Below the pieces are notes generated by a model, which saw only the letters and a program-made list of their open reading frames with translations, ran no database searches and was not told where the DNA came from. DNA of 64,000 bases, from positions 60,407 to 124,406 of the forward strand of contig CAVECL010000001.1 in the NCBI GenBank assembly GCA_963614595.1, given 5' to 3'. This DNA is from Parasutterella excrementihominis (GTDB taxonomy: Bacteria > Bacillota_I > Bacilli_A > RFN20 > CAG-826). Below, piece by piece: positions 1-64,000 of this stretch (positions within the stretch are counted from its first letter, which is position 1; each line of letters starts with the position of its first letter). A program made the translations under genes and the position numbers.

Positions 1-356
1 AGCTCGGAATCGCATTCCACATCATTAAAGAAGTTGACGCTTTCGCGGAGGAGAAGCAAATTTCCTCCGTGAAAGGCGTCACAATCGAGCTTGGAGAAGT
101 CTCCGGGGTCGTCCCGCGTTATCTAGAAGACGTGTGGAAATGGGCCTGTGAGAACCGCTCCAAACATATGAGTGGTTGCAAGCTGAGCATCATCGTCACA
201 AAGGCGACGACGTATTGCAAAGCCTGCACAAAGACTTATCCAACCCTCCCAAGCGGCAAGAAATGCCCCCATTGCGGGAGCGAAGAAACTTACCTCATAG
301 AAGGAAACGAAGTCACCATTCAATCGATTCAAGTGGAAGATCAGCCGTCGAAATAG
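1..356 (+). CDS. hypA: hydrogenase nickel-insertion/maturation factor HypA, 5'-truncated by the window edge
   Basis: The frame is open from nt 3. The C-terminal CxxC...(13 aa)...CxxC zinc ribbon (CKAC...CPHC) and the spacing of the conserved core are typical of HypA/HybF. Confidence 0.55.
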   Translation, partial: LGIAFHIIKEVDAFAEEKQISSVKGVTIELGEVSGVVPRYLEDVWKWACENRSKHMSGCKLSIIVTKATTYCKACTKTYPTLPSGKKCPHCGSEETYLIEGNEVTIQSIQVEDQPSK

Positions 357-429
357 CGACGGCTTTTTCTTTTGCAAAACAAAAGAAAACCGCGGTTCTG
401 CAAGGAAATCGCGGTTTTTAGAAGGCTAT

Positions 430-1584
430 TTACTTCTTTCCTTCGGGTTTGCTGATGCCTTTGGCTTTCATGACATCATCAACCAGAATCTTAGCTCTCT
501 TGAGGGAGAGGTCGGATTTGACTTTGAATTCGGTTGGAAGATCTTCGAACTTCTTGGATGTATTCGCGGTCACCGGGATGGTGCTGTCCTGATAATCATT
601 AGGATTTAAAGCGTAGTAGACTTTGAGTTTCTTCCCGGAGATGGTGATGAAGACATAGCGGTCACGGTGGAGGGAGAAGGTCATGCCGGGAATCGACATG
701 CGATCTTTCACATCATAGGCACGGATGTAATCACGGAGCTCATAGTATTTGTCGCGAAGATCTTGATCGGCGCCTTTGAGGCGAGTCTCAAACTTAGCGC
801 GGCGGCGTTTCTTGAGGTTGGCGAAGTGGTCATCTTGAGGAATTTCGCCTTCTTCGGGCTCCCCGGCATCAACTGGTTCATCAGCGGGAGCTTCAACAGG
901 CTCATCCTTAACCTCTTCTTTAGCGGAATGGAGGTTCTGAATATGGGCGTCGATTTCTTTATCGGCGATGGCTTTGGATTTGGTTTCGTCAACAAGGTCG
1001 AGTTTAGCAATGCAGGCGTTCACGATCGCTTTAACATCAGCTTCCGTAAGAGAAGGAGCAGCTTCCTTGGGCTCTTCCTTCTTCTCTTCTTTGACGTTAA
1101 CGGTGAGGAGCTCGCCATAGGAGAAGGTAAGAACGATGTAGCCGATGATGGTGAGGAATAAGCCAACGAAGATCGAGAGCATGGACCCTTCATTTAAGAG
1201 GCCCGCGATGTATTGGGTGTAAAGAAGAAGGATTAAATAAGGAATAAAAGCGATGTCGAGGAAGTGCCCAAAAGCGTTGATGAGGAGCTTGTATTTCTTC
1301 TTCATGCAGATGATGACGGCTTCCAAGACGAGCATGATGATGGCGAAGATCATGATGAACACGCCGAGAACGCCGACGATGTTCGGGAACTTCGAGTAGT
1401 TCCACATGTTGAAGTAATTGAGCGCGTTGCCACGGATGCCGGTATAGACGGTGATTCCGTTTCTGATGGTGGCAGATCCGCCAACAATCACATGGCAGCA
1501 GGCCATGAGACCGATGAAGAAGGGGGAGAGGAAGGAAATGATAAGTCCTACCCAAGTCGATTTAGCAATTTTTGATTTTTTCAT
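430..1584 (-). CDS. hypothetical membrane protein: N-terminal polytopic domain, acidic Glu/Pro/Lys-rich linker, C-terminal soluble domain
   Basis: Long ORF. A GGAGG Shine-Dalgarno sits 8 nt upstream of the second in-frame Met (MKKSKIAK). About 6 hydrophobic helices are followed by an EEKKEEPKEAAP low-complexity stretch. Confidence 0.6.
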   Translation of the reverse strand: MKKSKIAKSTWVGLIISFLSPFFIGLMACCHVIVGGSATIRNGITVYTGIRGNALNYFNMWNYSKFPNIVGVLGVFIMIFAIIMLVLEAVIICMKKKYKLLINAFGHFLDIAFIPYLILLLYTQYIAGLLNEGSMLSIFVGLFLTIIGYIVLTFSYGELLTVNVKEEKKEEPKEAAPSLTEADVKAIVNACIAKLDLVDETKSKAIADKEIDAHIQNLHSAKEEVKDEPVEAPADEPVDAGEPEEGEIPQDDHFANLKKRRRAKFETRLKGADQDLRDKYYELRDYIRAYDVKDRMSIPGMTFSLHRDRYVFITISGKKLKVYYALNPNDYQDSTIPVTANTSKKFEDLPTEFKVKSDLSLKRAKILVDDVMKAKGISKPEGKK

Positions 1585-1768
1585 AACAATTGCCTCCAAT
1601 CGAGCCATATTTTAGTAACTTCATCACTTAATTCAACAAAACAAGGCCGTTTTTTTCAAAAATAGTCGGGGCATGCATGTATTTTTTATTTAAATTATCA
1701 AAAATCGCATATAAGCCCATGACAAATGAAAAAACGTCAACGCTTTCGCATTGACGTTACCGGTCTTT

Positions 1769-2172
1769 TGGTGGAGTCGCAGGGAATCGAACCCTGGTCC
1801 GAAGAGCATCCCACCGAGGCGTCTACAGTTTAGTCCTCGCCTTTTACTCCAAAGGGCGACGAGAACCAACGTTCTTTGGAGGCGGCTGTAAGATTTTCGA
1901 CTCCTTTGCCCAGCCAAGCTAGAAGCTTATTGCCTTGTGTTGCGCCCATCCCCTCGTAAGGCAAGAAGCGAGAGGTGAACGTGCTCTCCCCGCAAGAGGC
2001 GGGGCCCTATCTAGAGGGGCTCAATTAGGCAAGAGCGGCGGAAGCGCGATGCGAGGCACCGAGCATCCAAGGTTTGACAGTTTTGTTGTCAGTTATTGTT
2101 GTTTGGCACTTAGGGTCGCCAACCCACTGCAGCCGGGGCCAGACATCCCTCCGTCAAAACCTGTACGGCCCC
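1769..2172 (-). ncRNA. ssrA: tmRNA (SsrA), transfer-messenger RNA, about 400 nt
   Basis: The reverse complement begins GGGGCCGUACAGG... and ends ...CAGGGUUCGAUUCCCUGCGACUCCACCA, giving a tRNA-like T-arm and an acceptor stem with CCA. An internal tag-like ORF ends ...ASAALA-TAA. The six-frame ORFs overlapping this stretch are spurious. Confidence 0.85.
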
Positions 2173-2232
2173 AAAAGAAGATGTTGTTTACCGGTGGTCG
2201 TATTATAGGTCGGTAAATGCTTATCTCCAAAT

Positions 2233-2715
2233 TTATTTTTTCTTTTGAGCAAAAAGAATTGATGGGATCAAAAGAATTATCCCTATAGAAGCGGAGCAAA
2301 TACTTAGTATATATCCCACGCCTCCGCGAATCCCGTCCAGAGGAAAGCCAGGATTCATCCAATGAAAAGTCAAAACCCCCAGCACGCTAAAAGCAAGGAC
2401 TAAAAACCCTGCAATTAAAGAAAATACAAGGTTTTTGCGGCAATCTAACCCAAAAAAAGAAGCAAATCCCGCAACAAAGCAAATGGAAATCAGCGCGATA
2501 AAAAAGGGATTCAAACGATAGGTGAACGAGAAGAGATTTCCTTCGTTCGTCAATTGCTCGCTCCCCCCAAAAAGAACCTTAATTGAATCCAGCGAAAGCC
2601 ATTCGCCGCTTGGGAAAACGGCCCTGATTAAGCCAAGAAGAACCAGCCCAGGCGTAAGCAAGAAAAGAGCGCCAGAAGCGAAACACAAATAACGGCAAAC
2701 TTTTCTCATGCGCAT
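2233..2715 (-). CDS. hypothetical polytopic membrane protein
   Basis: ORF with 5-6 predicted TM helices. Start chosen at the internal Met (MRMRKV...). No recognisable motif. Confidence 0.5.
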   Translation of the reverse strand: MRMRKVCRYLCFASGALFLLTPGLVLLGLIRAVFPSGEWLSLDSIKVLFGGSEQLTNEGNLFSFTYRLNPFFIALISICFVAGFASFFGLDCRKNLVFSLIAGFLVLAFSVLGVLTFHWMNPGFPLDGIRGGVGYILSICSASIGIILLIPSILFAQKKK

Positions 2716-2802
2716 GCATTGATTATAACGGCCTTTGCTTCTTTCCAAGAGGCGATTATGCGTGTATTGTTTATTTTGCTTTCAGCAAAAAGGATTTTTG
2801 AA

Positions 2803-3915
2803 ATGGGGAACAACAAGAAAAACAAGCAAAAAATAAGGCTGTCTCCTGAGACTAAAGACAAACTAAAAACCGGTTTTGGCACATTGATTAACAACGAGAT
2901 GTGCATCAAGGCCGGCAGAGAATATCCTTGGTACACTCCGATTATCTTGGCGGTATGCTCCGTCTTGATTACCTTAGTCCCAAGTTTCGTGAACACCATG
3001 CAGGTCAACATGGGGGAAAGCGTTCTTGGAACGAGCTCGGTTGGCGGCATCGAAAATGGCTTAGCGAATTTCCAAAGCATTCTTAAAGCCGCGGACGCTT
3101 CCGTTAAAATCACCGATGAGGGCAAACTCGTCGTTAGCGATGCGGCGAAAGAAGCGGTCTATAACGCCGGCACTGGCGATGATCGCTACTATGAATATAA
3201 AGACAGCGTGACGGATGAGCCAGTCCTCCGCGTTCAATTTAGCAGCGATTCCGTGAATTCCTCTTATTTAGATGCTCTTTCCAAAAACACGATCAAATCC
3301 TCCACGACCGTCACGGACAGCGAAGGCGTTACCAGCGAAGTGCCCGACGCCGTCTCTACCACTTACCGCGTCTCCATTTTGGTGTTCAAAGATACAGGCT
3401 TCTCCATGGCGGTATATAACCGCAGAGTTAGCGTAAGCACCAATAGCACGAGCGCTTTGGTAAATTACTCCTATGATCGCCTAGCAGGAAAAGACCTATT
3501 GGCCCTTACCCCAAGCGTTTCCTTCGCGGATAGCCCGGCAGAATATGTGGCCGCGGTCAAAAAGAACTATCAAGAGTTCATAACTCTCGGATACGAGACC
3601 ACAAAAATCAATCTTGCCTGGCGCAATGTCGGAATTCTTGCCGGCATCAACGCGGGCGTCATCTTGCTCCTTGGCTTGGTGCTGTTCCTCGTCACCCGCG
3701 GCAAGAGGAATCCCTATCGCATCATCACCTTCTGGCAATGCCAAAAGATTGGCTATTGGGCGGCTCCGGCGCCTGCAATTCTCGCGTTGGGCCTCGGGTT
3801 CTTGCTCGCCAACACAAGCGGCTTATCTTCCCTATCGATGTTCATGTTCCTCTTCCTCTACGGCTTGAGAATCATGTGGACCTCAATGAAAGCCTTCTCC
3901 CCTCAAGGGAAGTAA
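2803..3915 (+). CDS. hypothetical membrane protein: N- and C-terminal TM segments flanking a ~270-aa Ser/Thr/Val-rich extracytoplasmic domain
   Basis: ORF 2719..3915. Start placed at MGNNKKNKQK, which has an AAAGGA Shine-Dalgarno 8 nt upstream. One TM helix near the N-terminus and about three near the C-terminus. Confidence 0.55.
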   Translation: MGNNKKNKQKIRLSPETKDKLKTGFGTLINNEMCIKAGREYPWYTPIILAVCSVLITLVPSFVNTMQVNMGESVLGTSSVGGIENGLANFQSILKAADASVKITDEGKLVVSDAAKEAVYNAGTGDDRYYEYKDSVTDEPVLRVQFSSDSVNSSYLDALSKNTIKSSTTVTDSEGVTSEVPDAVSTTYRVSILVFKDTGFSMAVYNRRVSVSTNSTSALVNYSYDRLAGKDLLALTPSVSFADSPAEYVAAVKKNYQEFITLGYETTKINLAWRNVGILAGINAGVILLLGLVLFLVTRGKRNPYRIITFWQCQKIGYWAAPAPAILALGLGFLLANTSGLSSLSMFMFLFLYGLRIMWTSMKAFSPQGK

Positions 3916-3981
3916 TCCATAAGAAGCAAAAGCGCCGAACCTTGCAATTCGGCGCTTTTTCTTTGAAAACCGCGCAAAACC

Positions 3982-4905
3982 CTAGTCTCTATTTTCGTGC
4001 GGATGAAGAGATCCTGCGAGCCTGGCTCCATTTCGGTTTTTCTTTATCTCGCGGCTTCCCACATAAAAATAGGGATTGAACTTTTTCGAAACGACCTTGA
4101 GCCTCGCGAAGAGGGCTTCGCCCGGTTGGTTATTGAAATTCGCGGCGAAGGCCCTGAAATACTTGCCAGGATAAACCCCGTAGGCAAGAGGACGACCATC
4201 AACGTACTTAAAAGAAACCAGCGCGCACTCAGCGCGCAGCAAAGAAGCGATTTTCACAGCTTGAGACCTCGTGAAAGCATTGTCAAAAGTAGAGCTGACT
4301 AGCTTCCCGCCCTTCTCTTCCAAAACGCCAAAGCAGCGCTTCCCGATGGTGAGAGCGAAGAGAACAGGACCCTGAGCGTATTCTTCCACCACCCACGCGG
4401 AATCTTTCATCTTCTTAAGGATTTCGTTGAACTCAATGGGCGACACGCAAAGCTTCGGGGCAAAACCCTCATCGCTCTTTTTCCTTATATAAAAAGGATA
4501 GGCGATCCCCGCTTTATTGATGGAAGAAGAAAGAAAGGTGAAGAAGCCTTTTGGCTTTTCGTTCTTAAGATTCGGAAAACTGTAAAAGCCAGGATGAGCA
4601 ATTCCGTAGTCTTCCATCTTCTTGTAGAAAAGCCCAAGGTCTTGGCAATAGGCAGAGGAGTAGGGATGCCCGAAGCAAGGGATTCCTAGATTCATCGCAA
4701 GGTTCATCAAATAAGGATCCTCATCATAAAAATAGATGAAGCCGCAATCCAAATAAGAAGCGTAAAAATAGCGTTCCGCTTCCGCGAAAGAAAGCGCAGT
4801 GAGCGTTACTCCGCTGACTTTGGCGGAGGACAAAAGAAAATCGATTTCCTTTCGGAACGAAGCGTCTTTCTCTCTTGCGATGGAATAAACGAGGAATGCT
4901 TCCAT
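3982..4905 (-). CDS. ATP-grasp-like ligase (tentative; RimK/YheC-YheD-like)
   Basis: Start at Met9, with a GGAGA Shine-Dalgarno 5 nt upstream and 1 nt after the stop of the upstream gene. The central PFYIRKK.DEGF...VVEEYAQG...FKYVDG pattern resembles the ATP-grasp B-loop and large-domain motifs. Weak call by eye. Confidence 0.35.
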   Translation of the reverse strand: MEAFLVYSIAREKDASFRKEIDFLLSSAKVSGVTLTALSFAEAERYFYASYLDCGFIYFYDEDPYLMNLAMNLGIPCFGHPYSSAYCQDLGLFYKKMEDYGIAHPGFYSFPNLKNEKPKGFFTFLSSSINKAGIAYPFYIRKKSDEGFAPKLCVSPIEFNEILKKMKDSAWVVEEYAQGPVLFALTIGKRCFGVLEEKGGKLVSSTFDNAFTRSQAVKIASLLRAECALVSFKYVDGRPLAYGVYPGKYFRAFAANFNNQPGEALFARLKVVSKKFNPYFYVGSREIKKNRNGARLAGSLHPHENRD

Positions 4906-4906
4906 A

Positions 4907-5245
4907 TCAGTCTCCGTAATCGCTGCCACGCGATTTGTCTTCCACGAAGATCAGCAAGGGATCCGTGATATCCGCAATCTCACGGTAAACGAACCCTTCG
5001 CGGTCAATCCAAGGGTTCTCAAAGTCCGCGGTAAAGACAACCTTATGAAGCCGCTTGATTGTCTTATCGATCTCTTCCATGATCCTTTCAAAGGCCTCGG
5101 GCCGCTTTTCCTCAAAACCGAGCAAACCGTCATAAAAACCAGGCTCGACATAGAAAAGGTTTCCTTCCTCATCCGTATAAGCATGGACGAGATTGTTAAG
5201 AGGATCTTGGTAAGGCTTGTAAGAAGAGAATTCTGTGTAATCCAT
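4907..5245 (-). CDS. small acidic hypothetical protein, translationally coupled to the downstream ATP-grasp-like gene
   Basis: 112-aa ORF whose stop lies 1 nt before the start codon of the next gene. pI is clearly acidic. No known motif. Confidence 0.5.
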   Translation of the reverse strand: MDYTEFSSYKPYQDPLNNLVHAYTDEEGNLFYVEPGFYDGLLGFEEKRPEAFERIMEEIDKTIKRLHKVVFTADFENPWIDREGFVYREIADITDPLLIFVEDKSRGSDYGD

Positions 5246-5394
5246 ATGCTTGCCTTATCTTATCACCTTCATCTCCTTTCATCCCAGGAAAGCAAAGATT
5301 TGGTCCCTAAAAGACAAGAAAAATAGCAAAAATCCTTTTGAAAGCCCTTAACACCCTCTCCCCAAACGAAACGCGGTTGGTATAACATATATCA

Positions 5395-6198
5395 ATGGTT
5401 AGCCAGGAAGCGAAAGACATCAAAATCGTTTTCACGGATATCGACGGGACTTTCTTTTCCCATCGCCAGCACAAGGTTCCTCAATCCGCTTTACAAGCCG
5501 CTTTGAAGCTGCAAGAAAAAGGAATTAAGGTTTTCCTTTGTTCCGGCAGAAACTATTATCTGATCCGCAAAAGCGGCATCCTCAGCATTTTCAATCCGGA
5601 TGGCCTTGTCACGATGAACGGCAGCAATGCGATCATCGATGGAAACATCATCTACCGTTATCCGATTGACCCCGTCGTCGTGGATAAAATGGTTCTATTC
5701 GCGAAGAAACTGAAATTTGGGCTCACCCTCATCGAAGAGACGGAGGGCCACATCAATATGATCGATGACCGCGTCATATCCGCGCACGAGAAATACGGCA
5801 CTCGTTTTCCTCAGCCACGCCACTACCCCGACCATTACGACCGCACGGTCTATCAGATGATCGCTTTCATCGATGAGTTTGAAGAAAAGCTGATCGCCCC
5901 GCATCTCGACGACTGCAAGTTCGCTCGTTGGGATGAATACGCGGTTGATGTGATGCTTAAGGATTCGGATAAGGCGAAAGGCATCATGTCGGTTCTCCAA
6001 TATTACGGATACACCCAAAAGAACGCGATGACGCTCGGAGATGGCTTCAATGACATCGAAATGCTTCTCTACGCGGGCATTGGCGTGGCGATGGGGAATG
6101 CGAAAGAAGAGACCAAAGCCATCGCCGATTACGTTACCGACTCCATCGACGAAGACGGTTGGGCCAAAGCAATGCGTCACTACGGCTTAATCGACTGA
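5395..6198 (+). CDS. Cof-type HAD-IIB family hydrolase (sugar phosphatase-like)
   Basis: N-terminal FTDIDGTF (DxDGT) motif I, the C-terminal GDGxNDIEML motif, and a length of 267 aa typical of Cof/YidA proteins. Confidence 0.8.
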   Translation: MVSQEAKDIKIVFTDIDGTFFSHRQHKVPQSALQAALKLQEKGIKVFLCSGRNYYLIRKSGILSIFNPDGLVTMNGSNAIIDGNIIYRYPIDPVVVDKMVLFAKKLKFGLTLIEETEGHINMIDDRVISAHEKYGTRFPQPRHYPDHYDRTVYQMIAFIDEFEEKLIAPHLDDCKFARWDEYAVDVMLKDSDKAKGIMSVLQYYGYTQKNAMTLGDGFNDIEMLLYAGIGVAMGNAKEETKAIADYVTDSIDEDGWAKAMRHYGLID

Positions 6199-6678
6199 TC
6201 ACTTGTGATAAGGCTCGTGATGGGCAATCTTAAAGGAACGATAGATCTGCTCTAACAGCATGACCCTCGCGAGTTGATGAGGGAACGTCATCTTGCCAAA
6301 GCAAACGGAAGCGTTTGCTCTTTTTTTGCATTCTTCGGATAGGCCAAGGGAACCGCCAATCAAAAAGGAGACGGAACTCCCTCCAGCGACAAGCCACTTC
6401 TCCATTTGGGAGGAGAATTCCTCGGAGGTGTATTCTTTCTGGTTGAGATCAAGGGCGATCACGTAATCGCCGGGCTTAATTTTCTCAAGCATCTTCTTGC
6501 CCTCTTTGTTTTTTATTTCTTCCTCTTGGGCAGGAGAGGCTTTTTCGGGCGTGGGAAAATCAGGGGCTTCGAAAATATCGATTTTCGCATAGCCCTCTAT
6601 GCGCTTTTTGTATTCTTGCACCGCGTCTTTCCAATAACTCTCTTTGAGTTTGCCGACGCAGTAGACGCTAATCTTCAT
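6199..6678 (-). CDS. rlmH: 23S rRNA (pseudouridine1915-N3)-methyltransferase RlmH (SPOUT)
   Basis: 159 aa. Begins MKISVYCVGK...; the overall pattern matches the RlmH/YbeA family. Lies in the ori-proximal position seen in Firmicutes. Confidence 0.8.
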   Translation of the reverse strand: MKISVYCVGKLKESYWKDAVQEYKKRIEGYAKIDIFEAPDFPTPEKASPAQEEEIKNKEGKKMLEKIKPGDYVIALDLNQKEYTSEEFSSQMEKWLVAGGSSVSFLIGGSLGLSEECKKRANASVCFGKMTFPHQLARVMLLEQIYRSFKIAHHEPYHK

Positions 6679-7432
6679 CGTCTCCGCCTTCGACGCGTTC
6701 CCATTGCTTCAAAGGGATCACGCATTCCATCGGGAAGGCGATTCCCTTGCTTTCAAAGACTTCTTTGTAAGTGGACAAAGCAATCTCGGGGCGATTGCAG
6801 TCTTCGCTCAGATGAGCCAAATAGATTTTCTTTGTATGAGGGCCAAGGAACTCGCACATATAAGCCGCGGATTGCTCGTTTCCAAGATGGCCGTGGTTTC
6901 CTCTGATTCTAGCCCGCAAAGAGGCTGGCCGGCCCGAAAGGCGGAGCATCTCTTTGTCATAATTGGACTCAAAAAGATAATAGGTGTGGTCTTTTAGCAG
7001 CTTCTTGTTTTCTTTTTTGATGGTGCCGGTGTCAGTGACGTAAGCCATGGTTTCTTCCCCAAAAGAAAAAACAAAGTTCAGAGGATCGCTCGCGTCATGG
7101 CTAGAAGAAAAGGCCTTGACTTGGATCTCCCCGATTGAAAAGCCCGTCCCGGGACGGATTTCAACGTCGACATCGTCTGGGATCGTATCGCGCGTGGCAT
7201 AGGCTTTAACCCCGCGTTTTTTCAATAGATTCAAGGTTCCGACGTGGTCATGATGTTCGTGGGTAATAAGCACCGCGTCAATGTCTTCAATCGTTTTCCC
7301 CAAAGCCCCGAGGCCTTCTTTAAGCCGTTTCAAAGGAACGCCCATATCCACTTGGATCAAGGTCGAGCCACATTGAATTAAAGTCGCGTTGCCTTTGGAG
7401 CCGGAACCGATGAATTCGAAGCGTACGCTCAT
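6668..7432 (-). CDS. MBL-fold metallo-hydrolase (YycJ/WalJ-like)
   Basis: HxHxDH motif (THEHHDHVG) and downstream His/Asp ligands. Length 254 aa. Confidence 0.75.
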   Translation of the reverse strand: MSVRFEFIGSGSKGNATLIQCGSTLIQVDMGVPLKRLKEGLGALGKTIEDIDAVLITHEHHDHVGTLNLLKKRGVKAYATRDTIPDDVDVEIRPGTGFSIGEIQVKAFSSSHDASDPLNFVFSFGEETMAYVTDTGTIKKENKKLLKDHTYYLFESNYDKEMLRLSGRPASLRARIRGNHGHLGNEQSAAYMCEFLGPHTKKIYLAHLSEDCNRPEIALSTYKEVFESKGIAFPMECVIPLKQWERVEGGDDED

Positions 7433-8895
7433 TCGTTGTTTCCTAGCCTTCGCTCTTCCAAAGCGGCTTGTCTATCCTGAAATTCTTTCGAGGGATCGGA
7501 GAAACGAGAAAAGTTCTTTTGGAAGACGAGATTTACTTTCCCGGTCTTTCCCTTGCGGTTCTTGGCCACGATGACGGAGACTTCCGAAGTATCGCTCGTT
7601 TGGTTTTTCGGACCCACGGGTTCCTCATTCTCTTCGTCTTTGTTTCCGTACTTGTTCTTCTTGCCCACGGAAATGCCCATCTCGGTGTAATAGTCCGCGC
7701 GGTAAAGCAAAAGCACGATGTCCGCATCCTGCTCAATGGAGCCCGATTCACGCAAAGAAGAAAGGGTCGGAATCTTGTTGTCGCCTTTTTCCACGTCACG
7801 GTTTAGCTGCGCTAAGCAGATGACGGGGACGTTCAAATTACGCGCAAGCTGCTTCAAAGCGCCGGAAATATAAGAGACTTCCTGCTGCCTTTGGTCCATG
7901 GAGGGACGGTCTGTGGTCCTGATTCGGCCAAGGTAATCGATAACGATGAGGCCCAAATCCTGATGCTCTGCTTTCAGCTTCGTCGCTTTTGAGACGACAT
8001 CGCCTAATTTTGAGTCAGGGGAATCGTCGAGGAAGATGCTTTGCTTTGCGATTTCCTCGACGGCGCTGGCGATTTTAATCTTTTGGTTTTGGTTAAGATA
8101 GCCGCTTGTGATGTTCTCCCCTTCCACCGAGGAGCGAGAAGCGATAAGCCTCTCCATGATCTGTTCGTTGGACATTTCAAGGGAGAAGAACGCGACGGTG
8201 CATTTGCTCTTCAAAGCGGCGTTATAAGCGAAATTGAGCCCCAAGGCAGTTTTGCCAACGGAAGGGCGGGCGGCCAAAATGATCAAATCGCCTTTTTGCC
8301 AGCCATGGACGAAATCGTTTAAGGTGCGGAAGCCCGTGTCTATTCCGACAAGCCCGCGCTTGTCCGCGTTGGAGCTCTGCTGGATGCGGATGTTAACCGT
8401 TTTTGCGACGTCGCTTGCCTTGCTCATGCCCTTGACGTTGCGTCTAGAGGCAATCGCCGTGATTTTGTCGTTGGCGCTTTCGATAAACTCGCCAATATCT
8501 GGTACGCCCTTCGTGTAATCTTTTTGGATTCTCTCCGTCTCGAGCAAAAAATCGCGAAGGACCGCCTGCTCATGGACCATCTCAATGTAATGGTCAATGT
8601 TATCGGGCACGATGACCGCGTTCACCAAATCAAGCAAATAGGAAGTCGGAACTTCCTTGTCTTGTTTCAAGGAAATGAGCTCATCGATGACCGTTTGAAC
8701 ATCGACCGGACGTCCAGAGGTCGTGAGTTCCTTCATCGCTTTGAAGATAAGTTTGTTGCGCGGATCGACGTCCGAAAAATCCTCCGCCTCCAGCCCGCCT
8801 AAAGCAACGGAACAGGCGTCAGGGGCAATCAGCATCGCGCCTAAAACGGAGCGTTCTGCCTCAAGGTTATGCGGGAGTTCGGCGCCTTTGCTCAT
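7429..8895 (-). CDS. dnaB: replicative DNA helicase DnaB (DnaC in Bacillus nomenclature)
   Basis: N-terminal PHNLEAERSVLGAML, Walker A GARPSVGKT, and the RecA-like core. The C-terminal region carries a ~30-aa Lys/Glu-rich insertion and a ~20-aa tail. Confidence 0.9.
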   Translation of the reverse strand: MSKGAELPHNLEAERSVLGAMLIAPDACSVALGGLEAEDFSDVDPRNKLIFKAMKELTTSGRPVDVQTVIDELISLKQDKEVPTSYLLDLVNAVIVPDNIDHYIEMVHEQAVLRDFLLETERIQKDYTKGVPDIGEFIESANDKITAIASRRNVKGMSKASDVAKTVNIRIQQSSNADKRGLVGIDTGFRTLNDFVHGWQKGDLIILAARPSVGKTALGLNFAYNAALKSKCTVAFFSLEMSNEQIMERLIASRSSVEGENITSGYLNQNQKIKIASAVEEIAKQSIFLDDSPDSKLGDVVSKATKLKAEHQDLGLIVIDYLGRIRTTDRPSMDQRQQEVSYISGALKQLARNLNVPVICLAQLNRDVEKGDNKIPTLSSLRESGSIEQDADIVLLLYRADYYTEMGISVGKKNKYGNKDEENEEPVGPKNQTSDTSEVSVIVAKNRKGKTGKVNLVFQKNFSRFSDPSKEFQDRQAALEERRLGNNE

Positions 8896-9356
8896 TATTT
8901 TTCCTCGGAGATGTGGACATTGACGACGCCATAGACCTCGCCTTCATCGCCCTTGTAGAGTTCGATTTTCAAACGGGTGTACCCGAAAGCGTTCGCGGGG
9001 TATTTGTCGACGAACTTTCTCTTGTCGAGTTTGATGTTCCATTGCTTCTCCATGCCCTCGACGATCTCTTTGGAGGAGATGGTCCCGATCATGCGGCCAT
9101 TGCTCCCCATCTTCGCCTTGAATTCGACGTTGATGTGCTCAAGGCGCTTCGAAAGCTCCTCGGCCTCTTTCTTGAGCTCTTTTTGGCGGACGGCCTCTTC
9201 GGCGTTGGCTTTTGCGAGCTCTTTTTGGCTATTCGCCGTAGAAGGAACGGCCAAACCTTTGGGGATGAGATAATTGGCCCCATAGCCGTCAGAGACATTC
9301 ACGGTCTCCCCTTTGCGTCCGAGCTTGCGGACGTCAGCAGTTAAAATCACTCTCAT
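8895..9356 (-). CDS. rplI: 50S ribosomal protein L9
   Basis: MRVILTADVRKLGRKGETVNVSDGYGANYLIPKGLA is the canonical L9 N-terminus. Confidence 0.9.
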   Translation of the reverse strand: MRVILTADVRKLGRKGETVNVSDGYGANYLIPKGLAVPSTANSQKELAKANAEEAVRQKELKKEAEELSKRLEHINVEFKAKMGSNGRMIGTISSKEIVEGMEKQWNIKLDKRKFVDKYPANAFGYTRLKIELYKGDEGEVYGVVNVHISEEK

Positions 9357-11422
9357 TCTTTTGCTCCTTGTATATCTGATTTCGCTTCATTGAGATAAGT
9401 GTCTAACGTATCGAGCAAGCGGCTTTCCACCGTGGCAACAGGCAAATCATGGAAGGAGGCAGCCGCCATGCCGAAGTGCCCGCCGCCACCCATCTTCTCG
9501 CAGAGAAGCTGAACGTTAATCGAGCCATCGCTACGCGCGGAGACCTTCGTTTCGTTCGTTCCCGTTCTGCCGATGACGAAGCAGGCGTTGATGCCCTTAA
9601 GTTGCATCAATTGGTTCGCGACTTTGCTGATGGAAGCCTGATCAACGATGTCTTTTTCGTCCGAGACGCAGTAGACAACGCCGGTGTAAGGCGTGCGCAA
9701 GGTCGAAACGATGTTGGTGACCAGGGCATATTCTTCGTATTCGTCTTTGAGGAAGTCATCCGCCAGTTGGTTATCCGCGCCGAACTCTTTCAGAATCTCC
9801 GCGGCTTCGAAGGTTCGGATTCCCGTTGACTTCGACTTGAAGAAGTTGGTATCGAGGAAGATGCCTGAAAGCATCAAAGTCGCATATGTTTGACTGATTT
9901 CAATGCGCGGGTTCGCGGTTGCGTAATGGATGAATTCGGCAAGGATTTCTGAAGTGGAGGAAGCGGACGGGTCGACGTAAGTCAGAACCGGCTTTTCGAC
10001 AAACTGCTCGCCTCTGCGATGGTGGTCGATGACGATGGCCTTCGTCGCTTTTTCAAGGGCTTTTTGTCCCATGACGCGAGACGGGACGGATACGTCAACG
10101 ACGATGAATAAGGTCGAAGGGCGAACGGCATCCGCCGCCTCTTTTGGAGTCAAGGTCATATTGTCCAGCTCTGTTTTGGAGAAGCTTCCCGTGAATGCGT
10201 AACGCGTCTTCTTCTCGGTCAATTTAGGATCGAAGACAATCTTGCAGGGCACTTTGCAGAAGTCGCAGAGGGCTTTGACGCCGAGGCATCCCGCCAAAGC
10301 GTCCATATCCATATCGAGGTGGCCGGAAACGATGACGTTGCTCGCGCCGCGGATAATGCCGATGATGGAATCGGCGACGGAACGGAACTGCACGCGGCCC
10401 GTGTTTTCGATCGCCGCGGTTTTTCCGCCGTAGAATTTAAGGTCCTGCCCATATGTGGACACGACCGCCTGATCGCCGCCGCGGCTCATCGCGATGTCAA
10501 TCGCGTTAGACGCCATATCGTGAAGTTTGGTTACGTCCGGGAAATCGTGAGCCAAGCCCAAGGAAAGGGTTGGAATAACATTTTCCCCTTTGCCCACCGC
10601 GCGGGTTTTTTCTAGCACGGAGAAGCCATCGGCCTCCATTTTCTCAAGAGAAGCGTAATTCGTGACGATGAAATAAGAGTCGCTGCGGAAGCGGCGAAGC
10701 AAGATGCCGAACTCTTTCGCATAATCGAATATCACTCCGCGAACCTTGGTGATGACGTCGTTGTTGTCATCTTCGGCATTGCCGGCGATTTCGGAATAGT
10801 TATCCATCATCAAGATCCCGATGACGGGCGCCTGCTCCTTCGAATAATTGAAGATGGATTCATAATCGCTGGAGTCGCGGAAGATGAATAGATGCGCATC
10901 CGCGAGGTATTTCACGGAATAGGTCTTGCCATTCACTTCGATTTTGACCGTGGTATCCGCCGGAGCGTTTTTGATATCCCTCAAACCCGGTTGCCAATCC
11001 AAGATGTTCATGTCGAGCAAGTCGATGTTTCTTTCTCTGAAGAGGGTGTTGGTCCAAAGAACGACATCGGAATCATCCGTGACCACTAGACCAATCTGAC
11101 CGAATTTGTAGGCTTCCTGAATATCGTTGCCGATGATCGAGGCGGCATCCACGTCGTTTCTCTGGCGGATGCGTCCGATCAAAAGCTCGGAAGTCCACAT
11201 CACCAAAAGATTGAAGACGATCACGGCGGTGAAGGCGATGAACCAATAGTCGATCTTCATGAAGTCGCGGAAACCTTCGGGCCAATCAAGGTAATAAAGC
11301 CCGACCGATCCGCCCAAGAGGACGAGTTCGACAATGATTACGATAAAACTGCCGACTCTGGTGCGGTGCAAAGCGGCGCTAATGGAATTTGATTTGCGGG
11401 GTTTTTGACTGGCCATGGGCAA
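9353..11422 (-). CDS. gdpP: cyclic-di-AMP phosphodiesterase GdpP (YybT): TM-PAS-degenerate GGDEF-DHH/DHHA1
   Basis: Two N-terminal TM helices, a DHH motif (VIDHHRRG), and the DHHA1 GGGH motif (GGGGHFGMAAA). It keeps the conserved position upstream of rplI-dnaB. Confidence 0.85.
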   Translation of the reverse strand: MPMASQKPRKSNSISAALHRTRVGSFIVIIVELVLLGGSVGLYYLDWPEGFRDFMKIDYWFIAFTAVIVFNLLVMWTSELLIGRIRQRNDVDAASIIGNDIQEAYKFGQIGLVVTDDSDVVLWTNTLFRERNIDLLDMNILDWQPGLRDIKNAPADTTVKIEVNGKTYSVKYLADAHLFIFRDSSDYESIFNYSKEQAPVIGILMMDNYSEIAGNAEDDNNDVITKVRGVIFDYAKEFGILLRRFRSDSYFIVTNYASLEKMEADGFSVLEKTRAVGKGENVIPTLSLGLAHDFPDVTKLHDMASNAIDIAMSRGGDQAVVSTYGQDLKFYGGKTAAIENTGRVQFRSVADSIIGIIRGASNVIVSGHLDMDMDALAGCLGVKALCDFCKVPCKIVFDPKLTEKKTRYAFTGSFSKTELDNMTLTPKEAADAVRPSTLFIVVDVSVPSRVMGQKALEKATKAIVIDHHRRGEQFVEKPVLTYVDPSASSTSEILAEFIHYATANPRIEISQTYATLMLSGIFLDTNFFKSKSTGIRTFEAAEILKEFGADNQLADDFLKDEYEEYALVTNIVSTLRTPYTGVVYCVSDEKDIVDQASISKVANQLMQLKGINACFVIGRTGTNETKVSARSDGSINVQLLCEKMGGGGHFGMAAASFHDLPVATVESRLLDTLDTYLNEAKSDIQGAKE

Positions 11423-11506
11423 ATTATAGCCCTAAGGGCTATTCTCTCCTAGGACAAAGAAAAAATAAATCTAGACGGGTAAAAACGGCTGTTTTCGGCA
11501 AGGCAA

Positions 11507-11617
11507 TTATTCGTCGTCGTTTTTGCCTTTGAGGGACAGCAGATAAAAAACCACGGCGATGGTAATCGCCACCACAACGATGGCGACGATGATTCCGATA
11601 AGCGTGGTCGTTGACAT
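11507..11617 (-). CDS. possible 36-aa single-TM micro-protein (MSTTTLIGIIVAIVVVAITIAVVFYLLSLKGKNDDE)
   Basis: ATG...TAA ORF below the 60-aa cutoff of the ORF track. Its 23-residue hydrophobic core looks like a transmembrane helix. Shine-Dalgarno is weak. Confidence 0.25.
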   Translation of the reverse strand: MSTTTLIGIIVAIVVVAITIAVVFYLLSLKGKNDDE

Positions 11618-12261
11618 GCGGAAATGCTACGGCAAAAGAGAGCAAAATAAAAGCCTCTGGATTAGGAGGGGCAATTTGGCGTCGAAGCAGACGCGATTGG
11701 AGATTTTTTTCTTGTCTTCCAGATCCTTTTGGGACTCTTACGAAATCGTTAGCGTCGCTTGTTACCAGAAAAAGGAGATGTCTTCAAAGTTGACGATTAT
11801 GCAGAGAAAAGGCTAAATCATTGACCGATTCCTTGATTGACGCTTTCATGGAAGAATTCCCTCTTCTGTGCTGGCGGAAGGGGAAGAGGCGGAAACTTAC
11901 GCTGACGAATATTACCACGCTTTTGAATATTACGAATCCTTCGTATACGGGAAGTCAGAATAAACCTCAAGAAGCGAAGCCTCCGCCGCCGATTCTGCTT
12001 CCGCAAAAAGAAAACTCTTCTGTCCCAGCCCATGTTCATACCTATCGCGAAGGCTAGACCCACACTGAGGCCAACAAGGAGAATAGATGAACTCGATAAG
12101 AGTTTCCTCGAAGGAAGCGTCTTTTTCTATTCAAAGGTTTGTTTCCTTGCAAAGCAGATCTTAAAAGGGGGGCAACTTTGCGTTTTTGTCAAATTACCCC
12201 CCGTTAACTCGTATCTATGAAAGTCATATTGAGTATAATGAAACCGAGGAGGAATCCGCCT

Positions 12262-13491
12262 ATGCCTTTATTTAAACGGGAAAACTACCTTTCCAAAATC
12301 CGCGATTTCTACCATGTGAACGACCTCATCAAGGTCATCACGGGGGTGAGACGCTCAGGGAAGTCATCAATCATGAGTCTCATCGCCGAGGAGCTTCGCC
12401 TAAAAGGGGTGAAGGAAAGCAACATCTTCTTTCTAAGCCTGGATGCCAAGGGGAATAGAGGCATTAAGACTCCAGACCAGTTGGAACGCCTCATCGATGA
12501 GAAGGTCCATGCGGAGGGGACGAAGTACCTCTTTCTAGATGAGATTCAAAATGTGAATGGATATGAGGAGGTTGTCAACGCCTACCGTGAGGAGGGCGAT
12601 TACTCGATTTTCATCACCGGCAGCAATTCATATCTCCTCAGCGGCGAGCTCATTACGAAGCTCACCGGGCGCTACATCGAGTTTGAGATTTACCCTCTCA
12701 ATTTCGAAGAGTATTTGCAGATGAAGGAATTCTATCATCGCCCCTTGGACCCCAACCTCGCCGTAGAACTTAGGAACTACCTGCAGGAAGGAGGCTTCCC
12801 TGAGACTCTCCTTTTGCCTAGCCTAACCTCAAAGAGGGCTTACGTGAAGGCCCTTGTCGATGAGATTCTAAAGAAAGACATCTACCGTCGGATCAAAATA
12901 AGGAAGCGCGACAGCTTCGACATTGTCATGCACTACCTGATCAACAACTTCGCTAGACCCACGAGCAAGCAAAATATCCTGAAGGGCCTAGAGGAAGGGG
13001 GATTCAAAATCAAAGAATCCACTTTGACAAGATATATCCGCGCCTTAGAGGATGCGAAGGTCCTTTACCCCTGCCTTAACTTCGATCTCAAGTCGAAGCG
13101 TTCCCTAAAAGGAGAGAGAAAATACTATCTTTCCGACCTCTCGTTTACTTTCTTGACCGATCCAAACAGCATCTCCGCCTATGGGCCCTGCCTTGAGAAT
13201 ATCGTCTACGTCTACGCGAGGTCGAAGGGATACGAAACCTACGTCGGCAAGATAGGGAAACTAGAATGCGACTTCGTCCTCCGCGACCCGAATTTGGATT
13301 GCTCTTACGTTCAGGTGGCCTACACGATCCTTGGCGATTCAAAGACCATGGATAGGGAGTACCGTTCTCTCCTTTCTATCAGCGACAACTACCCGAAATA
13401 TCTGTTGACCACCGACTTTTTGTTGCAGAAGAAAGACGGCATAAAACACGAGAACCTTATGGAGTTCATGCGAGAGGGAAGGCTTTTCTAA
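12262..13491 (+). CDS. AAA-family ATPase with DUF4143-type C-terminal domain (COG1373-like)
   Basis: Walker A GVRRSGKSS and Walker B LFLDEIQ. The C-terminal pattern is typical of the 'ATPase AAA + DUF4143' proteins. A GAGGAGG Shine-Dalgarno lies 9 nt upstream of ATG 12262. Confidence 0.8.
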   Translation: MPLFKRENYLSKIRDFYHVNDLIKVITGVRRSGKSSIMSLIAEELRLKGVKESNIFFLSLDAKGNRGIKTPDQLERLIDEKVHAEGTKYLFLDEIQNVNGYEEVVNAYREEGDYSIFITGSNSYLLSGELITKLTGRYIEFEIYPLNFEEYLQMKEFYHRPLDPNLAVELRNYLQEGGFPETLLLPSLTSKRAYVKALVDEILKKDIYRRIKIRKRDSFDIVMHYLINNFARPTSKQNILKGLEEGGFKIKESTLTRYIRALEDAKVLYPCLNFDLKSKRSLKGERKYYLSDLSFTFLTDPNSISAYGPCLENIVYVYARSKGYETYVGKIGKLECDFVLRDPNLDCSYVQVAYTILGDSKTMDREYRSLLSISDNYPKYLLTTDFLLQKKDGIKHENLMEFMREGRLF

Positions 13492-13559
13492 CGGCTTTCT
13501 TTTTTCCCTTCGATTAAAAGTTCCCCAATCAGCCGGACTATAGAACGCCTTGGTCTGAA

Positions 13560-13960
13560 GGCCGCTGTTTGCGCGGGCGGCCAACGGAGCGCTTGGTATT
13601 TTGCTCGTAGCCGTCTTTCGGCTTGGGCTTGCGGCCCCGCTTTTTCGGCTCCGGCTTCGGTACTAGCTAAGACAGCCCGAGCGCCTCCAGCTCCTCGAAG
13701 ACCGTCTTGAGCGTGTGGACCCAGAATCCGTCGCCCGTGGATGGGTCTGACGGCGCGTCGACCCTGCGCCAGGCGGAGGAGAGGTCATCGAGCAGCTCGG
13801 CGTAGGACATCTTGCCCAGAAGGCCGGCCATCCCGGCCTTCCTCAGCATTCTGCATGTGGCCAAGGTCACCACGAAGTTGACGAACTCGCTTCCGATGAC
13901 GGAGAAGTCGCCCTGGACGCCGGTGCGGTCGAGCAACGCGCGCTTTTGTGACCTTGCTTC
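13560..13960 (-). pseudogene. GC-rich (>60%) gene remnant of foreign origin: one open frame interrupted by an in-frame TAG, continuing into a basic AT-hook-like tail (KRGRKPKPK...GRPRKQRP)
   Basis: Abrupt composition shift against ~48% GC surroundings. The minus-strand frame reads ...LLDRTGVQGDFSVIGSEFVNFV...FEELEALGLS*LVPKPEPKKRGRKPKPKDGYEQNTKRSVGRPRKQRPSDQGVL*. There is no start codon and no RBS in the GC-rich part. Confidence 0.45.
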
Positions 13961-14028
13961 TACAAACTGCCTATTTTTTATGTTTTTTTGCTTCTTTTGA
14001 GGCCCCAATATAATCGTGGGTCGTCCAA

Positions 14029-15069
14029 TTAAACTCTGCGAGAACTGCGAATGATTCCCTGTGTTTTTTCGCTGTGGCCGCAATGAACGCATACGCAGTC
14101 ATAGAGATTTTCGATCGAGCTCTCTTCTGTGTCGTACGTTCCGGTGTAATGCTCGTAAATGTCTTCGCTTCCTTTTGCTTCGCCTATGACGTCTCCTCTA
14201 TCGGTGGATATCGTGTAGGTTGTTTCTCTTGTCCCCACTTTCCTCATTCGATCCTCGAACCCGACCCCATCCCACGTGGTTGTTTTACTGCTGATAAGCG
14301 TCTCTTCGCACCTTCCATGGCATTCTGGGCATCTATGGGCGGTTATGGAGCAAAAATCAAAGGCATTGATGACGGCTATTAGGCCTAAAAGAATGCAAGA
14401 ATGGATGTAATAAACCAAAGAAACGCCGAGAAAATCGAGATAGAAATAGGCTAAGGCGAATGCTCCGCCGAGTAAGACCAATGCGGTGAGTTCGAGGTAG
14501 CGGTTCGTCCGCAAAGGTTTGCCGAGGTTAAACATAAAATTGATGAAGATTCCGCCGAGGATCGAGTACATGTAAAGCAAGACGTAATGCATCCATATGT
14601 CGATGGGGTTGAGGATATCGTTGAAGTAATATCCCGCGAAATAGAAAATCGCGGCTAGGTAAAGCAAAACAACTCCCCATTTAACAAACATCAGCGGGGA
14701 AGGCGTTTTGAATTTCTGCACTTTGTATTTTTTACTTGCTTTCTTGAATTTCCGGTCGCTCTTTTCCTTTATTTTGGAGAACAGCAAATCCGACAACACG
14801 ACAAGCAACGCGATAAGCAAAAGGAGGATGAGGAAGGCCGCAAATCCCCCAAGCAAGAAAATTCCAGGGATGCGAAAAATGGCGAGGCCAGCATCTTCCT
14901 GGGACTGGTAAATAAAAAGGGCGATTTGCTGATAAAAAGGGTAGGAATAAAATTTTTGGCTTTGTGAGGTGACGAAATAGAAAAAGGCACTCACTAAAGT
15001 CACCAAGACGGAGATCACCGCTAATCCGCCTGCTAAGATGGCAGCTATTTCATGCCTATGCGCTTTCAT
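14029..15069 (-). CDS. hypothetical polytopic membrane protein with C-terminal cytoplasmic Cys4 zinc-ribbon domain
   Basis: A strong AAGGAGG Shine-Dalgarno 6 nt upstream. About 8 TM helices. The C-terminal region carries CPECHGRC...CVCVHCGH. Confidence 0.7.
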   Translation of the reverse strand: MKAHRHEIAAILAGGLAVISVLVTLVSAFFYFVTSQSQKFYSYPFYQQIALFIYQSQEDAGLAIFRIPGIFLLGGFAAFLILLLLIALLVVLSDLLFSKIKEKSDRKFKKASKKYKVQKFKTPSPLMFVKWGVVLLYLAAIFYFAGYYFNDILNPIDIWMHYVLLYMYSILGGIFINFMFNLGKPLRTNRYLELTALVLLGGAFALAYFYLDFLGVSLVYYIHSCILLGLIAVINAFDFCSITAHRCPECHGRCEETLISSKTTTWDGVGFEDRMRKVGTRETTYTISTDRGDVIGEAKGSEDIYEHYTGTYDTEESSIENLYDCVCVHCGHSEKTQGIIRSSRRV

Positions 15070-15152
15070 AAAACCCCTCCTTATTTATAAATGACCGGTT
15101 CGCCGTCGACGAAACGCCAACTCACAAGAGCAAAATCGGGAGTACACAGCCC

Positions 15153-15383
15153 ATGATACACAACTTCAGAGTGAACCACGCAGACGGCGGCCACGTCGAC
15201 ATGAAATGCCTCGAATGCGGGCATGAGGAGCCCATGCCCCTCGACGTCTTTTCGGAATTGTTCGATCCGTCGCTAGACGAGAACCCGGCGTTCACATGCC
15301 CGCATTGCGACGCGGAATCCTTCGTCCCGAAGGACGTCCACGACCAAATCAAGGGCGGATTCGTCTATAAAGTCGAGAGATAG
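15153..15383 (+). CDS. small zinc-ribbon protein (CxxC...CxxC), 76 aa
   Basis: CLECGH...CPHCDA metal-binding pairs and a GGGAG Shine-Dalgarno-like element upstream. Lies between the membrane/Zn-ribbon gene and the lipoprotein gene. Confidence 0.4.
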   Translation: MIHNFRVNHADGGHVDMKCLECGHEEPMPLDVFSELFDPSLDENPAFTCPHCDAESFVPKDVHDQIKGGFVYKVER

Positions 15384-15560
15384 GGGCCAGAGCGGTGCTC
15401 GTCGGCCGTTTTTTGTGTTCAAACCATCAAATGCAATTTCCTAGTCAACTCAAAAAGGCGGCCTGTAGCAATGGTCCGCCTTATTTGATTCATAAGACCT
15501 TTTGATTACGCTTCCTTAATGGGGGAGCGTATTCATAATAGGCTGCTAAGGAAACCGTTA

Positions 15561-17429
15561 TTAGGCTGCTTTAACCGTGATTCCCGGCCTGACGCAATAC
15601 CCTTCATAATTGACTGCCGACGTATAAGCAATATAGCCATAGGGGTCGACTTTATTAGCCGAATACGAACTGTGCGCATCTGGCGAACGCGTCCAATAAT
15701 AGCCATTCCGATAGTTGGCGTTTTGACCGGTCTCGATTATCGCTCCACTTGCTATAGCGTAGTCCGTGACCTTGGAACCCAACGAGAATTTGGCGGTTTT
15801 GTAGTCTTGGGCGCTTAAAAGATAGACATAATCATTCGTGCCGCCGGAAGCGTATTCATTTGTTGTCCACCAAGTCGTTTTGGCCGAATTGTCCACATAG
15901 ACTTTTTGCAGCTTAGGAGTGATTGGGAAGGCTAAAGATCTGAAATCGCCAGTGAGCCATTTTCTGATCCCCGATTTTTCATAATTATTCGCGTAGTACC
16001 CATTTTTCTTATCACTATAGTTTTCGTTGTATATATGCGTATCGAGAAGCATCCTTGAAACGAGCGAATATTGATTCCCGTCGGATGATGTAACGGTCCA
16101 TTCGATGGGTTCAACCTTGAACCAATATGAGGTGCCGCTTGAGATCTTCGTCCCGTCGTCGAAGGTATAGCGGCTGTTAAAGGGTTTCGCGGTTTTCTTC
16201 GCGTAGTAGCTGCCGTCTAAGAGATACCAGCCATTTCCCTCGGGGGAAGTCAAAGCGTCCAAGGAGGCCAGCAACGAAGAATCGGAAACATAGCTTTGAG
16301 GATATTGCCCATAAAGCACAGAATCGACGCTGACGCTCGAAGAGTCTTCGACATCGGCAGAATAGCCGCAGACACTGCAAACCTTCGTCACCTCGTTAGA
16401 CGAGTTCAAATCCAATATGTTCCTGAAAGCGTGGTCGCTTTTCTCGACTTTCTCGTCGCATTCAGAGCAAGAGTACCAGTGGCTCGTCGCGTCGCTTGTA
16501 TAAGAATCATTCAAGGTATGGCCATGGGGCAAGGTCAACGTCTCGGCCCCGGCGCTGATCTCATAGGTAAAGGTATAAGTCGTGACGTTGTTATACGCAT
16601 CCTTATCGAAAGAGTATCTCACCATCTTGGTAACCTTCCCATCCTCGAAAAAAATAGACCAGCTTTCTATGATGTCACCCTTCGGATTGACGTTGTAACC
16701 GCAATCAACTTCATCATAATCACGATAAGTGTTGGCAACGCTAAGCCGAGAGTTGAAGAAATAAGCGTTCAGGTCAAAGGGGTTGAATTGATCGATCTTC
16801 TTGCCGGTGTCCTCGCCCTTTGTCCAATATGATTCGTCTTCGCTGTCTTTGCTGGTTGTCTTGGAATAGACATAATACTTCGCGTCGCTATCTTGGCCTG
16901 ATTTGGTGTAATAGTATTCGCGCGTGTTTCCGTCGCCCTTCCTCTTTGAGTAGACGATGTCTCCGTTTTTGACGTAGATATCATCATCCTCGATGAGTGT
17001 GACGCCGGTGCTTTTGTAATAGACATCCGCCTTGTAAGTCAAAGTGAAATCGCCTTCGAACTTAAAAGCGTTATCCCAGTCTTCATCGCTGACGCCCGTG
17101 GTGTAGCTGACTTCGTCTTTGACATAGCGGCAGTAGGCGCATCTATAGCCCTTCGTCCCGGCCTCCTTTTCCGTGGCTTTCTTGATCACATCCTTGTGGT
17201 CTCCGAAAGTGTGGGCTTCCACCTTCTTCTCGCCGCAAGAGCATTCTCTCCAATGGTTGTTCTCGTCGCTCTGATAGTTCCCGAAAGAATGGACGTGCGC
17301 GCTAGAAGAGCCAGAGGAAGTCGGCTTTTCCTCGGATGAAGTGCCTCCCTGGAGGCTGCAAGAGCCCAACGCCATCGTTAGAAGCGTCGAAACGCCTAGC
17401 CCGAACAAGATGCTGTGTTTTGTTTTCAT
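15561..17429 (-). CDS. large secreted lipoprotein with duplicated His/Cys motif modules and a C-terminal YWTRSP...GVRPxIT domain
   Basis: Signal peptide plus lipobox (LALGSC|S). Two repeats of H-x-H-x11-HW-x2-C-x-C...H-x-F followed by C-x2-C (AHVHSFGNYQSDENNHWRECSCGE / PHGHTLNDSYTSDATSHWYSCSEC). Ser/Asp/Tyr-rich beta-type middle region. AAGGAG Shine-Dalgarno upstream. Confidence 0.7.
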   Translation of the reverse strand: MKTKHSILFGLGVSTLLTMALGSCSLQGGTSSEEKPTSSGSSSAHVHSFGNYQSDENNHWRECSCGEKKVEAHTFGDHKDVIKKATEKEAGTKGYRCAYCRYVKDEVSYTTGVSDEDWDNAFKFEGDFTLTYKADVYYKSTGVTLIEDDDIYVKNGDIVYSKRKGDGNTREYYYTKSGQDSDAKYYVYSKTTSKDSEDESYWTKGEDTGKKIDQFNPFDLNAYFFNSRLSVANTYRDYDEVDCGYNVNPKGDIIESWSIFFEDGKVTKMVRYSFDKDAYNNVTTYTFTYEISAGAETLTLPHGHTLNDSYTSDATSHWYSCSECDEKVEKSDHAFRNILDLNSSNEVTKVCSVCGYSADVEDSSSVSVDSVLYGQYPQSYVSDSSLLASLDALTSPEGNGWYLLDGSYYAKKTAKPFNSRYTFDDGTKISSGTSYWFKVEPIEWTVTSSDGNQYSLVSRMLLDTHIYNENYSDKKNGYYANNYEKSGIRKWLTGDFRSLAFPITPKLQKVYVDNSAKTTWWTTNEYASGGTNDYVYLLSAQDYKTAKFSLGSKVTDYAIASGAIIETGQNANYRNGYYWTRSPDAHSSYSANKVDPYGYIAYTSAVNYEGYCVRPGITVKAA

Positions 17430-17792
17430 GTTTCCTTATTCCTTACTCCTTATTTATGCGGAATGGAAAAAGGTTAGGCCAGGAAGCGCTAAAAAAGTGC
17501 CAAAGACCCAGCGGGTTTTTGAAAAAGAAAACATCATCGTTTCGCTTCAAAGACATGGACGCGAATTGAATGAAGACGATGATGGCTGTTTCGTCTAGAC
17601 GCCTAGGCGCGTTCATGGATGTCGGATCCTTGAAGAAGACGCTCTAAGAAGAATAAGGGAGGACGTTCGCGCCTAGTCCCCTCTGCATAAGTGTAATGAG
17701 TCCCCAATAAGAGAGGAGCTCCCTAAAGCATTTCCCGCTTTAAAGGGTGCTTCGTCCATAAAGCCCGGCAAGAGAAGCGGCGGCGAGGAAAA

Positions 17793-18584
17793 TCAACGGG
17801 TCAAGCCTTTCCGCTCGGCGATGATATCAAGCTCCATCTGGTAGTCCAACGCCCATTCGTAGCTCTTGCAGAAAACCCCGCTGTAATTGCCTTCTCCCGT
17901 CTTGAGGAAATCCCAGTAATCGCAATGAATGCGGCTTTTAAGGAGAGTGAGTTGGGCCCTAGAGAAGCTCACGCAGCTGAAGTTGTATTCGCTTAGGGTC
18001 CTCCTTAGCCGCCACACCGCGTCGCGGTAGAGCCTCTTGGCGTTGTCCAAAGGGACGTCCGGCCAAAGTTGGGAGATCGCATCGCTCATCTCGAGGATTT
18101 TGCCATTATAGGCAATCAGCAAAGCGAAGAGCTCCTTGGATTTCGCGCTGGAGAAGCGGATGGCCTCCCCCTCGAGGAAACAATCGAAGCTATTGAACAT
18201 CTTCACCTCCATGTAGGAGCAGCTGTCACTGATCAAATCGATGTATTGCTTCACGCTTAAGAAGGTATAGGGCTTGTAGATGAAACCGAGGACGCTTGAT
18301 TTTATCTCTGAAGGCAAGTCCTTTTCCGTCATTTTGATCCCGGTCACGAAGACGATCTTCATCCCCGGATGGATGTGGAGGATCTTTTTGACGAGGTCGA
18401 TCCCGTTTATCCCCGGCATATTGATGTCAATGAAAGAGGCGCTCACCTCATTATGATTCACGTAATCCAGAATCTGCTTCTCGTCGTCTTTGAAAAATCT
18501 GCATTCCAGGTTGTCCAAAGAGACGATCTCCTTCAGGAATATCTGCAAAGAGGAGATCTCGTCGTCCACCGCAATCACTTTCAT
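17793..18584 (-). CDS. response regulator: receiver domain with a C-terminal winged-helix-like (OmpR/trans_reg_C-like) output; not LytTR or AraC
   Basis: MKVIAVDDE...D(IN)MPG(IN)G receiver signature. The C-terminus has a KELFALL...VW...RLRRTL pattern. Its start codon lies 2 nt after the kinase stop. Confidence 0.75.
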   Translation of the reverse strand: MKVIAVDDEISSLQIFLKEIVSLDNLECRFFKDDEKQILDYVNHNEVSASFIDINMPGINGIDLVKKILHIHPGMKIVFVTGIKMTEKDLPSEIKSSVLGFIYKPYTFLSVKQYIDLISDSCSYMEVKMFNSFDCFLEGEAIRFSSAKSKELFALLIAYNGKILEMSDAISQLWPDVPLDNAKRLYRDAVWRLRRTLSEYNFSCVSFSRAQLTLLKSRIHCDYWDFLKTGEGNYSGVFCKSYEWALDYQMELDIIAERKGLTR

Positions 18585-18585
18585 A

Positions 18586-20565
18586 TCAGGCCTTCCTTTC
18601 CTTGGGGAGAGTTATCTTCACCTTCGTTCCCTCATTAATCCCGCTTTTCACTTCCACCTTGGCGTTGAGCAGCAAAGCGAACCTCTCCCGCGCGTTCTTG
18701 ATGCCTGAGGAATTCTCTTTGACCTGCTTCGAGTCGAAGCCGACTCCGTTGTCGCTGATTTCCACATAGATTGAGGTTTCGTCCTGGTAGGTCGATATCT
18801 CGATGCGCCCGCCTTCTTTCTCGTTCACCTTGCTGTATTTGATCGCGTTCTCGACGAAGGGCTCGATCGAGAGGACGGGCACTTCGAAGTCTTGGACGTC
18901 GATGTCGTAGAGGACTTCGAATCGCTTCTCCGTCCTTAGGTTTTTAAGCTCCACGAAATTATAGACGTTGTCGAGCTCCTTCTCGAAGGAAATGAGGTTC
19001 GAGGCGGAGACGTCGACGGCGTAGCGGAGGTAATCGGCGAGCAAAGACACCGCCCGGTCGCCCGTCCCTTCGTCTTGGTGGTAGAGGGCCTTGATCGTCC
19101 CCAGGCAATTGAAGACGAAATGGGGCTTGATCTGGTCGCGCAGGACCAAAAGCCTCAAATCCTTGTTCTGCAGCTCGGACTTCAGCTCGTTCATCGCGTG
19201 GCGGTAGGTCCTCACGATGAAGGCGACGTAAATCGCAAGGAACAAAACGATGACGAGGAAAAGATAGGCCAGCAATATCTTGGATGAGGAGAGAGGGAAG
19301 AGACTAGAACAAGAAGAGACGATGCATAGTTCCATCCCCAGGACGGAATAGAAGACGCATTTGGTGAAAACCCCCGTAATGTCGAGCTGATTCTTGAGCT
19401 TGGAGAAGTAGCTGATCTTGATTAGCAGATAGATATATACGAGAGCGTAAACCCCATAAGCGACAATCGGCAGCCTCAAGGGGATCAAAGAGGCGTAAAG
19501 AATGGTGGCAAGCCCCGCGAAAGCCACCCCCAGTGCAACCAGTTTTGTTGGGAGCTTCGATCGATAGGTGTATTGAAAGAACTGGAGGATGGAAAGAAGG
19601 AAGAGGCAGAAGAAAAGGAACCCGATAATCCCGAAAATGAAGGGGGGCAAGTAACAGCCGAAACTCATAAGGATGGAATTCATCAGGGGCGAGAAGAGCG
19701 CCATAAAGAAGAGGGATCCCGCCATGTTCACCGTGTAGATCGTGGAGTCGTAGATCCTGAAATAAGAGACGAGTTCCACCACGAATAAAGCCAAGTAGCA
19801 GACGAGGACGATATAAGAGAGCGAAGTAACCACGTTTTGCTCCGAATCATGGTAGGAGACGTTATAGAACTTCGGCGCGAAGGAGAGTCCTCCCACGAAG
19901 TTATATCCTACTTCGATGATCACATTAGCCTTCCCGCTTTTCTTTGCTTCATAGACCTCATCGGTTTGGTAGGAAAAGCCCGGGGAGCTTTCGGAGAAAC
20001 TCTTCCCCACCGTTCCTGCCCCGGCGATTTTCTCTCCTTCGACATAGACGGCGAAGGCGACGTCGACAGGCTCTTTTTTGAAAGTGATCTTCGTTCCAGC
20101 GGAAAGCTCGATTTGGGTGAGATAAGAAGCATATCCATAGAAAGGGAGGCTGCCACCGCTTTTCTCCTTTACCCCAAACCAGGTATGGGGCAAAGCGATC
20201 TCTGAATCAGGCTCCCTTTTCGATAGGTCGACCTGATCGCTCACTAGAAGCGTGTTGTAGTAAAGCCCATAAACACCAGTCGAGCTCTTTATGATCGTCT
20301 CTTCTTCGCTCGGGCGAGCGTTATCCGCAAAGGAGGAAATTAGAGCTGAAAAAGCCCCTCCAGCGAAAAGGAGGGCGTAAAGAGTGATGCGCAGAATTAT
20401 GGATGTGAGCTTAGCCGGGCTCTTCGATGGTCCGCCTTTCCTTTTCCCGAGCTTAGCAGCGTTAGCCTCCTCAAGCTCGCCGTTGCTCGTTTTGGGAAAT
20501 GCCCTTTTCATAGGATAATTATACCAAAAAACATCGATGAAATATACGTTTTCCGCGTATACCAT
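18586..20565 (-). CDS. sensor histidine kinase with 7TM-receptor architecture: ~200-aa extracellular domain, 7 TM helices, His_kinase (LytS/YesM-type), HATPase_c
   Basis: FVFNCLGTIKAL (H-box region of PF06580-type kinases) and ENAIKYS...ISDNGVGF (N and G1 boxes). One TM helix precedes the extracellular domain and 7 TM helices follow it. AGGAAA Shine-Dalgarno 7 nt upstream of ATG 20565. Confidence 0.8.
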   Translation of the reverse strand: MVYAENVYFIDVFWYNYPMKRAFPKTSNGELEEANAAKLGKRKGGPSKSPAKLTSIILRITLYALLFAGGAFSALISSFADNARPSEEETIIKSSTGVYGLYYNTLLVSDQVDLSKREPDSEIALPHTWFGVKEKSGGSLPFYGYASYLTQIELSAGTKITFKKEPVDVAFAVYVEGEKIAGAGTVGKSFSESSPGFSYQTDEVYEAKKSGKANVIIEVGYNFVGGLSFAPKFYNVSYHDSEQNVVTSLSYIVLVCYLALFVVELVSYFRIYDSTIYTVNMAGSLFFMALFSPLMNSILMSFGCYLPPFIFGIIGFLFFCLFLLSILQFFQYTYRSKLPTKLVALGVAFAGLATILYASLIPLRLPIVAYGVYALVYIYLLIKISYFSKLKNQLDITGVFTKCVFYSVLGMELCIVSSCSSLFPLSSSKILLAYLFLVIVLFLAIYVAFIVRTYRHAMNELKSELQNKDLRLLVLRDQIKPHFVFNCLGTIKALYHQDEGTGDRAVSLLADYLRYAVDVSASNLISFEKELDNVYNFVELKNLRTEKRFEVLYDIDVQDFEVPVLSIEPFVENAIKYSKVNEKEGGRIEISTYQDETSIYVEISDNGVGFDSKQVKENSSGIKNARERFALLLNAKVEVKSGINEGTKVKITLPKERKA

Positions 20566-20630
20566 ACCGATGTTTCCTGCTATTTCAAGAACGGGTTAAA
20601 GGCTCGTTATGGGGCTCGTTTCTGAGCCCG

Positions 20631-20669
20631 CAAAAGAAAAAAGACCCATCTGTTCGGGATAGGTCTTTT
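20631..20669 (-). terminator. Rho-independent terminator of the rpsF-ssb-rpsR operon
   Basis: On the minus strand AGACCUAUC-CCGAACA-GAUGGGUCU forms a 9-bp stem and is followed by UUUUUCUUUU. Confidence 0.6.
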
Positions 20670-20756
20670 CTGTCTAAGATTATCGAATCGTCGCGCGGAC
20701 GCCGTCTCTGTGCGATTCAGCGACGTTAGGTCCCTGCGACCACAAATTGGCTAATC

Positions 20757-20981
20757 TTACTTAACGTCAGGCAGAAGGCCCATGAAACGAGCTTTCTTGA
20801 TGGCGCTAGCAAGCTGGCGCTGGTACTTCGCGCTGGTGCCGGTGATGGCACGAGGAAGAATCTTACCGTCAGCACCGATGAATCTGCCGAGCAATTCGGC
20901 ATCCTTGTAATCGATGTAGTCGATGTGGTTCTTCGTGAAATAGCAGGCCTTCCTGCGGGAACGCATCTTGCGGAATGGCAT
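20757..20981 (-). CDS. rpsR: 30S ribosomal protein S18
   Basis: [19 protein letters not shown]...LPDVK is canonical S18. Confidence 0.92.
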
Positions 20982-21006
20982 TTTCTAATTTCCTTTCTAC
21001 GAGAAT

Positions 21007-21465
21007 TTAGAAGGGGAGATCGTCATCGACGACGTCGATGCCGTCCAGGTTCTTGTTCTCGTTTTGGGGATTAACCTGCGGAGCGGGCTCCGATGAGCCC
21101 ATATCCGGGGCATATCCCGAATTGCTGCCTGCGCTGCGCGAAGCATCCTTGGGGTCAAGGAATTCGACAGCTGAGGCGGAGACTTCCGTGGCAGTCACTT
21201 CGACATTGTCACGGCGAGTGTACTTACGTTGCGTTAAACGCCCATTGACGGCGACCAAAGAACCTTTGCGAGTGAACTTGGCGACGTTATCGGCGGACTT
21301 CCCCCACACCGAGATCGGCATGAAGATCGTCACTTTTTCTCCGTTAGGCCCGCGATAAGAATCATCGACGGCGAGGGTGAAGGAAGCCACGCTCATCCCT
21401 GAGCTGGTCTTACGGAGTTCGGGGTCGCGCGTAAGGCGACCAACGAGTACGACACAATTGATCAT
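21007..21465 (-). CDS. ssb: single-stranded DNA-binding protein
   Basis: MINCVVLVGRLTRDPELRKT OB-fold N-terminus. Gly/Ser/Asn-rich tail ending in the acidic DDDLPF. Confidence 0.92.
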   Translation of the reverse strand: MINCVVLVGRLTRDPELRKTSSGMSVASFTLAVDDSYRGPNGEKVTIFMPISVWGKSADNVAKFTRKGSLVAVNGRLTQRKYTRRDNVEVTATEVSASAVEFLDPKDASRSAGSNSGYAPDMGSSEPAPQVNPQNENKNLDGIDVVDDDLPF

Positions 21466-21488
21466 TTCTTGAATCCTCCTGATCTTAG

Positions 21489-21776
21489 TTATTTGTGTTC
21501 GACAGTAACTAGATGACGGATGACGTTGGAATCAAGTTTGACAAGGCGATCAAATTCTTTGAGCGCCGCGGGTTCCGCAGTCACTTTGATGACCACATAG
21601 TAACCTTTGGTGTTGTTTTTGATCGGGCTAGCAAAATCTTTGACGCCCCATTCTTTGACATCGTTGACGGTCGCTTTCTGAGCGGTCAGGATGCCATGGA
21701 GCTTCTCGATCTCGGCCTTACGGGCGTTCTCATCAAGAGTCGCGGTAAGGATGTACATGATTTCGTACTTTCCCAT
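21489..21776 (-). CDS. rpsF: 30S ribosomal protein S6
   Basis: MGKYEIMYIL... is the S6 N-terminus. AGGAGG Shine-Dalgarno 9 nt upstream. The longer six-frame ORF reaching 21899 is an upstream in-frame extension. Confidence 0.9.
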   Translation of the reverse strand: MGKYEIMYILTATLDENARKAEIEKLHGILTAQKATVNDVKEWGVKDFASPIKNNTKGYYVVIKVTAEPAALKEFDRLVKLDSNVIRHLVTVEHK

Positions 21777-21876
21777 GATTGTTGCACCTCCTAATTTCGG
21801 TCTTTGGATCGCATCGATATATCTCGTGCGACCATAAGAGAATGTGTTGCCTTCTTCCTTCTTAGAAGGCACGCGC

Positions 21877-21905
21877 ATTATACGGAAGGGAGGAGCCAAT
21901 TACAA
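21877..21905 (-). promoter_or_regulatory. putative sigma-A promoter of rpsF (TTGTAA -35, 17-nt spacer, TATAAT -10), leaving a ~100-nt leader
   Basis: Minus-strand sequence cTTGTAAttggctcctcccttccgTATAATgcg. The leader could hold the S6:S18 autoregulatory structure known upstream of rpsF in Firmicutes. Confidence 0.4.
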
Positions 21906-21952
21906 GAAACAAAGCTCCATCATCGTAGATGAGGGTTGAACCTTTCCCTCAC

Positions 21953-21986
21953 CCATTAAATAAAGGGGAACTCATTGGAATTCCCC
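21953..21986 (-). terminator. Rho-independent terminator after the acyl-AMP ligase-ACP-thioesterase operon
   Basis: GGGGAAUUCC-aaugag-UUCCCC hairpin on the minus strand, followed by UUUAUUUAAU. Confidence 0.5.
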
Positions 21987-22019
21987 ACTTTGAAGAAAAA
22001 TATTCAAATTTTTTCCATT

Positions 22020-22718
22020 TTACCTTTTGAAGCCAAGACGGATGAAGAACGAGGCGGACGAAAAAACATAAACATTGTCTTCCTCGCCAAAGGAAACGGG
22101 GATTTCCTGCCCAAGAGGAATCTCTTTTTTGTAAGCAACTTCTAGCAAAGAGGGTTCATGAGTTTGTAGGAAGCCCATGGGAATCAGATCCTCCGCTTCA
22201 TCCAAATATGCCGTGTTGTTCATGTGACCATTTAGGTCGCAATCCCTCCATTTCGCCGCAAAAGTGGCTTTTTTTGTTAATTCGAAGCCCTTAAACGGGA
22301 ATTGGAAGCCGACTTCATCGCCTTCCGATTTGCCGTCAATCACGATTCCATGCGCCTCAGGATCGATCATCGAACGGCTCTTCTCATCGATGAGAGTCCA
22401 GGCTGCGCTAGAAGAAACAAGCAATTCGCCCGAAGAGGAATAGATCTTGCAATGGCGAGGAAACAAGAAAGGAATTCTTTCGCCGGGATAAGCAACGATT
22501 TGAACAGACTCGTCATATTCGGGTAGGCGGTTGATGACCAATCTTTGTTTGCCGATAACCCAAAGCAGCCCCCTATCCAAGGTTTTCTCTCGCGGGTAGC
22601 CCAGATTTTCAGTGTCTTCAATTGAAATCTCCTGAAGAAATTTCAAAAGGGAGGAAAGGCGAAGCTTCCTAGTGGGGTCACAATGCTCCGTGAGAATTTT
22701 TATGCTTTTCGATAGCAT
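22020..22718 (-). CDS. acyl-[acyl-carrier-protein] thioesterase (tandem hotdog fold, FatA/B-like, PF01643-type)
   Basis: Length 232 aa. The second hotdog carries DCDLNGHMNNTAYLD, matching the D-x-D-x-N-x-H-V-N-N catalytic signature of acyl-ACP thioesterases. Confidence 0.7.
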   Translation of the reverse strand: MLSKSIKILTEHCDPTRKLRLSSLLKFLQEISIEDTENLGYPREKTLDRGLLWVIGKQRLVINRLPEYDESVQIVAYPGERIPFLFPRHCKIYSSSGELLVSSSAAWTLIDEKSRSMIDPEAHGIVIDGKSEGDEVGFQFPFKGFELTKKATFAAKWRDCDLNGHMNNTAYLDEAEDLIPMGFLQTHEPSLLEVAYKKEIPLGQEIPVSFGEEDNVYVFSSASFFIRLGFKR

Positions 22719-22721
22719 GGG

Positions 22722-22976
22722 TCACTTCTTTTTGGCCAAGCGGAACGAAATCTCGTCAACCAGCGCGGAAAAAGTGGAAAGCTTGGCCCATTTATTTTGG
22801 GGGATTTTTATATCAAAGGCGGACTCGATTTGAGTCATGAGATAAATAAAGGACATTGAGTCAACGCTAGCATCGGTGTTGATGTTGGAAGACTCATTGA
22901 TTTCAACCCCGTCTAAATCCGGCACGCTGCTATGAATAATGCCGATGGCTTTTTCTTTGATCTCTTCGCGGGTCAT
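22722..22976 (-). CDS. acyl carrier protein (dedicated ACP)
   Basis: 84 aa, acidic, with the phosphopantetheine-attachment motif DLDGVE...DASVDSMSFIYL (DSM in place of DSL). Confidence 0.65.
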   Translation of the reverse strand: MTREEIKEKAIGIIHSSVPDLDGVEINESSNINTDASVDSMSFIYLMTQIESAFDIKIPQNKWAKLSTFSALVDEISFRLAKKK

Positions 22977-22995
22977 AGGTTACTCCTTATCTAGT

Positions 22996-24339
22996 TTATA
23001 TCATCTTTTGCAAAGCCCAACGCTTTATTTTCCCTGTTTGGGTGCGCGGCAAAGGCCCAGGGAAATAAAGCACAACCGCAATGCGATTTGAGTAAGGGAC
23101 GGTTTCATTGAAAGCGGTTATAGAAGAGGAATAGTTGTCCTGCAAGGTGGCTTTGCCAAAAGCCAGGACTATTTGCTCCTTGCTGTTTTTCGCAATTGCA
23201 AAATCCTTGTCGCCCCCCAGGAAAGCGGCGAGCTTGCTTTCGTATTCAGGGCAATAGATCTTGGTTCCGTCATCCAAAACGAGAATGTCCTTTTTCCGCC
23301 CTTTGATATGGAGAAGCCCTTCGGAATCGAAATATCCTAAATCGCCCGTAGAAAGAATTCCGTCATGAAGCACTTCTTTTGTGGAAGCATCATCTTTGTA
23401 ATAGCCGTTCATCAAAACGGATTTGCAGTCCAGCAAAATCTCACCATCTGAGTTAAGAGCCACCTTAACGTCAGGGCAAATCGACATGGCCCGCGGGTCT
23501 TTGCCAATCGATAGAGCAACCCCGGAACTCGTTTCCGTTAAGCCATATCCAAAGCAAACTCGTATGCCCTGACTTGAAATCAATTGAAGAACGGAGTCAG
23601 AACAGTCGCCCGCGCCGATAAGAACCAATTTCAATTCAGGATTAAATAAATGTTTTGAGGCAAAGAAAGCCGCCATTTGGGGAACTAAGCTTACCGTGGT
23701 TGGCTTGTAATAGGCAAAATCCCCAAACATTTGTTTAATCCCGCGGCTTAAAGCGACGCAGGCGCCGCAAGAAAGACCCCAAAGTAAGGAGCACACAAAG
23801 CCAAATACGTGGTTGAAGGGCAAGCAAGAATAAAGAACGTCATCCGGGGAAAGGGGCAGTAAAGAAGCTCCATTATAAGCGGACGAACATAAGCTCGCTT
23901 CGCTTAGGCAAACAGCTTTATTGCTGCTCGTCGTGCCCGAAGTAAAAAACAAAATCTTCCCATCCTGCGCTGCTTCTTTGGTGACTAAGGAATCCTCCAG
24001 CGCGTCCTTGAGCTCACGCGGTCCAAGAATAAAATTCACATCGGCGGCTTTGACTTTGCCTTTTAGAGAGTCAAGATCTTCAGAAGGAGAAAGCAGAGCA
24101 ATCTGTCTACGTTTCGAGGCATAGGCGAAGACAGCTAAGATGGATGATAAACTCCCATCCATCAAAATCCCCGCAGTTCCCGTTTCTTTTATGGGGAATG
24201 CATAGATTTTGCGGATTAATTCCGCATAAGTGAGATATTTTTTAACGCCGTTCTCTTCATAAATCAAAGCATGGGAATCCTGCTTTTGGTCAAGCAGCAT
24301 AGCCAAGAATGAAGAATAGCGTTTCCTTAATCCGCCCAT
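22996..24339 (-). CDS. short AMP-dependent ligase (ANL superfamily; acyl-AMP ligase / acyl-ACP synthetase-like)
   Basis: A3 core FFTSGTTSSNKAV, A5 GYGLTETS, A7/A8 STGDLGYFDSEGLLHIKGRKKD, and A10 lysine PRTQTGKIKR. At 447 aa it is shorter than typical acyl-CoA synthetases. Confidence 0.75.
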   Translation of the reverse strand: MGGLRKRYSSFLAMLLDQKQDSHALIYEENGVKKYLTYAELIRKIYAFPIKETGTAGILMDGSLSSILAVFAYASKRRQIALLSPSEDLDSLKGKVKAADVNFILGPRELKDALEDSLVTKEAAQDGKILFFTSGTTSSNKAVCLSEASLCSSAYNGASLLPLSPDDVLYSCLPFNHVFGFVCSLLWGLSCGACVALSRGIKQMFGDFAYYKPTTVSLVPQMAAFFASKHLFNPELKLVLIGAGDCSDSVLQLISSQGIRVCFGYGLTETSSGVALSIGKDPRAMSICPDVKVALNSDGEILLDCKSVLMNGYYKDDASTKEVLHDGILSTGDLGYFDSEGLLHIKGRKKDILVLDDGTKIYCPEYESKLAAFLGGDKDFAIAKNSKEQIVLAFGKATLQDNYSSSITAFNETVPYSNRIAVVLYFPGPLPRTQTGKIKRWALQKMI

Positions 24340-24453
24340 AGAACAATGATATTCGAATTGATATCGCCATATCGGTAATATTATCCCGTTTTACTTTTAT
24401 TCTTTGAATAATGTCTTAAAATAAGACCAAATCTAAAAAGGAGACCATGATAA

Positions 24454-25908
24454 ATGGACAAAAACATCAGAATCGCCATTATCGGTGGCGGCCCAGCCGG
24501 TCTTTCGGCTGGTATGTATCTCGAAAAGAAGGGATACGACAATTACGTCATCTATGAGAGAAGCGGCCGCGTCGGCGGAAAGTGCTTCTCCCCCACCTTC
24601 AACGGCAAGCGTTACGAAATGGGCGCCATTATGGGCGTTCCTTCCTATTATGCCATCTCCGACATCGAGAAATTTGCCGGCGTTGAGCATAAAGGACCAG
24701 TGCTAGCCCGCAACTACAAGTTCCCCGACGGACGTATTGACTACCGTTGGGACACGGCTTCCGCCATGAAGAGCCCCGCCAAATACTTCTTCAAGCATCC
24801 GAAAGCCGCTCTTCACCTTAAAAAACTTCAGAAGCAGATTAAAAAGTTCGGCGAAATCCTCGCCACCACCTATAAAGGCTATGATCTGACCGGCCACATC
24901 GGCGTCAGTGAGGGCCGCTATGAAGGCTACGCCGTCACCCCGGGCCGCGAACCGGTTTCCGGAACCAACCCGAACCTCAAAGATCTTTCGATGCCATTCA
25001 AAGATTTCTGTGAGAAAGTCGGTTGCCCGCTGGTCCAGGAAGTTTGGATTCAGCCCTTCACTTCCTTCGGCTACGGCTTCTTCGACGAAATCCCCGCCGC
25101 TTATGTTCTTAAGTATCTCGATTTCCAGACGATGATGAATTTCGTCAAGATGAACCTCTGGACATGGGAAAACGGCACGCAGTCGATTTTCGAAGCCCTG
25201 AACGATCACTTGAAGCACCCTGCCGTCCTTAATAGCGATGTCACTAAAGTCGTTCGCGGCGACAAAGTCACCCTCACCGTCAACGGCAAAGAAGAAGTCT
25301 TCGACAAGATCATCATCACCTGCCCGATTCAAATCGCAACCGAGAAGAACCCGCTCAACAATCCGAACGCCATCTCACTCGACAAATGGCTCGACGTCAC
25401 CGACGACGAAAAGACGCTCTTCTCCAAAATCGACTATGAACGTTATGACACCCAAGCCTTCCAGGTTGAGCCCGACAAGTATCCGGATGTCTCTTACTAC
25501 ATCGTCGACAATATGGTCCCGGAGAGAATGCCTCACGTCATGATCTACTATCATCGTTGGGCGGATGAACCCGATCAGCCGATCGTGAGCTATACGCTCC
25601 GCCATCACAAAACCTACAACGACGGCAAGGAAATCCCTTACGAAGGAACCGAGAAGATCATCACCGAGGATATGAAACAGCTCGGCGCCCCGATCAGAGT
25701 CGTCGATGGAAAAGAAGCTATTCTTACCCGCTATCAAGCTTATTACTTCCCACACGTCTATTCCGAGGACTACGCCGCAGGATGGTATGAGAAAGTGGAA
25801 GCCATGCAAGGCAAGAACAACACCTTCTACGCCGGCGAAATCATGTCCTATGGCGACATGGACGAGACCTGCGAATACTCGCACGACCTCGTCGAAAGAT
25901 TCTTCTAA
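24454..25908 (+). CDS. FAD-dependent oxidoreductase with amine-oxidase/PPOX-type fold; possibly a polyenoic fatty-acid isomerase-family enzyme
   Basis: N-terminal Rossmann IAIIGGGPAGLSAGMYL...ERSGRVGGKC. 484 aa. Assignment to the PAI-like subfamily rests on recalled similarity and on the divergent lipid genes; not verified. Confidence 0.65.
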   Translation: MDKNIRIAIIGGGPAGLSAGMYLEKKGYDNYVIYERSGRVGGKCFSPTFNGKRYEMGAIMGVPSYYAISDIEKFAGVEHKGPVLARNYKFPDGRIDYRWDTASAMKSPAKYFFKHPKAALHLKKLQKQIKKFGEILATTYKGYDLTGHIGVSEGRYEGYAVTPGREPVSGTNPNLKDLSMPFKDFCEKVGCPLVQEVWIQPFTSFGYGFFDEIPAAYVLKYLDFQTMMNFVKMNLWTWENGTQSIFEALNDHLKHPAVLNSDVTKVVRGDKVTLTVNGKEEVFDKIIITCPIQIATEKNPLNNPNAISLDKWLDVTDDEKTLFSKIDYERYDTQAFQVEPDKYPDVSYYIVDNMVPERMPHVMIYYHRWADEPDQPIVSYTLRHHKTYNDGKEIPYEGTEKIITEDMKQLGAPIRVVDGKEAILTRYQAYYFPHVYSEDYAAGWYEKVEAMQGKNNTFYAGEIMSYGDMDETCEYSHDLVERFF

Positions 25909-26003
25909 TCCGCGCCACAATGAGCTCGCGAAAGCGGGCTCTTTTTCTTTACGAAAAAACCACCTTTTTGCGGTGGTTTAAGTAAAAGCTTTGCAGAAGC
26001 GCC

Positions 26004-27485
26004 TTATTTTTCGTCCTTCATCGTCGGGAAGAGAATGACTTCACGAATGTTATCTTGCTCGCCAAGCAACATGCAAAGACGGTCAATGCCACAGCCGATG
26101 CCGCCTGCCGGGGGCATGCCGTAATCAAGGGCATCAATAAAGGTGAAGTCGATATCGGCGGCTTCCTCATCCCCGCGTTTTCTCGCCTCAAGCTGAGCGT
26201 CGAAACGAGATTTCTGATCGAAGGGGTTGTTGAGCTCGCTATAGGCGTTGCCCATTTCGGTGCCCCCGATGAAGAACTCGAACCTCTCAACAAAGCGCGG
26301 ATCCTTGCTGCGCTTGGTAAGGGGAGAAAGCTCAACGGGATAGGTATGGATGAAGGTCGGCTGGATAAGGGTGCGTTCAACGAACTCATCGAAGAAGGCG
26401 TTCATGATGTAACCGACGCTGTTCCAGCTCTTTTCAAGAGGGACGTGATGCTCTTTGGCGAGTTCCACCGCTTCCTCAAAAGTCATTTCTTTGGTGAAGT
26501 CGACCCCAGTCTTCTCTTGGATGGCTTCCGCCATAGAAACCCAGCGGAATCCTTTTGAGAAATCAATGTCATTGCCCATCCAATGGAAGGTGGTCTTGCC
26601 AAGGGCTTTGCAGAAACGCTCGAAGAGGCCTTCGACCCATTCCTTCATCGAGCGGAGATCGCCATAGGCCTGATAAAGCTCGATGGTCGTGAACTCAGGG
26701 TTGTGCCTGGTGTCAATGCCTTCATTGCGGAAGATGCGTCCGATTTCATAAACGCGGTCAATGCCGCCAACCATGCATTTCTTAAGATTGAGTTCGGTCG
26801 CGATACGAAGGTAAAAGTCTTTGTCCAAGGCATTATGATGGGTCACGAACGGACGAGCGGAAGCGCCTCCAAGAATCGGAGAGAGAACCGGAGTCTCGAC
26901 CTCAACAAAACCAAGGCTGTCGCAATAATGCTGAATTTCTCTAACGATGCGGGGACGAAGAAGAGCCATCTTGCGGGAATCGTCATTGACGATGAGGTCG
27001 ACGTAACGGTGGCGGAAACGATCTTCGGTATCCGTGAGACCATGGAACTTCTCAGGGAGAGGCTTCAAGCATTTCACGATGTGCGTGTATTTAGTGCAGC
27101 GGATGGTGAATTCGCCAGTCTGGGTCTTCATCAAAGTGCCTTGGACGCCAGCGATGTCGCCAAGGTCAGACAATTTGAAGACGGCGTAGTTTTCTTCTCC
27201 GGCGACATCGCGGCCAATCCAAACCTGGATGCGGCCATATTCATCCTTAATATTAAAGAAGGCGGCTTTGCCCATTTTGCGGAGCGAGACAATGCGACCC
27301 GCAATGTCGACGGCAATGTTTTTGCTTTCCAGCTCTTCCGGAGTAAGCTCTCCATACTTTTCGCGGAGATCGCAAATGCGGTCCTTCCAATCGTAACGAG
27401 ACCCAAAAGGATCGATTCCCAATTCCTCATATCGAGGGAGTTTCGCTCGACGCGCCTGCTCTTGATCAGTAAGTTTTTCTTCCAT
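26004..27485 (-). CDS. lysS: lysine--tRNA ligase (class II)
   Basis: N-terminal OB anticodon-binding domain, motif 2 FRNEG, motif 3 GGIGCGIDRLCMLL. Confidence 0.92.
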   Translation of the reverse strand: MEEKLTDQEQARRAKLPRYEELGIDPFGSRYDWKDRICDLREKYGELTPEELESKNIAVDIAGRIVSLRKMGKAAFFNIKDEYGRIQVWIGRDVAGEENYAVFKLSDLGDIAGVQGTLMKTQTGEFTIRCTKYTHIVKCLKPLPEKFHGLTDTEDRFRHRYVDLIVNDDSRKMALLRPRIVREIQHYCDSLGFVEVETPVLSPILGGASARPFVTHHNALDKDFYLRIATELNLKKCMVGGIDRVYEIGRIFRNEGIDTRHNPEFTTIELYQAYGDLRSMKEWVEGLFERFCKALGKTTFHWMGNDIDFSKGFRWVSMAEAIQEKTGVDFTKEMTFEEAVELAKEHHVPLEKSWNSVGYIMNAFFDEFVERTLIQPTFIHTYPVELSPLTKRSKDPRFVERFEFFIGGTEMGNAYSELNNPFDQKSRFDAQLEARKRGDEEAADIDFTFIDALDYGMPPAGGIGCGIDRLCMLLGEQDNIREVILFPTMKDEK

Positions 27486-27633
27486 GCGATTTACCTCTTC
27501 GGTGCGAGAAGTAGTTTATCCCAACTGAGGCGAAAATTAAACGCAAGCGCCCAAACCAACTGAAGATTATTGGCATAAAGACCAGTGTTGCAGTGGCAAG
27601 AAGGAATCTATTAGGCTAGAATTCGGTTCGGCT

Positions 27634-29043
27634 ATGGAATTTATCAACTTCTGCAAAGACTGGCTCTTTGGCTTCCTCGGCATCGATCTCCTGATGAAAG
27701 CGGTCGAAAACAATCAGCCGATTCCCGCGCAGGCATACGTTCAACTCGTATTTTCGGTCGTCACTCTCACCCTCGGAATTCTCAACTTCCATCGTTTTAT
27801 CTACACCCTCGTTGGCTTTTTTGCGAAGCCGAAAATCTTCGCGGAGCAAGAAGAAAGAAGGAATCGTTACGCCTTCGTCCTTTCCGCGAGAAACGAAGAG
27901 ACGGTCATCGGAAACCTCATCGATTCAATCCGTGCCCAAGAATATCCTCAAGAGCTCATCGATATCTATCTTGTGGCGGACAACTGCAGCCCAAATGACA
28001 AAACCGCCGAAATCGCGAGGCAAAAAGGATGCCGCGTCTACGAAAGGCAAGACCCCGAGCACGCCAGAAAAGGGTATGCCCTTGAATGGATTTTCGCCCA
28101 GATGAAGCAAACCGTTGATCTTGAGAACGATTATTTTGCCTACGTTTTCTTTGATTCCGACAACGTTCTAGCCCCTGATTATCTAAGCAAAATGGACGAC
28201 GCGATGGTTAAAGGCAAATACGACGTTTGCAAAGGCTACCGCAACATCAAGAATTTAAGCGAGAATTGGATTACAGGAATCAATGGAATTAACTTTTATA
28301 GAAACACCCTGTGCCTGTCTAGGCCCCGCGCAGTTCTTGGCGTAACCGCGCAAGCCATAGACGGAACAGGCTTTATGGTTCGCTCCACCTTGTTGAAAGA
28401 TGGCTGGCACGGCCATGAGATGGTTGAGGATACCGAATTCGCAGTGAACTCGGTTTTGGCAGGGGCGCGTTTAGGCTTTTGCGAAGAAGCCAGTTATTAC
28501 GACGAGCAGCCCTCAACCATCCGTCTTTCTTTTCGCCAAAGACTAAGATGGGCAAAGGGAAGCCTCGTGAATTGGTGGCACGCCGGATCACGTTTATTTA
28601 AATCTTTTTTCAAACATCCAACCTGGCAAAAGTACGATGCCTATTGGGATACCTTCCCCTATTCTCTTTTTTCTTTCCTTTGGCCCTTGCTCTACCAAAT
28701 TGTCACTCTTGTTTTAATGCTGGCGACCGGCCAACCCGCTTGGGGCTCATTCTTAAATTATCTTTTGTCAACGCTGATTGGAACCTACATTGGGGGCTTT
28801 TTCACATCCTGCTTCGTCCTTATCAGGGAATGGCGAAAGGTCCACTTCACTTGGTGGCAAGCTGTCCTCATTACGTTTGTCTGGCCTTTCTATGACATCT
28901 CGGGCATTTTCATCAACATTGCCTGTTTGTTCATGAAAGTGACTTGGAAACCAATTCCTCATAAGGTTGTCGCAGACCCCAACGCCTTGGTCGCCGAAGA
29001 AAAAGCCAAAGCAAAAAAGGGAGAAGAAGCAACATCCCGTTAA
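27634..29043 (+). CDS. processive family-2 glycosyltransferase (membrane-embedded synthase type; IcaA/HasA/cellulose-synthase-like)
   Basis: DxD (FFDSDN), the QxxRW signature (QRLRWAKGS), N-terminal TM helices and a C-terminal cluster of 4-5 TM helices. Confidence 0.75.
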   Translation: MEFINFCKDWLFGFLGIDLLMKAVENNQPIPAQAYVQLVFSVVTLTLGILNFHRFIYTLVGFFAKPKIFAEQEERRNRYAFVLSARNEETVIGNLIDSIRAQEYPQELIDIYLVADNCSPNDKTAEIARQKGCRVYERQDPEHARKGYALEWIFAQMKQTVDLENDYFAYVFFDSDNVLAPDYLSKMDDAMVKGKYDVCKGYRNIKNLSENWITGINGINFYRNTLCLSRPRAVLGVTAQAIDGTGFMVRSTLLKDGWHGHEMVEDTEFAVNSVLAGARLGFCEEASYYDEQPSTIRLSFRQRLRWAKGSLVNWWHAGSRLFKSFFKHPTWQKYDAYWDTFPYSLFSFLWPLLYQIVTLVLMLATGQPAWGSFLNYLLSTLIGTYIGGFFTSCFVLIREWRKVHFTWWQAVLITFVWPFYDISGIFINIACLFMKVTWKPIPHKVVADPNALVAEEKAKAKKGEEATSR

Positions 29044-29050
29044 AGGGATT

Positions 29051-30298
29051 TTATAATTGGCGTAAATCCATCACGTTTTTCCAAGTAGAGACAATTGAGC
29101 CCACTTTTGCAGTGTATTTTGAAGGTTCGAAGGTTTTGTCGCTTAAAACCTCATAAATGATGTCCGCGATTCCAATCGCCTGCTTTTCGCTGCAACCGCG
29201 CGTTGTTGAAGCAGCAAAACCAATGCGAAGCCCAGAGGTCTCATTGGGCTTCAGCTTATCCCCATGAATCATGTTTTTGTTCGTGGTGATGCCGATTTCT
29301 TCTAAGCGATTTTGCGCCTCCAAACCCGTAAGGCCAAAGGAGTCAAGAACATTGAGCAAGAACAAATGGTTCTCGCTCCCCGAGACAACACAGCCTTTCC
29401 TGGCCAATTCGTCTGAGGCGGCTTTCGTGTTGATAAGCACCTGTTTCATATAAGAAACGAAAGAAGGCTGCAAATCCTCAAGGAAATTCACGGCTTTTGC
29501 GGCGATAATGTGTTCCAAAGGCCCTCCTTGGGTATATGGAAACACCGCGGATTTGATTGGTTTTATCAAATCTTCGCGGTTCGTCATGATGAGGCCTCCG
29601 CGCGGACCGCGGAGAGTCTTATGGGTCGTCGTGGTGACGATGTCCGCGTAATCGCAGGGATTTTGGCAAAGGCCAGAGGCGATGATGCCGGCGATATGGG
29701 CCATATCCACCATAAAGCAGCAATGGGCGCAATGCTTTGCGTTATGCGCATCGATGAGTTCCCTCATCTTCTTGAAGTCGATTGCGTAAGGGTAGGCGCT
29801 GTAACCGGCAAGAAAGAGATCGGGCATCTCTTCTTCTAGCTTGCTCGCGATGATCTCGTAATCGAGCCGTCCATCATCCCCGAGGGGATAATGGGCAAAA
29901 CGGTATGTCTGCGCAGAAAAAGAAACGGGAGACCCGTGAGTCAAATGACCACCGTCATTGAGAGTCAAAGAAAGAACTTTATCGCCTGGCTTAATAAGCG
30001 CGTGATAGGCGGCAAAGTTTGCTTGCGAGCCCGAATGAGGCTGCACATTCACATAAGCTGCGCGGAAGAGTTTTCTAGCCCGTTCCATTGCGATTTCTTC
30101 CACCGCATCAACGTTCACGCAACCGCCGTAATAGCGATGCCCGGGATATCCTTCCGCGTATTTCGCCATGAAAATGGAGGAAGATGCCTCCCTTACGTCT
30201 ACGGATGGATAGTTCTCTGAAGCAATCAATTCGATGCCTTCGTTTTGCCGCTTTGCTTCGGCGTGGAAATAGGCTTCCACTTCTTTGTCCGCGATCAT
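29051..30298 (-). CDS. glyA: serine hydroxymethyltransferase
   Basis: GGHLTHGSPV and the PLP-lysine region TTTTHKTLRGPRGG. Confidence 0.92.
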   Translation of the reverse strand: MIADKEVEAYFHAEAKRQNEGIELIASENYPSVDVREASSSIFMAKYAEGYPGHRYYGGCVNVDAVEEIAMERARKLFRAAYVNVQPHSGSQANFAAYHALIKPGDKVLSLTLNDGGHLTHGSPVSFSAQTYRFAHYPLGDDGRLDYEIIASKLEEEMPDLFLAGYSAYPYAIDFKKMRELIDAHNAKHCAHCCFMVDMAHIAGIIASGLCQNPCDYADIVTTTTHKTLRGPRGGLIMTNREDLIKPIKSAVFPYTQGGPLEHIIAAKAVNFLEDLQPSFVSYMKQVLINTKAASDELARKGCVVSGSENHLFLLNVLDSFGLTGLEAQNRLEEIGITTNKNMIHGDKLKPNETSGLRIGFAASTTRGCSEKQAIGIADIIYEVLSDKTFEPSKYTAKVGSIVSTWKNVMDLRQL

Positions 30299-30357
30299 GA
30301 AGTCATTATAGAAACGCTGGAAGTAAAGAAAAAGACCCGCTTTCGCGAGTCCCTTCT

Positions 30358-32361
30358 TTACTCAGCAGCAGTGACCTGCCCGCCTGTATAGAGCTGGAAG
30401 TATTTGCCTTTTTCAGCAAGCAAGGCATCATGGTTGCCCCTCTCGATGATGGAGCCTTTTTCAAGAACCATGATAACGTCGGAGTTCTGAATGGTGGAAA
30501 GACGATGGGCGATGACGAAGACCGTCCTGCCTTTCATGATGGCGTCCATTCCCTGTTGCACGAGTTTCTCTGTGCGAGAGTCAATGGAGGAAGTCGCTTC
30601 GTCTAAGACCAAAACCGGCGGGTTGGCGCAGGCGGCTCTAGCAATAGAGATCAGCTGACGCTGACCCTGAGAGAGGCCGGCCCCCGCGCCATGGAGAACG
30701 GTGTCATAGCCCTGGGGAAGCATGCGGATGAAGTTGTCGGCATTCGCAAGCTTAGCCGCCTCCACCACTTCTTCGTCCGTGGCATCGGGGTTGCCATAGC
30801 GGATATTCTCTTTCACCGTGCCGGTAAAGAGGTTCGTTTCCTGCAAGACCATGCCAAGCGCGCGGCGGAGGTCCTTCTTTTTGATTTTGTTGATGTTGAT
30901 ATCGTCGAAGCGGATTTTGCCATCCGCGATGTCATAGAAACGGTTGAGCAAGTTGGTGATTGTGGTTTTGCCAGCGCCTGTTGGGCCAACGAAGGCGACC
31001 TTTTGGCCAGGCTCCGCGTAAAGCGTAATCCCATGCAAAACCGGCTTGTCTTTCACGTAGGCAAAGTCAACGTCGTACATGTTGATCTTGCCTTTCAGCC
31101 AAGTGTAGGTGATTGTCCCATCTTCGGCATGGGGATGTTTCCAAGCCCATTTTCCCGTGCGGTGATCGGCTTCAACGGGTTCCCCGTTTTTGCCTTCTTC
31201 CGCGTTGACCAAGGTGACGTAGCCGTCATCAACCTCGCTAGGCTCATCAAGAAGGGCGAAGATGCGCTCGCCGCCCGCCATCGCCATATTGATCATATTG
31301 ATTTGGTTAGCAAGCTGGCCAATTGGCATAGTGAACTGCTTCCCAAGGGTCAAGAAGGAAACAACGATGCCGATTTGGGCGACGAAGGAAGCGCTCGAAT
31401 CGTTGCTTAGGCAGAAGCCAGAAGCGATGGAGATGCCCCCGATTAAAGCGAGAACGACATATTGGATGTTGCCAAGGTTGTTGGTGATCGGGCCAAGGAT
31501 ATTCGAGAATTGACTGGCCTTGGTCGTATAAAGGCACAGGGCGTCGTTGAGTTCGTCGAACCCTTTTTTTGCCTGTTCCTCGTGGTTGAAGACCTTGATG
31601 ACCTTTTGCCCGGAGATCATCTCTTCGATATAGCCATCCGTCGCCCCAAGAGCCCTTTGCTGAGCGATGAAGAAACGCGCGGATTGGTGAGTGACATACA
31701 AGACGACGCTTAGGATGATGACGAAGAATGCAAACACGACGAGAGTGAGCAGCCAAGAAGAGGAGACCATCGCGATAAAAGCGATGACCATCGTGACGAT
31801 GGATTGCACAACCATCGGAAGAACACGGCTAGTGAACTCGCGAAGGGTATCGATGTCATTGGTGTAAATCGACATGATGTCGCCATGGGTGCGAGTGTCG
31901 AAATAAGAAAGAGGAAGGGTCTCCATATGGGTGAAGACCGAGTCTCTGAACTTTTTCTGGAACCCTTGGCCAATCACGGAGACCATGACTTGGTAAAGAT
32001 AGGCGGAAATGATGCCGACAAGATAAACCGCGGCCATCACGATCATTCCTTGCTCGAAGGAAAGCCCGCCGAAGATGCCTGCCCAGATGCCAGTCAAGGA
32101 ACCGGTTTTGCCAAGCAAGCCAGGGATGTAATAACCGATGACGATTTGGCCGACGAACACATTGCCGACAACCCCTGCCATCGAGGAGAGAATGATGACT
32201 AGCCCCGCCAAAGGAAGCTGCCATGGATATTGCTTGAGCATCATCTTCATCAAACGATGAAGGATGCGCAATTCGTCTTTGCCGGAAAGCTTTTTGCCAT
32301 GCATCGCCGGCATTTCTTTTTTATTGCTCATCGAAGTCGCCTCCTCCCATTTGGGTTTCAT
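30358..32361 (-). CDS. ABC transporter ATP-binding/permease fusion (type I exporter half-transporter)
   Basis: Six-TM domain followed by Walker A GPTGAGKTT, signature LSQGQRQ, and Walker B VLVLDEATS. Overlaps the upstream partner by 41 nt. Confidence 0.85.
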   Translation of the reverse strand: MKPKWEEATSMSNKKEMPAMHGKKLSGKDELRILHRLMKMMLKQYPWQLPLAGLVIILSSMAGVVGNVFVGQIVIGYYIPGLLGKTGSLTGIWAGIFGGLSFEQGMIVMAAVYLVGIISAYLYQVMVSVIGQGFQKKFRDSVFTHMETLPLSYFDTRTHGDIMSIYTNDIDTLREFTSRVLPMVVQSIVTMVIAFIAMVSSSWLLTLVVFAFFVIILSVVLYVTHQSARFFIAQQRALGATDGYIEEMISGQKVIKVFNHEEQAKKGFDELNDALCLYTTKASQFSNILGPITNNLGNIQYVVLALIGGISIASGFCLSNDSSASFVAQIGIVVSFLTLGKQFTMPIGQLANQINMINMAMAGGERIFALLDEPSEVDDGYVTLVNAEEGKNGEPVEADHRTGKWAWKHPHAEDGTITYTWLKGKINMYDVDFAYVKDKPVLHGITLYAEPGQKVAFVGPTGAGKTTITNLLNRFYDIADGKIRFDDININKIKKKDLRRALGMVLQETNLFTGTVKENIRYGNPDATDEEVVEAAKLANADNFIRMLPQGYDTVLHGAGAGLSQGQRQLISIARAACANPPVLVLDEATSSIDSRTEKLVQQGMDAIMKGRTVFVIAHRLSTIQNSDVIMVLEKGSIIERGNHDALLAEKGKYFQLYTGGQVTAAE

Positions 32362-34180
32362 AAATCTCGCGGTAAACCGGGGAATTCTTCATAAGCTCGT
32401 CGTTGGTTCCCTTAGCCAAGATCTTGCCATCGTCCATCAAAAGGATGATGTCGCAGTCCTTAATCGAAAGGATGCGCTGGGCGATGATGAATTTGGTGAC
32501 CTCAGGGATCTCCGTCTTAAAGCTTTGGCGAATGACGGAATCCGTATGCGTATCGACCGCGGAAGTAGAATCATCGAGAATCAGAATCTTGGGATTCTTA
32601 AGCAAAGCGCGAGCGATGCAAAGGCGTTGCTTTTGACCGCCGGAGACGTTAGTTCCGCCTTCATCGATCGGGCTATCATAGCCAAGCGGGAAGGCGTTGA
32701 TGAATTCATCCGCGCAAGCTAAATGCGCCGCTTTTTGAATTTGTTCATCCGTCGCGTTCTCATTGCCCCAAAGAAGATTGCTCTTAATGGTGCCGGAGAA
32801 GAGAACGTTCTTCTGCAAGACGACCGAGACGGCGTCGCGCAAAGAAACGAGGTCATAGTCTTTCACGTTGACTCCGCCCACCTTCACTTCGCCTTCGCTC
32901 GCGTCATACAGACGGGCGATAAGAGAAATGAGAGTGGACTTCGCGCTGCCCGTGACGCCAATCACGCCGACCGTGGAACCGCTAGGAATGTGGAGGTCGA
33001 TATCATGTAGGGTGTCTTTCTCGGCCGAAGCGCTGTAGCGGAAGCTCACATGGCAGAAATCGACCGAGCCGTCTTTCACTTCTTTCACCGCATTATCAGG
33101 GGAGACAATATCGGGCTCTTCGACGATAACTTCGGTGACGCGCTCCGCAGAGTTCTTTGAGATGGTGACCATGACGAAACTCATCGAAACCATCATGAGC
33201 CCATTTAGAATCATCATGATATAAGAAAGCAGGGAGGTGAGGGCTCCGGTTGTGAAACCTTTCAAAGGATCGTTGCCAGAGGCCTTAATGAGCGTCGCTC
33301 CGAAGTAAGAGACGAGGAGCATCGCGGCATAAATCGCGATTTGCATCGCAGGATTATTGAAGGCAAGCATCTTCTCGGCCTTGATGAAATTGCGGTAAAT
33401 AAAATAAGAGATGTTGCCGAATTTCTCTCCTTCGAAGGCTTCTCTGCCGAAGGATTTGACGACGCGGATGCCGTTAAGGTTCTCCTGAACTTCCGCGTTA
33501 AGGTCGTCATAGGCATTGAAGACGCGGACAAAAACAGGGTGGACGACATTCGAAATCACGAATAGAACGGCGCCGAGGAAAGGCAGGATGATCAAGATGA
33601 TCATGGACAGTTGCCAAGACTTCACGCAAGCCATCGCGAAGGCGACGATCATCATCATCGGCGCACGGACAACCATGCGGAGAATCATCTGAACCGAGTT
33701 TTGGATGTTCGTGACGTCGGTCGTCAAACGAGTGACGAGAGAGGCGGTCGAGAACTTATCGATGTTCGAGAAGGAATAATCCTGGATGTGATAATACATC
33801 GCTTTGCGGAGGTTTTTGCCAAAGCCCGCGGCGGCTTTCGCGGCCACGAAGCCTGCGAGAATGCCGAACATGCAGCTAGCAACGGCCATGCCCATCATGA
33901 TGAGGGCGTAAGTCCAAATGGTGGCCATCTCTACGTCCGCGGCATTGCTGACCGAAAGAGCGTCCACTAGGTTTTGGGAGAAGAAGGGCACGAGAACCTC
34001 GCACACAACTTCGAAAGCAACGAAAACCCAGGCGAGAATAACCGAGATCCAATAGCCGTTTAGATATTTGGCGAGGGAGCGGTAGATGTGCAAGGTCTTG
34101 CTGCGCTTGATCGCAGCATCGTTCCTCGCTTCCGCTTCCGCTAAGGCCTTTTCGTGGCTGGAAACTTCGTTCTGGTTCAT
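32321..34180 (-). CDS. ABC transporter ATP-binding/permease fusion (heterodimer partner)
   Basis: TM domain followed by Walker A GVTGSAKST, signature VSGGQKQRLCIARA, and Walker B ILILDDSTS. Confidence 0.85.
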   Translation of the reverse strand: MNQNEVSSHEKALAEAEARNDAAIKRSKTLHIYRSLAKYLNGYWISVILAWVFVAFEVVCEVLVPFFSQNLVDALSVSNAADVEMATIWTYALIMMGMAVASCMFGILAGFVAAKAAAGFGKNLRKAMYYHIQDYSFSNIDKFSTASLVTRLTTDVTNIQNSVQMILRMVVRAPMMMIVAFAMACVKSWQLSMIILIILPFLGAVLFVISNVVHPVFVRVFNAYDDLNAEVQENLNGIRVVKSFGREAFEGEKFGNISYFIYRNFIKAEKMLAFNNPAMQIAIYAAMLLVSYFGATLIKASGNDPLKGFTTGALTSLLSYIMMILNGLMMVSMSFVMVTISKNSAERVTEVIVEEPDIVSPDNAVKEVKDGSVDFCHVSFRYSASAEKDTLHDIDLHIPSGSTVGVIGVTGSAKSTLISLIARLYDASEGEVKVGGVNVKDYDLVSLRDAVSVVLQKNVLFSGTIKSNLLWGNENATDEQIQKAAHLACADEFINAFPLGYDSPIDEGGTNVSGGQKQRLCIARALLKNPKILILDDSTSAVDTHTDSVIRQSFKTEIPEVTKFIIAQRILSIKDCDIILLMDDGKILAKGTNDELMKNSPVYREIYETQMGGGDFDEQ

Positions 34181-34632
34181 TTTTTCTTGCTCCTTTCTTT
34201 GATTGCGGATAGTAGCTTGTTTGAGATATTTTCGAGCTGCTTCTGCTCTTCTTCCGTGAGCACATCGTTGAATGAGCAGTCGAAGCCTTCCATTATGGGG
34301 GAAGCCGCAGCGTAATAATCGCGGCCTTTCTCCGTGAGGACGATGGACTTCATACGCCCATCCTCGCGGTCCTTAATAAATAAGATGTAACCCTTCTTAA
34401 TGAGAGTGGCGAGGGTTTCGGAAACCGTGGGCTTTCGCAAGCCGAATTCTTCGATCAAGTCCCTTGAGATGACGCCGCCGGGCTCGTCCTGATGATCGCC
34501 GATATAGCCAATAAATCTCCCTTCCAGCGGGGTGAGGCCCTCTGGAACCATATCGGCATAGCTGCGACGGAACAAATTTCTTAGCGCCGCATGAAGATCG
34601 TTGATTTGCTTTATCGCATTGTTCTTCTTCAT
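34177..34632 (-). CDS. MarR-family transcriptional regulator
   Basis: 151 aa with a winged HTH (ISRDLIEEFGLRKPTVSETLATLIKKGYI). Overlaps the start of the ABC operon by 4 nt. Confidence 0.8.
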   Translation of the reverse strand: MKKNNAIKQINDLHAALRNLFRRSYADMVPEGLTPLEGRFIGYIGDHQDEPGGVISRDLIEEFGLRKPTVSETLATLIKKGYILFIKDREDGRMKSIVLTEKGRDYYAAASPIMEGFDCSFNDVLTEEEQKQLENISNKLLSAIKERSKKK

Positions 34633-34762
34633 AATGCCCCTTTCGAAAACGGGAACTATTTTGGTTAAATTTAGAACTATGTCAAGGGGAAAACGTAATT
34701 TTGTTGAAAATTAAAAACAGAAGACCGTGTGTTAATTTTTAATCTTTTTATAACGCGATATT

Positions 34763-35737
34763 TTAGCAGTTGCCTCTTTTGATTACGCCATCTAAAAGTA
34801 GTTCGACATCACGAGATGTTTTTATATTCAAAGTGATTTCGTTACGAAGTTTTTTAAAACCGGGATAGCCCGAAAAGAAATGGGGAAGGATTCCTCTTAG
34901 CTCCCTTACCGCGGTTGCCTCGCCCTTCAAGGCGATGAGACGATGGGCAAAATCCAAGGCGTACCTGGCTTGTTCGGCGGGCGTCGGATCGGGGAGGCGT
35001 TCCCCCGTATCTAAATAATGGTTTATTTGAGTGACCAAATAAGGATGTCCCACCGCTCCTCTAGCCACCATGACGGCATCCGCATGGGTGATCTCGATAG
35101 CCTTCTTCGCGTCTTCTGGAGTAAATATATCCCCCGAAACGATGAGGGGAATCGAAAGAATCTCTTTTAACCCGGCGATTCGAGAATGGTCCGCGAAGCC
35201 GGAATATCCTTGGGCTCTCGTTCTCGAATGGACCGTTAACCCTGCGACCCCTGCTTCTTCTAGCTTTTTCGCGACCTCAAAAACATTCACGGATTCTTCA
35301 TCCCAGCCCAAACGTATCTTCGCGGTCACGGGCTTATGGGAAGCCTCCACGATACCCTTTATATATAGATATAAGGAATCGGGATCTTTTAACCAAGCTG
35401 ATCCCGCTCCAGTTTTGACGACTTTCGTAACGGGGCAGCCGAGATTGATGTCGAGGATGTCGTAGTCGCATTTCTCTTCGCAAATCTTGATCGCGGGAAC
35501 GGCATGCTCCAAGGAAAAGCCGAAAAGCTGAATTCCAACAGGTCGATCTTCGTTGGACGTCGCTAAATATTCATAGGTTCTTTTGTTTTTATAATCCAAC
35601 CCGCAGTCAGAGACCATCTCGCTATAAGAAAGACCGACCCCAAAGGGCTTCATGAACTCGCGATAAGCAAGCGTAGTGATGCCAGCCATTGGGCCAAGCA
35701 CCACATGTCCTTTGATTTCGACATCTCCGATTTTCAT
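34763..35737 (-). CDS. dusB: tRNA-dihydrouridine synthase (DusB-like)
   Basis: LGPMAGIT, the TIM-barrel NLGCPV.KV active-site region with catalytic Cys, and the C-terminal helical domain. Start set at the conserved MKIG; the ORF extends to 35767. Confidence 0.8.
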   Translation of the reverse strand: MKIGDVEIKGHVVLGPMAGITTLAYREFMKPFGVGLSYSEMVSDCGLDYKNKRTYEYLATSNEDRPVGIQLFGFSLEHAVPAIKICEEKCDYDILDINLGCPVTKVVKTGAGSAWLKDPDSLYLYIKGIVEASHKPVTAKIRLGWDEESVNVFEVAKKLEEAGVAGLTVHSRTRAQGYSGFADHSRIAGLKEILSIPLIVSGDIFTPEDAKKAIEITHADAVMVARGAVGHPYLVTQINHYLDTGERLPDPTPAEQARYALDFAHRLIALKGEATAVRELRGILPHFFSGYPGFKKLRNEITLNIKTSRDVELLLDGVIKRGNC

Positions 35738-35814
35738 AGCCGGAAAGTTATACAGGAAAACAGGCAAAGAAAAAAGCGTCCAGCAACAGCAAGACGCTTA
35801 ATTTTCATTGACTC

Positions 35815-37974
35815 TTATTCGCCTGTCTCTTTGGGATTTTGATCAGGATTTGCGGGCTTTTCTTCAGGGTTGACCGCTTCAGGTTTTCCCTCGGATATAG
35901 AAGGATCTTCCACAGGAGCGACATCCTCTTTCGCAGGTTCGCCAGAAGCGGGTTTTGTCTCAGCGGGCTTCCCATGAATAAGACCGTCGATCTCTTCCGC
36001 GGTGATGGTTTCCTTGTCGAGCAAGGTCTTTGCGATCAAGATGACTTCGTCTTTGTGCTCAATCAACAGATCGTGTGCTTTCTTATAAGCGTTCTCGATG
36101 ATCTCGCGAACCGCTTTATCAATCTCATAAGCGACTTGGGTGGAGAAGTTCTTTTGAGTGGAAGCATAATCTCTGCCGAGGAAGACAGATCCGGTATCGC
36201 GTTCATACTGGATCGGGCCGAGATCGGACATGCCATACTCCGTGACCATGGAACGGGCCAAACGGGTGGCTTCCTGGATGTCATTGCTTGCCCCGGTCGT
36301 CACATCGCCGAAGAAGATTTCTTCTGAGGCGCGGCCGCCTAGCAAGCCGACGATACGAGCGATCATTTCATTCTTCGTGAGCAGGAAACGATCGTCTTCC
36401 GGCGTCATTAGAACGTGGCCGCCGGTATTCCCGCGAGGGATGATTGTGATCTTTTGAACCTTATCGCTATAAGGAAGGTTGATGCCGATGACGGCATGGC
36501 CCGCTTCGTGGTAAGCGACTTCTTCCCTTTCATGGGCGGAGAGTCCTTTGGAATTCTTGGCGGGGCCAGAGATGCGGCGGTCCACCGCCTCATCAATTTC
36601 AGCCATGCCGATATCGGGTTTGTTCTCACGAACCGCTAAGATAGCAGCCTCATTAAGAACATTATCCAGATCGGCGCCAGAAAAACCAACGGTGCGCTTC
36701 GAGAGGGCTTTGAAGTCAACGCTTGGGTTGATCTTCTTATTTCTAGCATGGACCTTGAGGATTGCCTCACGTCCAGCGGCGTCAGGAAGAGAGACGGTGA
36801 TAGTACGATCGAAACGTCCGGCGCGGCGAAGGGCGGGGTCAAGGACGTCGTCGCGGTTCGTCGCGGCGATTACCAAGATACCGGAGTTGGCTTCGAAGCC
36901 GTCCATCTCGACAAGAAGCTGGTTAAGGGTTTGCTCGCGTTCGTCGTTTCCTCCGCCTAGGCCGGCGCCTCTTTGACGGCCAACGGCGTCGATTTCGTCG
37001 ATGAAGATCAAGCAAGGAGCGCTTTGTTTGGCTTTCTTAAACAAATCGCGGACACGTCCCGCGCCGACGCCGACATACATTTCGACAAAGTCAGAGCCGG
37101 AAATAGAATAGAAGGGGACGCCGGCTTCGCCTGCGACAGCTTTCGCAAGCAAGGTTTTACCCGTGCCGGGCGGACCGATAAGAAGAACGCCTTTGGGCAG
37201 GCGAGCGCCAAACTGAGAATATTTCTTAGGATCTTTCAAATAGGCGACAAGCTCAACCATCTCGGCCTTTTCGGCGTCGCATCCGGCGACATCGGCAAAG
37301 CGAACTTTGGAAGAGTCCGCTCTCCTCGCGGGAGATTTATTGAAGGACATCACTTGCCCATTCGCCCCGTTCACGGAGGAATTCAACCTCCAGAATAAGA
37401 AGACGCCAAGAATCAGAACAATGCCAGTCGAGAGAATGGTCGGCCCCCAGGTGTCCCACCAAGAAACCTGGAAAGCATCCGAGGTCGACATCTTGATCGA
37501 GACGTTTTTCCCCTCATAGTGAACCTTGGCTTCCTCGATCACGGAGCGGAACAGTTCTTGATAAGAGATATGCTTAACGCCGGAAACCTCGAATGCCTCT
37601 TCCCATTCGCTTTGGCCAATAACCGCGGTGAATCTCACATAGTTCGCGGAACTGTTGATATAAGTCCCGCTGATATTAACGGCTCGGTAATTTTGCGAAA
37701 CGTCAACGCTGACAACTTTCTTCTCGGCATCAGCATAATTGCCCAAGGCGTATTCTTTGATTTCTATGGTCTCTCCGGACGTGCCTGTAGAAGTTTCGGT
37801 TTTCACTTTGTACCCAACATAAGTATCAATATCGGACTCGGCCCAAACTTCGTTTCCAGAGGAAAGGCGGGAGACAATCAGATAAACAAAAACACCAATG
37901 GTGGCGGCAATCAAAACGTAGGGCAGCAGGTAGGAGAATATGCTTCTTTTGCGAGGCGCGTTTCCGTCGTTCAT
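35815..37974 (-). CDS. ftsH: ATP-dependent zinc metalloprotease FtsH
   Basis: Two TM helices, AAA Walker [17 protein letters not shown] zinc site, and an acidic C-terminal tail. The periplasmic loop is about 170 aa, longer than usual. Confidence 0.92.
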
Positions 37975-38080
37975 ATAGTTTTATCCTTTCTCTTCCTAAA
38001 TATTAGGAAGCACTTTAATTTTTAAAGCGTGTGTAAATGTAAAGCAATTTCGCGTTTATGCAAGAAAATTGGGCGATTTT

Positions 38081-39343
38081 TTAATCAATCGCAGGCTTTT
38101 TCACAATCAACTTCGAGACGTGATATTCCGAGAAGTTCCTGCGGTAGCGTGGGACATAGATTATCTTGCCGTCTTTGTTCAAGAAAACGGGCCAGATTTC
38201 GCGGATGTCAATCGGCATGTTCCACATCGAATAAAGCTTGCGAACTGGCTCGACATAACCGTGGACTTTTGCGATGTCAGACTGCAAGGCATTACGGATT
38301 GTCAAAGGATAATCCTCAGCGGAAATTCCTCTATCCTCCGCGCCCATGGAGAAGTCGATCGAAAATTCGTCGACATCCAATTTTCCCGGAGCTTCAAGGG
38401 TATAGGAGTAACGGATGACGTTGATGTTCTTCTCTAGCGTCAATACATCGTAGTCCTTGACCAAAGAGAAACCGTCTTTCAAGGGATAAACGGCGTTCGT
38501 GGTCACATCAAGGCAGAAGGAGCGAATGGCGTCGAAGTCCTTCGGGGTCAAAGTGACGGTCGGAACCTTTTGAACGAACTTAATGAGAGCGGCAGCGAAA
38601 TCGTCTTTCGACAAGGCGATCAAAGGCCGAATTTCCAGTTCGCCGGCTTCTTCGTCGTCGTTTTTAATCGTTTCAACAGACTTAATAAGCCCAAGGTTCT
38701 CATCCGCCTCTTTCATCATCTGAGAAAGGATGTTCTCCCGTTCAATTTCATTCATTTTCGATACACGATCCTTGCGAATCGCGGAACGAGTCGTCTGATC
38801 GAGAGCGTGTTCGGTGCCCGGATTGAAAGGGACATTATTCTCGAGGTTATAGTCCAAAAGATCTTGTTTCGTGTATTCGAGGACCGGGCGGATGATGAGC
38901 ATCCCATTCAGCGTGCTGACCTTGCTATAGCTGACGCTGTTCCCCTTCTTCTTGTGATCAAGCGCCTTAAGGTAAGCTTCGATCATGTCGTCTTGAACAT
39001 GGGCAAGCAAAAGGGCCGAAGCGTTATATTCATCGTAAAGTTTTTTGTACCAGCCGTAGCGCATCCGTTTGGCCCAATCGTGGAAGGTTTCGCCTAAATG
39101 GAGTTGCTCGTCCTGAGGTAAGGTCGTTGTATCCAAAAGCCTGAAAATGAGTCCTTTTTCCTTGCAATAGTCCTCTAATTTAGTCATATCCTCCGTTGAG
39201 AAGTCAAACTTGTGATAATCGATTGCTCCCACGATTGGCTTAACGCCCTCCTTCTGAAGCATATCGAGCATCGCCATGGAATCAGAGCCATAGCTTACTG
39301 CTGCAATGTAATTTGCCTTGGGGTCAAATTTGAATTCAAGCAT
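38081..39343 (-). CDS. tilS: tRNA(Ile)-lysidine synthetase
   Basis: N-terminal PP-loop variant VSYGSDSMAML (SGGxDS-type). Length 420 aa. Conserved position immediately upstream of ftsH. Confidence 0.7.
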   Translation of the reverse strand: MLEFKFDPKANYIAAVSYGSDSMAMLDMLQKEGVKPIVGAIDYHKFDFSTEDMTKLEDYCKEKGLIFRLLDTTTLPQDEQLHLGETFHDWAKRMRYGWYKKLYDEYNASALLLAHVQDDMIEAYLKALDHKKKGNSVSYSKVSTLNGMLIIRPVLEYTKQDLLDYNLENNVPFNPGTEHALDQTTRSAIRKDRVSKMNEIERENILSQMMKEADENLGLIKSVETIKNDDEEAGELEIRPLIALSKDDFAAALIKFVQKVPTVTLTPKDFDAIRSFCLDVTTNAVYPLKDGFSLVKDYDVLTLEKNINVIRYSYTLEAPGKLDVDEFSIDFSMGAEDRGISAEDYPLTIRNALQSDIAKVHGYVEPVRKLYSMWNMPIDIREIWPVFLNKDGKIIYVPRYRRNFSEYHVSKLIVKKPAID

Positions 39344-39608
39344 GAGTCGTTCCTCCTATCGATTCATCGGAAATAATTTCGTATAAACTGGCGGCATCGC
39401 TTTTTGAGGCGAATGGGCGAATTTCCTTGATTGCCACGATTACCTTTCTTCTTCCTAGCAAAAGAACCAAAGTATCGCCCGGCAGGATTTCGCTCGACGG
39501 CTTCGCCTGTTTGCCGTTGAGAAGGACATCCCCGTCATCGCAAAGTTTTTTAGCGACTTCTCTTCGAAGCACGAGCCGAGAAACTTTAAGGAACTTGTCA
39601 ATTCTCAC
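39336..39608 (-). CDS. S4-domain RNA-binding protein (YabO/Hsp15-like)
   Basis: MRIDKFLKVSRL...R..A..L...G.V.LNG. 90 aa. Conserved position downstream of mfd. Confidence 0.7.
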   Translation of the reverse strand: MRIDKFLKVSRLVLRREVAKKLCDDGDVLLNGKQAKPSSEILPGDTLVLLLGRRKVIVAIKEIRPFASKSDAASLYEIISDESIGGTTHA

Positions 39609-39641
39609 GTGGCTAATCCTATCACAAATCCCTTTTAGGGA

Positions 39642-42600
39642 TTAGTCACACAATCCATGTTTCACAGCAAGTTGATGGATGATGGTCATAATGTGCTCTA
39701 AATCATCAAGCCACTTCTCTCGCTTCGTCAAAATAAGCCTCAGTTTTTTCTGCAGATAGGACATCCTGAAAATCTCAAGATAACCGCTCAAGGCGTTAAA
39801 AAGTTCATATCCCATTCCGTCTTTTGACGAAAAGAGATCAGACAGATATAAATCCACCATCTTTCCGTTTTCGTCAAGTGACTCAAATTCAGGAGAATTC
39901 AAAAGGATGTCAATACGCTTCTTTTGGATAAGCAAGGCAACTTCTGCGGGGATTTTGCCATAAATGTCCTTCATTTTTCCCGTCCAAGCATCAAGATCTT
40001 TCTTTGTTTCGACATCATCCAATTCCTGGTAAAGCTCAATCTTGTCAGCGTCGTTAGCGTATTGCCGAGGGATATAAGCATCGATGTTGAAAAGCTTACG
40101 CGAGGTTCTTTCTTTTGGCTTGATGCCCTTGGTTTTCTCATCCACCGCTTCATTGAGCATCTTCAAATACAAATCCAAGCCAACCGAGTCAATGAAGCCG
40201 GCTTGTTCTGGCCCCAGGATGTCCCCCGCTCCGCGGATCATCAAATCGCGCTGAGCAATTTTGTACCCGCTCCCCAATTCGGTGAACTCCTGAATAGCTT
40301 TAAGCCTCTTAGAGGCGTCTTCGTTCATGTTTTTTGATGGCTTATACATCAAATAGGCATATGCGATTCGATTGCCGCGTCCGACGCGACCCTTGATTTG
40401 GTAAAGCTGAGCCAAGCCAAAACGATCTGCGTCTTCAACAATAATCATGTTTGCGTTTGGAACGTCGATTCCGTTCTCCACAATGGAAGTGCAGACCAAA
40501 ACATTGATCTCGCCATCATAAAACTGGGTCATTACGTCCTCGGACTCTTGACGGTCCATTTGCCCGTGGACCACTCCGACTTTGGCAAAAGGAATCCTTT
40601 TCGCCATCTTCGTCGCAACGTTATAAATCGTCTCGACGTTATTATGGACGTAGAATACCTGCCCGCCACGTGCAAGCTCCTTCTCAACCAACTCATCCGC
40701 AACGTCCTGCTTAAATGGAGTGACATAGGTTTGTATCGGCATGCGGCTAGGAGGCGCGGTGTTTATTTCCGAAATCGGGCGGATACCAACCAAGGACATT
40801 TGAAGAGTCCTAGGAATCGGAGTAGCGGAAAGAGTGAGGACGTCTACGTCTTTTTTCAGCTCTTTTATCTTTTCTTTCTGCTCAACGCCAAATCGTTGTT
40901 CCTCATCGATTATGAGTAGCCCGAGATCTTTGTAGACGATGTTTTTGGAAAGCAGTCGGTGAGTGCCGATTACGAAGTCAACGCTTCCATCGGCCAAACC
41001 ATTAATCGTTTTCTTTTGCTCTTCTGAGGAAACAAGGCGGGACAGCAGCCCCAAACGAACGCCGAAAGAAGCGAAACGATTTTGGGCAACCTCAAAATGC
41101 TGCCTGGCTAGAAGCGTAGTCGGGACCAGCATCGCGACCTGCTTCCCCGAATCAATGGCTTTAAAAGCCGCGCGGAAAGCAATTTCCGTCTTGCCGAAGC
41201 CAACATCCCCGCAGACAAGCCTATCCATGATTTCAGGAGATTCCATGTCCTGCTTAATCTCATCCGCGACCTTTTGCTGGTCAGGGGTTAATTCGTAAGG
41301 GAATTCATCTTCGAATTGTCTTTGCAAGTCATCATCTTCAGCGAAAGAAAAGCCGCGAAGTTTTGCTCTTGCGCCATATAACGCAATTAGCCGTTCCGCC
41401 AATTTATCAATCTTTTCCTGAATCCTTCCCTTCTGTTTTTTCCAATCGCCGCTTGAAAGACGGCTAAGCCTTGGGGCGGCGCCTTCTCTCCCCGCATATT
41501 TCCTAACGAGCCTGAATTGCTCAAGAGGCACATATAGAGACTCGTTGCCAGCATATGCGATATGAAGAAAATCGCGGTGGATGCCATCAACTTCTATGGT
41601 TTCAACGCCTAAAAACTGGCCGATACCATTATGCTCATGAACAACGTAATCTCCTTGTCTCAGATCTTCATAACTCCGCAAAACCTGGGAATTTTTAAAT
41701 CTTGCGGTGAATCTTGTATTAACGGAACGATGGCCGAACAGTTCCGCGCTCGTCAAACAGGCAACCTTTAAAGCTGGGATTTCAAAACCTTCAGCTACGG
41801 GCCTGCTCGTTAGTCCAATCTTCGTCCCGGAGGGCAAAGAAAGGCCTTCCACTTCCTCATAAGAAAGCTCAGCGTCATTCAAAAAAGAAACAATCGTCGC
41901 TCTTTGGTGAGGGTCAGGAAGGGAAATCAAAAGGGAGTCGTTGTCGTTTAGATAATTTTTAATGAGCTGAATAACATAAGCCAAATTGCGAGATGGCACG
42001 TTAATAGGACGAACCAAGAACTCTTGCGCGTCGCTAGAATCGGCAAAAGAAGAGCCGTACACCACATTTCGTTTTTCGCCAAACGCCTTGTCAGGACTCA
42101 TATACAAACTAAGCCGAGAGAGGTTCAGCCCTTTTAAGAACGACTCCGACAAATAATCCGATGCCTCCTGATAAAGCTGATTCGTAGCCTTTTGGAAGGT
42201 TTCTTTATTCGCGACAAAAACAAGGTCCGGATTGAAATATTCAAGAACGGAATGAGCCTCGCCAAGAGCAAAGCCATAGTAACGATAGAGCTCATTTCGA
42301 TAATTTTTGGAGATGAAGTTTTCAAGAGCGATCGGGAAATTCTGCTGAAGCATTTCGGCGGATTCCGGCTTAAGCAAGAGGCAATCCTTTTGCAGACGTT
42401 CCTTTCCTCTTTTGGCGAAGGAAGTCAGTTCGTCGTCATTTAAGAAAAGGTCGCTAGCAGGGAGAACGGAAACTTCTTCCACCTTCCTATTGGACTCTTG
42501 CGACCTAGGATTGAAAAAGCGGATCGATTCAATTTCATCCCCAAAAAATTCAAGCCGAACGGGATCCAAATAAGAGACGGAATAGATATCCAAAATATCG

Positions 42601-43121
42601 CCGCGCGAGGCGAACTGCAAGCTCTTCTCAACATGAGAAGTGCCTTGATAGCCAATATCTACGAGTTTCTCTTTTAACGTAGGCAAGTCATAAGAATCGC
42701 CGACTTTAAAACGAAGCGTTTCTTCTTGAAAGCGTTTGGGGGAGGGCAAATAACGAAGCAAGGCAGAAGGGTGGCTTATCAATATCTTCGGGCCCGGCTT
42801 GCCAAGTTGGCCAAGCGCGTAAAGCCTTTGAGAAAGAAGTTCCCTAGAAGAAGAGAGAGCCTCGGCCCTCAATAGCTCATCGTTAGGAAAGAAAACGATT
42901 TGGTCTTCCTCGGCAAAATTCAAAAGAAATTCATAAAGTTTTTGCGCGTTATATTGGTTAGAACAAATAATCGCGTAATTCCCAGGTCTTTTTTTGAAAA
43001 TTGCCGCAAAAGCCAGCCCAACGCCTAATACCTCATCGATTACAAAAGACCCCTTTTTATTTAAAAGGGGGGTGGTGAAATTTAAATCGTAAATCTTTGA
43101 TAGAAGATCACTCTGATCCAT
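39642..43121 (-). CDS. mfd: transcription-repair coupling factor
   Basis: 1159 aa. UvrB-homology N-terminus, RNAP-interacting domain, superfamily-2 helicase motifs ([16 protein letters not shown]), and a TRCF C-terminus. Confidence 0.92.
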
Positions 43122-43128
43122 GGCGCCC

Positions 43129-43689
43129 TCACTTATTGTAATGATTCATGGCGTAGGTGAACCCTTTTTGCAAAGCATCGCGGATTGCTTTGGCCGCGTT
43201 CTCGACGCCGGAATCAATAAGCGTTTTCTCTTCGCCGCACGGTTTTCCAAGAACCCAATCAACTCCGGTGTGAGGCGGTTCGCCAATCCCGATGCGGATG
43301 CGAGGAAAGTCTTCGGTTTTTAGATTCGCGATAATGGAACGCATGCCATTATGGGATCCGCTGCTTCCCGAGGGACGGAGGCGAATTTTACCAGGCGGCA
43401 AAGCCATATCATCATAGACAACAATCAAATCGCTCGGCTCAATTTTGTAGTAATCCATCAGGGGGCGAACAAAATCGCCGGAAAGGTTCATGAAGGTTTC
43501 CGGTTTTGCAATGATCAGCGAATCCGGAAAGGCGGGATCTTTCACAATCGAATAAACGCCGTTGAACTTGCTGTGATCGAAATCAGCTTTGCACATCATG
43601 GCAAACCGATCCACCGCCATAAAGCCCATATTATGACGGGTCAATTCGTATTGTTTCCCTGGATTTCCTAAACCGACAACTAGTTTCAT
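43129..43689 (-). CDS. pth: peptidyl-tRNA hydrolase
   Basis: MKLVVGLGNPG..Y..TRHN.G. Confidence 0.92.
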   Translation of the reverse strand: MKLVVGLGNPGKQYELTRHNMGFMAVDRFAMMCKADFDHSKFNGVYSIVKDPAFPDSLIIAKPETFMNLSGDFVRPLMDYYKIEPSDLIVVYDDMALPPGKIRLRPSGSSGSHNGMRSIIANLKTEDFPRIRIGIGEPPHTGVDWVLGKPCGEEKTLIDSGVENAAKAIRDALQKGFTYAMNHYNK

Positions 43690-44225
43690 GCTTGATTTCC
43701 GATGGCGGAAAGCCGATGCAGCACCGAGAGGATTTTGTCAATTCCCTGGGCATCGTAGAATTCCAAAGGATGGTCTTTAAGCGATTCCATCATTTCGCTT
43801 TGACTTTCCAAATTGGGGTCATTTTTCATCTGACGAAGAGAAGTCTTTATGAGGAGGCTATAGGGAAAGCGCAATTTCGAATAATCAAAAGAACCGCGAA
43901 GTTGGTAGAAACGCACGTGATAAATATCCAAAACGTTCGTAGAGATTAGGCTATCCCTAGACTCAGAAGTCGGAAAGTTCATCCCCGAAGCAAAAATCAA
44001 AACATTCTTTTTTTCCATCTCGTCAAAGTGAGACAAAAAATCATCGATGCCTTGAATTTTATTGCCCATGACCCAACCGCCGTAAACAACCGTGTCATAA
44101 TCATCGATGTCCTTCCATTTGTACTTTTTCAAAGGAAAAACGTCACCTTGGACGCCGGCGGCAATGTCTTCCGCATATTTTTTTGTTCCGCCAGTAGCGG
44201 AAGTATAGAGAATGAGAGTTCGCAT
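43686..44225 (-). CDS. flavodoxin-like domain protein
   Basis: LILYTSATGGTKKYAE FMN-phosphate loop. 179 aa. Co-operonic with pth-mfd, with a 4-nt overlap. Confidence 0.55.
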   Translation of the reverse strand: MRTLILYTSATGGTKKYAEDIAAGVQGDVFPLKKYKWKDIDDYDTVVYGGWVMGNKIQGIDDFLSHFDEMEKKNVLIFASGMNFPTSESRDSLISTNVLDIYHVRFYQLRGSFDYSKLRFPYSLLIKTSLRQMKNDPNLESQSEMMESLKDHPLEFYDAQGIDKILSVLHRLSAIGNQA

Positions 44226-44370
44226 AGCGAAAGGATATTACCATAGGTAATAAAAATGAGTGATTTCTTTTTTACGCCAAAACCGGAAATTGGACGTCGC
44301 AAGGCATTGAATTATTTTTAATTGACAATTTTCCGCCGTTTTTTACGATACATAAACAAGGAGATTATTT

Positions 44371-44982
44371 ATGCCAAGGACAACAGAGCAAAATAAAGCC
44401 CTAAAGGAAAAAAGAAGGAACCGCCTCTTAAACGTTTCATTGAAGATGTTTGCGATAAAGGGGTATGCGCTGGTAACCACTGACAGCATCAGCAAAGGGG
44501 CGCGAATTTCCCACGGCCTCTTTTACCACTACTTTTCTTCAAAAGACGACGCTTTCCAAGTAACTGTTCGTCATTTCGTCTTGGGTTCAAACAGCCCTTT
44601 CCTAAGCGCCGCAGACATGAAATCTTATCACGGAGTGGACGGTCTTAAGAAATTCTTCGAAATTGCCGATTCCATTCAAACAGGAGATATAGCCAATCTC
44701 TATATGGCGAAGATCGTCTTGGATATTGAAAGAGGGTTGTCCAAAGGGCCAACCATAAAAGAAGTTAAGGATCGCTTTGACTTCCCAGGCACATTCGAAA
44801 GGCTCATTTCAGAAGGTCAAAAGGATGGCGACGTGATAGCGGGCAACCCAAAAGAAATAGCGACAGCCTTCTTCGACCTATTCGCAGGACTCATCGATAG
44901 CTTGCTAGTTTCCGAAGACAAAGCAAAGAAGTCGGTCTCCAAGGACACGCTTCTTGCGATGACACTTAAAAAACCGCTGTGA
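44371..44982 (+). CDS. TetR/AcrR-family transcriptional regulator
   Basis: N-terminal HTH (LLNVSLKMFAIKGYALVTTDSISKGARISHGLFYHYF). Confidence 0.85.
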   Translation: MPRTTEQNKALKEKRRNRLLNVSLKMFAIKGYALVTTDSISKGARISHGLFYHYFSSKDDAFQVTVRHFVLGSNSPFLSAADMKSYHGVDGLKKFFEIADSIQTGDIANLYMAKIVLDIERGLSKGPTIKEVKDRFDFPGTFERLISEGQKDGDVIAGNPKEIATAFFDLFAGLIDSLLVSEDKAKKSVSKDTLLAMTLKKPL

Positions 44983-44991
44983 GGCGGTTTT

Positions 44992-46550
44992 TCATTCGCG
45001 TTTTGAGAAGTGGTAGAGATACTTCAGCTCATCTTTAAGCTTTGGATATAGTTTTAGATAGACGTTCTTATAAAGCTTATCATAGGTTGCTTTTTCTTCG
45101 GGGCGAGGCATGAACTCCTTCGCGGGGTGGACCATCTCTTCCACCGCTTCCTTGGCATTTTTGAATACACCAAGTGAGAGGAAGCCGGAAATAGCCGCGC
45201 CCAAGGAAGAGTTTTCGTTTGTCTGCACCTTGACTACTTTTTTCCCAAAGATGTCCGCTGCAATCTGACAAACCTCGTCTGAATTGGATCCGCCACCAGA
45301 AACGCGAATTTCCGTGAATTTTGTTTGAAGCAATTTTTCGAACCGCTCCATGCCGAAGCGAAGCTCATAATCGATGCCTTCCAAAATAGCGCGATAAACA
45401 TGGAATCGCGTGGTCATGTCCGAGAAACCAATGATCGTTCCACGAACTTCAGGCTTTTCCAGCTCAGAACCCCAATAAGGTTGGAGAATTAAGCCATCAC
45501 ATCCGGGAGGCACATCCTTGAGATGCTCATTGAAGACATTTGGGGTCAGTTCATCAGACATCATTTCTTTTATCTGCGTGGCGCCAAATTCTTTTAGGAA
45601 CCAGTTAAGCATCCAATATCCACGATAAATTTGAAGATCCAAGTTGTAGCATTCAGGCAAGACGGAAGGATAAGCAGGAAGGAAAGGAAAAGGTGAAATG
45701 TATTTCTTAGTAAGGGCCTCGATCGTGCAAGCCGTTCCAAAAGAAACGGAAGCAACGGATCCGTCAACCACGCCTGTTCCTAGGGTTTCGCAGGATTTAT
45801 CGCTTCCCGCGGCAAACACAGGTATGCCGGCAGGCAAGCCAAGTAAAGAGGCAGCTTCGTTCGTCAGCTCACCAATTTTACTTTGGCTAGGAACCAATTC
45901 GCAGAGCTGATCTTTCCGAATGGAGAAGATGCGACCTTGAAAATGCTTCATCGGATCGGGGTACCAAGCTTTTTTGGAGTAGTTGATCGGATAATGACCC
46001 GTGAAATCTGAGGGACAATCCCTAAGCATGCCGGTTAGACGGTAAAGGAAATACGTGGAAACTGCGACGTATTTATCTGTTTTAGCCCAATTTTCAGGCT
46101 CATTTTCGATGACCCAGTTCGCAACAGTCCTGATTCGGTTTAAGTGAATCGTTTCAGTTTTGCCAACAAGGGCGAATAAAAAACGAGAGGACCAAGGAAG
46201 AGGCTCTTTGCACTTAGCCGTGCGCTGATCAAGCCAAAGAATCATCGGACGAACAGGACGACGGTCTCTATCTAGCAAAACGGCGGAATCGCGGAAGCAG
46301 GTTTGCGTAATGCCGGCAATAAAAGGAACCAAGTTAGCATTTTTGGCAGTCAAGCGTTTGACAGCTTTGCTCAAGCATTCGAAGTAATAATCAGGATCTT
46401 GCTCAGCCCAACCCGGCTTAGGGGAAACGTAAGCAGGGTCATAGCTTTCCTTTTCGCCAGCAAGAAGGTTGCCTTTTCTGTCGAATATACAAGCGCGGAC
46501 GGATTGGGTACCAAAGTCCAGAGTGAGAATTAAAGCGGAATTATCATCCA
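44992..46550 (-). CDS. FGGY-family carbohydrate kinase (specificity unknown)
   Basis: The N-terminal LTLDFGTQSVRA and the second actin-fold GGG motif VSGGGS place it in the FGGY family. Start at the Met with an AAAGGA Shine-Dalgarno upstream; the ORF extends to 46611. Confidence 0.8.
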
Positions 46551-46825
46551 TGGTCATTCCTTTTTCCGTCGTAAATGATACACCATGGGAAAATAAGGCG
46601 CATTCCATCAAAATTCAACAAAATAAGAAAATTGATGAGAAATTTGTCAATTAACGAGGTGGTTATAACGTTATTCGCCATTTTAGTCGGAAACAAGATT
46701 TCTTCCAGTTCAAGATTTCAATTTAGTGAATTTGCGCGTTCTTTTCGTAGAAAAGGGGCTTAGAAAGTCTTTTTGTTGCCCAACTTTCAGCGCGACTCTA
46801 CAATTACCCCGAAAAGAGCGAAAAA

Positions 46826-47806
46826 ATGATTATCTCAAGAGCACCATTCCGCGTTTCCTTCTGTGGAGGAGGAAGCGATATACCTTCATTCTACGAAAAA
46901 TATACAGGTTGCGTTTTGTCGACCACCATCCGCAAATATGTTTATCTCACAATAAACAAAGCATTCAACAAGGATTCGGTGACGCTAAAGTACTCGCAAA
47001 CAGAAGTCGTAGACGATTTATCCCAGATACAGCATCGTATTTTCAAACAAGTATTATGCGATTTCGGGACAAAAGGGGTCGAGATTACATCGATGGCCGA
47101 CATACCGGCCGGAACAGGACTTGGCTCATCAAGTTCGTTCACTGTCGCTCTTTTAAAGGCTCTTTACGCTTATAACTCCCATTCAGTTTCGGCTTATAAA
47201 GTGGCCAAAGAAGCCTGCGATGTGGAAATCAATCAATTAGGCAACCCAATTGGAAAGCAAGATCAGTTCGCAGCTGCCTTCGGGGGCCTCCGTTATTATG
47301 AATTTGAACCCGACGGATTCGTTAAAGTTGAGCCCATTATAATGAATAAATCGGCGCGCAATCATTTGGAATCTTCCATGATGCTGTTCTACACGGGCGC
47401 CTTGCACGACGCGAATAAAATTCTCGGCGAGGAAACTAAGAACTTGGCTTCTGCAAACGAAAAAATTAACGCCACCAAAACTCTTTGCCAAATGACGAGG
47501 GATTTAAAAACGAGCTTAGAAAACAATGACGTAGACGCCATTGGCCCTTGTCTTAAAAGAGGCTGGGAAATTAAGAAAAGCCTTGCGTCTGGAATTACAA
47601 GTCCGCTTATCGACCGTTGCTACGAGTTAGGAATTGAAGCGGGCGCGACGGGTGGCAAGCTTCTAGGCGCAGGCGGCGGCGGGTTTTTACTCTTTTATGT
47701 CCCGGATTCATCAAAAAGGACGCAAATCCGCGCCGCTTTACACGATTTAAAGGAAATGCCGTTCGAATTAGATCAATCGGGCGTGAGCATCGTATACACA
47801 GAATGA
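46826..47806 (+). CDS. hddA: D-glycero-alpha-D-manno-heptose 7-phosphate kinase (GHMP kinase)
   Basis: GHMP motif PAGTGLGSSSSF and the N-terminal MIISRAPFRVSFCGGGSD typical of HddA. Confidence 0.75.
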   Translation: MIISRAPFRVSFCGGGSDIPSFYEKYTGCVLSTTIRKYVYLTINKAFNKDSVTLKYSQTEVVDDLSQIQHRIFKQVLCDFGTKGVEITSMADIPAGTGLGSSSSFTVALLKALYAYNSHSVSAYKVAKEACDVEINQLGNPIGKQDQFAAAFGGLRYYEFEPDGFVKVEPIIMNKSARNHLESSMMLFYTGALHDANKILGEETKNLASANEKINATKTLCQMTRDLKTSLENNDVDAIGPCLKRGWEIKKSLASGITSPLIDRCYELGIEAGATGGKLLGAGGGGFLLFYVPDSSKRTQIRAALHDLKEMPFELDQSGVSIVYTE

Positions 47807-49110
47807 TCGCTTTAATTCAAGCCGGCGGAGCCGGCACAAGATTGAAATCAATTACAGGCGACTTGCCAAAACCAATGGTGAAAATCTGCGGCAAGCCGAT
47901 TTTGCAATGGCAAATCGAATCCATGGTATCGTCCGGGATAAAAAAATTTATCCTGGTGGTTTCAAAGAAAACGACCGCCGTCCAAGATTATTTTGGCAGC
48001 GGGAAAAAATTCGGTTGCGAAATCGATTATATTGTTGAAAACACCCCTCTGGGATCAGGCGGCGCTTTAGCATTGGTGGCGCGCAAAATCAAAAGCGATT
48101 TCATTCTTTGCTTCGGGGATTTAATGCTCGATGTAGATTGGGGAAAATTCGTGAATTTCCACAAGAAAAGCGGAGCAATCATCACGGCTTTTTCACATCC
48201 GAATTCACACCCTTACGATTCCGACGTCCTAATCACGAACGAGAGAGGAAAAATCATCAACATACTCTCGAAAAATCAGAAACGAGACTTCTTTTACGCC
48301 AACCTGACCAACGCCGGGGTCTATTGCGTTTCCTCAACGCTTTTGGAAACTTTCGGCGACGATGAACCTATCAAAATGGACTTCGAGAAAGATCTTTTGA
48401 TCCCGACGATTGCCTGTGAAGGAGCTTACGCGTATCGAAGCTCCGAGTACGTAAAAGACGCCGGAACTCCAGATAGGTTCGAATCCGTCATCGAAGATTG
48501 TCAAAAGGGAATTATCTCCGCAAAATGTTTAAAAAATCCGCAAAAAGCCATTTTTTTAGACAGGGACGGAACCATAAACGTCTTTGGGAATTTCGTAACA
48601 AACTCTTCAATGCTGAAGCTTATGCCCCAAGCTCCATCAGCCATTAAGCAGATAAACAAATCAGCATATTTGGCAATTTGCATTACCAATCAACCGGTTG
48701 TTGCTCGTGGAGAAACCACCTTTGAAGGTCTACATGAAATTCATTGTAAGATGGAAGACTTGTTAGGCAACGAAGGCGCTTATCTAGACGACATCTATTT
48801 CTGCCCCCACCACCCTGATAAAGGTTTTCCAGGCGAGGTAGCAAATTTAAAAATTCAATGTGACTGCAGGAAGCCAAAAATTGGCATGTTGCTTAAAGCA
48901 AAAGCAAAATATAACATCGATTTTTCAAAGTCGTGGTTTATCGGCGATACATGCCAAGACGTTCAAACCGGCATCAATGCGGGGTGTAAAACAATCCTGC
49001 TTTTAGGAGGCGATCCCCGCCCATACGCAAAGTACGGGGACGCCAAACCCGATTTTGTGTGCAACACAATTGATGAGGCGGTTAAATATATTCTCGACAA
49101 GGAGCAATGA
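47803..49110 (+). CDS. bifunctional D-glycero-alpha-D-manno-heptose 1-phosphate guanylyltransferase / D,D-heptose 1,7-bisphosphate phosphatase (HddC-GmhB fusion)
   Basis: N-terminal nucleotidyltransferase signature LIQAGGAGTRL. The C-terminal HAD part has motif I FLDRDGTIN, the GmhB loop CDCRKPKIGM, and motif IV FIGDTCQDVQTG. Confidence 0.8.
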   Translation: MIALIQAGGAGTRLKSITGDLPKPMVKICGKPILQWQIESMVSSGIKKFILVVSKKTTAVQDYFGSGKKFGCEIDYIVENTPLGSGGALALVARKIKSDFILCFGDLMLDVDWGKFVNFHKKSGAIITAFSHPNSHPYDSDVLITNERGKIINILSKNQKRDFFYANLTNAGVYCVSSTLLETFGDDEPIKMDFEKDLLIPTIACEGAYAYRSSEYVKDAGTPDRFESVIEDCQKGIISAKCLKNPQKAIFLDRDGTINVFGNFVTNSSMLKLMPQAPSAIKQINKSAYLAICITNQPVVARGETTFEGLHEIHCKMEDLLGNEGAYLDDIYFCPHHPDKGFPGEVANLKIQCDCRKPKIGMLLKAKAKYNIDFSKSWFIGDTCQDVQTGINAGCKTILLLGGDPRPYAKYGDAKPDFVCNTIDEAVKYILDKEQ

Positions 49111-49113
49111 TTT

Positions 49114-49719
49114 ATGGATTTCAAAGATAAAATTAAAAACTATTTAGACCTTGAGACGAAAGTCATCGCTAATTTGAATATCGAGGAAATCAACGAAACC
49201 ATGAACGCGTTGCTCGATTGCTACAACCGCGGAGGCACCGTCTATACCTGCGGCAATGGGGGCAGCGCTTCAACCGCAACTCACATGGTGTGCGATTTTG
49301 GAAAGGGGACCTGCTATGATCTGGACAAGAAATTCCATTTCGTTTGCTTGAACGACAATATTCCGACCATCATGGCTATTGCCAATGACGATTCCTACGA
49401 CAACGTCTTTATTTATCAACTCAAAGATAGGCTCACAAAAAACGATTTATTGCTGGCCATCTCGGGATCCGGAAACAGCCATAACATCGTAAAGGCCGTC
49501 GACTACGCCAAAGAAATCGGCGCGAAAATCATTGGCGTAACTGGTTACAGCGGAGGCAAATTGCTGAAAGCAGCCGATTACCATCTTCACGCCCCCATAG
49601 ATGACATGCAAATAACTGAAGACGTGCATTTGATTTTCAACCACATGATCATGAAAATCTTTTGGCAATACCTTCATGAAATAAACGGCAAAGAAGCCAT
49701 TTACAAAATCAACCAATAG
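49114..49719 (+). CDS. gmhA: sedoheptulose-7-phosphate isomerase (SIS domain)
   Basis: CGNGGSASTATH and ISGSGNS motifs. Confidence 0.85.
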   Translation: MDFKDKIKNYLDLETKVIANLNIEEINETMNALLDCYNRGGTVYTCGNGGSASTATHMVCDFGKGTCYDLDKKFHFVCLNDNIPTIMAIANDDSYDNVFIYQLKDRLTKNDLLLAISGSGNSHNIVKAVDYAKEIGAKIIGVTGYSGGKLLKAADYHLHAPIDDMQITEDVHLIFNHMIMKIFWQYLHEINGKEAIYKINQ

Positions 49720-49739
49720 AACCATCCAAATCAAATTAA

Positions 49740-49764
49740 ACGGGCCCTTAAGGGTCCGTTTTTC
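49740..49764 (+). terminator. Rho-independent terminator after gmhA
   Basis: ACGGGCCC-uuaa-GGGUCCGU hairpin followed by UUUUU. Confidence 0.65.
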
Positions 49765-49882
49765 CTATTTTCGCGAACTTTGCCGTTTTTTGGTCGTTTG
49801 TAGTTCCTCTAAGGCCATGGAAGTGTTACCATTCCACCGCTAGGGCTTTATAAAAGCCCTTAATTGTCTTTAGGAGGACAAC

Positions 49883-52528
49883 ATGGCAGAAAAGAAGTAC
49901 GTCTATTCCTTCAAGGAAGCCCACGAGTATCATCTCGGCAAGGACATCCTTGGCGGAAAAGGTTTCGGACTTGCTGAAATGACCGCCGCCGGGGTCAACA
50001 TCCCCGCTGGTTTCACCATTTCCACCGAAGCCTGCACCCTTTACTACGATTCCGGGAAAGCTATCCCTGATTTCGTGTGGGATGACATCGTGAACCATCT
50101 TCACGAAGTCGAAAAAATCAATGGCAAATCCTTTGGCGGGGGCACCGGTGTGCCTTTGCTCGTCTCGGTCCGTTCTGGCGCCCGCCAGTCCATGCCAGGC
50201 ATGATGGATACCATCCTCAACCTCGGTCTTAATGACAAGACCGTCGATGAACTCGCCAAAGCCGCAAACAACGAGCGCTTTGCTTGGGATTCCTATCGCC
50301 GCTTCATTTTGATGTTCACCAACATCGCGAAAGGCCATCCGCGCACCGAAATGGACGCGATGCTTGACAAGATCAAGACCGACAACGGCTACAAACTTGA
50401 CACCGAAGTCACCACCGATCAGCTCAAAGCTCTTGTCGAAGATTACAAAGCTTACTACAAAAAGATCTTCAACGAAGACTTCCCAACCGACCCCTATGTT
50501 CAGCTCAAGGAAGCTGTCGCCGCTGTTTTCCGCAGCTGGGACAACCCCCGCGCCAACGTCTATCGTCAGATGAACGGCATCCCCTATGAATGGGGCACCG
50601 CCGTCAACGTCCAGACCATGGTCTTCGGCAACATGGGCGAAGATTCCGGCACCGGCGTCGCCTTCTCCCGCGACCCCGGCACTGGTGAAAAGAAAATCTA
50701 CGCCGAATTCCTTCCGAACGCTCAGGGCGAAGACGTCGTCGCTGGCGTCCGCACTCCTCTTCACATCGACGCTCTCAAAGAGAGAATGCCGAAAGTCTAT
50801 GAGGAATTCCTCGCAACCATTACCCGCATGGAAAATTACTTCCACGATATGCAGGATATGGAATACACCGTCGAGCATGAGAAGCTTTACTTCCTCCAGG
50901 CCCGTAACGGCAAGCGCACCGCGCGTGCCGCCCTCAAGATCGCTTGCGACCTTGTCGACGAAGGCTTGATCGACGAAAAAGAAGCGGTCCTCCGCGTCGA
51001 GCCGAAGCAGCTCAATGACTTGCTCCACCCGACCTTCGACACCGCCGACCTCAAAGCTCACGATGCTGTCATTCACGGCCTCCCCGCTTCCCCTGGCGCT
51101 GGCACCGGTGCCATCGTCTTCACCGCTGACGAGTGCAAAGAGTGGCACGACGCTGGCAAGAAAGTCATTCTCGTCCGCGCTGAGACCTCTCCTGAAGACA
51201 TCATCGGCATGGTCAATTCCGAAGCTATCCTCACCGCTCGTGGCGGCATGACCTCCCACGCCGCGGTCGTCGCTCGTTCCATGGGCAAGTGCTGCGTTGC
51301 CGGCGCTACCGAAATCGTTGTCAACGAAGAAGCCAAGACCGTTACCGTCGGTAATAAGGTCTATCACGAAGGCGACATCCTCTCCGTCAACGGAACCACC
51401 GGCCTCGTTTACGAAGGCGCTATCAAGATGGTTCCCGCCGACCTTGGTGGTGACTTCGGCCGCCTCATGGGCTGGGCCGACAAATATCGCCGCCTCAAAG
51501 TCCGCGTCAACGCCAACACCGTTGCAGACGCCAATAACGGCAACCGTTTCGGCGCCGAAGGCATCGGCCTCTGCCGTACTGAGCGTATGTTCTTCGCCCC
51601 TGAGCGTATCCTCCACATGCGTGAGATGATCCTCTCTGATACGACCGAGCAGCGCGAAGCCGCCCTCGAGAAGATCCGTCCGTTCCTTGCGGATGACTTC
51701 CGTCAGATGTACGAAGCGAATCCTGACACCCATGTCAACATTCGTCTCCTCGACCCCCCGCTACACGAATTCCTCCCCGAAATCCACGATGACAAGACCA
51801 TCGCCGAAATCGCGGCTCAACTCGGCGTCAGCGAACAAAAGGTCCGCGACCGCATCAACCAACTCCACCAGGCCAACCCGATGATGGGTTTCCGTGGCGT
51901 TCGTCTCTGCGTCGCTTATCCCGAAATCTATGCGGTTCTCGCCCGTGCCATCATCCAAGCTGCCATTGCTGCTAGCAAGAAAGTTGGCAAGGACATCGAA
52001 CCCGAGATCATGATTCCTCTCTGCGGCGAGCTCAAAGAGTATCGCTGGGCGAAGAAGACCGTCATCGACACCGTCGAAGACGAAATGGCCAAAGAAGGCA
52101 AGAAGCTCGTCTACCACGTCGGTATGATGATCGAAATCCCACGCGCCTGCATCCGCGCTGGCGAGCTTGCCAAAGAAGCTGAGTTCTTCTCCTTCGGGAC
52201 CAACGATCTTACCCAGCTCACCATGGGCTTCTCCCGTGATGACTCCGGCCAGTTCCTCCCTTACTACTATGACCGCAAAATCTACGAATTCGATCCGTTC
52301 CAGACCGTCGATATCGACGGCGTCGGCGAACTCGTGAAGATGGCCGTTGAGCGTGGCCGCGCTTCCAATAAGGATCTCCTTATCGGCGTCTGCGGCGAGA
52401 CTGGTGGCGATGCCGCTTCCATCGAATTCTACGATGCTGTTGGCCTCGACTACGTCTCCTGCTCTCCTTTCCGCGTCCCGCTTGCCCGCCTTGCCGCGGC
52501 CCAAGCTGCGATTAAGCACTCCAAATAA
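49883..52528 (+). CDS. ppdK: pyruvate, phosphate dikinase
   Basis: 881 aa with an ATP-grasp N-terminus, the phosphohistidine region GGMTSHAAVVAR, and the C-terminal PEP-utilising TIM barrel (CGE.GGD). Confidence 0.92.
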   Translation: MAEKKYVYSFKEAHEYHLGKDILGGKGFGLAEMTAAGVNIPAGFTISTEACTLYYDSGKAIPDFVWDDIVNHLHEVEKINGKSFGGGTGVPLLVSVRSGARQSMPGMMDTILNLGLNDKTVDELAKAANNERFAWDSYRRFILMFTNIAKGHPRTEMDAMLDKIKTDNGYKLDTEVTTDQLKALVEDYKAYYKKIFNEDFPTDPYVQLKEAVAAVFRSWDNPRANVYRQMNGIPYEWGTAVNVQTMVFGNMGEDSGTGVAFSRDPGTGEKKIYAEFLPNAQGEDVVAGVRTPLHIDALKERMPKVYEEFLATITRMENYFHDMQDMEYTVEHEKLYFLQARNGKRTARAALKIACDLVDEGLIDEKEAVLRVEPKQLNDLLHPTFDTADLKAHDAVIHGLPASPGAGTGAIVFTADECKEWHDAGKKVILVRAETSPEDIIGMVNSEAILTARGGMTSHAAVVARSMGKCCVAGATEIVVNEEAKTVTVGNKVYHEGDILSVNGTTGLVYEGAIKMVPADLGGDFGRLMGWADKYRRLKVRVNANTVADANNGNRFGAEGIGLCRTERMFFAPERILHMREMILSDTTEQREAALEKIRPFLADDFRQMYEANPDTHVNIRLLDPPLHEFLPEIHDDKTIAEIAAQLGVSEQKVRDRINQLHQANPMMGFRGVRLCVAYPEIYAVLARAIIQAAIAASKKVGKDIEPEIMIPLCGELKEYRWAKKTVIDTVEDEMAKEGKKLVYHVGMMIEIPRACIRAGELAKEAEFFSFGTNDLTQLTMGFSRDDSGQFLPYYYDRKIYEFDPFQTVDIDGVGELVKMAVERGRASNKDLLIGVCGETGGDAASIEFYDAVGLDYVSCSPFRVPLARLAAAQAAIKHSK

Positions 52529-52558
52529 GCTAAGCAATTAGTTTTGATTGGAAACTAA

Positions 52559-52596
52559 AAGCACGATTCCCCAAAAGGGAATTCGTGCTTTTTTAT
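52559..52596. terminator. bidirectional Rho-independent terminator between the convergent ppdK and 87-aa genes
   Basis: AAAAGCACGAUUCCC-caaaa-GGGAAUUCGUGCUUUUUU, with A-run and T-run flanks on either side. Confidence 0.65.
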
Positions 52597-52683
52597 ATTT
52601 TTCGTAACTTTTAAAAGGAAAATTTCAAAAATCCAAGATTTCTTAAAGCAAAGAAAAAGACCTGTTTAACGCTTTAAGGCTAA

Positions 52684-52947
52684 TCAGAGTTCATCGCCAT
52701 AGAACACGAGATCGTTCTTCGCGTCTATTTCTCCGACTTGCCTAGTGTTGAAGTAAATTTCGCCAACTTCGCCTATTTCACCGATTTTGATGCCGTTTCT
52801 TAAGAGGATTCCATCACCCGTAAGCCTGGCAAAATTCTTCCCGGAGATCGTAATTGCAGCGTCCCCATCCCCTAAACGCTCAACATATCCAACAAGCTGA
52901 TCATCAATATAGACATCGTGGCCGTAACAAGGTGTGCAATCCAGCAT
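52684..52947 (-). CDS. hypothetical 87-aa protein with repetitive beta-strand-like GEIGEVGEI / VGEID pattern
   Basis: AAAGGAG Shine-Dalgarno 7 nt upstream and coding-like composition. It sits where veg lies in Bacillus, but does not look like Veg by eye. Confidence 0.5.
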   Translation of the reverse strand: MLDCTPCYGHDVYIDDQLVGYVERLGDGDAAITISGKNFARLTGDGILLRNGIKIGEIGEVGEIYFNTRQVGEIDAKNDLVFYGDEL

Positions 52948-52977
52948 TTCTTATCTCCTTTAAAGAAAAAAGACCCT

Positions 52978-53826
52978 TTACATAAGGATCTTGGTAAGAC
53001 GAACAATGTAGCCCATTTTCGCCAATTTGTGATAGGCGTCTTTGCATTGGTATTCTGATTTCGACATGGCGAAGCAGCAAGAGCCAGAGCCAGACATCGA
53101 AACGATGGGGAAATTGAATTTCCGCAAGAGAGAATAAACTTCGCCGATTTCTGGCAGCAGGCTTTCCGCGGGGGCCATCAGATCATTTCCGATTCCGCGC
53201 GCGATCTTATTCTCGTCGTATTCCGCGAGGCCTTCTTCTACCAAAGCAGTGTTCACATCAGTCTTGGGAAAATTGTCGCAAACACGATAGACATCCGTGG
53301 TGGAGACGCCCCGCTCAGGCTTCACAAGCAAGATGCTCCAGTTTTTCTTAACGTCGATTTCCTTCATCGTTTCTCCGATGCCGCCAACTTCCATTGGCTT
53401 GTTTTTCAAGAAAAAGGGAACGTCTGCTCCGATTTTTAATCCGATCTGGGTCAAATCGTCAATGCTCGCGTTAAGATGAAGAATCTTATTTAGCCCAAGA
53501 AGAACGGTGGCAGCGTTGCTTGACCCGCCGCCTAAGCCCGCCGCAAAGGGGATCTCCTTATGAATCCTGATCAAGAAATGGTCTTCAAAACCATACTTTT
53601 CCTTCATCAGATTGAAAGCCTTCGAGCAAAGATTGTGCTTCAAAGCGGAAAGGCCGGGATCGTCACAGGTTATATGGGTGCCGACGTTTTTCGGAAGACG
53701 CTCAAAGACGATGATGTCATGCAACGTCAGGGGTAGATTCACCATCTCTAGGAGGTGATAGCCATCTTCTCTCGTGCCTAAGACCTTCAGGCTTAGATTG
53801 ATTTTGGCGAAGGATTTGCTAATCAT
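52978..53826 (-). CDS. ispE: 4-diphosphocytidyl-2-C-methyl-D-erythritol kinase
   Basis: GHMP motif PFAAGLGGGSSNAA, an N-terminal KINL.L.V pattern, 282 aa. Conserved ksgA-ispE linkage. Confidence 0.85.
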   Translation of the reverse strand: MISKSFAKINLSLKVLGTREDGYHLLEMVNLPLTLHDIIVFERLPKNVGTHITCDDPGLSALKHNLCSKAFNLMKEKYGFEDHFLIRIHKEIPFAAGLGGGSSNAATVLLGLNKILHLNASIDDLTQIGLKIGADVPFFLKNKPMEVGGIGETMKEIDVKKNWSILLVKPERGVSTTDVYRVCDNFPKTDVNTALVEEGLAEYDENKIARGIGNDLMAPAESLLPEIGEVYSLLRKFNFPIVSMSGSGSCCFAMSKSEYQCKDAYHKLAKMGYIVRLTKILM

Positions 53827-54626
53827 AAACTTGCTTTGGTTAACGTCAGATACTCTTCAGGGGTCAATTGTTCAGGGCGTTTGCTTGGGTCAATTTTTGC
53901 CGCAAGGAGAATATTAGTTGCTTTTGATTGGTCTTTCACCACTGTTTTTAAATTATTCGCGATCGTTTTTCTTCTTTGCAGGAACAAGGATGAGGCAAAC
54001 GAATAAACTTTGCCAAGCAATTCGAGGTCCCTGTCACCCTTATATACATAAGAAAGGACCGTGCTATCGACATGGGGGGCGGGCGCGAAAGAGAAGCGAG
54101 GAACCTTGAATTCCTTTTTTAGCGAGCCGGAAAGCGACAAAAGGATATTCAAAGGGCCATACTCCTTGCTTCCCACGGAGCTTAGCAGCCGATCCGCGGC
54201 CTCTTTTTGGACCATGATGACCATTTTTTTGCATTCGGAAGCACCCAGCAGGACTTTTTCCAAAATCCCAGAGGTAATGTAGTAAGGCAAGTTGCCAACG
54301 ATCTTGCTGTATTTCCCATAATCCCATCTCATTGCGTTGCCTTGGACAACGTTCATATTCGAATTCTGGAAATCCTTCCGGCATTTCTCGAGCATCGCCT
54401 CATCGATGTCGATGGTCTCGCCATGAGCTTTCGCCTCATTCAGAAAGAAAGTCAAAGAACCCGCGCCACATCCGATTTCCAGCACGCAGTCATCTTCTTG
54501 GACGTCCAACAACGAGACGATTCTTTCTGCCGCGTCAGCATCGATCAAAAAATTCTGGCCAACCTCTTTTTTGGCAAGCAGCTTATAGGAATTCACTTCT
54601 TCAAAGAAACTTTCTCTGTCCTTCAT
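53823..54626 (-). CDS. rsmA: 16S rRNA (adenine1518/1519-N6)-dimethyltransferase
   Basis: GQNFL...VLEIGCGAGSLT SAM motif. Confidence 0.9.
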   Translation of the reverse strand: MKDRESFFEEVNSYKLLAKKEVGQNFLIDADAAERIVSLLDVQEDDCVLEIGCGAGSLTFFLNEAKAHGETIDIDEAMLEKCRKDFQNSNMNVVQGNAMRWDYGKYSKIVGNLPYYITSGILEKVLLGASECKKMVIMVQKEAADRLLSSVGSKEYGPLNILLSLSGSLKKEFKVPRFSFAPAPHVDSTVLSYVYKGDRDLELLGKVYSFASSLFLQRRKTIANNLKTVVKDQSKATNILLAAKIDPSKRPEQLTPEEYLTLTKASL

Positions 54627-55159
54627 TTCATCGCCTCTTCTATATCTTTTAAAGTCAAATTAAGTGCGTTCGCCCTTTTTAGAAACGTCTTCGCGTTGCC
54701 ATGCCCTAAATGCAGCTTATCCTCCACCTGGGCGCGCCTAGTCTCAGAGCCAGGCAAACCGGCAAGACCCAAATCAAGCAAATCGCTTTGAGTCAAAGTC
54801 CCCCGAACCGGAGGATTGGCGGGGACAATATGAGACAAGGCAAGGAGCACTTCATCACGGCTGCTTTCCGCAACCCCAACTTTATGATGCTTGATCGATT
54901 TTTCTTTTCGCACAAAAGCATGAAGCACGCCAGGGACATGCTCGGCAATAAGGTCACGGATTCGTTTTCCCGGCGAATCAGGGTCAGTCAAAACAACGAT
55001 CGAACGTTTCTTTGAAGCCTCTTGCAGATACTCAATAGTTTCACGTGAAACCTCAGAGCCATTCGTCGTAACGATGTCGGCGTCCAAGAAAGAATGTAGG
55101 AAAGCCTCATCTGAGGTTCCTTCGACAACAATTATGGAGGAATAAGGTATTTTGCTCAT
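54623..55159 (-). CDS. rnmV: ribonuclease M5 (Toprim domain)
   Basis: IIVVEGTSDE...VLTDPDSPGKRIR Toprim signature. 178 aa. Confidence 0.85.
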   Translation of the reverse strand: MSKIPYSSIIVVEGTSDEAFLHSFLDADIVTTNGSEVSRETIEYLQEASKKRSIVVLTDPDSPGKRIRDLIAEHVPGVLHAFVRKEKSIKHHKVGVAESSRDEVLLALSHIVPANPPVRGTLTQSDLLDLGLAGLPGSETRRAQVEDKLHLGHGNAKTFLKRANALNLTLKDIEEAMK

Positions 55160-55935
55160 AGTTCCACGCGGAACAATCGGGTGAAGTTCTCATTCATTTT
55201 CTCCGCGACCTCATCAATGCTCATTTTACGTATTTCCGCTATTTTCCCGACCAAAATAGGGATGTTTTTGCTTTCGTTTCGACTTCCCCGATAAGGAACC
55301 GGGGCCAAATAAGGGCTATCCGTTTCCACAAGAAGCCGCTCAATCGGACAAGCTTCCACGCATGCTCTTGGCTCATTCGCGTTCTTATACGTGATCGGCC
55401 CATCAAAACCGAAGTACATTCCAAGTTTTGCGAATTCCCTTAAGCTTTCTACGGAACCAGAATAGCAATGCAAAACCCCATTTCTTTTTATCGGGTGCTT
55501 TTTAAGAACTTCCAATGTATCCCCAAGAGCCTCTCGAGCGTGAATGGAGACAGGCAGATCGAGCTCATTGGCCAAATCGATCTGTTTGATGAACCACGCT
55601 TTTTGATTTTCGTGGTCCTTCGGATCCTTATACCAATGATGATCGAGGCCGATCTCCCCTATTCCAACGACTTTCTTATCTTTCGCCAGCTCCCGGAATA
55701 TATCCAAATCGCTATCAAGCGCGCCTTCCAAATTTTCCGGCTGATAGCCAATAAGGGCATGGCAGCAAGGGAACTCATTCGCGATCTCTACCGCTCTTTT
55801 GCTGGAAGGAACATCATAGCCAATCACCAAAAGGGATTTGACCCCTGCTTCTAAAGCCCGTTCGATGACCTCTTTCCGCTCAGGATAGAGGAGATCGTCG
55901 TTCAAATGACAATGCGAATCAAAGTAGATAGCCAT
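55156..55935 (-). CDS. tatD: TatD-family metal-dependent hydrolase (DNase)
   Basis: FDSHCHLND followed by later His/Asp ligands. Start at MAIYFDSHCHL; the ORF extends to 55971. Confidence 0.85.
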   Translation of the reverse strand: MAIYFDSHCHLNDDLLYPERKEVIERALEAGVKSLLVIGYDVPSSKRAVEIANEFPCCHALIGYQPENLEGALDSDLDIFRELAKDKKVVGIGEIGLDHHWYKDPKDHENQKAWFIKQIDLANELDLPVSIHAREALGDTLEVLKKHPIKRNGVLHCYSGSVESLREFAKLGMYFGFDGPITYKNANEPRACVEACPIERLLVETDSPYLAPVPYRGSRNESKNIPILVGKIAEIRKMSIDEVAEKMNENFTRLFRVEL

Positions 55936-55936
55936 A

Positions 55937-57265
55937 TCACTTACCAACGCAGAACCTGGAGAAAATCTCATCGCCCAGATCTTGACTTGGATCCATTCCG
56001 AGTAGCTTTTGGACGCAGTGGTAGGCCTCCTGCAATGGGATTGAGATGAGATCCGGGGCCAAATTGCTTTTCGCTCCTTCTTCCACTTCTTTTAAACAGC
56101 CGTCGATTTCCCGCAAAAGCCCAAGTTCTCTCGCATTCGAAAAAGATGGGGTTTTGAAGGAAGAGGAGGAAAGGGAAAGCGAGTCAAAAATAGCCTCCTT
56201 CAATTTTGAAACATCGCCATTCAAAGCCGAAGTATATAAGGTTCTCTCATCCTTATTATATATAAGGTCCGATTTGTTGAAGCAGACGATGGTCTTCTTG
56301 CCTTTGGAGGCATCGAGGATTTCTTCATCCTCTTTGCCCATTCCTTTGCCGGCATCCACGACCAAGATAACCAAATCCGCTTCTTCGATCGCTTTTTTGG
56401 AGCGCTCCACCCCAATGGACTCAATTTCATCGTTTGAGGCGCGAATCCCCGCGGTATCCAACAAATGAAGAGGCACGCCCTTCACCGATAATTCCCCTTC
56501 CACAATATCGCGCGTAGTTCCGGGGATCGATGAGACGATAGCCTTATCTTGCTCAAGCAAAGCATTCAGCAAGCTTGATTTCCCGGCGTTGGGCGAGCCT
56601 ACCAAAGCCACCTTTATCCCTTCGCGAATGATTTTCCCTTCTTGCCCCTGCTCAATAAGGGAAGCTAGGTGAACTCTGATTTCTTTGGCCTTGCTCCCAA
56701 GAAGCGAAGAATTCGCTTCTTCGATATCCGTATATTCAGGGTAATCGATATTCACTTCAAGCAAAGCGAGAAGAGAGGCTATCTCTTCTTTCAAAGGAGT
56801 AACGAGTTTGCTTGTTTCTCCGCTCAAAGAGAGCAGGGCGAGATTCTTGCTTTCCGAAGTGGTCGCATTAATCAAATCATTGACCGCCTCGGCTTCGATA
56901 AGGTCCATCTTGCCATTGTAAAAAGCGCGAGAAGAGAATTCGCCGCGCGTCGCATAACGCGCCCCGCGAGATAGAAACGCCTGCACGATCTCTTCCACGA
57001 TGAGCATCGACCCATGGCAGCAGATCTCAAGGACATCCTCTCCCGTCATGGTGTTTGGTCCTGGATAAACAAGCAAAACAACCTGGTCGATCGTTTTGTC
57101 CCCATCTTTTAAGCTGCCCACCAAAATGGAACGCGTTTCCGTTTTCGACACGTTTTTGCTAAACAGCGAATCGGCGATTTCAAAAACTCGATCGCCGGAG
57201 CAACGCAGCATGGCGATAGCCCCATTCAAGGGCGGGGTGGCAAGGGCGATGATCGGTTCGTTCAT
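55937..57265 (-). CDS. mnmE: tRNA modification GTPase MnmE
   Basis: G1 GSPNAGKSS, G2-G3 IPGTTRD...DTAG, G4 NKSD, and the C-terminal CVGK. Confidence 0.92.
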   Translation of the reverse strand: MNEPIIALATPPLNGAIAMLRCSGDRVFEIADSLFSKNVSKTETRSILVGSLKDGDKTIDQVVLLVYPGPNTMTGEDVLEICCHGSMLIVEEIVQAFLSRGARYATRGEFSSRAFYNGKMDLIEAEAVNDLINATTSESKNLALLSLSGETSKLVTPLKEEIASLLALLEVNIDYPEYTDIEEANSSLLGSKAKEIRVHLASLIEQGQEGKIIREGIKVALVGSPNAGKSSLLNALLEQDKAIVSSIPGTTRDIVEGELSVKGVPLHLLDTAGIRASNDEIESIGVERSKKAIEEADLVILVVDAGKGMGKEDEEILDASKGKKTIVCFNKSDLIYNKDERTLYTSALNGDVSKLKEAIFDSLSLSSSSFKTPSFSNARELGLLREIDGCLKEVEEGAKSNLAPDLISIPLQEAYHCVQKLLGMDPSQDLGDEIFSRFCVGK

Positions 57266-57334
57266 AGCAAAAAGGATTATACCTGTTTCCTTTTCCTTAT
57301 AAAGAAAAGGCGCCCTTTCGAGCGCCTTGGTTCG

Positions 57335-57934
57335 TCAGTCGACGTAGCGAATCCAAACGGCGCGGTCACTGCCTTCGCCGGTCGATTCGGTTTTGATGTG
57401 CTCCATATCCGAGAGGGCGTTGTGGATAACCCTTCTTTCGTCGGGGGTCATCGGATCAAGCTGAATGTCGATATGGGAAGCAAGAACGTCCCTCGCGGCT
57501 TTCTGGGCAACGCGGGTCACTTTCTCGTACTTATCTTCCTTGTAGCTGCCGACATCGAGCAAGACGCGATAGCGATGATGGAACTTGTTGCTGACGGCGA
57601 GCTTGGTGAGCTCATTCAAGCTTTGAAGCGTCCTTCCGCCACGGCCAATAAGAATGGGGTTGCGGGGAGAATCGATGGAAACTTTGATGATGTCGTCTTC
57701 GATTCTCGCTTCGATTGTGGTCTCCACACCAAGGGCCTTCAAGGAGCCGAAGAGGTATTCTTTCGCATAAGTAGCAGCGTCATCTTGGTCATAAACCGCG
57801 ATGGTCGCGCTCTTTTTGAAGAGCCCTTTCTTTTCCTCCGTGACCTTATAGATCAACTTTTTGGCGTCGATTCCAAGCGTCTCAGAAGCGGCGGCAACGG
57901 CCTCTTCCACGGTCTTAGCAGTGAATTCTTTCAT
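57335..57934 (-). CDS. khpB: RNA-binding protein Jag/KhpB (KH + R3H)
   Basis: Conserved position next to yidC, and the C-terminal R3H region (RRVIHNAL). Confidence 0.85.
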   Translation of the reverse strand: MKEFTAKTVEEAVAAASETLGIDAKKLIYKVTEEKKGLFKKSATIAVYDQDDAATYAKEYLFGSLKALGVETTIEARIEDDIIKVSIDSPRNPILIGRGGRTLQSLNELTKLAVSNKFHHRYRVLLDVGSYKEDKYEKVTRVAQKAARDVLASHIDIQLDPMTPDERRVIHNALSDMEHIKTESTGEGSDRAVWIRYVD

Positions 57935-57937
57935 GAT

Positions 57938-59701
57938 TTATCCTCTTTTCTTAGATTTACGAGAGAGCACGACTTGCGAAATCAAGGTCTGAACCATCGA
58001 CATCAAACCGCCGATGAGCCAGTAGATTCCCATGGCCGCCGGAAGCATGAAGCCCATGAAGATGGTGAAGATCAGCATGACGATCATCATGATCTTGCCT
58101 TGCTTGTTCGCGTCATTCGCCGCAGGGTTCTTGCCCATCTTGGTGACGTTCTTCGTCTTCATCTTGGTGATGATGCGCGGAAGCATCATGGCCATAATCT
58201 GAACCCCAGCCATGAGGACGAAGAGAACCAAAGCGGTCCACCAGCCCGTGGTATTGGCATACCATGTGCCCGAAACGTTGAACAAGGTCTCGCGGATCGT
58301 GTCAGACAAACGAAGATTGAGCATCTGGCCCGAAGATAGGGCCGCGCTTCCCTGAAGACCCGACCACACGCAGATGAAGACCGGGAACTGGATGATCAGA
58401 ACCAGGAATTGGCTGAGCGGGTTAATCTTGTTGCGGCGATAAAGAGCCATTTGTTCCTGACTAAGGCGCGCCTTATCGGATTGGTTGGTGTTGGAGTTAG
58501 GATATTTTTCCTGCAGTTTCGCAAGCTGAGGCTGCAAATTCTGCATCTTTTGCTGGTCGAGCGTGCTTTTGAAGGTCGCGGCCATCAAGAGCAAGCGGAC
58601 GATCACGGTGACGAAGACAAGGGCCAGCAACTGACTCCAGCCAGCGAGAGAGGAATCCATTCCGAAGGCGAAGGTATCGACCATCCAAGAGATCGGATAG
58701 ACGAGGAGGCCTTCAAGGAAGCCTTTGCCCCAGGCATATCCCCAATCCTTAGCTTCGATGTTGACCTGCCAGTCGCGGCTAGGACCATAATGGCCATAAG
58801 TTCCGCTGCGGGTCGCGATGCAGGTGCTGATGCTGCTGACTTTGGACTGGATGTTGTTCTTATAAACCGTTGTGAAGGCGGAGGTCGGGCAGCCATCGAT
58901 TCCTAAGCCTTTGTCAGAAGACTGCTGAAGCGAAACGCACCAAGTATCGAAATGGCCAAACAAAGCGCTGTTGATGCCGGAGAATTTCAAATATCCGTAG
59001 CGACGGAGAAGCGAATGGTCGTAATCGATTGAAGTAGCATCGCTTCCGTCGGTATCGCTTTCGATATAAGGGTTGATATAGAAAGTGCCCTCTTCCGCGG
59101 CAATAGCGGTTGCTTTTTCCTGGTCTTTGGCTTTATCTCCCGTAGAAGAGGCAATCTTCAACGAAGATTCAAAGCTAGCGATGCTGCTTGTATAGTCGCT
59201 GCTGGAAGAGTAGCCAGAAGAAACGATGTTCTTCTCATAAGCCCCTTGGACAAGAGCGGCTTTCAAAGCGTAGTCATCAATCGCCGCCCAGAACTGCATA
59301 GAGGGCAAGGCGTAGCCGCTTTTGGCGGCGCTAGTCAAAATCGTCCCTTGCAAAAGAGAGGAAGCTTTTTTGGCGGTATAGGTGTAGACCGTCTCGCTTT
59401 TGGTGGCGGGAACGTACTTGTAGATGTCGTCGTTATTCTCGAGAGCCTTGCCTGCGACGGTGGTGCTCCCGATCACCATTGCCTCTTCTTCTTCGATGAG
59501 GGCTTTGGTGGACTCATTCGTTTTTAAAGCGTCATATTCGTCTTTTGTGACGTAAACCGTAACGCCCTGTTCGTAGGGATAGAGCATTTGAGCCTTATCG
59601 GTATCGGAACAGAAATTCTGCGTGCACGAAGAAAGAAGCAAGGCGGCGAGCCCGACGCCTGCGATCCCCAGCAGTTTCTTTTTCGAGTTGTGCTTATTCA
59701 A
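57938..59701 (-). CDS. yidC: membrane protein insertase YidC/Oxa1 with lipoprotein signal and an unusually large (~330-aa) N-terminal extracellular domain
   Basis: TTG start. Lipobox LLLSSC. The C-terminal five-TM YidC core has a basic tail. Total 587 aa, against about 260-300 aa for typical Gram-positive YidC. Confidence 0.85.
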   Translation of the reverse strand: MNKHNSKKKLLGIAGVGLAALLLSSCTQNFCSDTDKAQMLYPYEQGVTVYVTKDEYDALKTNESTKALIEEEEAMVIGSTTVAGKALENNDDIYKYVPATKSETVYTYTAKKASSLLQGTILTSAAKSGYALPSMQFWAAIDDYALKAALVQGAYEKNIVSSGYSSSSDYTSSIASFESSLKIASSTGDKAKDQEKATAIAAEEGTFYINPYIESDTDGSDATSIDYDHSLLRRYGYLKFSGINSALFGHFDTWCVSLQQSSDKGLGIDGCPTSAFTTVYKNNIQSKVSSISTCIATRSGTYGHYGPSRDWQVNIEAKDWGYAWGKGFLEGLLVYPISWMVDTFAFGMDSSLAGWSQLLALVFVTVIVRLLLMAATFKSTLDQQKMQNLQPQLAKLQEKYPNSNTNQSDKARLSQEQMALYRRNKINPLSQFLVLIIQFPVFICVWSGLQGSAALSSGQMLNLRLSDTIRETLFNVSGTWYANTTGWWTALVLFVLMAGVQIMAMMLPRIITKMKTKNVTKMGKNPAANDANKQGKIMMIVMLIFTIFMGFMLPAAMGIYWLIGGLMSMVQTLISQVVLSRKSKKRG

Positions 59702-60035
59702 TTGCGTTGTCCTTTATTTCATCAAGCGCTTTGGCGAGCTCTTCTTCGTTGGCCTTAGCATCTAGCGAGTTGTAACTAGGGCGAATCACGATAATCAAGT
59801 TCAAGCGTCTGGTAACGTCGAAGCAGCGGGAGACCATCGCCCGGACCTGCCTTTTGATGCGGACCCTGGTGACGGCGTTCCCATTGCGCTTGGATACGGC
59901 TAGCCCAATGCGGGCATGGCCTTGATCGGGATTGCGTTCGACGTAGATGGTGTAATGCGCGGTTTTCACCTTGCGCCCGGCATGAATGATGCGATCGAAT
60001 TCGCTGTGTTTTTTAACGCGATACTCTCTCTTCAT
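59694..60035 (-). CDS. rnpA: ribonuclease P protein component
   Basis: 113 aa, basic, with an RNR-like motif region. Overlaps yidC by 8 nt. Confidence 0.88.
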   Translation of the reverse strand: MKREYRVKKHSEFDRIIHAGRKVKTAHYTIYVERNPDQGHARIGLAVSKRNGNAVTRVRIKRQVRAMVSRCFDVTRRLNLIIVIRPSYNSLDAKANEEELAKALDEIKDNAIE

Positions 60036-60052
60036 GCGGGCACAACGAAAGC

Positions 60053-60190
60053 TTACGCGGAAAGGCGAGCGCGGCCCTTGGCGCGACGGCGGGCCAAGAC
60101 GCGACGTCCACCGGCGGTGGACATGCGAGCGCGGAACCCGTTGACGTTGATGTGCTTCCTTTTGGAAGGCTGATACGTTTTCTTACCCAT
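60053..60190 (-). CDS. rpmH: 50S ribosomal protein L34
   Basis: [45 protein letters not shown], 45 aa. Not in the ORF track because it is under 60 aa. Confidence 0.9.
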
Positions 60191-60460
60191 GATAAATTTT
60201 CTCCTTTTCAGCGGTAGCGGTGTCTATTATACGAACCGACCCCCACGAGAACAATAAAAAACGCACGCGCCCTTACGCGCGCGAAAATCGAATCCGCATG
60301 TGGCAGAAAGATTATGTTTTTCAAATTCACGATCGTTTTTCAGAATCCACCGACCTTTGGATAAAGCTTTGTTTAAAAAGAGGATAAAAGAAAAATGTTT
60401 TGGCAGCCTCGCGCTTTTCCCCGGAACTTAAAAGTGAAGAATTAAGGTTTGCAACCCCTT

Positions 60461-60640
60461 TTTTCCACAAAACCAAAAATCGGTAAAAGTTTTCCACATT
60501 TTATTCACATTTTCATTTTGTGGAAAGTCAAAAAGAAGGTGTTTTCTAGCCTTTTTCGCCTTCAAATTGTGGACAAATTAAAAACACGCTTATTCTTAAT
60601 GAAAAACATTGTGGAAAATGCTTTAATCTTGTGCAGGAAA
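60461..60640. promoter_or_regulatory. oriC / dnaA promoter region: cluster of at least six DnaA-box-like 9-mers in both orientations
   Basis: TTTTCCACA (x2), TATTCACAT, TTGTGGAAA (x2), TTGTGGACA, TTGTGCAGG. All lie within one mismatch or so of TTATCCACA/TGTGGATAA. Confidence 0.7.
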
Positions 60641-60648
60641 AACCGCTT

Positions 60649-62016
60649 ATGTCCGAAACAATCTCCCAACTCACGGCGATCTGGAACCGATCGCTGCAAC
60701 GCATCAAGAAAAAATTGAGCGACAATCACATCTACGACACGTTCTTCGGCGGCAGCTACATCGACTCCGTCCAGGGGAATACCTTAGTGGTCATCGTCAA
60801 CTCCGAACTCGCCACGATGGTTCTGACGAAGTCTTACACGAATTTGGTGGAAGAATGCGTCCAAGCGGAAACCTCCACGAATTACAAAATCACTTTTCTC
60901 AGCCAAAACGCCGGCGTCTCCCAGCCTAATAAGGAAAAAGCCCCCGAGAAGCCCCTTTTCTTCCAAGAGGCGAAGCTTGATTCCCGCTACACGTTCGACA
61001 ATTTCGTGGTCGGAGCGAGCAATCGCGAAGCCTACCAAGCGTCTTTGATGATTTCCAGAAACCCAGGCAACCTTTATAACCCCCTGCTTCTGCATTCTCA
61101 ATCCGGCTTAGGGAAGACCCACCTTCTTCAAGCGATCGGCAACGAGATCAAGACCCTTCGGCCAATGGCCAAGGTCCTTTACATCTCCGCTGCCGACTTC
61201 GTGGACGAATACATCAAATTCGCCACAGGGTATAAGCAAGACCAAACCCTCACTCAGTACTTCAAAAGCGACGTAGACGCCCTGTTGATTGACGATATCC
61301 AGTTCCTGATCGGCAAAGCGAAGACGATGGAGATGTTCTTCGTCGTCTTCCAAAGCCTCTATACGCAAGGCAAGCAAATCGTCATCACAAGCGACCAGGA
61401 CCCCAGCAAGCTAGAAGGCTTGGACGAGCGTCTTAAGACTCGTTTCTCCAGCGGATTGGTTCTTCCGATCCAAAAGCCGGACTTAGAAACCTCACAGGCG
61501 ATTCTCCGCTCCAAAATCGAGGCGAACAATCTCGATGTGAGCGATTTCGATGGGGACGTGATAGAGTTTTTGGCCTCGCGCTTCTCTTCAAGCGTCCGCG
61601 ACCTCGAAGGCGCTTTGAATCGTTTGCTCTTCTACACGGTCAACCTCGAGCCGACAAAGCACATTGATTTATCAACCGCCAAGAAAGCCATATCCTCCTT
61701 GATCTCCGCACAGGACGAGGTAGGAAAGCTGACGGAAGAAAAAATCATCTCCGTCGTGGCCGATTACTATTCCTTGCCGCCCGCGCAAATCACAGGCAAG
61801 CTCCGCACAAGCCGAATCGCGATGGCAAGGCACATCGCCATGTACTTGATCCGCACCCTCTTGGACACCCCATTCACGAAAATCGGGCAAACCTTCGGCG
61901 GCAAGGACCACGCGACGGTGATGAACGGTGTAAACAAAGTGGAGAAATCATTGAAGAACGACCCCGATATGAAAAAAGCCGTCAACGAACTCATCGAGCG
62001 CCTAAAAGTTAAGTAG
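60649..62016 (+). CDS. dnaA: chromosomal replication initiator protein DnaA
   Basis: Walker A GLGKTHL, AAA+ sensor motifs, and the C-terminal DnaA-box binding domain (IAMYLIR...GGKDHATV). ATG at 60649 chosen; the ORF track starts at an upstream GTG. Confidence 0.92.
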   Translation: MSETISQLTAIWNRSLQRIKKKLSDNHIYDTFFGGSYIDSVQGNTLVVIVNSELATMVLTKSYTNLVEECVQAETSTNYKITFLSQNAGVSQPNKEKAPEKPLFFQEAKLDSRYTFDNFVVGASNREAYQASLMISRNPGNLYNPLLLHSQSGLGKTHLLQAIGNEIKTLRPMAKVLYISAADFVDEYIKFATGYKQDQTLTQYFKSDVDALLIDDIQFLIGKAKTMEMFFVVFQSLYTQGKQIVITSDQDPSKLEGLDERLKTRFSSGLVLPIQKPDLETSQAILRSKIEANNLDVSDFDGDVIEFLASRFSSSVRDLEGALNRLLFYTVNLEPTKHIDLSTAKKAISSLISAQDEVGKLTEEKIISVVADYYSLPPAQITGKLRTSRIAMARHIAMYLIRTLLDTPFTKIGQTFGGKDHATVMNGVNKVEKSLKNDPDMKKAVNELIERLKVK

Positions 62017-62167
62017 TTATTTATATTTTATAAATAAGCAATGAAGCTCACGGAAGGCTGTGGTAAACTTCTTCCTAGCGGAAAAGGAGGGTTATCCACA
62101 GTCTCCACCAGCCTTATTATTCTTAAATAATATTCGTAAACGAATTTAAATAAGGAGAATTATTAAT
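62017..62167. promoter_or_regulatory. dnaA-dnaN intergenic origin segment: perfect DnaA box TTATCCACA (62092..62100) plus TGTGGTAAA, flanked by AT-rich putative DNA-unwinding element
   Basis: Bipartite origin layout typical of Firmicutes. AT-rich runs (ttatttatattttataaataa and ttattattcttaaataatattcgtaaacgaatttaaataa). Confidence 0.6.
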
Positions 62168-63292
62168 ATGCGATTCACCGTTTCCAAAGATCAATTCCTC
62201 AAAGCGTTAAACGCGGCGAGCCACGCCATTGCCCCCAAAAATCCGATTCCAGCCTTGAACAACTTCAAACTCGAGCTTAGCGACAAAGGCTTGGAGGTCA
62301 CCGGTTCCAATAGCGAAATCACCATTCGCTCCATCGTCCCTTATCGTAACGGCGACACGGAAATCATTCGTAACGTCGGGGTTGGCGCGACCCTCGTGAA
62401 TTCCCGCCTGCTGCTTGAAAGCGTGCGTCGCATGGGCGGGAACCAAATCACCGTGGACGTGATCGACGAAGCCATCGCAAAGGTTGGCGATGGCAAAACC
62501 TCTTATAAGCTTTCCTGCGTGAAAGCTGACGAATACCCTGACATCGATCTGGAATCCGATGGGGTTAATTTCGTCCTTGATTGCTCTGAATTCATCTCCT
62601 TGGTGGACGCCACGGCCTTTGCGGCCTCCACGAAAGAGCAGGCTCGCCCCGTCCTCACCGCTTTGAAATTGGAAGCAAGCGACGGCGAGCTCTCCGCGAT
62701 CGCCACCGATTCCGCTCGACTCGCCGAGAAAACGATGCCGATTGACGCGGACATCAAATTCCGCGTGAACGCCCCCGCCCGCGTCTTGGTGGATATCACC
62801 CACCTCTTAGAAGGCGAAGAGAAAGTCTCTTTGAGCGTCTCCAACTCAAAAATCCTTTTCTTCTTCGGCAACACAACCGTCTCCAGCCGTTTGATCGCCG
62901 GCGATTACCCCGCCACCAAAGCCATCATCCCTCAGACGTTCAACTACTATCTTGAAGTCAACGCGAATGAGCTTCTTTCTGCGATGGGCCGCGTTTCGGT
63001 CTTGTCCGTTGACCGCGATCCCATCGTCACCCTCACAATGAGAGACGAGGAAGTCACGGTTTCCTGCCAAAACGCCATGACCGGCAGCGCCGAGGAATCC
63101 ATCGCGACCTATAGCTACAACGGAGAGGCTTTGAAGGTCAGCTTCAACGCCCTTTTCGTGAACGACGCCATCAAGGCTCTCAAAAGCACGGACGTGACCC
63201 TTTGCTTCCAAGGCGAAATGAGGCCTTTCGTGGTCCGCGACGGTAGAAATCCTTCCGTCGTTGAACTGATTACCCCAATGCGCACCTGCTGA
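62168..63292 (+). CDS. dnaN: DNA polymerase III beta sliding clamp
   Basis: 374 aa with three clamp-domain repeats. N-terminal MRFTVSKDQFLKAL. Confidence 0.9.
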   Translation: MRFTVSKDQFLKALNAASHAIAPKNPIPALNNFKLELSDKGLEVTGSNSEITIRSIVPYRNGDTEIIRNVGVGATLVNSRLLLESVRRMGGNQITVDVIDEAIAKVGDGKTSYKLSCVKADEYPDIDLESDGVNFVLDCSEFISLVDATAFAASTKEQARPVLTALKLEASDGELSAIATDSARLAEKTMPIDADIKFRVNAPARVLVDITHLLEGEEKVSLSVSNSKILFFFGNTTVSSRLIAGDYPATKAIIPQTFNYYLEVNANELLSAMGRVSVLSVDRDPIVTLTMRDEEVTVSCQNAMTGSAEESIATYSYNGEALKVSFNALFVNDAIKALKSTDVTLCFQGEMRPFVVRDGRNPSVVELITPMRTC

Positions 63293-63398
63293 GCCTAGAA
63301 AGGGCTTAAAAATTCGTTTCTAAAGCGGTAGAAAACCCTACCGCTTTTTATTACATAGTAATAAAATATTCGCGCTGGGACTTTTCAGCGGATTTGCT

Positions 63399-63620
63399 AT
63401 GGAAAAAGAGAAACGCACCGTCAAAATCACGACCGAATACATCACGCTCGGCCAGCTTCTCAAACTTGCTCAGATCATCCAAAACGGCGGGCAGGCAAAA
63501 GGCTTCCTTGCGGAGAATGAAGTTCTCGTGAATGGCGAGCCCGACCAAAGAAGGGGCAGGAAGCTTCGCCCTGGCGACGAGGTTCTTGCTTCCGGCATCT
63601 GCGTGACGCTCGTTGCATGA
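63399..63620 (+). CDS. yaaA: S4-domain RNA-binding protein YaaA
   Basis: 73 aa. ITLGQLLKLAQII...G.VLVNGE. Sits between dnaN and recF. Confidence 0.8.
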   Translation: MEKEKRTVKITTEYITLGQLLKLAQIIQNGGQAKGFLAENEVLVNGEPDQRRGRKLRPGDEVLASGICVTLVA

Positions 63621-64000
63621 TTCTCACCGATCTCGCCCTTTCGCATTGGCGCGGATACGAGAAGCTTGAGCTTAGCTTCGGCAAAGGCCTGACCGTCATC
63701 CTCGGCCCTAATGGGGCGGGGAAGACGAATCTGGCGGAAGCGATAGGCTACATCTCCTTGGCCCGTTCTTGGCGCACGAGCGACGACCGCCTCTTGATCG
63801 GCGACGGCCAAGAGAGCGCGACCATCTTCGCAAGGGTTGAGGAGGGCGAGCGGAAGCGGCTTCTTGAAATCGCTCTCGGCAAGCAGCTGAAGAGAGTCTC
63901 CATCAACGGCAAACCCTGCAGGAGGCTAAGCGAGCTCAAGGACTTCGCGAACGTCATTACCTTCTGCCCGGAAGACGCTGGCCTCTTCCTTGACTCCCCT
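63617..64000 (+). CDS. recF: DNA replication and repair protein RecF (3'-truncated by the window end)
   Basis: MILTDLALSHWRGYEKLELSFGKGLTVILGPNGAGKTNLAEAI, with Walker A. ATGA overlap with yaaA. The frame is open to the window edge. Confidence 0.85.
   Translation, partial: MILTDLALSHWRGYEKLELSFGKGLTVILGPNGAGKTNLAEAIGYISLARSWRTSDDRLLIGDGQESATIFARVEEGERKRLLEIALGKQLKRVSINGKPCRRLSELKDFANVITFCPEDAGLFLDSP

Follow-up and report, generated by a model that had tools for sequence, protein, structure and literature searches.

The window, a 64-kb stretch of a metagenomic contig, carries a 9-kb, strain-specific accessory island in the interval between gdpP (9353-11422), its left flank, and rpsR (20757-20981), its right flank. 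All of the genes that a sequence-only reading had listed in this interval are present. The limits then proposed, 11423-20756, are better drawn in to approximately 11677-20632: the left 250 bp are conserved core, made up of a micro-ORF and the gdpP promoter region, and the right 125 bp are the rpsR terminator. The micro-ORF (11507..11617, minus strand) would translate into a 36-aa, single-TM peptide (MSTTTLIGIIVAIVVVAITIAVVFYLLSLKGKNDDE); it goes with gdpP, and 10 relatives, the most distant at 77% GdpP identity, keep it with changes mostly at third positions. It is core and marks the left border of the hotspot described below. The conserved right border is the rpsR 3' flank (20633..20756, minus strand), where a hairpin and T-run at ~20669-20632, read from the sequence, form a rho-independent terminator, and where the homology of L065, L044 and L040 picks up again (at 20633 or 20594). 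Island-specific non-coding DNA (11677..12216, no strand assigned, GC 0.45) lies 5' of the ATPase gene and is common only to the window and L054; homology with L009 and L001-L004 stops at 11629-11676, and no ORF with a family match was found in this segment. In all, the non-coding DNA between gdpP and the ATPase amounts to about 800 bp, not 570 bp as first given. A yybS gene is absent from every relative compared. Neither a tRNA nor flanking repeats were found at the island, and Rfam gave no match above threshold. The genes do not all point the same way, and terminators separate the units.

Next to rpsR the island encodes a two-component system (TCS). The sensor histidine kinase (18586..20565, minus strand) matches His_kinase (PF06580; Pfam E = 2.8e-16) and HATPase_c (E = 1.8e-8); by hydropathy, these domains follow an N-terminal TM, an extracytoplasmic domain of ~170 aa and about seven more TMs. 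Its true start is likely to be the ATG at 20511, with an extended -10 (TGGTATAAT) 6 nt 5' of it. The H-box, N-box and G-box of the kinase and the acidic pocket of the REC domain can be read directly in the sequence, and the sensor region gave no Pfam match to 7TMR-DISM or any other sensor domain. The start of the response regulator (17793..18584, minus strand; Response_reg E = 2.4e-13) overlaps the kinase stop. Its C-terminal domain is a divergent, OmpR/SARP-like winged helix; the Trans_reg_C match in this half is weak (E = 0.013), and NCBIfam RprY/PhoB alignments reach residue ~200. Full-length homologues of the regulator always adjoin kinase homologues, and the pair is kept in 9 distant metagenome loci. 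The His_kinase and HATPase_c core, the N-terminal TM, extracytoplasmic domain and ~7-TM block, and the cognate regulator next door with overlapping stop and start all recall the multi-TM sensors of the LytS/YesM class (PF06580), with their 7TMR-DISM-type architecture. The usual regulator partners of this kinase class have LytTR or AraC outputs, whereas the regulator here has the divergent winged helix.

The 622-aa surface lipoprotein (15561..17429, minus strand) has a lipobox signal peptide and two His/Cys-motif modules, with a beta-rich domain in the middle and DUF6273 at the C-terminus (E = 9.4e-14); its AF2 model has a pLDDT of 72 overall and ~90 in the DUF6273 part. Homologues are 78-95% identical, and domain-level relatives are fused to Flg_new or cohesin surface modules. 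DUF6273 has a C-type-lectin-like fold (PMC10743442). The C-terminal DUF6273 with its high-confidence model, on a secreted or surface-anchored multidomain protein, is reminiscent of phage receptor-binding proteins that are DGR targets and of gut-bacterial surface enzymes (PMC10743442, PMC12402451); unlike the DGR targets, this protein is lipoprotein-anchored and associated with a TCS rather than with a phage tail, and no reverse transcriptase or template/variable repeat pair was found in the 64-kb window. The TCS appears to be a self-contained module with its own promoter, in which the multi-TM kinase probably phosphorylates the winged-helix regulator. The regulator, in turn, most likely controls the adjacent C-type-lectin-like lipoprotein, a suggestion drawn from adjacency conserved in two species: in L062, too, the lipoprotein is kept downstream of the kinase and regulator.

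At the other end of the island lies an AAA_14 + DUF4143 ATPase gene (Pfam; 12217..13491, plus strand), which gene calls in relatives start at 12262. The sequence-only reading saw no named defence system here, but the ATPase gives a near full-length HMM match to PADLOC PDLC04787 (PDC-S01) at E = 4.8e-132, and belongs to this candidate phage-defence family. PDC-S01 is a candidate single-gene defence in which an ATPase is fused to a PD-(D/E)xK-superfamily domain; for most PDCs experimental validation is still pending, and no PDC-S01 assay has been reported (PMC12988326, PMC13356809). The likeness extends to the AAA_14 + DUF4143 architecture, the intact Walker A and Walker B motifs and the seat in a variable region. 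ExD is also conserved, and is followed here by QxA in place of the canonical ExK, which the neighbouring ATPase429 subfamily has.

Beside the ATPase is a GC-rich scar (13541..14008, minus strand; GC 0.60), which is the 3' end of a DDE_Tnp_1 transposase gene, ~120-140 codons long with an AT-hook tail. It contains an in-frame TAG and, in alignment with L054, a 96-bp indel. Of its 221 homologues, the full-length ones (513-687 aa) align to it at approximately residues 370-530; DDE_Tnp_1 and/or AT_hook occur in several of them. The next gene, memZn (14029..15069, minus strand), encodes 346 aa; six TM helices are predicted, and the C-terminal beta domain is conserved and rich in Cys. The 13 homologue clusters (42-98% identity) have invariant CxxC...C and CxxC, and no match was found in Pfam, in the PDB or by fold search. 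The family is limited to this genus, where memZn usually follows an LRR_5 (BspA-like) partner gene. In the window, all that is left of this partner is its last 9 codons and stop (15081..15110, minus strand). Comparison of L054 positions 8780-10020 with window positions 15040-15200 revealed that the remaining 1.1 kb, present in the near-identical L054, has been cleanly deleted between 12-bp imperfect repeats, TTGGCGTTTCGT and TTGGCATTACGT.

A second transposon remnant (15143..15448, plus strand) comprises a 76-aa Zn-ribbon ORF, here called Zn76 (15153-15383, plus strand), a hairpin with a T-run, and a conserved terminal motif, CAATTTCCTAGTCAA (15434-15448). Zn76 homologues begin at the stop codon of a Y2_Tnp ORF in L066-L068 and L069-L070, and show the same overlap with an unannotated upstream ORF in L071 and L072; the sequence 3' of Zn76 is conserved to the exact point at which the flanks diverge. 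These features identify the segment as what is left of an IS91-family (Y2/HUH) element, the accessory ORF and terminal sequence, the transposase gene having been lost; no transposase match was found in the 64-kb window. Like IS91/ISCR elements, the remnant has Zn-ribbon ORF homologues coupled to Y2_Tnp genes and one distinct end, which lacks inverted repeats and has a hairpin in subterminal position (PMC13181058). As in one-ended transposition of these elements, captured chromosomal DNA would lie on the transposase-5' (terIS) side, with the ori-type end forming the new junction (PMC13181058). In IS91 itself orf121 is upstream of tnpA (PMC13181058), whereas in the family seen here the accessory ORF is downstream, its start overlapping the tnpA stop. 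Moreover, the window remnant lacks the transposase and is known from sequence alone, and in every context seen its end adjoins the A-run of a convergent terminator, not a CTTG/GTTC tetranucleotide. The earlier statement that no recombinase is present thus holds for intact genes, but two transposon scars, the DDE_Tnp_1 3' fragment and the IS91-family ORF and end, sit at module junctions. Outside these two scars, there is little in the composition to suggest horizontal acquisition from a distant source.

To place the island in context, gene order was compared at 43 related loci from uncultured gut Bacilli (Enteromonas/RF39-like MAGs), all of them MAG contigs. In these relatives rpsF-ssb-rpsR and gdpP-rplI-dnaB are either adjacent (~100-700 bp) or have 1.8 to >10 kb of unrelated cargo between them. 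In the distant relatives (44-56% GdpP identity) rpsR directly adjoins gdpP, and in closer ones 0.3 to >10 kb of different cargo fills the gap. That the island is an accessory, lineage-specific insertion splitting this block is borne out: the block is contiguous in many relatives, and none of the 43 carries this cargo. Neither the kinase, the regulator, the lipoprotein, memZn nor Zn76 was found beside gdpP in any of them. The cargo of relatives includes IS21 with a DUF6273/Flg_new protein, MATE with SLFN_AlbA_2, Endonuclease_1 and lipoproteins, as well as IS256- and IS110-like transposases recognized by reading ORF translations alone. Breakpoints cluster at 11629-11676 and 20632-20746. Two independent assemblies share the island: L054 (99.4% nt) reproduces rpsR through the ATPase, and L044 reproduces rpsR and the kinase and regulator.

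We consider it quite probable that the spacer from the rpsR terminator to the micro-ORF and gdpP is a gene-flux hotspot in this gut Bacilli clade, and that the window captures a single, species-specific state of it: a mosaic of 9 kb assembled in steps, not one functional system. Chromosomal integration hotspots between conserved core genes are a general feature of bacterial pangenome organisation, and the interval is of this ordinary kind, with some new details. It shares with integration hotspots and flexible genomic islets fixed core flanks around cargo that differs in nearly every related species, a cargo in which surface proteins, IS elements and defence-like genes abound, and turnover without a dedicated integrase. 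To our knowledge the rpsR | gdpP hotspot in RF39/Enteromonas-like Bacilli, seen here in MAG contigs alone, has not been described before.

A reading of the interval as a small anti-phage defence island, with the PDC-S01 ATPase at its centre and the other genes in accessory defence roles, would accommodate the strong PADLOC match, the SLFN_AlbA_2 and nuclease genes among other occupants of the hotspot, and the Zn76-family/Y2 element beside SMODS/SLATT genes in L069. It is nonetheless unlikely: only one of the seven island proteins has a PADLOC match, to an unvalidated candidate family (PMC12988326), PHROG gave no structural or defence match among them, and the TCS, lipoprotein and memZn show surface or signalling features instead.

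The island does carry sensing and surface genes, as first reported, and they had been read as one horizontally acquired, co-functional system comprising ATPase, membrane protein, Zn-ribbon protein, lipoprotein and TCS. The genes are missing from the same site in the 43 relatives, and L054 has the full set; L054, however, is the same species as the window and so lends no independent support. We regard the one-system reading as refuted, and in any event very unlikely, because the units segregate independently. L062 has the kinase-regulator-lipoprotein trio alone (88%, 92% and 78% aa identity, respectively), without Zn76 or memZn. In L065 the rpsR terminator is joined straight to the IS91-type end, followed by Zn76, the LRR_5 remnant and a memZn remnant; the TCS is absent and window positions 15449-20632 are missing. 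L055-L061 and L064 carry PRT-LRR5-memZn(-ATPase429)-ABC/FtsX at another locus, and L059 among them is another contig of the MAG that contains L040, in which the rpsR-gdpP gap is filled by other genes. In L009 the ATPase is reduced to 219 bp from its 3' end, in a colinear position. Transposon scars exactly at junctions, mixed orientations and the intervening terminators also argue against one system. Because its parts occur separately in relatives, the island is not a single module; it holds four units, the trio, the IS91-family remnant, memZn and the DDE transposase 3' end, plus the PDC-S01-type ATPase.

That the arrangement is ancestral core, lost in relatives, is highly improbable. The L009 remnant implies that the ATPase at least predates the split from L009, and the scar-ATPase junction recurs in another assembly, P0071 (78-90% aa identity), but rpsR adjoins gdpP in the distant relatives and nearer ones have unrelated cargo, three species groups keep LRR5-memZn at a conserved locus elsewhere, and secondary junctions are marked by IS scars. 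An assembly chimera is barely credible: although all data come from MAGs and the L054 contig breaks at window position 11487, within the interval, L044 and L054 reproduce the junctions and the colinear remnant in L009 backs the left one.

Stepwise turnover at the hotspot, mediated by IS elements and microhomology, accounts best for the mosaic. The Zn-ribbon ORF and terminal motif would represent the right-hand end of a rolling-circle element of the IS91 family, its transposase since lost, and memZn would be the half that survives of an LRR_5-memZn surface/membrane pair that relatives keep at another locus. We infer that memZn was carried in by one-ended IS91 transposition, because its position relative to the remnant, on the transposase-5' side, is where such an event would be expected to leave it; this route would require later, precise loss of ~1.4 kb (transposase and terIS), ending 10 bp before Zn76. 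The DDE transposase stump would be a separate unit of the mosaic, and the PDC-S01 ATPase, a candidate anti-phage gene of wide distribution, would be one that is itself acquired, exchanged and degraded at sites of this kind. Deletions between short repeats (~12 bp) would then trim the island. L065 may have arisen by deletion from a window-like state; alternatively, the TCS module may have been inserted later.

An ORF listing and Pfam/NCBIfam scans of the window bore out the gene list of the sequence-only reading. The core genes dnaB (7429-8895), rplI (8895-9356) and gdpP (9353-11422), all on the minus strand, are followed by a gene for an ATPase with AAA_14 and DUF4143 domains (12217-13491, plus), a GC-rich scar (~13500-14000 by composition, GC 0.59; 13541-14008 by tblastn), memZn, encoding a 346-aa protein with six transmembrane segments and a Cys-rich tail (14029-15069, minus), Zn76, a 76-aa ORF with two CxxC motifs (15153-15383, plus), and genes for a 622-aa lipoprotein with a C-terminal DUF6273 domain (15561-17429, minus), a response regulator (RR; 17793-18584, minus) and a His_kinase/HATPase_c kinase (HK; 18586-20565, minus), beyond which lie rpsR, ssb and rpsF in turn. 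The claim that a 9-kb accessory insertion splits this block was confirmed, with borders corrected by the synteny check proposed for the gdpP-rpsR interval, here run on 43 loci. The right border is the rpsR terminator, a hairpin and T-run ending at 20632, exactly where homology picks up in L065 (L001-L072 denote related loci and contigs from uncultured gut Bacilli MAGs); on the left, the homology of relatives ceases at 11629-11676. The island proper therefore spans ~11677-20632 (~8.96 kb), and the interval originally proposed, 11423-20756, includes core DNA of about 250 bp on the left and 125 bp on the right.

When the regions upstream of gdpP in 11 genomes are aligned, a micro-ORF of 36 aa with a single transmembrane segment (11507-11617, minus) proves conserved, with variation mostly at third codon positions. 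The micro-ORF sequence MSTTTLIGIIVAIVVVAITIAVVFYLLSLKGKNDDE is kept in nine of the ten aligned relatives; L006 is masked with N there. In the same alignment a conserved element ending in TATAAT sits just ahead of gdpP. The micro-ORF region and this element are core, not island. GdpP may have a small membrane partner in the micro-ORF product. Lying directly upstream of gdpP, the micro-ORF takes the position that yybS holds in other Firmicutes.

Hexamers resembling a -10 element occur exactly 6 nt before the minus-strand ATGs of gdpP (11416, TATAAT) and the micro-ORF (11617, TAGCAT), and the second in-frame ATG of the kinase gene (20511, minus) has such a hexamer, TGGTATAAT, exactly 6 nt upstream. 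This placement at three ATGs suggests leaderless mRNAs in the lineage, and also a kinase start at 20511 (641 aa) in place of 20565.

To compare the interval among relatives, species-representative genomes were scanned with GdpP as anchor. All 43 loci recovered are from uncultured gut or rumen Bacilli MAGs, several of them labeled Candidatus Enteromonas, and a tblastn search with all window proteins found HK, RR, lipoprotein, memZn or Zn76 beside gdpP in none of them. In the more distant relatives, with GdpP 44-56% identical, rpsR lies all but next to gdpP. Within the closer clade the gap measures 307 bp in L007, 680 bp in L009, 1.8-1.9 kb in L006, L008, L039 and L040, and 3.8-7.1 kb in L002, L003, L010 and L011; in L001, L004, L005, L015, L017 and L018 it exceeds 4.6 to 10 kb and rpsR is not reached. 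The cargo changes from locus to locus: IS21 IstA/IstB with a Flg_new/DUF6273 surface protein (L001), a MATE pump with an SLFN_AlbA_2 protein (L003), an Endonuclease_1 protein (L008), large lipoproteins (L004, L010, L011), a sugar ABC transporter with glycosidases (L017) and, from reading ORF translations, IS256-like (L005) and IS110-like (L013) transposases. The flanks are the same, the cargo differs and near-empty sites are included, as in a core-flanked hotspot of gene flux. The differing gaps and cargo indicate an insertion, which is better described as one state of a hotspot. An assembly chimera is ruled out because the arrangement is repeated in independent assemblies: L044 carries rpsR-HK-RR with no differences in HK or the flanking proteins and 99.6% amino-acid identity in RR, and L054, from the same species as the window, spans rpsR through the ATPase gene at 99.4% nucleotide identity.

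The interval is thus a fresh example of an already known kind of feature, and none of these findings overturns current understanding. It does show a single spacer behind the rpsF-ssb-rpsR operon gaining, swapping and eroding lipoproteins, a two-component system, candidate defence genes and insertion sequences, and illustrates how uncultured gut Bacilli with reduced genomes diversify their repertoire for sensing and at the cell surface.

The island lacks the integrase, the att repeats and the tRNA or tmRNA insertion site of a classical integrative island or element. No repeats of at least 14 nt were found at matching positions flanking the island, and none of at least 35 nt anywhere within the 64-kb window; a PHROGs search found no phage structural or integration genes, a tRNA search of the window found none of relevance, and an Rfam scan of 11000-21500 (E<=1) returned sub-threshold chance matches only. 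The only RNA gene found was a tmRNA (1769-2172, minus; tag peptide DNKTVKPWMLGASHRASAALA), and no island lies beside it in the window. The statement that no recombinase is present holds for the intact island ORFs, none of which has a recombinase domain, but not for the traces of mobile elements between them, which are the stump of a DDE transposase and an IS91-type end. GC and GC3 of the island genes lie inside the host range, except for the DDE scar (0.60) and Zn76 (0.56), and the tetranucleotide distance of the island is in the upper tail without being extreme (4 of 56-59 tiles are equally distant). This composition fits exchange among congeners together with foreign IS DNA better than it fits the whole block having come recently from a distant source.

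As had been supposed, the island is accessory DNA with many sensing and surface genes, but it is not one acquired module. Its units segregate independently, and two transposon scars lie at unit junctions. Units occur separately in L062 (kinase, regulator and lipoprotein), L065, L055-L061, L064 and L009.

The first unit is the trio of kinase, regulator and lipoprotein genes (15449-20632). In L062, from another species, the order is kept (HK 88%, RR 92% and lipoprotein 78% identical in amino acids), and homology stops at the lipoprotein terminator, beyond which lies a different PDC-S01-type ATPase, 26% identical. L065 is without exactly the 5.18-kb trio segment; there the IS91-type end is fused to the rpsR terminator, and the two alignments overlap by 12 bp at the junction. 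HK and RR form a two-component system by Pfam (His_kinase, HATPase_c and an adjacent Response_reg). The H, N and G boxes of the kinase can be read as PHFVFN, ENAIKY and DNGVGF, and the acidic pocket of the regulator as DD...D(INMP)...K. The regulator start overlaps the kinase stop, and the pair has its own promoter-like element beyond the rpsR terminator. Toward the C-terminus the regulator matches Trans_reg_C weakly (E=0.013), with NCBIfam OmpR-class alignments extending to residue ~200; a PDB sequence search matched its REC domain only. Adjacency of HK and RR is kept even in distant homologues, and that of the lipoprotein only within the genus. A metagenome scan with HK found distant HK-RR pairs only (26-45% identity, neighbours unrelated), and from it no donor lineage and no conserved partner besides RR.

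Of the checks proposed for each ORF, HMM searches gave domain and family matches, whereas structure models added little (pLDDT 72 for the lipoprotein, 65 for memZn). The lipoprotein had no match in a PDB sequence search, and a fold search with its model gave no confident whole-protein match, only a weak LolA-like match in the middle domain (E=4e-4, TM 0.38 to the target). DUF6273 has been described as C-type-lectin-like (PMC10743442). Together the kinase boxes, acidic pocket, promoter-like element, adjacency and lectin-like DUF6273 favour reading the trio as a sensor of surface cues that would control a lectin-like lipoprotein, to which we give somewhat less than an even chance. The trio is a testable candidate module for host or glycan sensing. 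DUF6273 also prompted the idea of a diversity-generating retroelement target, which was rejected, as the window has no repeats of at least 35 nt and the island ORFs no RT domain.

The second unit pairs memZn with a gene for an LRR_5 (BspA-like) protein. The memZn family is small and well conserved, comprising 13 clusters, 42-98% identical, with invariant Cys pairs. At another locus memZn lies downstream of LRR_5 (87% identity in L055-L058, 56% in L059-L061, 64% in L064), in the order PRT173-LRR5-memZn-(ATPase429)-ABC/FtsX, where PRT173 is a phosphoribosyltransferase and ATPase429 another DUF4143-type ATPase. L059 and L040 are contigs of one MAG, and the rpsR-gdpP gap of L040 holds other genes. 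In L054 an LRR_5 gene separates Zn76 from memZn; in the window a clean deletion of 1.1 kb, between imperfect repeats of 12 bp, has removed all but the last nine codons of this gene. Between L055 and L059 the flanking phosphoribosyltransferase is 98% identical, and LRR_5 and memZn just 52-55%, so the pair is evolving at a far higher rate than the genes around it, which would be expected of proteins exposed at the surface. The memZn model has six helices and a long beta-hairpin domain, and matched nothing with E<0.001 in a fold search. Resemblance of the hairpin to a pore-toxin stem was not significant in that search, and the idea was dropped.

The gene set had been said to match no named defence system, yet the ATPase matches PDC-S01, a named candidate family, in PADLOC (PDLC04787, E=4.8e-132, residues 16-420). 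The match is full-length and includes the P-loop motifs, with GKS and DE(I/W)Q invariant and Walker A, Walker B and ExD conserved in the ATPase alignment; a PDB sequence search gave no match. Members of PDC-S01, a candidate family for single-gene defence that is very abundant, are described as an ATPase fused to a PD-(D/E)xK-superfamily domain, and most such PDC candidates still await validation (PMC12988326, PMC13356809). ExD is followed by QxA in the window ATPase and its relatives in L062 and L051, and by ExK in the ATPase429 subfamily, so PDC-S01 seems to hold some subfamilies that have the canonical nuclease lysine and others that lack it. A convergent ATPase gene accompanies memZn at both loci, but a conserved memZn-ATPase pair was rejected because the two ATPases are merely 22% identical and L064 has LRR5-memZn without an ATPase. 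In L009 all that is left of a window-type ATPase gene is its last 219 bp, colinear with gdpP. From this low identity, absence and remnant it follows that the ATPases themselves are gained, replaced and eroded. The island ATPase adds a further natural context for this abundant, unvalidated family.

Zn76 belongs to an IS91-family remnant (~15143-15448). Its homologues fall into six clusters. In L066-L068 the homologue begins at the stop codon of a 448-aa transposase with Zn_Tnp_IS91 and Y2_Tnp domains, and in L069-L070 at the stop of a 199-aa HTH_38+Y2_Tnp ORF, a shortened transposase; in L071 and L072 it likewise overlaps an upstream ORF, one without a family on record. Downstream of the ORF in the window, L054, L065, L066-L068, L069-L071 and L072 lie a hairpin, a T-run and a terminal motif, TCAAAT(A/G)NAATTT(C/T)CT..TCA(A), or TCAAAT(A/G)NAATTTCCTA(G/T/A)TCAA. 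This is an ori-type end as in IS91, with a subterminal hairpin and with conservation that stops only where the flanking DNA begins: L066 and L067 part ways right after the terminal motif, and the window and L065 do so at the same point. A tblastn search with the L066 Y2 transposase gave no match in the window, in L054 or in L065.

The ori-type end was seen in several independent contexts, and in all of them it sits against the A-run and hairpin of the rho-independent terminator that belongs to a convergent gene (window 15434-15460; L065 3367-3400; L066 2244-2290; L067 1685-1730; L072 ~470-520; L069-L071 past the Zn ORF); the genes so terminated include those for the lipoprotein, rpsR, enolase and others. 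There are hints in these sequences that the IS91-like element may prefer terminators as targets. L069 carries a Zn76-family/Y2_Tnp element (491-4543) beside a cluster of SMODS, SLATT_4, NspV and MqsA-like/HTH genes that looks like a defence island, a second link of this IS group to variable defence regions.

The second scar, at 13541-14008 by tblastn, derives from a DDE transposase. An exhaustive HMMER search with its 98-aa ORF fragment found 221 relatives, of which the full-length ones match at ~residues 370-530, several with DDE_Tnp_1 and one with AT-hooks; the remnant contains an in-frame TAG and, after it, an AT-hook-like tail. In L054, 96 bp of the scar are missing, and in L065 only ~100 bp remain beside memZn, followed by ATPase429. 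Three microhomology-type indels separate close relatives, with repeats of 5-12 bp at the edges (window 15109-15120 against L054 8842-9949, window ~13828-13923 against L054, and window 15449-20632 against L065). These short repeats suggest that microhomology-mediated deletion is a major eroder of accessory DNA in these small genomes.

How LRR5-memZn reached the spacer can be considered in light of IS91 itself, which transposes one-endedly from oriIS to terIS and fails to terminate in 1-10% of events, mobilising adjacent DNA (PMC13181058). Capture by such an event is possible, if on the doubtful side; the ori-type end would form the junction with the new site, and the transposase would have to have been lost subsequently. 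LRR5-memZn sits on the transposase-5' side of the remnant, the orientation of IS91 one-ended transposition (PMC13181058), and homology to the donor locus starts in the PRT173-LRR5 spacer, just 10 bp from the Zn76 start. The main alternative is that IS-mediated inversion or recombination moved the pair. A broader proposal, which we hold to be less likely than not as a whole, extends one-ended capture: the Zn-ribbon ORF would mark an undescribed IS91-family subgroup of uncultured gut Bacilli, as an accessory ORF that lies downstream of the Y2 transposase gene and is translationally coupled to it; insertion of the ori-type end would be against the T-run of rho-independent terminators; and one-ended transposition would have moved LRR_5-memZn into the rpsR-gdpP spacer. 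If true, it would extend IS91-type gene capture to ordinary chromosomal genes rather than resistance genes. Terminator targeting and gene capture could both be tested on the putative subgroup; with its downstream Zn-ribbon ORF and apparent terminator targeting, the subgroup is, like the micro-ORF upstream of gdpP, among the most original by-products of the analysis.

Upstream of rpsF, at 22020-25908, lies a small conserved cluster with genes for an AMP-binding ligase, an acyl carrier protein, an acyl-ACP thioesterase and a divergent flavoprotein of the amine-oxidase type. L003, L007, L009, L040 and L065 share the cluster (55-100% identity by gene), and the flavoprotein diverges far more slowly than the other three proteins.

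Follow-up and report, generated by a model that had tools for sequence, protein, structure and literature searches.

Four genes occupy positions 22020 to 25908 of the window, the whole 64-kb stretch of DNA analysed here. Three of them form an operon on the minus strand: a ligase gene (22996-24339, 447 aa), a carrier protein gene (22722-22976, 84 aa) and, third and last, a thioesterase gene (22020-22718, 232 aa). The fourth, on the plus strand, encodes a 484-aa FAD protein (24454-25908) and is separated from the ligase operon by a divergent control region of 114 bp (24340-24453). The four open reading frames and the spacer were confirmed at the coordinates and lengths originally predicted. A terminator-like hairpin lies directly 3' of the FAD protein gene (25922-25951, plus strand; 8 pairs, 6 of them GC, followed by the T-run TTTTTCTTTA), and another directly 3' of the thioesterase gene (21965-21986, minus strand). 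The latter hairpin marks the site that is occupied in relatives by two reductase genes. The cluster is surrounded by the housekeeping genes rpsF-ssb-rpsR and lysS, close to the replication origin.

Each of the four proteins can be assigned to a family, and their catalytic motifs are intact; domain scores were read against the Pfam gathering thresholds. The FAD protein is genuinely homologous to PAI, the polyunsaturated fatty-acid isomerase of Cutibacterium acnes. A PDB sequence search matched it over its full length to C. acnes PAI (2B9W, E 2.8e-118), the second-best match reaching E 4e-7. The AF2 model of the protein (pLDDT 79.9, pTM 0.86) shows the three-domain PAI fold, with 2b9w as its best match (E 4.8e-43; TM 0.81/0.92, the higher value being on the PAI side), ahead of a second match at E 3e-17. 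With 2B9W far ahead by both sequence and fold, the protein belongs to the PAI family, as had been suggested, and not to the amine oxidases or phytoene desaturases. Pfam detects Amino_oxidase (65.6 bits) and NAD_binding_8 domains, and the FAD-binding Rossmann N-terminus, which C. acnes PAI shares, carries an IIGGGPAGL motif. Also shared are PAI residues R88, F168 and F193, which correspond to R86, F205 and F230 of the window protein and are retained by 94, 96 and 96 of the 96 members of the family. In PAI the three are reportedly channel-entrance and gating residues (structure of 2006), with R88 and F193 presumably binding the free carboxylate. Identity to C. acnes PAI is only ~50-55% (44% in a three-dimensional alignment), and the window protein is 60 aa longer. 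Its segment at about residues 147-176 is conserved, much longer than the C. acnes counterpart and predicted to form a beta-hairpin. PAI itself turns the cis-9,cis-12 diene of free linoleic acid into trans-10,cis-12 with no net redox change; the regiochemistry of the window enzyme cannot be read from its sequence, and that proposed below is conditional.

The 447-aa protein is presumed to be a fatty acyl-ACP ligase, a compact adenylating enzyme of the ANL superfamily (PF00501 AMP-binding, 94 bits). The predicted A3 (FFTSGTTS), A5 (GYGLTETS), A8 (GRKKD) and A10 (K437) motifs are all present, as is A7 (TGDLG), and they are conserved across about 70 homologues. Public MAG annotations shorten the protein to 423 aa; the longer start is supported by the N-terminal 'KRYSSFLAML', which is conserved in homologues. 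An NCBIfam profile search returned 92 matches, all far under cut-off, the best being MenE (124 bits against 330). The FAAL model scored 68 bits against 600, and for Aas models of the E. coli type the score was about 70 bits where 1221-1349 are required; no curated Aas or FadD model was matched in this search. The AF2 model (pLDDT 90.5) has a two-domain ANL fold. Its nearest structures are CoA ligases (17-22% identity), and the carrier protein is a putative acceptor, suggested by an adjoining gene that often lies a few bases away or overlaps.

The carrier protein has a PP-binding domain (PF00550, 26.8 bits against a cut-off of 20.8) and the predicted DSM phosphopantetheine site, D39-S40-M, with Ser40 as the attachment residue; the DS motif is present in 75 of 75 aligned cluster ACPs. 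Identification with the housekeeping FAS II ACP (AcpP equivalog) was considered and rejected, given sub-cut-off scores and a helix II that is not strongly acidic. Against the housekeeping ACP equivalogs of NCBIfam the protein scored 33-41 bits, below every cut-off (66-84), the best scores being 41 bits against 70 and 33.5 against 70.45. Its net charge is -3, whereas the housekeeping ACPs of E. coli and B. subtilis have -15 and -17. Counted over 18 residues from the first DS, most cluster ACPs carry 3 acidic residues, against 7-8 in these reference ACPs. Since it is only weakly acidic, the carrier protein is probably orthogonal to the enzymes of lipid synthesis.

The 232-aa protein is, by its domains and motifs, a FatA/FatB-type tandem-hotdog acyl-ACP thioesterase. 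Both hotdog domains were found, the N-terminal Acyl-ACP_TE domain (PF01643) at 65.6 bits against a cut-off of 23.7 and the C-terminal domain (PF20791) at 53.8 bits against 21. Among solved structures it is closest to 2OWN, annotated as a putative oleoyl-ACP thioesterase (E 2.8e-15); 4GAK and 2ESS are further relatives. The expected D-x-N-x-H-x-N-N signature is present as D161-x-N163-x-H165-x-N-N168, and of 67 cluster homologues at least 95% retain these residues and E199. We take the catalytic roles of this motif and the downstream Glu to be those of plant FatB.

The divergent control region contains a promoter-like site for the minus-strand operon (24408-24380) and the RBS AAAGGAGA ahead of the isomerase ATG. 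Across 73 divergent loci the spacer has a median length of 133 bp. A palindromic operator had been proposed here, and the claim holds in part. ATTCGAAT is present at 24351-24358, and the literal CGATATCG is absent, the adjoining positions 24359-24366 reading TGATATCG instead. The proposed element is overlapped by a conserved 18-bp footprint, GATATCGCCATATCGGTA (24360-24377), an imperfect inverted repeat (GATAT-CGCC-ATATC) that is a candidate operator and occurs once in the 64-kb window; no inverted repeat of at least 8 nt was reported. All six of the nearest species-level relatives (L015-L020) retain the CGCCATATCGGTA core, and five of the six the whole GATAT-N4-ATATC repeat, within an otherwise divergent spacer. 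Two relatives (L019 and L020) have a fuller form, CCGATAT-CGCC-ATATCGG. The element was not found in more distant clusters.

Linkage within 10 kb of the PAI homologue was scored in the 52 species-level genomes whose flanking DNA sufficed. In 48 of the 52 loci the triad of ligase, carrier protein and thioesterase genes lies beside the PAI homologue, and the co-occurrence of the four genes is not due to chance. Cluster-bearing loci are labelled Bacilli, Clostridia and Coriobacteriia, and their flanking genes differ, indicating unrelated genomic contexts. In 35 of the 52 loci the cluster has six genes, a reductase pair (a CrtI-like flavoprotein and an NADH:ferredoxin-type reductase) being present as well, and L037 and L045 have all six in a single-direction operon. 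The genes of the triad are tightly packed, the median gap being 3 nt on the ligase side of the carrier protein gene and -4 nt on the thioesterase side, and the three proteins diverge in step with PAI (correlation of identities, r = 0.81-0.87). Two ligase homologues picked from the ligase side both adjoin a PAI homologue. The load-carry-release unit had been described as free of a condensing enzyme, and neither a condensing enzyme nor an acyltransferase was found among the conserved cluster genes. Some loci have MFS_2 transporters, DegV, GDPD, PI-PLC or esterases as neighbours.

The triad and isomerase occur without a nearby reductase pair on several separate branches: the window clade, L026-L036, L012/L046 and L027/L028. 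Eggerthellaceae clusters contain the PAI homologue, ligase and carrier protein and no thioesterase, and an isomerase and reductase without the triad are rare (L008/L009, L090). Unlike the window isomerase gene, that of C. acnes PAI stands alone: neither the genes of the triad nor a reductase gene lie near it. In a midpoint-rooted NJ tree it falls among cluster-associated homologues; it and a copy from the rumen fungus Anaeromyces, also a lone gene, are nested among cluster-bearing relatives. In relatives with 84-85% PAI identity the two reductase genes are retained between the thioesterase gene and rpsF, where L017, L019 and L020 have the CrtI-like and FNR-like genes; the pair was found nowhere in the window. 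The six-gene state is ancestral, and the reductase pair was deleted in the window lineage. The four-gene cluster of the original prediction stands, but it is a reductase-less derivative, not recognised as such at the time, of a six-gene cluster widespread in rumen and gut Firmicutes.

The four genes may constitute one conserved module that handles exogenous polyunsaturated fatty acids. A free linoleic-type acid would be adenylated by the ligase, which would then pass it to the Ser40-phosphopantetheine of the private carrier protein. The PAI-family flavoenzyme would bring the two methylene-interrupted cis double bonds of the tethered chain into conjugation, and the thioesterase would hydrolyse the product and free the carrier protein. 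In most relatives the CrtI-like flavoprotein, fed by an NAD(P)H/FAD/[2Fe-2S] reductase, would remove one of the double bonds by saturation before the acid is released, which would amount to biohydrogenation. Because the reductase step has been lost in the window lineage, the product here should stop at conjugated acids. This sequence of loading, conjugation on the carrier protein and release is possible, if somewhat short of probable. The substrate, the regiochemistry and the carrier protein as acceptor are inferred, and isomerisation on the carrier protein is the most conjectural part. In its favour, a load-release cycle that spends ATP needs an intervening step to make sense because no acyltransferase or condensing enzyme is linked, and the triad is retained with the isomerase where the reductase is missing. 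The recurrent linkage, the single-operon forms, the tight packing, the parallel divergence of triad and PAI and the weakly acidic carrier protein also speak for it. On the other side, the thioester is remote from C9-C13 and offers no chemical help to isomerisation, the equivalents of R88 and F193, presumed carboxylate binders, are conserved, and Eggerthellaceae clusters have no thioesterase to complete the cycle. The lone isomerases of C. acnes and Anaeromyces indicate that the fold works without a carrier protein. Moreover, C. acnes PAI is reported to accept only free fatty acids (PMC5442254), and the CLA reductase purified from Butyrivibrio reduces conjugated acids in their free form (PMC2654759).

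Several of these points favour the main rival, in which the isomerase, and in relatives also the reductase, acts on free acids and the ligase afterwards attaches the less toxic product to the private carrier protein for membrane phospholipid synthesis. The enzymes of that synthesis would be encoded elsewhere, and the thioesterase would be a safety valve or a proof-reader of unmodified acyl chains. The use of free acids by PAI, the conserved R88, F168 and F193 equivalents, the lone isomerases and the Eggerthellaceae clusters without a release enzyme are all consistent with such salvage, and the MFS_2, DegV, GDPD, PI-PLC and esterase neighbours of some loci suggest lipid scavenging. However, a thioesterase gene is present in 48 of the 52 loci, tightly packed against the carrier protein gene, and would make the cycle futile. 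The acidic helix II usual in ACPs that work with lipid-synthesis enzymes is missing from the carrier protein, and no acyltransferase is linked. Firmicutes, in addition, normally activate exogenous acids through fatty-acid kinase. Salvage of this kind is possible but less likely than the reading above. It is unlikely that the PAI homologue is, in this context, something other than a plain linoleate isomerase, either a reductase or an isomerase of other regio-specificity or substrate (linolenate, hydroxy acids), with a cluster chemistry different from t10,c12-CLA formation. Kinship with the 53-kDa CLA reductase of Butyrivibrio would be one example; that enzyme has reportedly been purified and sequenced, and its size fits 460-484 aa. 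The modest identity to C. acnes PAI, the longer segment at about residues 147-176 and a regiochemistry not readable from sequence leave room for such a role, but the putative gating residues are conserved, the fold match reaches TM 0.92 on the PAI side and C. acnes PAI is nested among the cluster-associated homologues. Most clusters also have a dedicated reductase pair adjoining the PAI homologue, so isomerisation is its natural remaining role. Finally, the triad might be an AasS-type housekeeping unit for recycling exogenous fatty acids, a chance neighbour of the flavoprotein gene, as the position of the window cluster among rpsF-ssb-rpsR and lysS near the replication origin could suggest. 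This is highly improbable given linkage in 48 of 52 loci from three classes and unrelated contexts, the single-operon forms, the independently sampled ligase homologues that adjoin PAI homologues and the failure of the ligase to match any curated Aas or FadD model of NCBIfam; the triad is not a free-standing housekeeping unit, and on both proposed checks, this one and the family of the FAD protein, the original interpretation is supported.

The module has partial parallels in known systems. The JamA/JamB/JamC and TtuA/B/C cassettes consist of an acyl-ACP synthetase, a dedicated ACP and a tailoring desaturase that acts on the tethered fatty acyl chain. Set beside them by description, the conserved cluster, if isomerisation is carrier-bound, appears to share their logic of an ANL ligase, a private carrier protein and an enzyme that modifies the chain at a remote position. 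In those cassettes a membrane di-iron desaturase does the modifying and a PKS/NRPS line takes up the product, whereas here a soluble flavin isomerase (in relatives together with a flavin reductase) would modify the chain and a thioesterase of FatA/B type would free the acid. In AasS, Aas and AasN/AasC, as presumed here, an ANL enzyme makes acyl-ACP from free acid and ATP; they work with the housekeeping ACP and supply phospholipid synthesis, in contrast to the private atypical carrier protein, coupled thioesterase and tie to an isomerase of the present cluster. The CLA-HY/CLA-DH/CLA-DC/CLA-ER pathway of Lactiplantibacillus plantarum is likewise multi-gene, yields conjugated and partly saturated acids from linoleic acid and is thought to detoxify polyunsaturated fatty acids. 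Its enzymes are of quite other kinds (a hydratase, a short-chain dehydrogenase, an acetoacetate-decarboxylase-like isomerase and an enone reductase) and it proceeds through hydroxy and oxo intermediates as free acids with no carrier protein; none of its domains was found in the cluster.

The overall chemistry proposed for the six-gene cluster, isomerisation followed by reduction of the conjugated diene, is that of the linoleate isomerase and CLA reductase of Butyrivibrio. The natural strain MDT-5, which has the isomerase and no reductase, parallels the window lineage. The classical Butyrivibrio activities were defined biochemically on free acids (PMC2654759), and their genetic basis is not treated as settled in reviews up to August 2026 (PMC13464031, PMC13188719). 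Isomerase sequences are better characterised than those of reductases (PMC13188719), and the hosts and enzymes of biohydrogenation are poorly resolved (PMC13464031). No published account of a cluster of PAI, ligase, carrier protein and thioesterase was found in the literature searched, in keeping with the suggestion that this is an undescribed operon type. If the proposed pathway is true, a conserved cluster built around a relative of a CLA-forming enzyme may underlie the microbial biohydrogenation of dietary fats.

The 484-aa FAD protein encoded on the plus strand of the window (24454–25908; Pfam Amino_oxidase and NAD_binding_8) is a member of the family of PAI, the polyunsaturated fatty-acid isomerase of Cutibacterium acnes, as had been proposed from sequence features. 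The PAI structure (PDB 2B9W) is its sole strong match among all PDB sequences (E 2.8e-118, full length); the next match (E 4e-7) covers only the Rossmann N-terminus. A fold search with the AlphaFold model (pLDDT 79.9, pTM 0.86) returned the same entry, titled 'CLA-producing fatty acid isomerase from P. acnes', at the top (E 4.8e-43, TM 0.81/0.92; runner-up E 3e-17). Residues R86, F205 and F230 are the equivalents of PAI R88, F168 and F193, which we take to gate the substrate channel and hold the carboxylate, and are kept in 94–96 of 96 family members. The assignment is at the level of the family; the isomer formed (trans-10,cis-12 or other) is not readable from sequence, and it is possible that the clade includes reductases, such as the 53-kDa CLA reductase of Butyrivibrio. 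The region around residues 147–176, a predicted beta-hairpin conserved among long-form homologues, has a much shorter counterpart in C. acnes PAI. This insertion was considered as a marker of carrier-protein docking and rejected, since short-form homologues that lack it (421–426 aa) also occur in complete clusters.

Divergent from the isomerase gene, across a spacer of 114 bp, is a tightly packed minus-strand triad encoding a 447-aa adenylating enzyme or ligase (22996–24339; Pfam AMP-binding), an 84-aa carrier protein (22722–22976; PP-binding) and a 232-aa thioesterase (22020–22718; Acyl-ACP_TE N and C domains). Terminator-like hairpins lie 3' of the thioesterase (21965–21986, minus strand) and of the isomerase (25922–25941, plus strand) transcription units. 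All four ORFs match the positions in the original prediction exactly, and Pfam confirmed their domains. None of the four proteins reached the cut-off of a curated NCBIfam model, placing them outside any named family of that library. The motifs claimed for the triad are also present and are conserved in approximately 70 homologues from related loci: the carrier-protein attachment site D39-S40-M, the thioesterase signature D161-x-N163-x-H165-x-N-N168, and ligase motifs A3, A5, A8 and A10 (K437). The same homologues conserve thioesterase E199 and the ligase A7 motif. In sum, the window has an adenylating enzyme and a FatA/B-type thioesterase that are both intact, as well as a PAI-family flavoenzyme and a carrier protein that retains its attachment serine.

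Among ANL enzymes, the ligase falls in no named subfamily. The nearest structural relatives of its predicted structure in a fold search are CoA ligases (17–22% identity), which does not indicate the acceptor. The predicted length of 447 aa is correct, as the N-terminal 'KRYSSFLAML' is kept in homologues. Public MAG annotation (L001–L004, 4543–5814) starts the ligase at an internal TTG, giving a product of 423 aa; the 24 residues upstream of this TTG are conserved across homologues, indicating a truncation in the deposited protein. Among the close homologues listed, none has the exact 447-aa sequence, and the nearest is 91% identical. The carrier protein is not a housekeeping ACP: its scores do not reach the equivalog cut-offs for such proteins, and its net charge is -3, versus -15 and -17 for AcpP reference sequences. 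After the DS motif, cluster ACPs mostly have 3 acidic residues, versus 7–8 in the references.

A scan of one genome per species identified 553 relatives of the isomerase. The best 80 loci, with flanks of up to 10 kb on each side, were searched by tblastn with the window triad proteins and two extra proteins first noticed beside a 79%-identical isomerase homologue. Adequate flanks were available for 52 of the 80 loci. Within 10 kb of the isomerase homologue, 35 of these 52 contained the ligase, carrier protein, thioesterase and both extra genes, 13 contained the triad without the extra genes, 3 (Eggerthellaceae) contained the ligase and carrier protein without the thioesterase, and 1 contained the two extra genes only. 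The triad is therefore beside the isomerase in 48 of 52 loci, which supports the predicted functional linkage. The ligase is upstream of and divergent from the isomerase in 70 of 80 loci. The usual layout places the three triad genes on one strand (thioesterase, carrier protein, ligase) and, on the opposite strand, the isomerase with the two extra genes after it; all six genes are co-directional in two loci (L037 and L045). The genes flanking the cluster differ completely from lineage to lineage, and the identities of the triad proteins follow that of the isomerase (r = 0.81–0.87). From the ligase side, 2 homologues drawn from the best 120, all close relatives, were looked up, and both are divergent from an isomerase homologue. 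The four window genes form a single unit in both inheritance and arrangement, and the conserved cluster genes include no acyltransferase or condensing enzyme. The taxonomic labels of the '_cleanbin_' MAGs (L015–L036) look unreliable, with near-identical or related clusters deposited under incompatible names (Lachnospiraceae, Erysipelotrichaceae, Bacteroidales, Bacteroides uniformis, Roseburia hominis, Alistipes onderdonkii, Escherichia coli, Sodaliphilus and Hallerella). The window most likely derives from an Erysipelotrichales-like bacterium of the Bacilli, living in gut or rumen.

The two extra proteins together look like an NAD(P)H-driven saturase. One is a flavoprotein of the CrtI/CrtISO superfamily of about 520 aa (4REP at 1.5e-8; carotenoid isomerase model, 76 bits), and the other is a BenC/PaaE-type reductase of about 400 aa with NAD(P)H, FAD and plant-type [2Fe-2S] domains (1KRH at 1e-23). 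Tblastn found no homologue of this pair anywhere in the 64-kb window. The nearest relatives have their clusters where the window has its own, between rpsF-ssb-rpsR and lysS. In three of these relatives, with 84–85% isomerase identity (L017, L019 and L020), the pair separates the thioesterase from rpsF, and the thioesterase abuts rpsF in the window and in L015 and L016. Since relatives keep the pair at this site, the window cluster is probably a reduced version from which it was lost, though a copy may lie elsewhere in the genome. The reductase-less state also occurs in other branches of the isomerase tree, and recalls Butyrivibrio strains in which linoleate is isomerised and not hydrogenated. 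Some clusters have additional genes, encoding a TetR regulator or MFS_2 or MatE transporters. Many related clusters encode, directly after the thioesterase or reductase, a 900–930-aa Fer4/Fer4_20/Pyr_redox_2 (GltD-like) Fe-S flavoprotein together with HypA and CobW/HypB-type metallochaperone GTPases (gene regions L096 12870–15951, L100 11315–15800, L037 8052–10847, L039 16508–16849 and L040 18058–18729). This Fe-S flavoprotein may act as a further reductase or as a module for electron input.

Beyond family membership, we infer function. In the order of events that we tentatively favour, at a confidence somewhat short of even, the ligase would load a fatty acid on the private carrier protein, the isomerase would act on the tethered chain, the chain would also be reduced while tethered in relatives with the reductase pair, and the thioesterase would release the product. 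A cycle that spends ATP to load and release a chain is pointless unless the chain changes while tethered, and the triad remains with the isomerase in lineages without a nearby reductase. The thioester cannot assist chemistry at C9–C13, so any role of the carrier protein would be handling, solubility or segregation from lipid synthesis, rather than activation. In natural-product pathways, cassettes such as JamABC, with a ligase, an ACP and a tailoring enzyme, work in a similar way; the soluble flavin isomerase and release by hydrolysis set the window cluster apart from them. The CLA-HY/DH/DC/ER pathway of Lactobacillus is unrelated.

The main alternative, which we consider possible but doubtful, is that the free acid is isomerised and the product then activated for membrane lipid, with the thioesterase serving as a valve. 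Conservation of the presumed carboxylate-binding residues supports this alternative, as do the persistence of orphan isomerases on their own and the missing thioesterase in the Eggerthellaceae clusters. Moreover, C. acnes PAI is reported to be active on free fatty acids only (PMC5442254). Comparison of the isomerases found only four positions that are invariant in cluster-associated proteins and changed in both orphans (C. acnes and Anaeromyces), with no basic-patch signal, and clade structure confounds this comparison.

The orphans themselves may have a cluster ancestry. The gene for C. acnes PAI (L095, a human skin metagenome contig, 1346–2620) is flanked by genes for a 303-aa protein without a Pfam match, an acetyltransferase and gyrB; the approximately 10 kb available include none of the other cluster genes (ligase, carrier protein, thioesterase, reductase). 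The closest relatives of C. acnes PAI (63%, 57% and 54% identity, all short-form) are in complete clusters with a TetR gene. The rumen anaerobic fungus Anaeromyces robustus encodes a PAI homologue (L098, MCFG01000271.1, 8001–9431) that is 64% identical to the window protein, has no cluster partners and is nested in a bacterial, Erysipelotrichaceae-type, cluster-bearing clade; the tree is neighbor-joining and midpoint-rooted, so the nesting is suggestive, not rigorous. The fungal copy looks like a bacterium-to-fungus transfer of the isomerase alone. The loci of the orphans' relatives and the tree positions suggest that the textbook C. acnes PAI came from the cluster, as a fragment gained by horizontal transfer.

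The original prediction also proposed a possible palindromic operator in the divergent spacer. Its ATTCGAAT component is present at 24351–24358, but CGATATCG is absent from the window, which reads TGATATCG. A repeat search reported no inverted repeats of at least 8 nt. The element GATATCGCCATATCGGTA (24360–24377) occurs once in the window. All six of the nearest species-level relatives share the core of this element, CGCCATATCGGTA, within an otherwise divergent spacer; five of the six keep the full inverted repeat, and L019 and L020 have a fuller inverted repeat, CCGATAT-CGCC-ATATCGG. A promoter-like site of the ligase operon (24408–24380) lies immediately upstream of the element, which is therefore a reasonable candidate for an operator, though only in this subclade. 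A TetR gene located 20 kb away in the window (44371–44982) was rejected as the cluster regulator: its product shares only the HTH region with the cluster-linked TetRs of L096, L097 and L102, and by sequence is not their orthologue.

The window is origin-proximal, with dnaA (60631–62016) and dnaN (62168–63292) on the plus strand, yidC, jag and mnmE on the minus strand (55937–59701) and a likely oriC gap near 60036–60630. It also contains dnaB (7429–8895), a gene for a GdpP-type c-di-AMP phosphodiesterase (9353–11422) and a tmRNA gene (1769–2172). A 622-aa lipoprotein-like ORF (15561–17429, minus strand) with a C-terminal DUF6273 and repeated Cys/His-rich segments adjoins a His_kinase (PF06580)/response-regulator pair (17793–20565, minus strand). 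Four ORFs of 315–398 aa (430–1608, 2719–3915, 3982–4929 and 14029–15069) have no Pfam match even at E 0.01.

Biohydrogenation in the rumen and gut sets the trans and conjugated fatty acids of milk, meat and the gut lumen, and the trans-10 route causes milk-fat depression. According to reviews to August 2026, the hosts and enzymes of biohydrogenation are poorly resolved (PMC13464031), and recent papers make the same point, for the reductases above all. In this recent work PAI homologues serve only as single-gene BLAST markers in rumen MAGs (PMC13188719, PMC10019597). Consistent with the prediction that the arrangement is not a described operon type, full-text searches of literature open without subscription yielded no description of the cluster; an earlier one is possible in subscription-only papers. 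It is conceivable, if on balance unlikely, that the cluster comprises the long-sought genes for bacterial biohydrogenation by Firmicutes of the rumen and gut, with the acid held on a private ACP while it is isomerised and saturated, and C. acnes PAI a horizontally acquired orphan. The full form would be thioesterase, carrier protein and ligase divergent from the isomerase and the CrtI-like and FNR-like reductases, often with a TetR and the large Fe-S flavoprotein. The cluster, which we put at hundreds of species-level genomes (553 isomerase relatives, best 80 examined), provides candidate genes, ready for cloning, for an isomerase, a reductase of conjugated dienes and the electron donor of that reductase, and predicts a new feature, a private carrier-protein cycle. 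Lineages without the reductase pair, like that of the window, would be expected to stop at conjugated acids and others to proceed to monoenes, and the capacity of the pathway would then be readable from metagenomic data.
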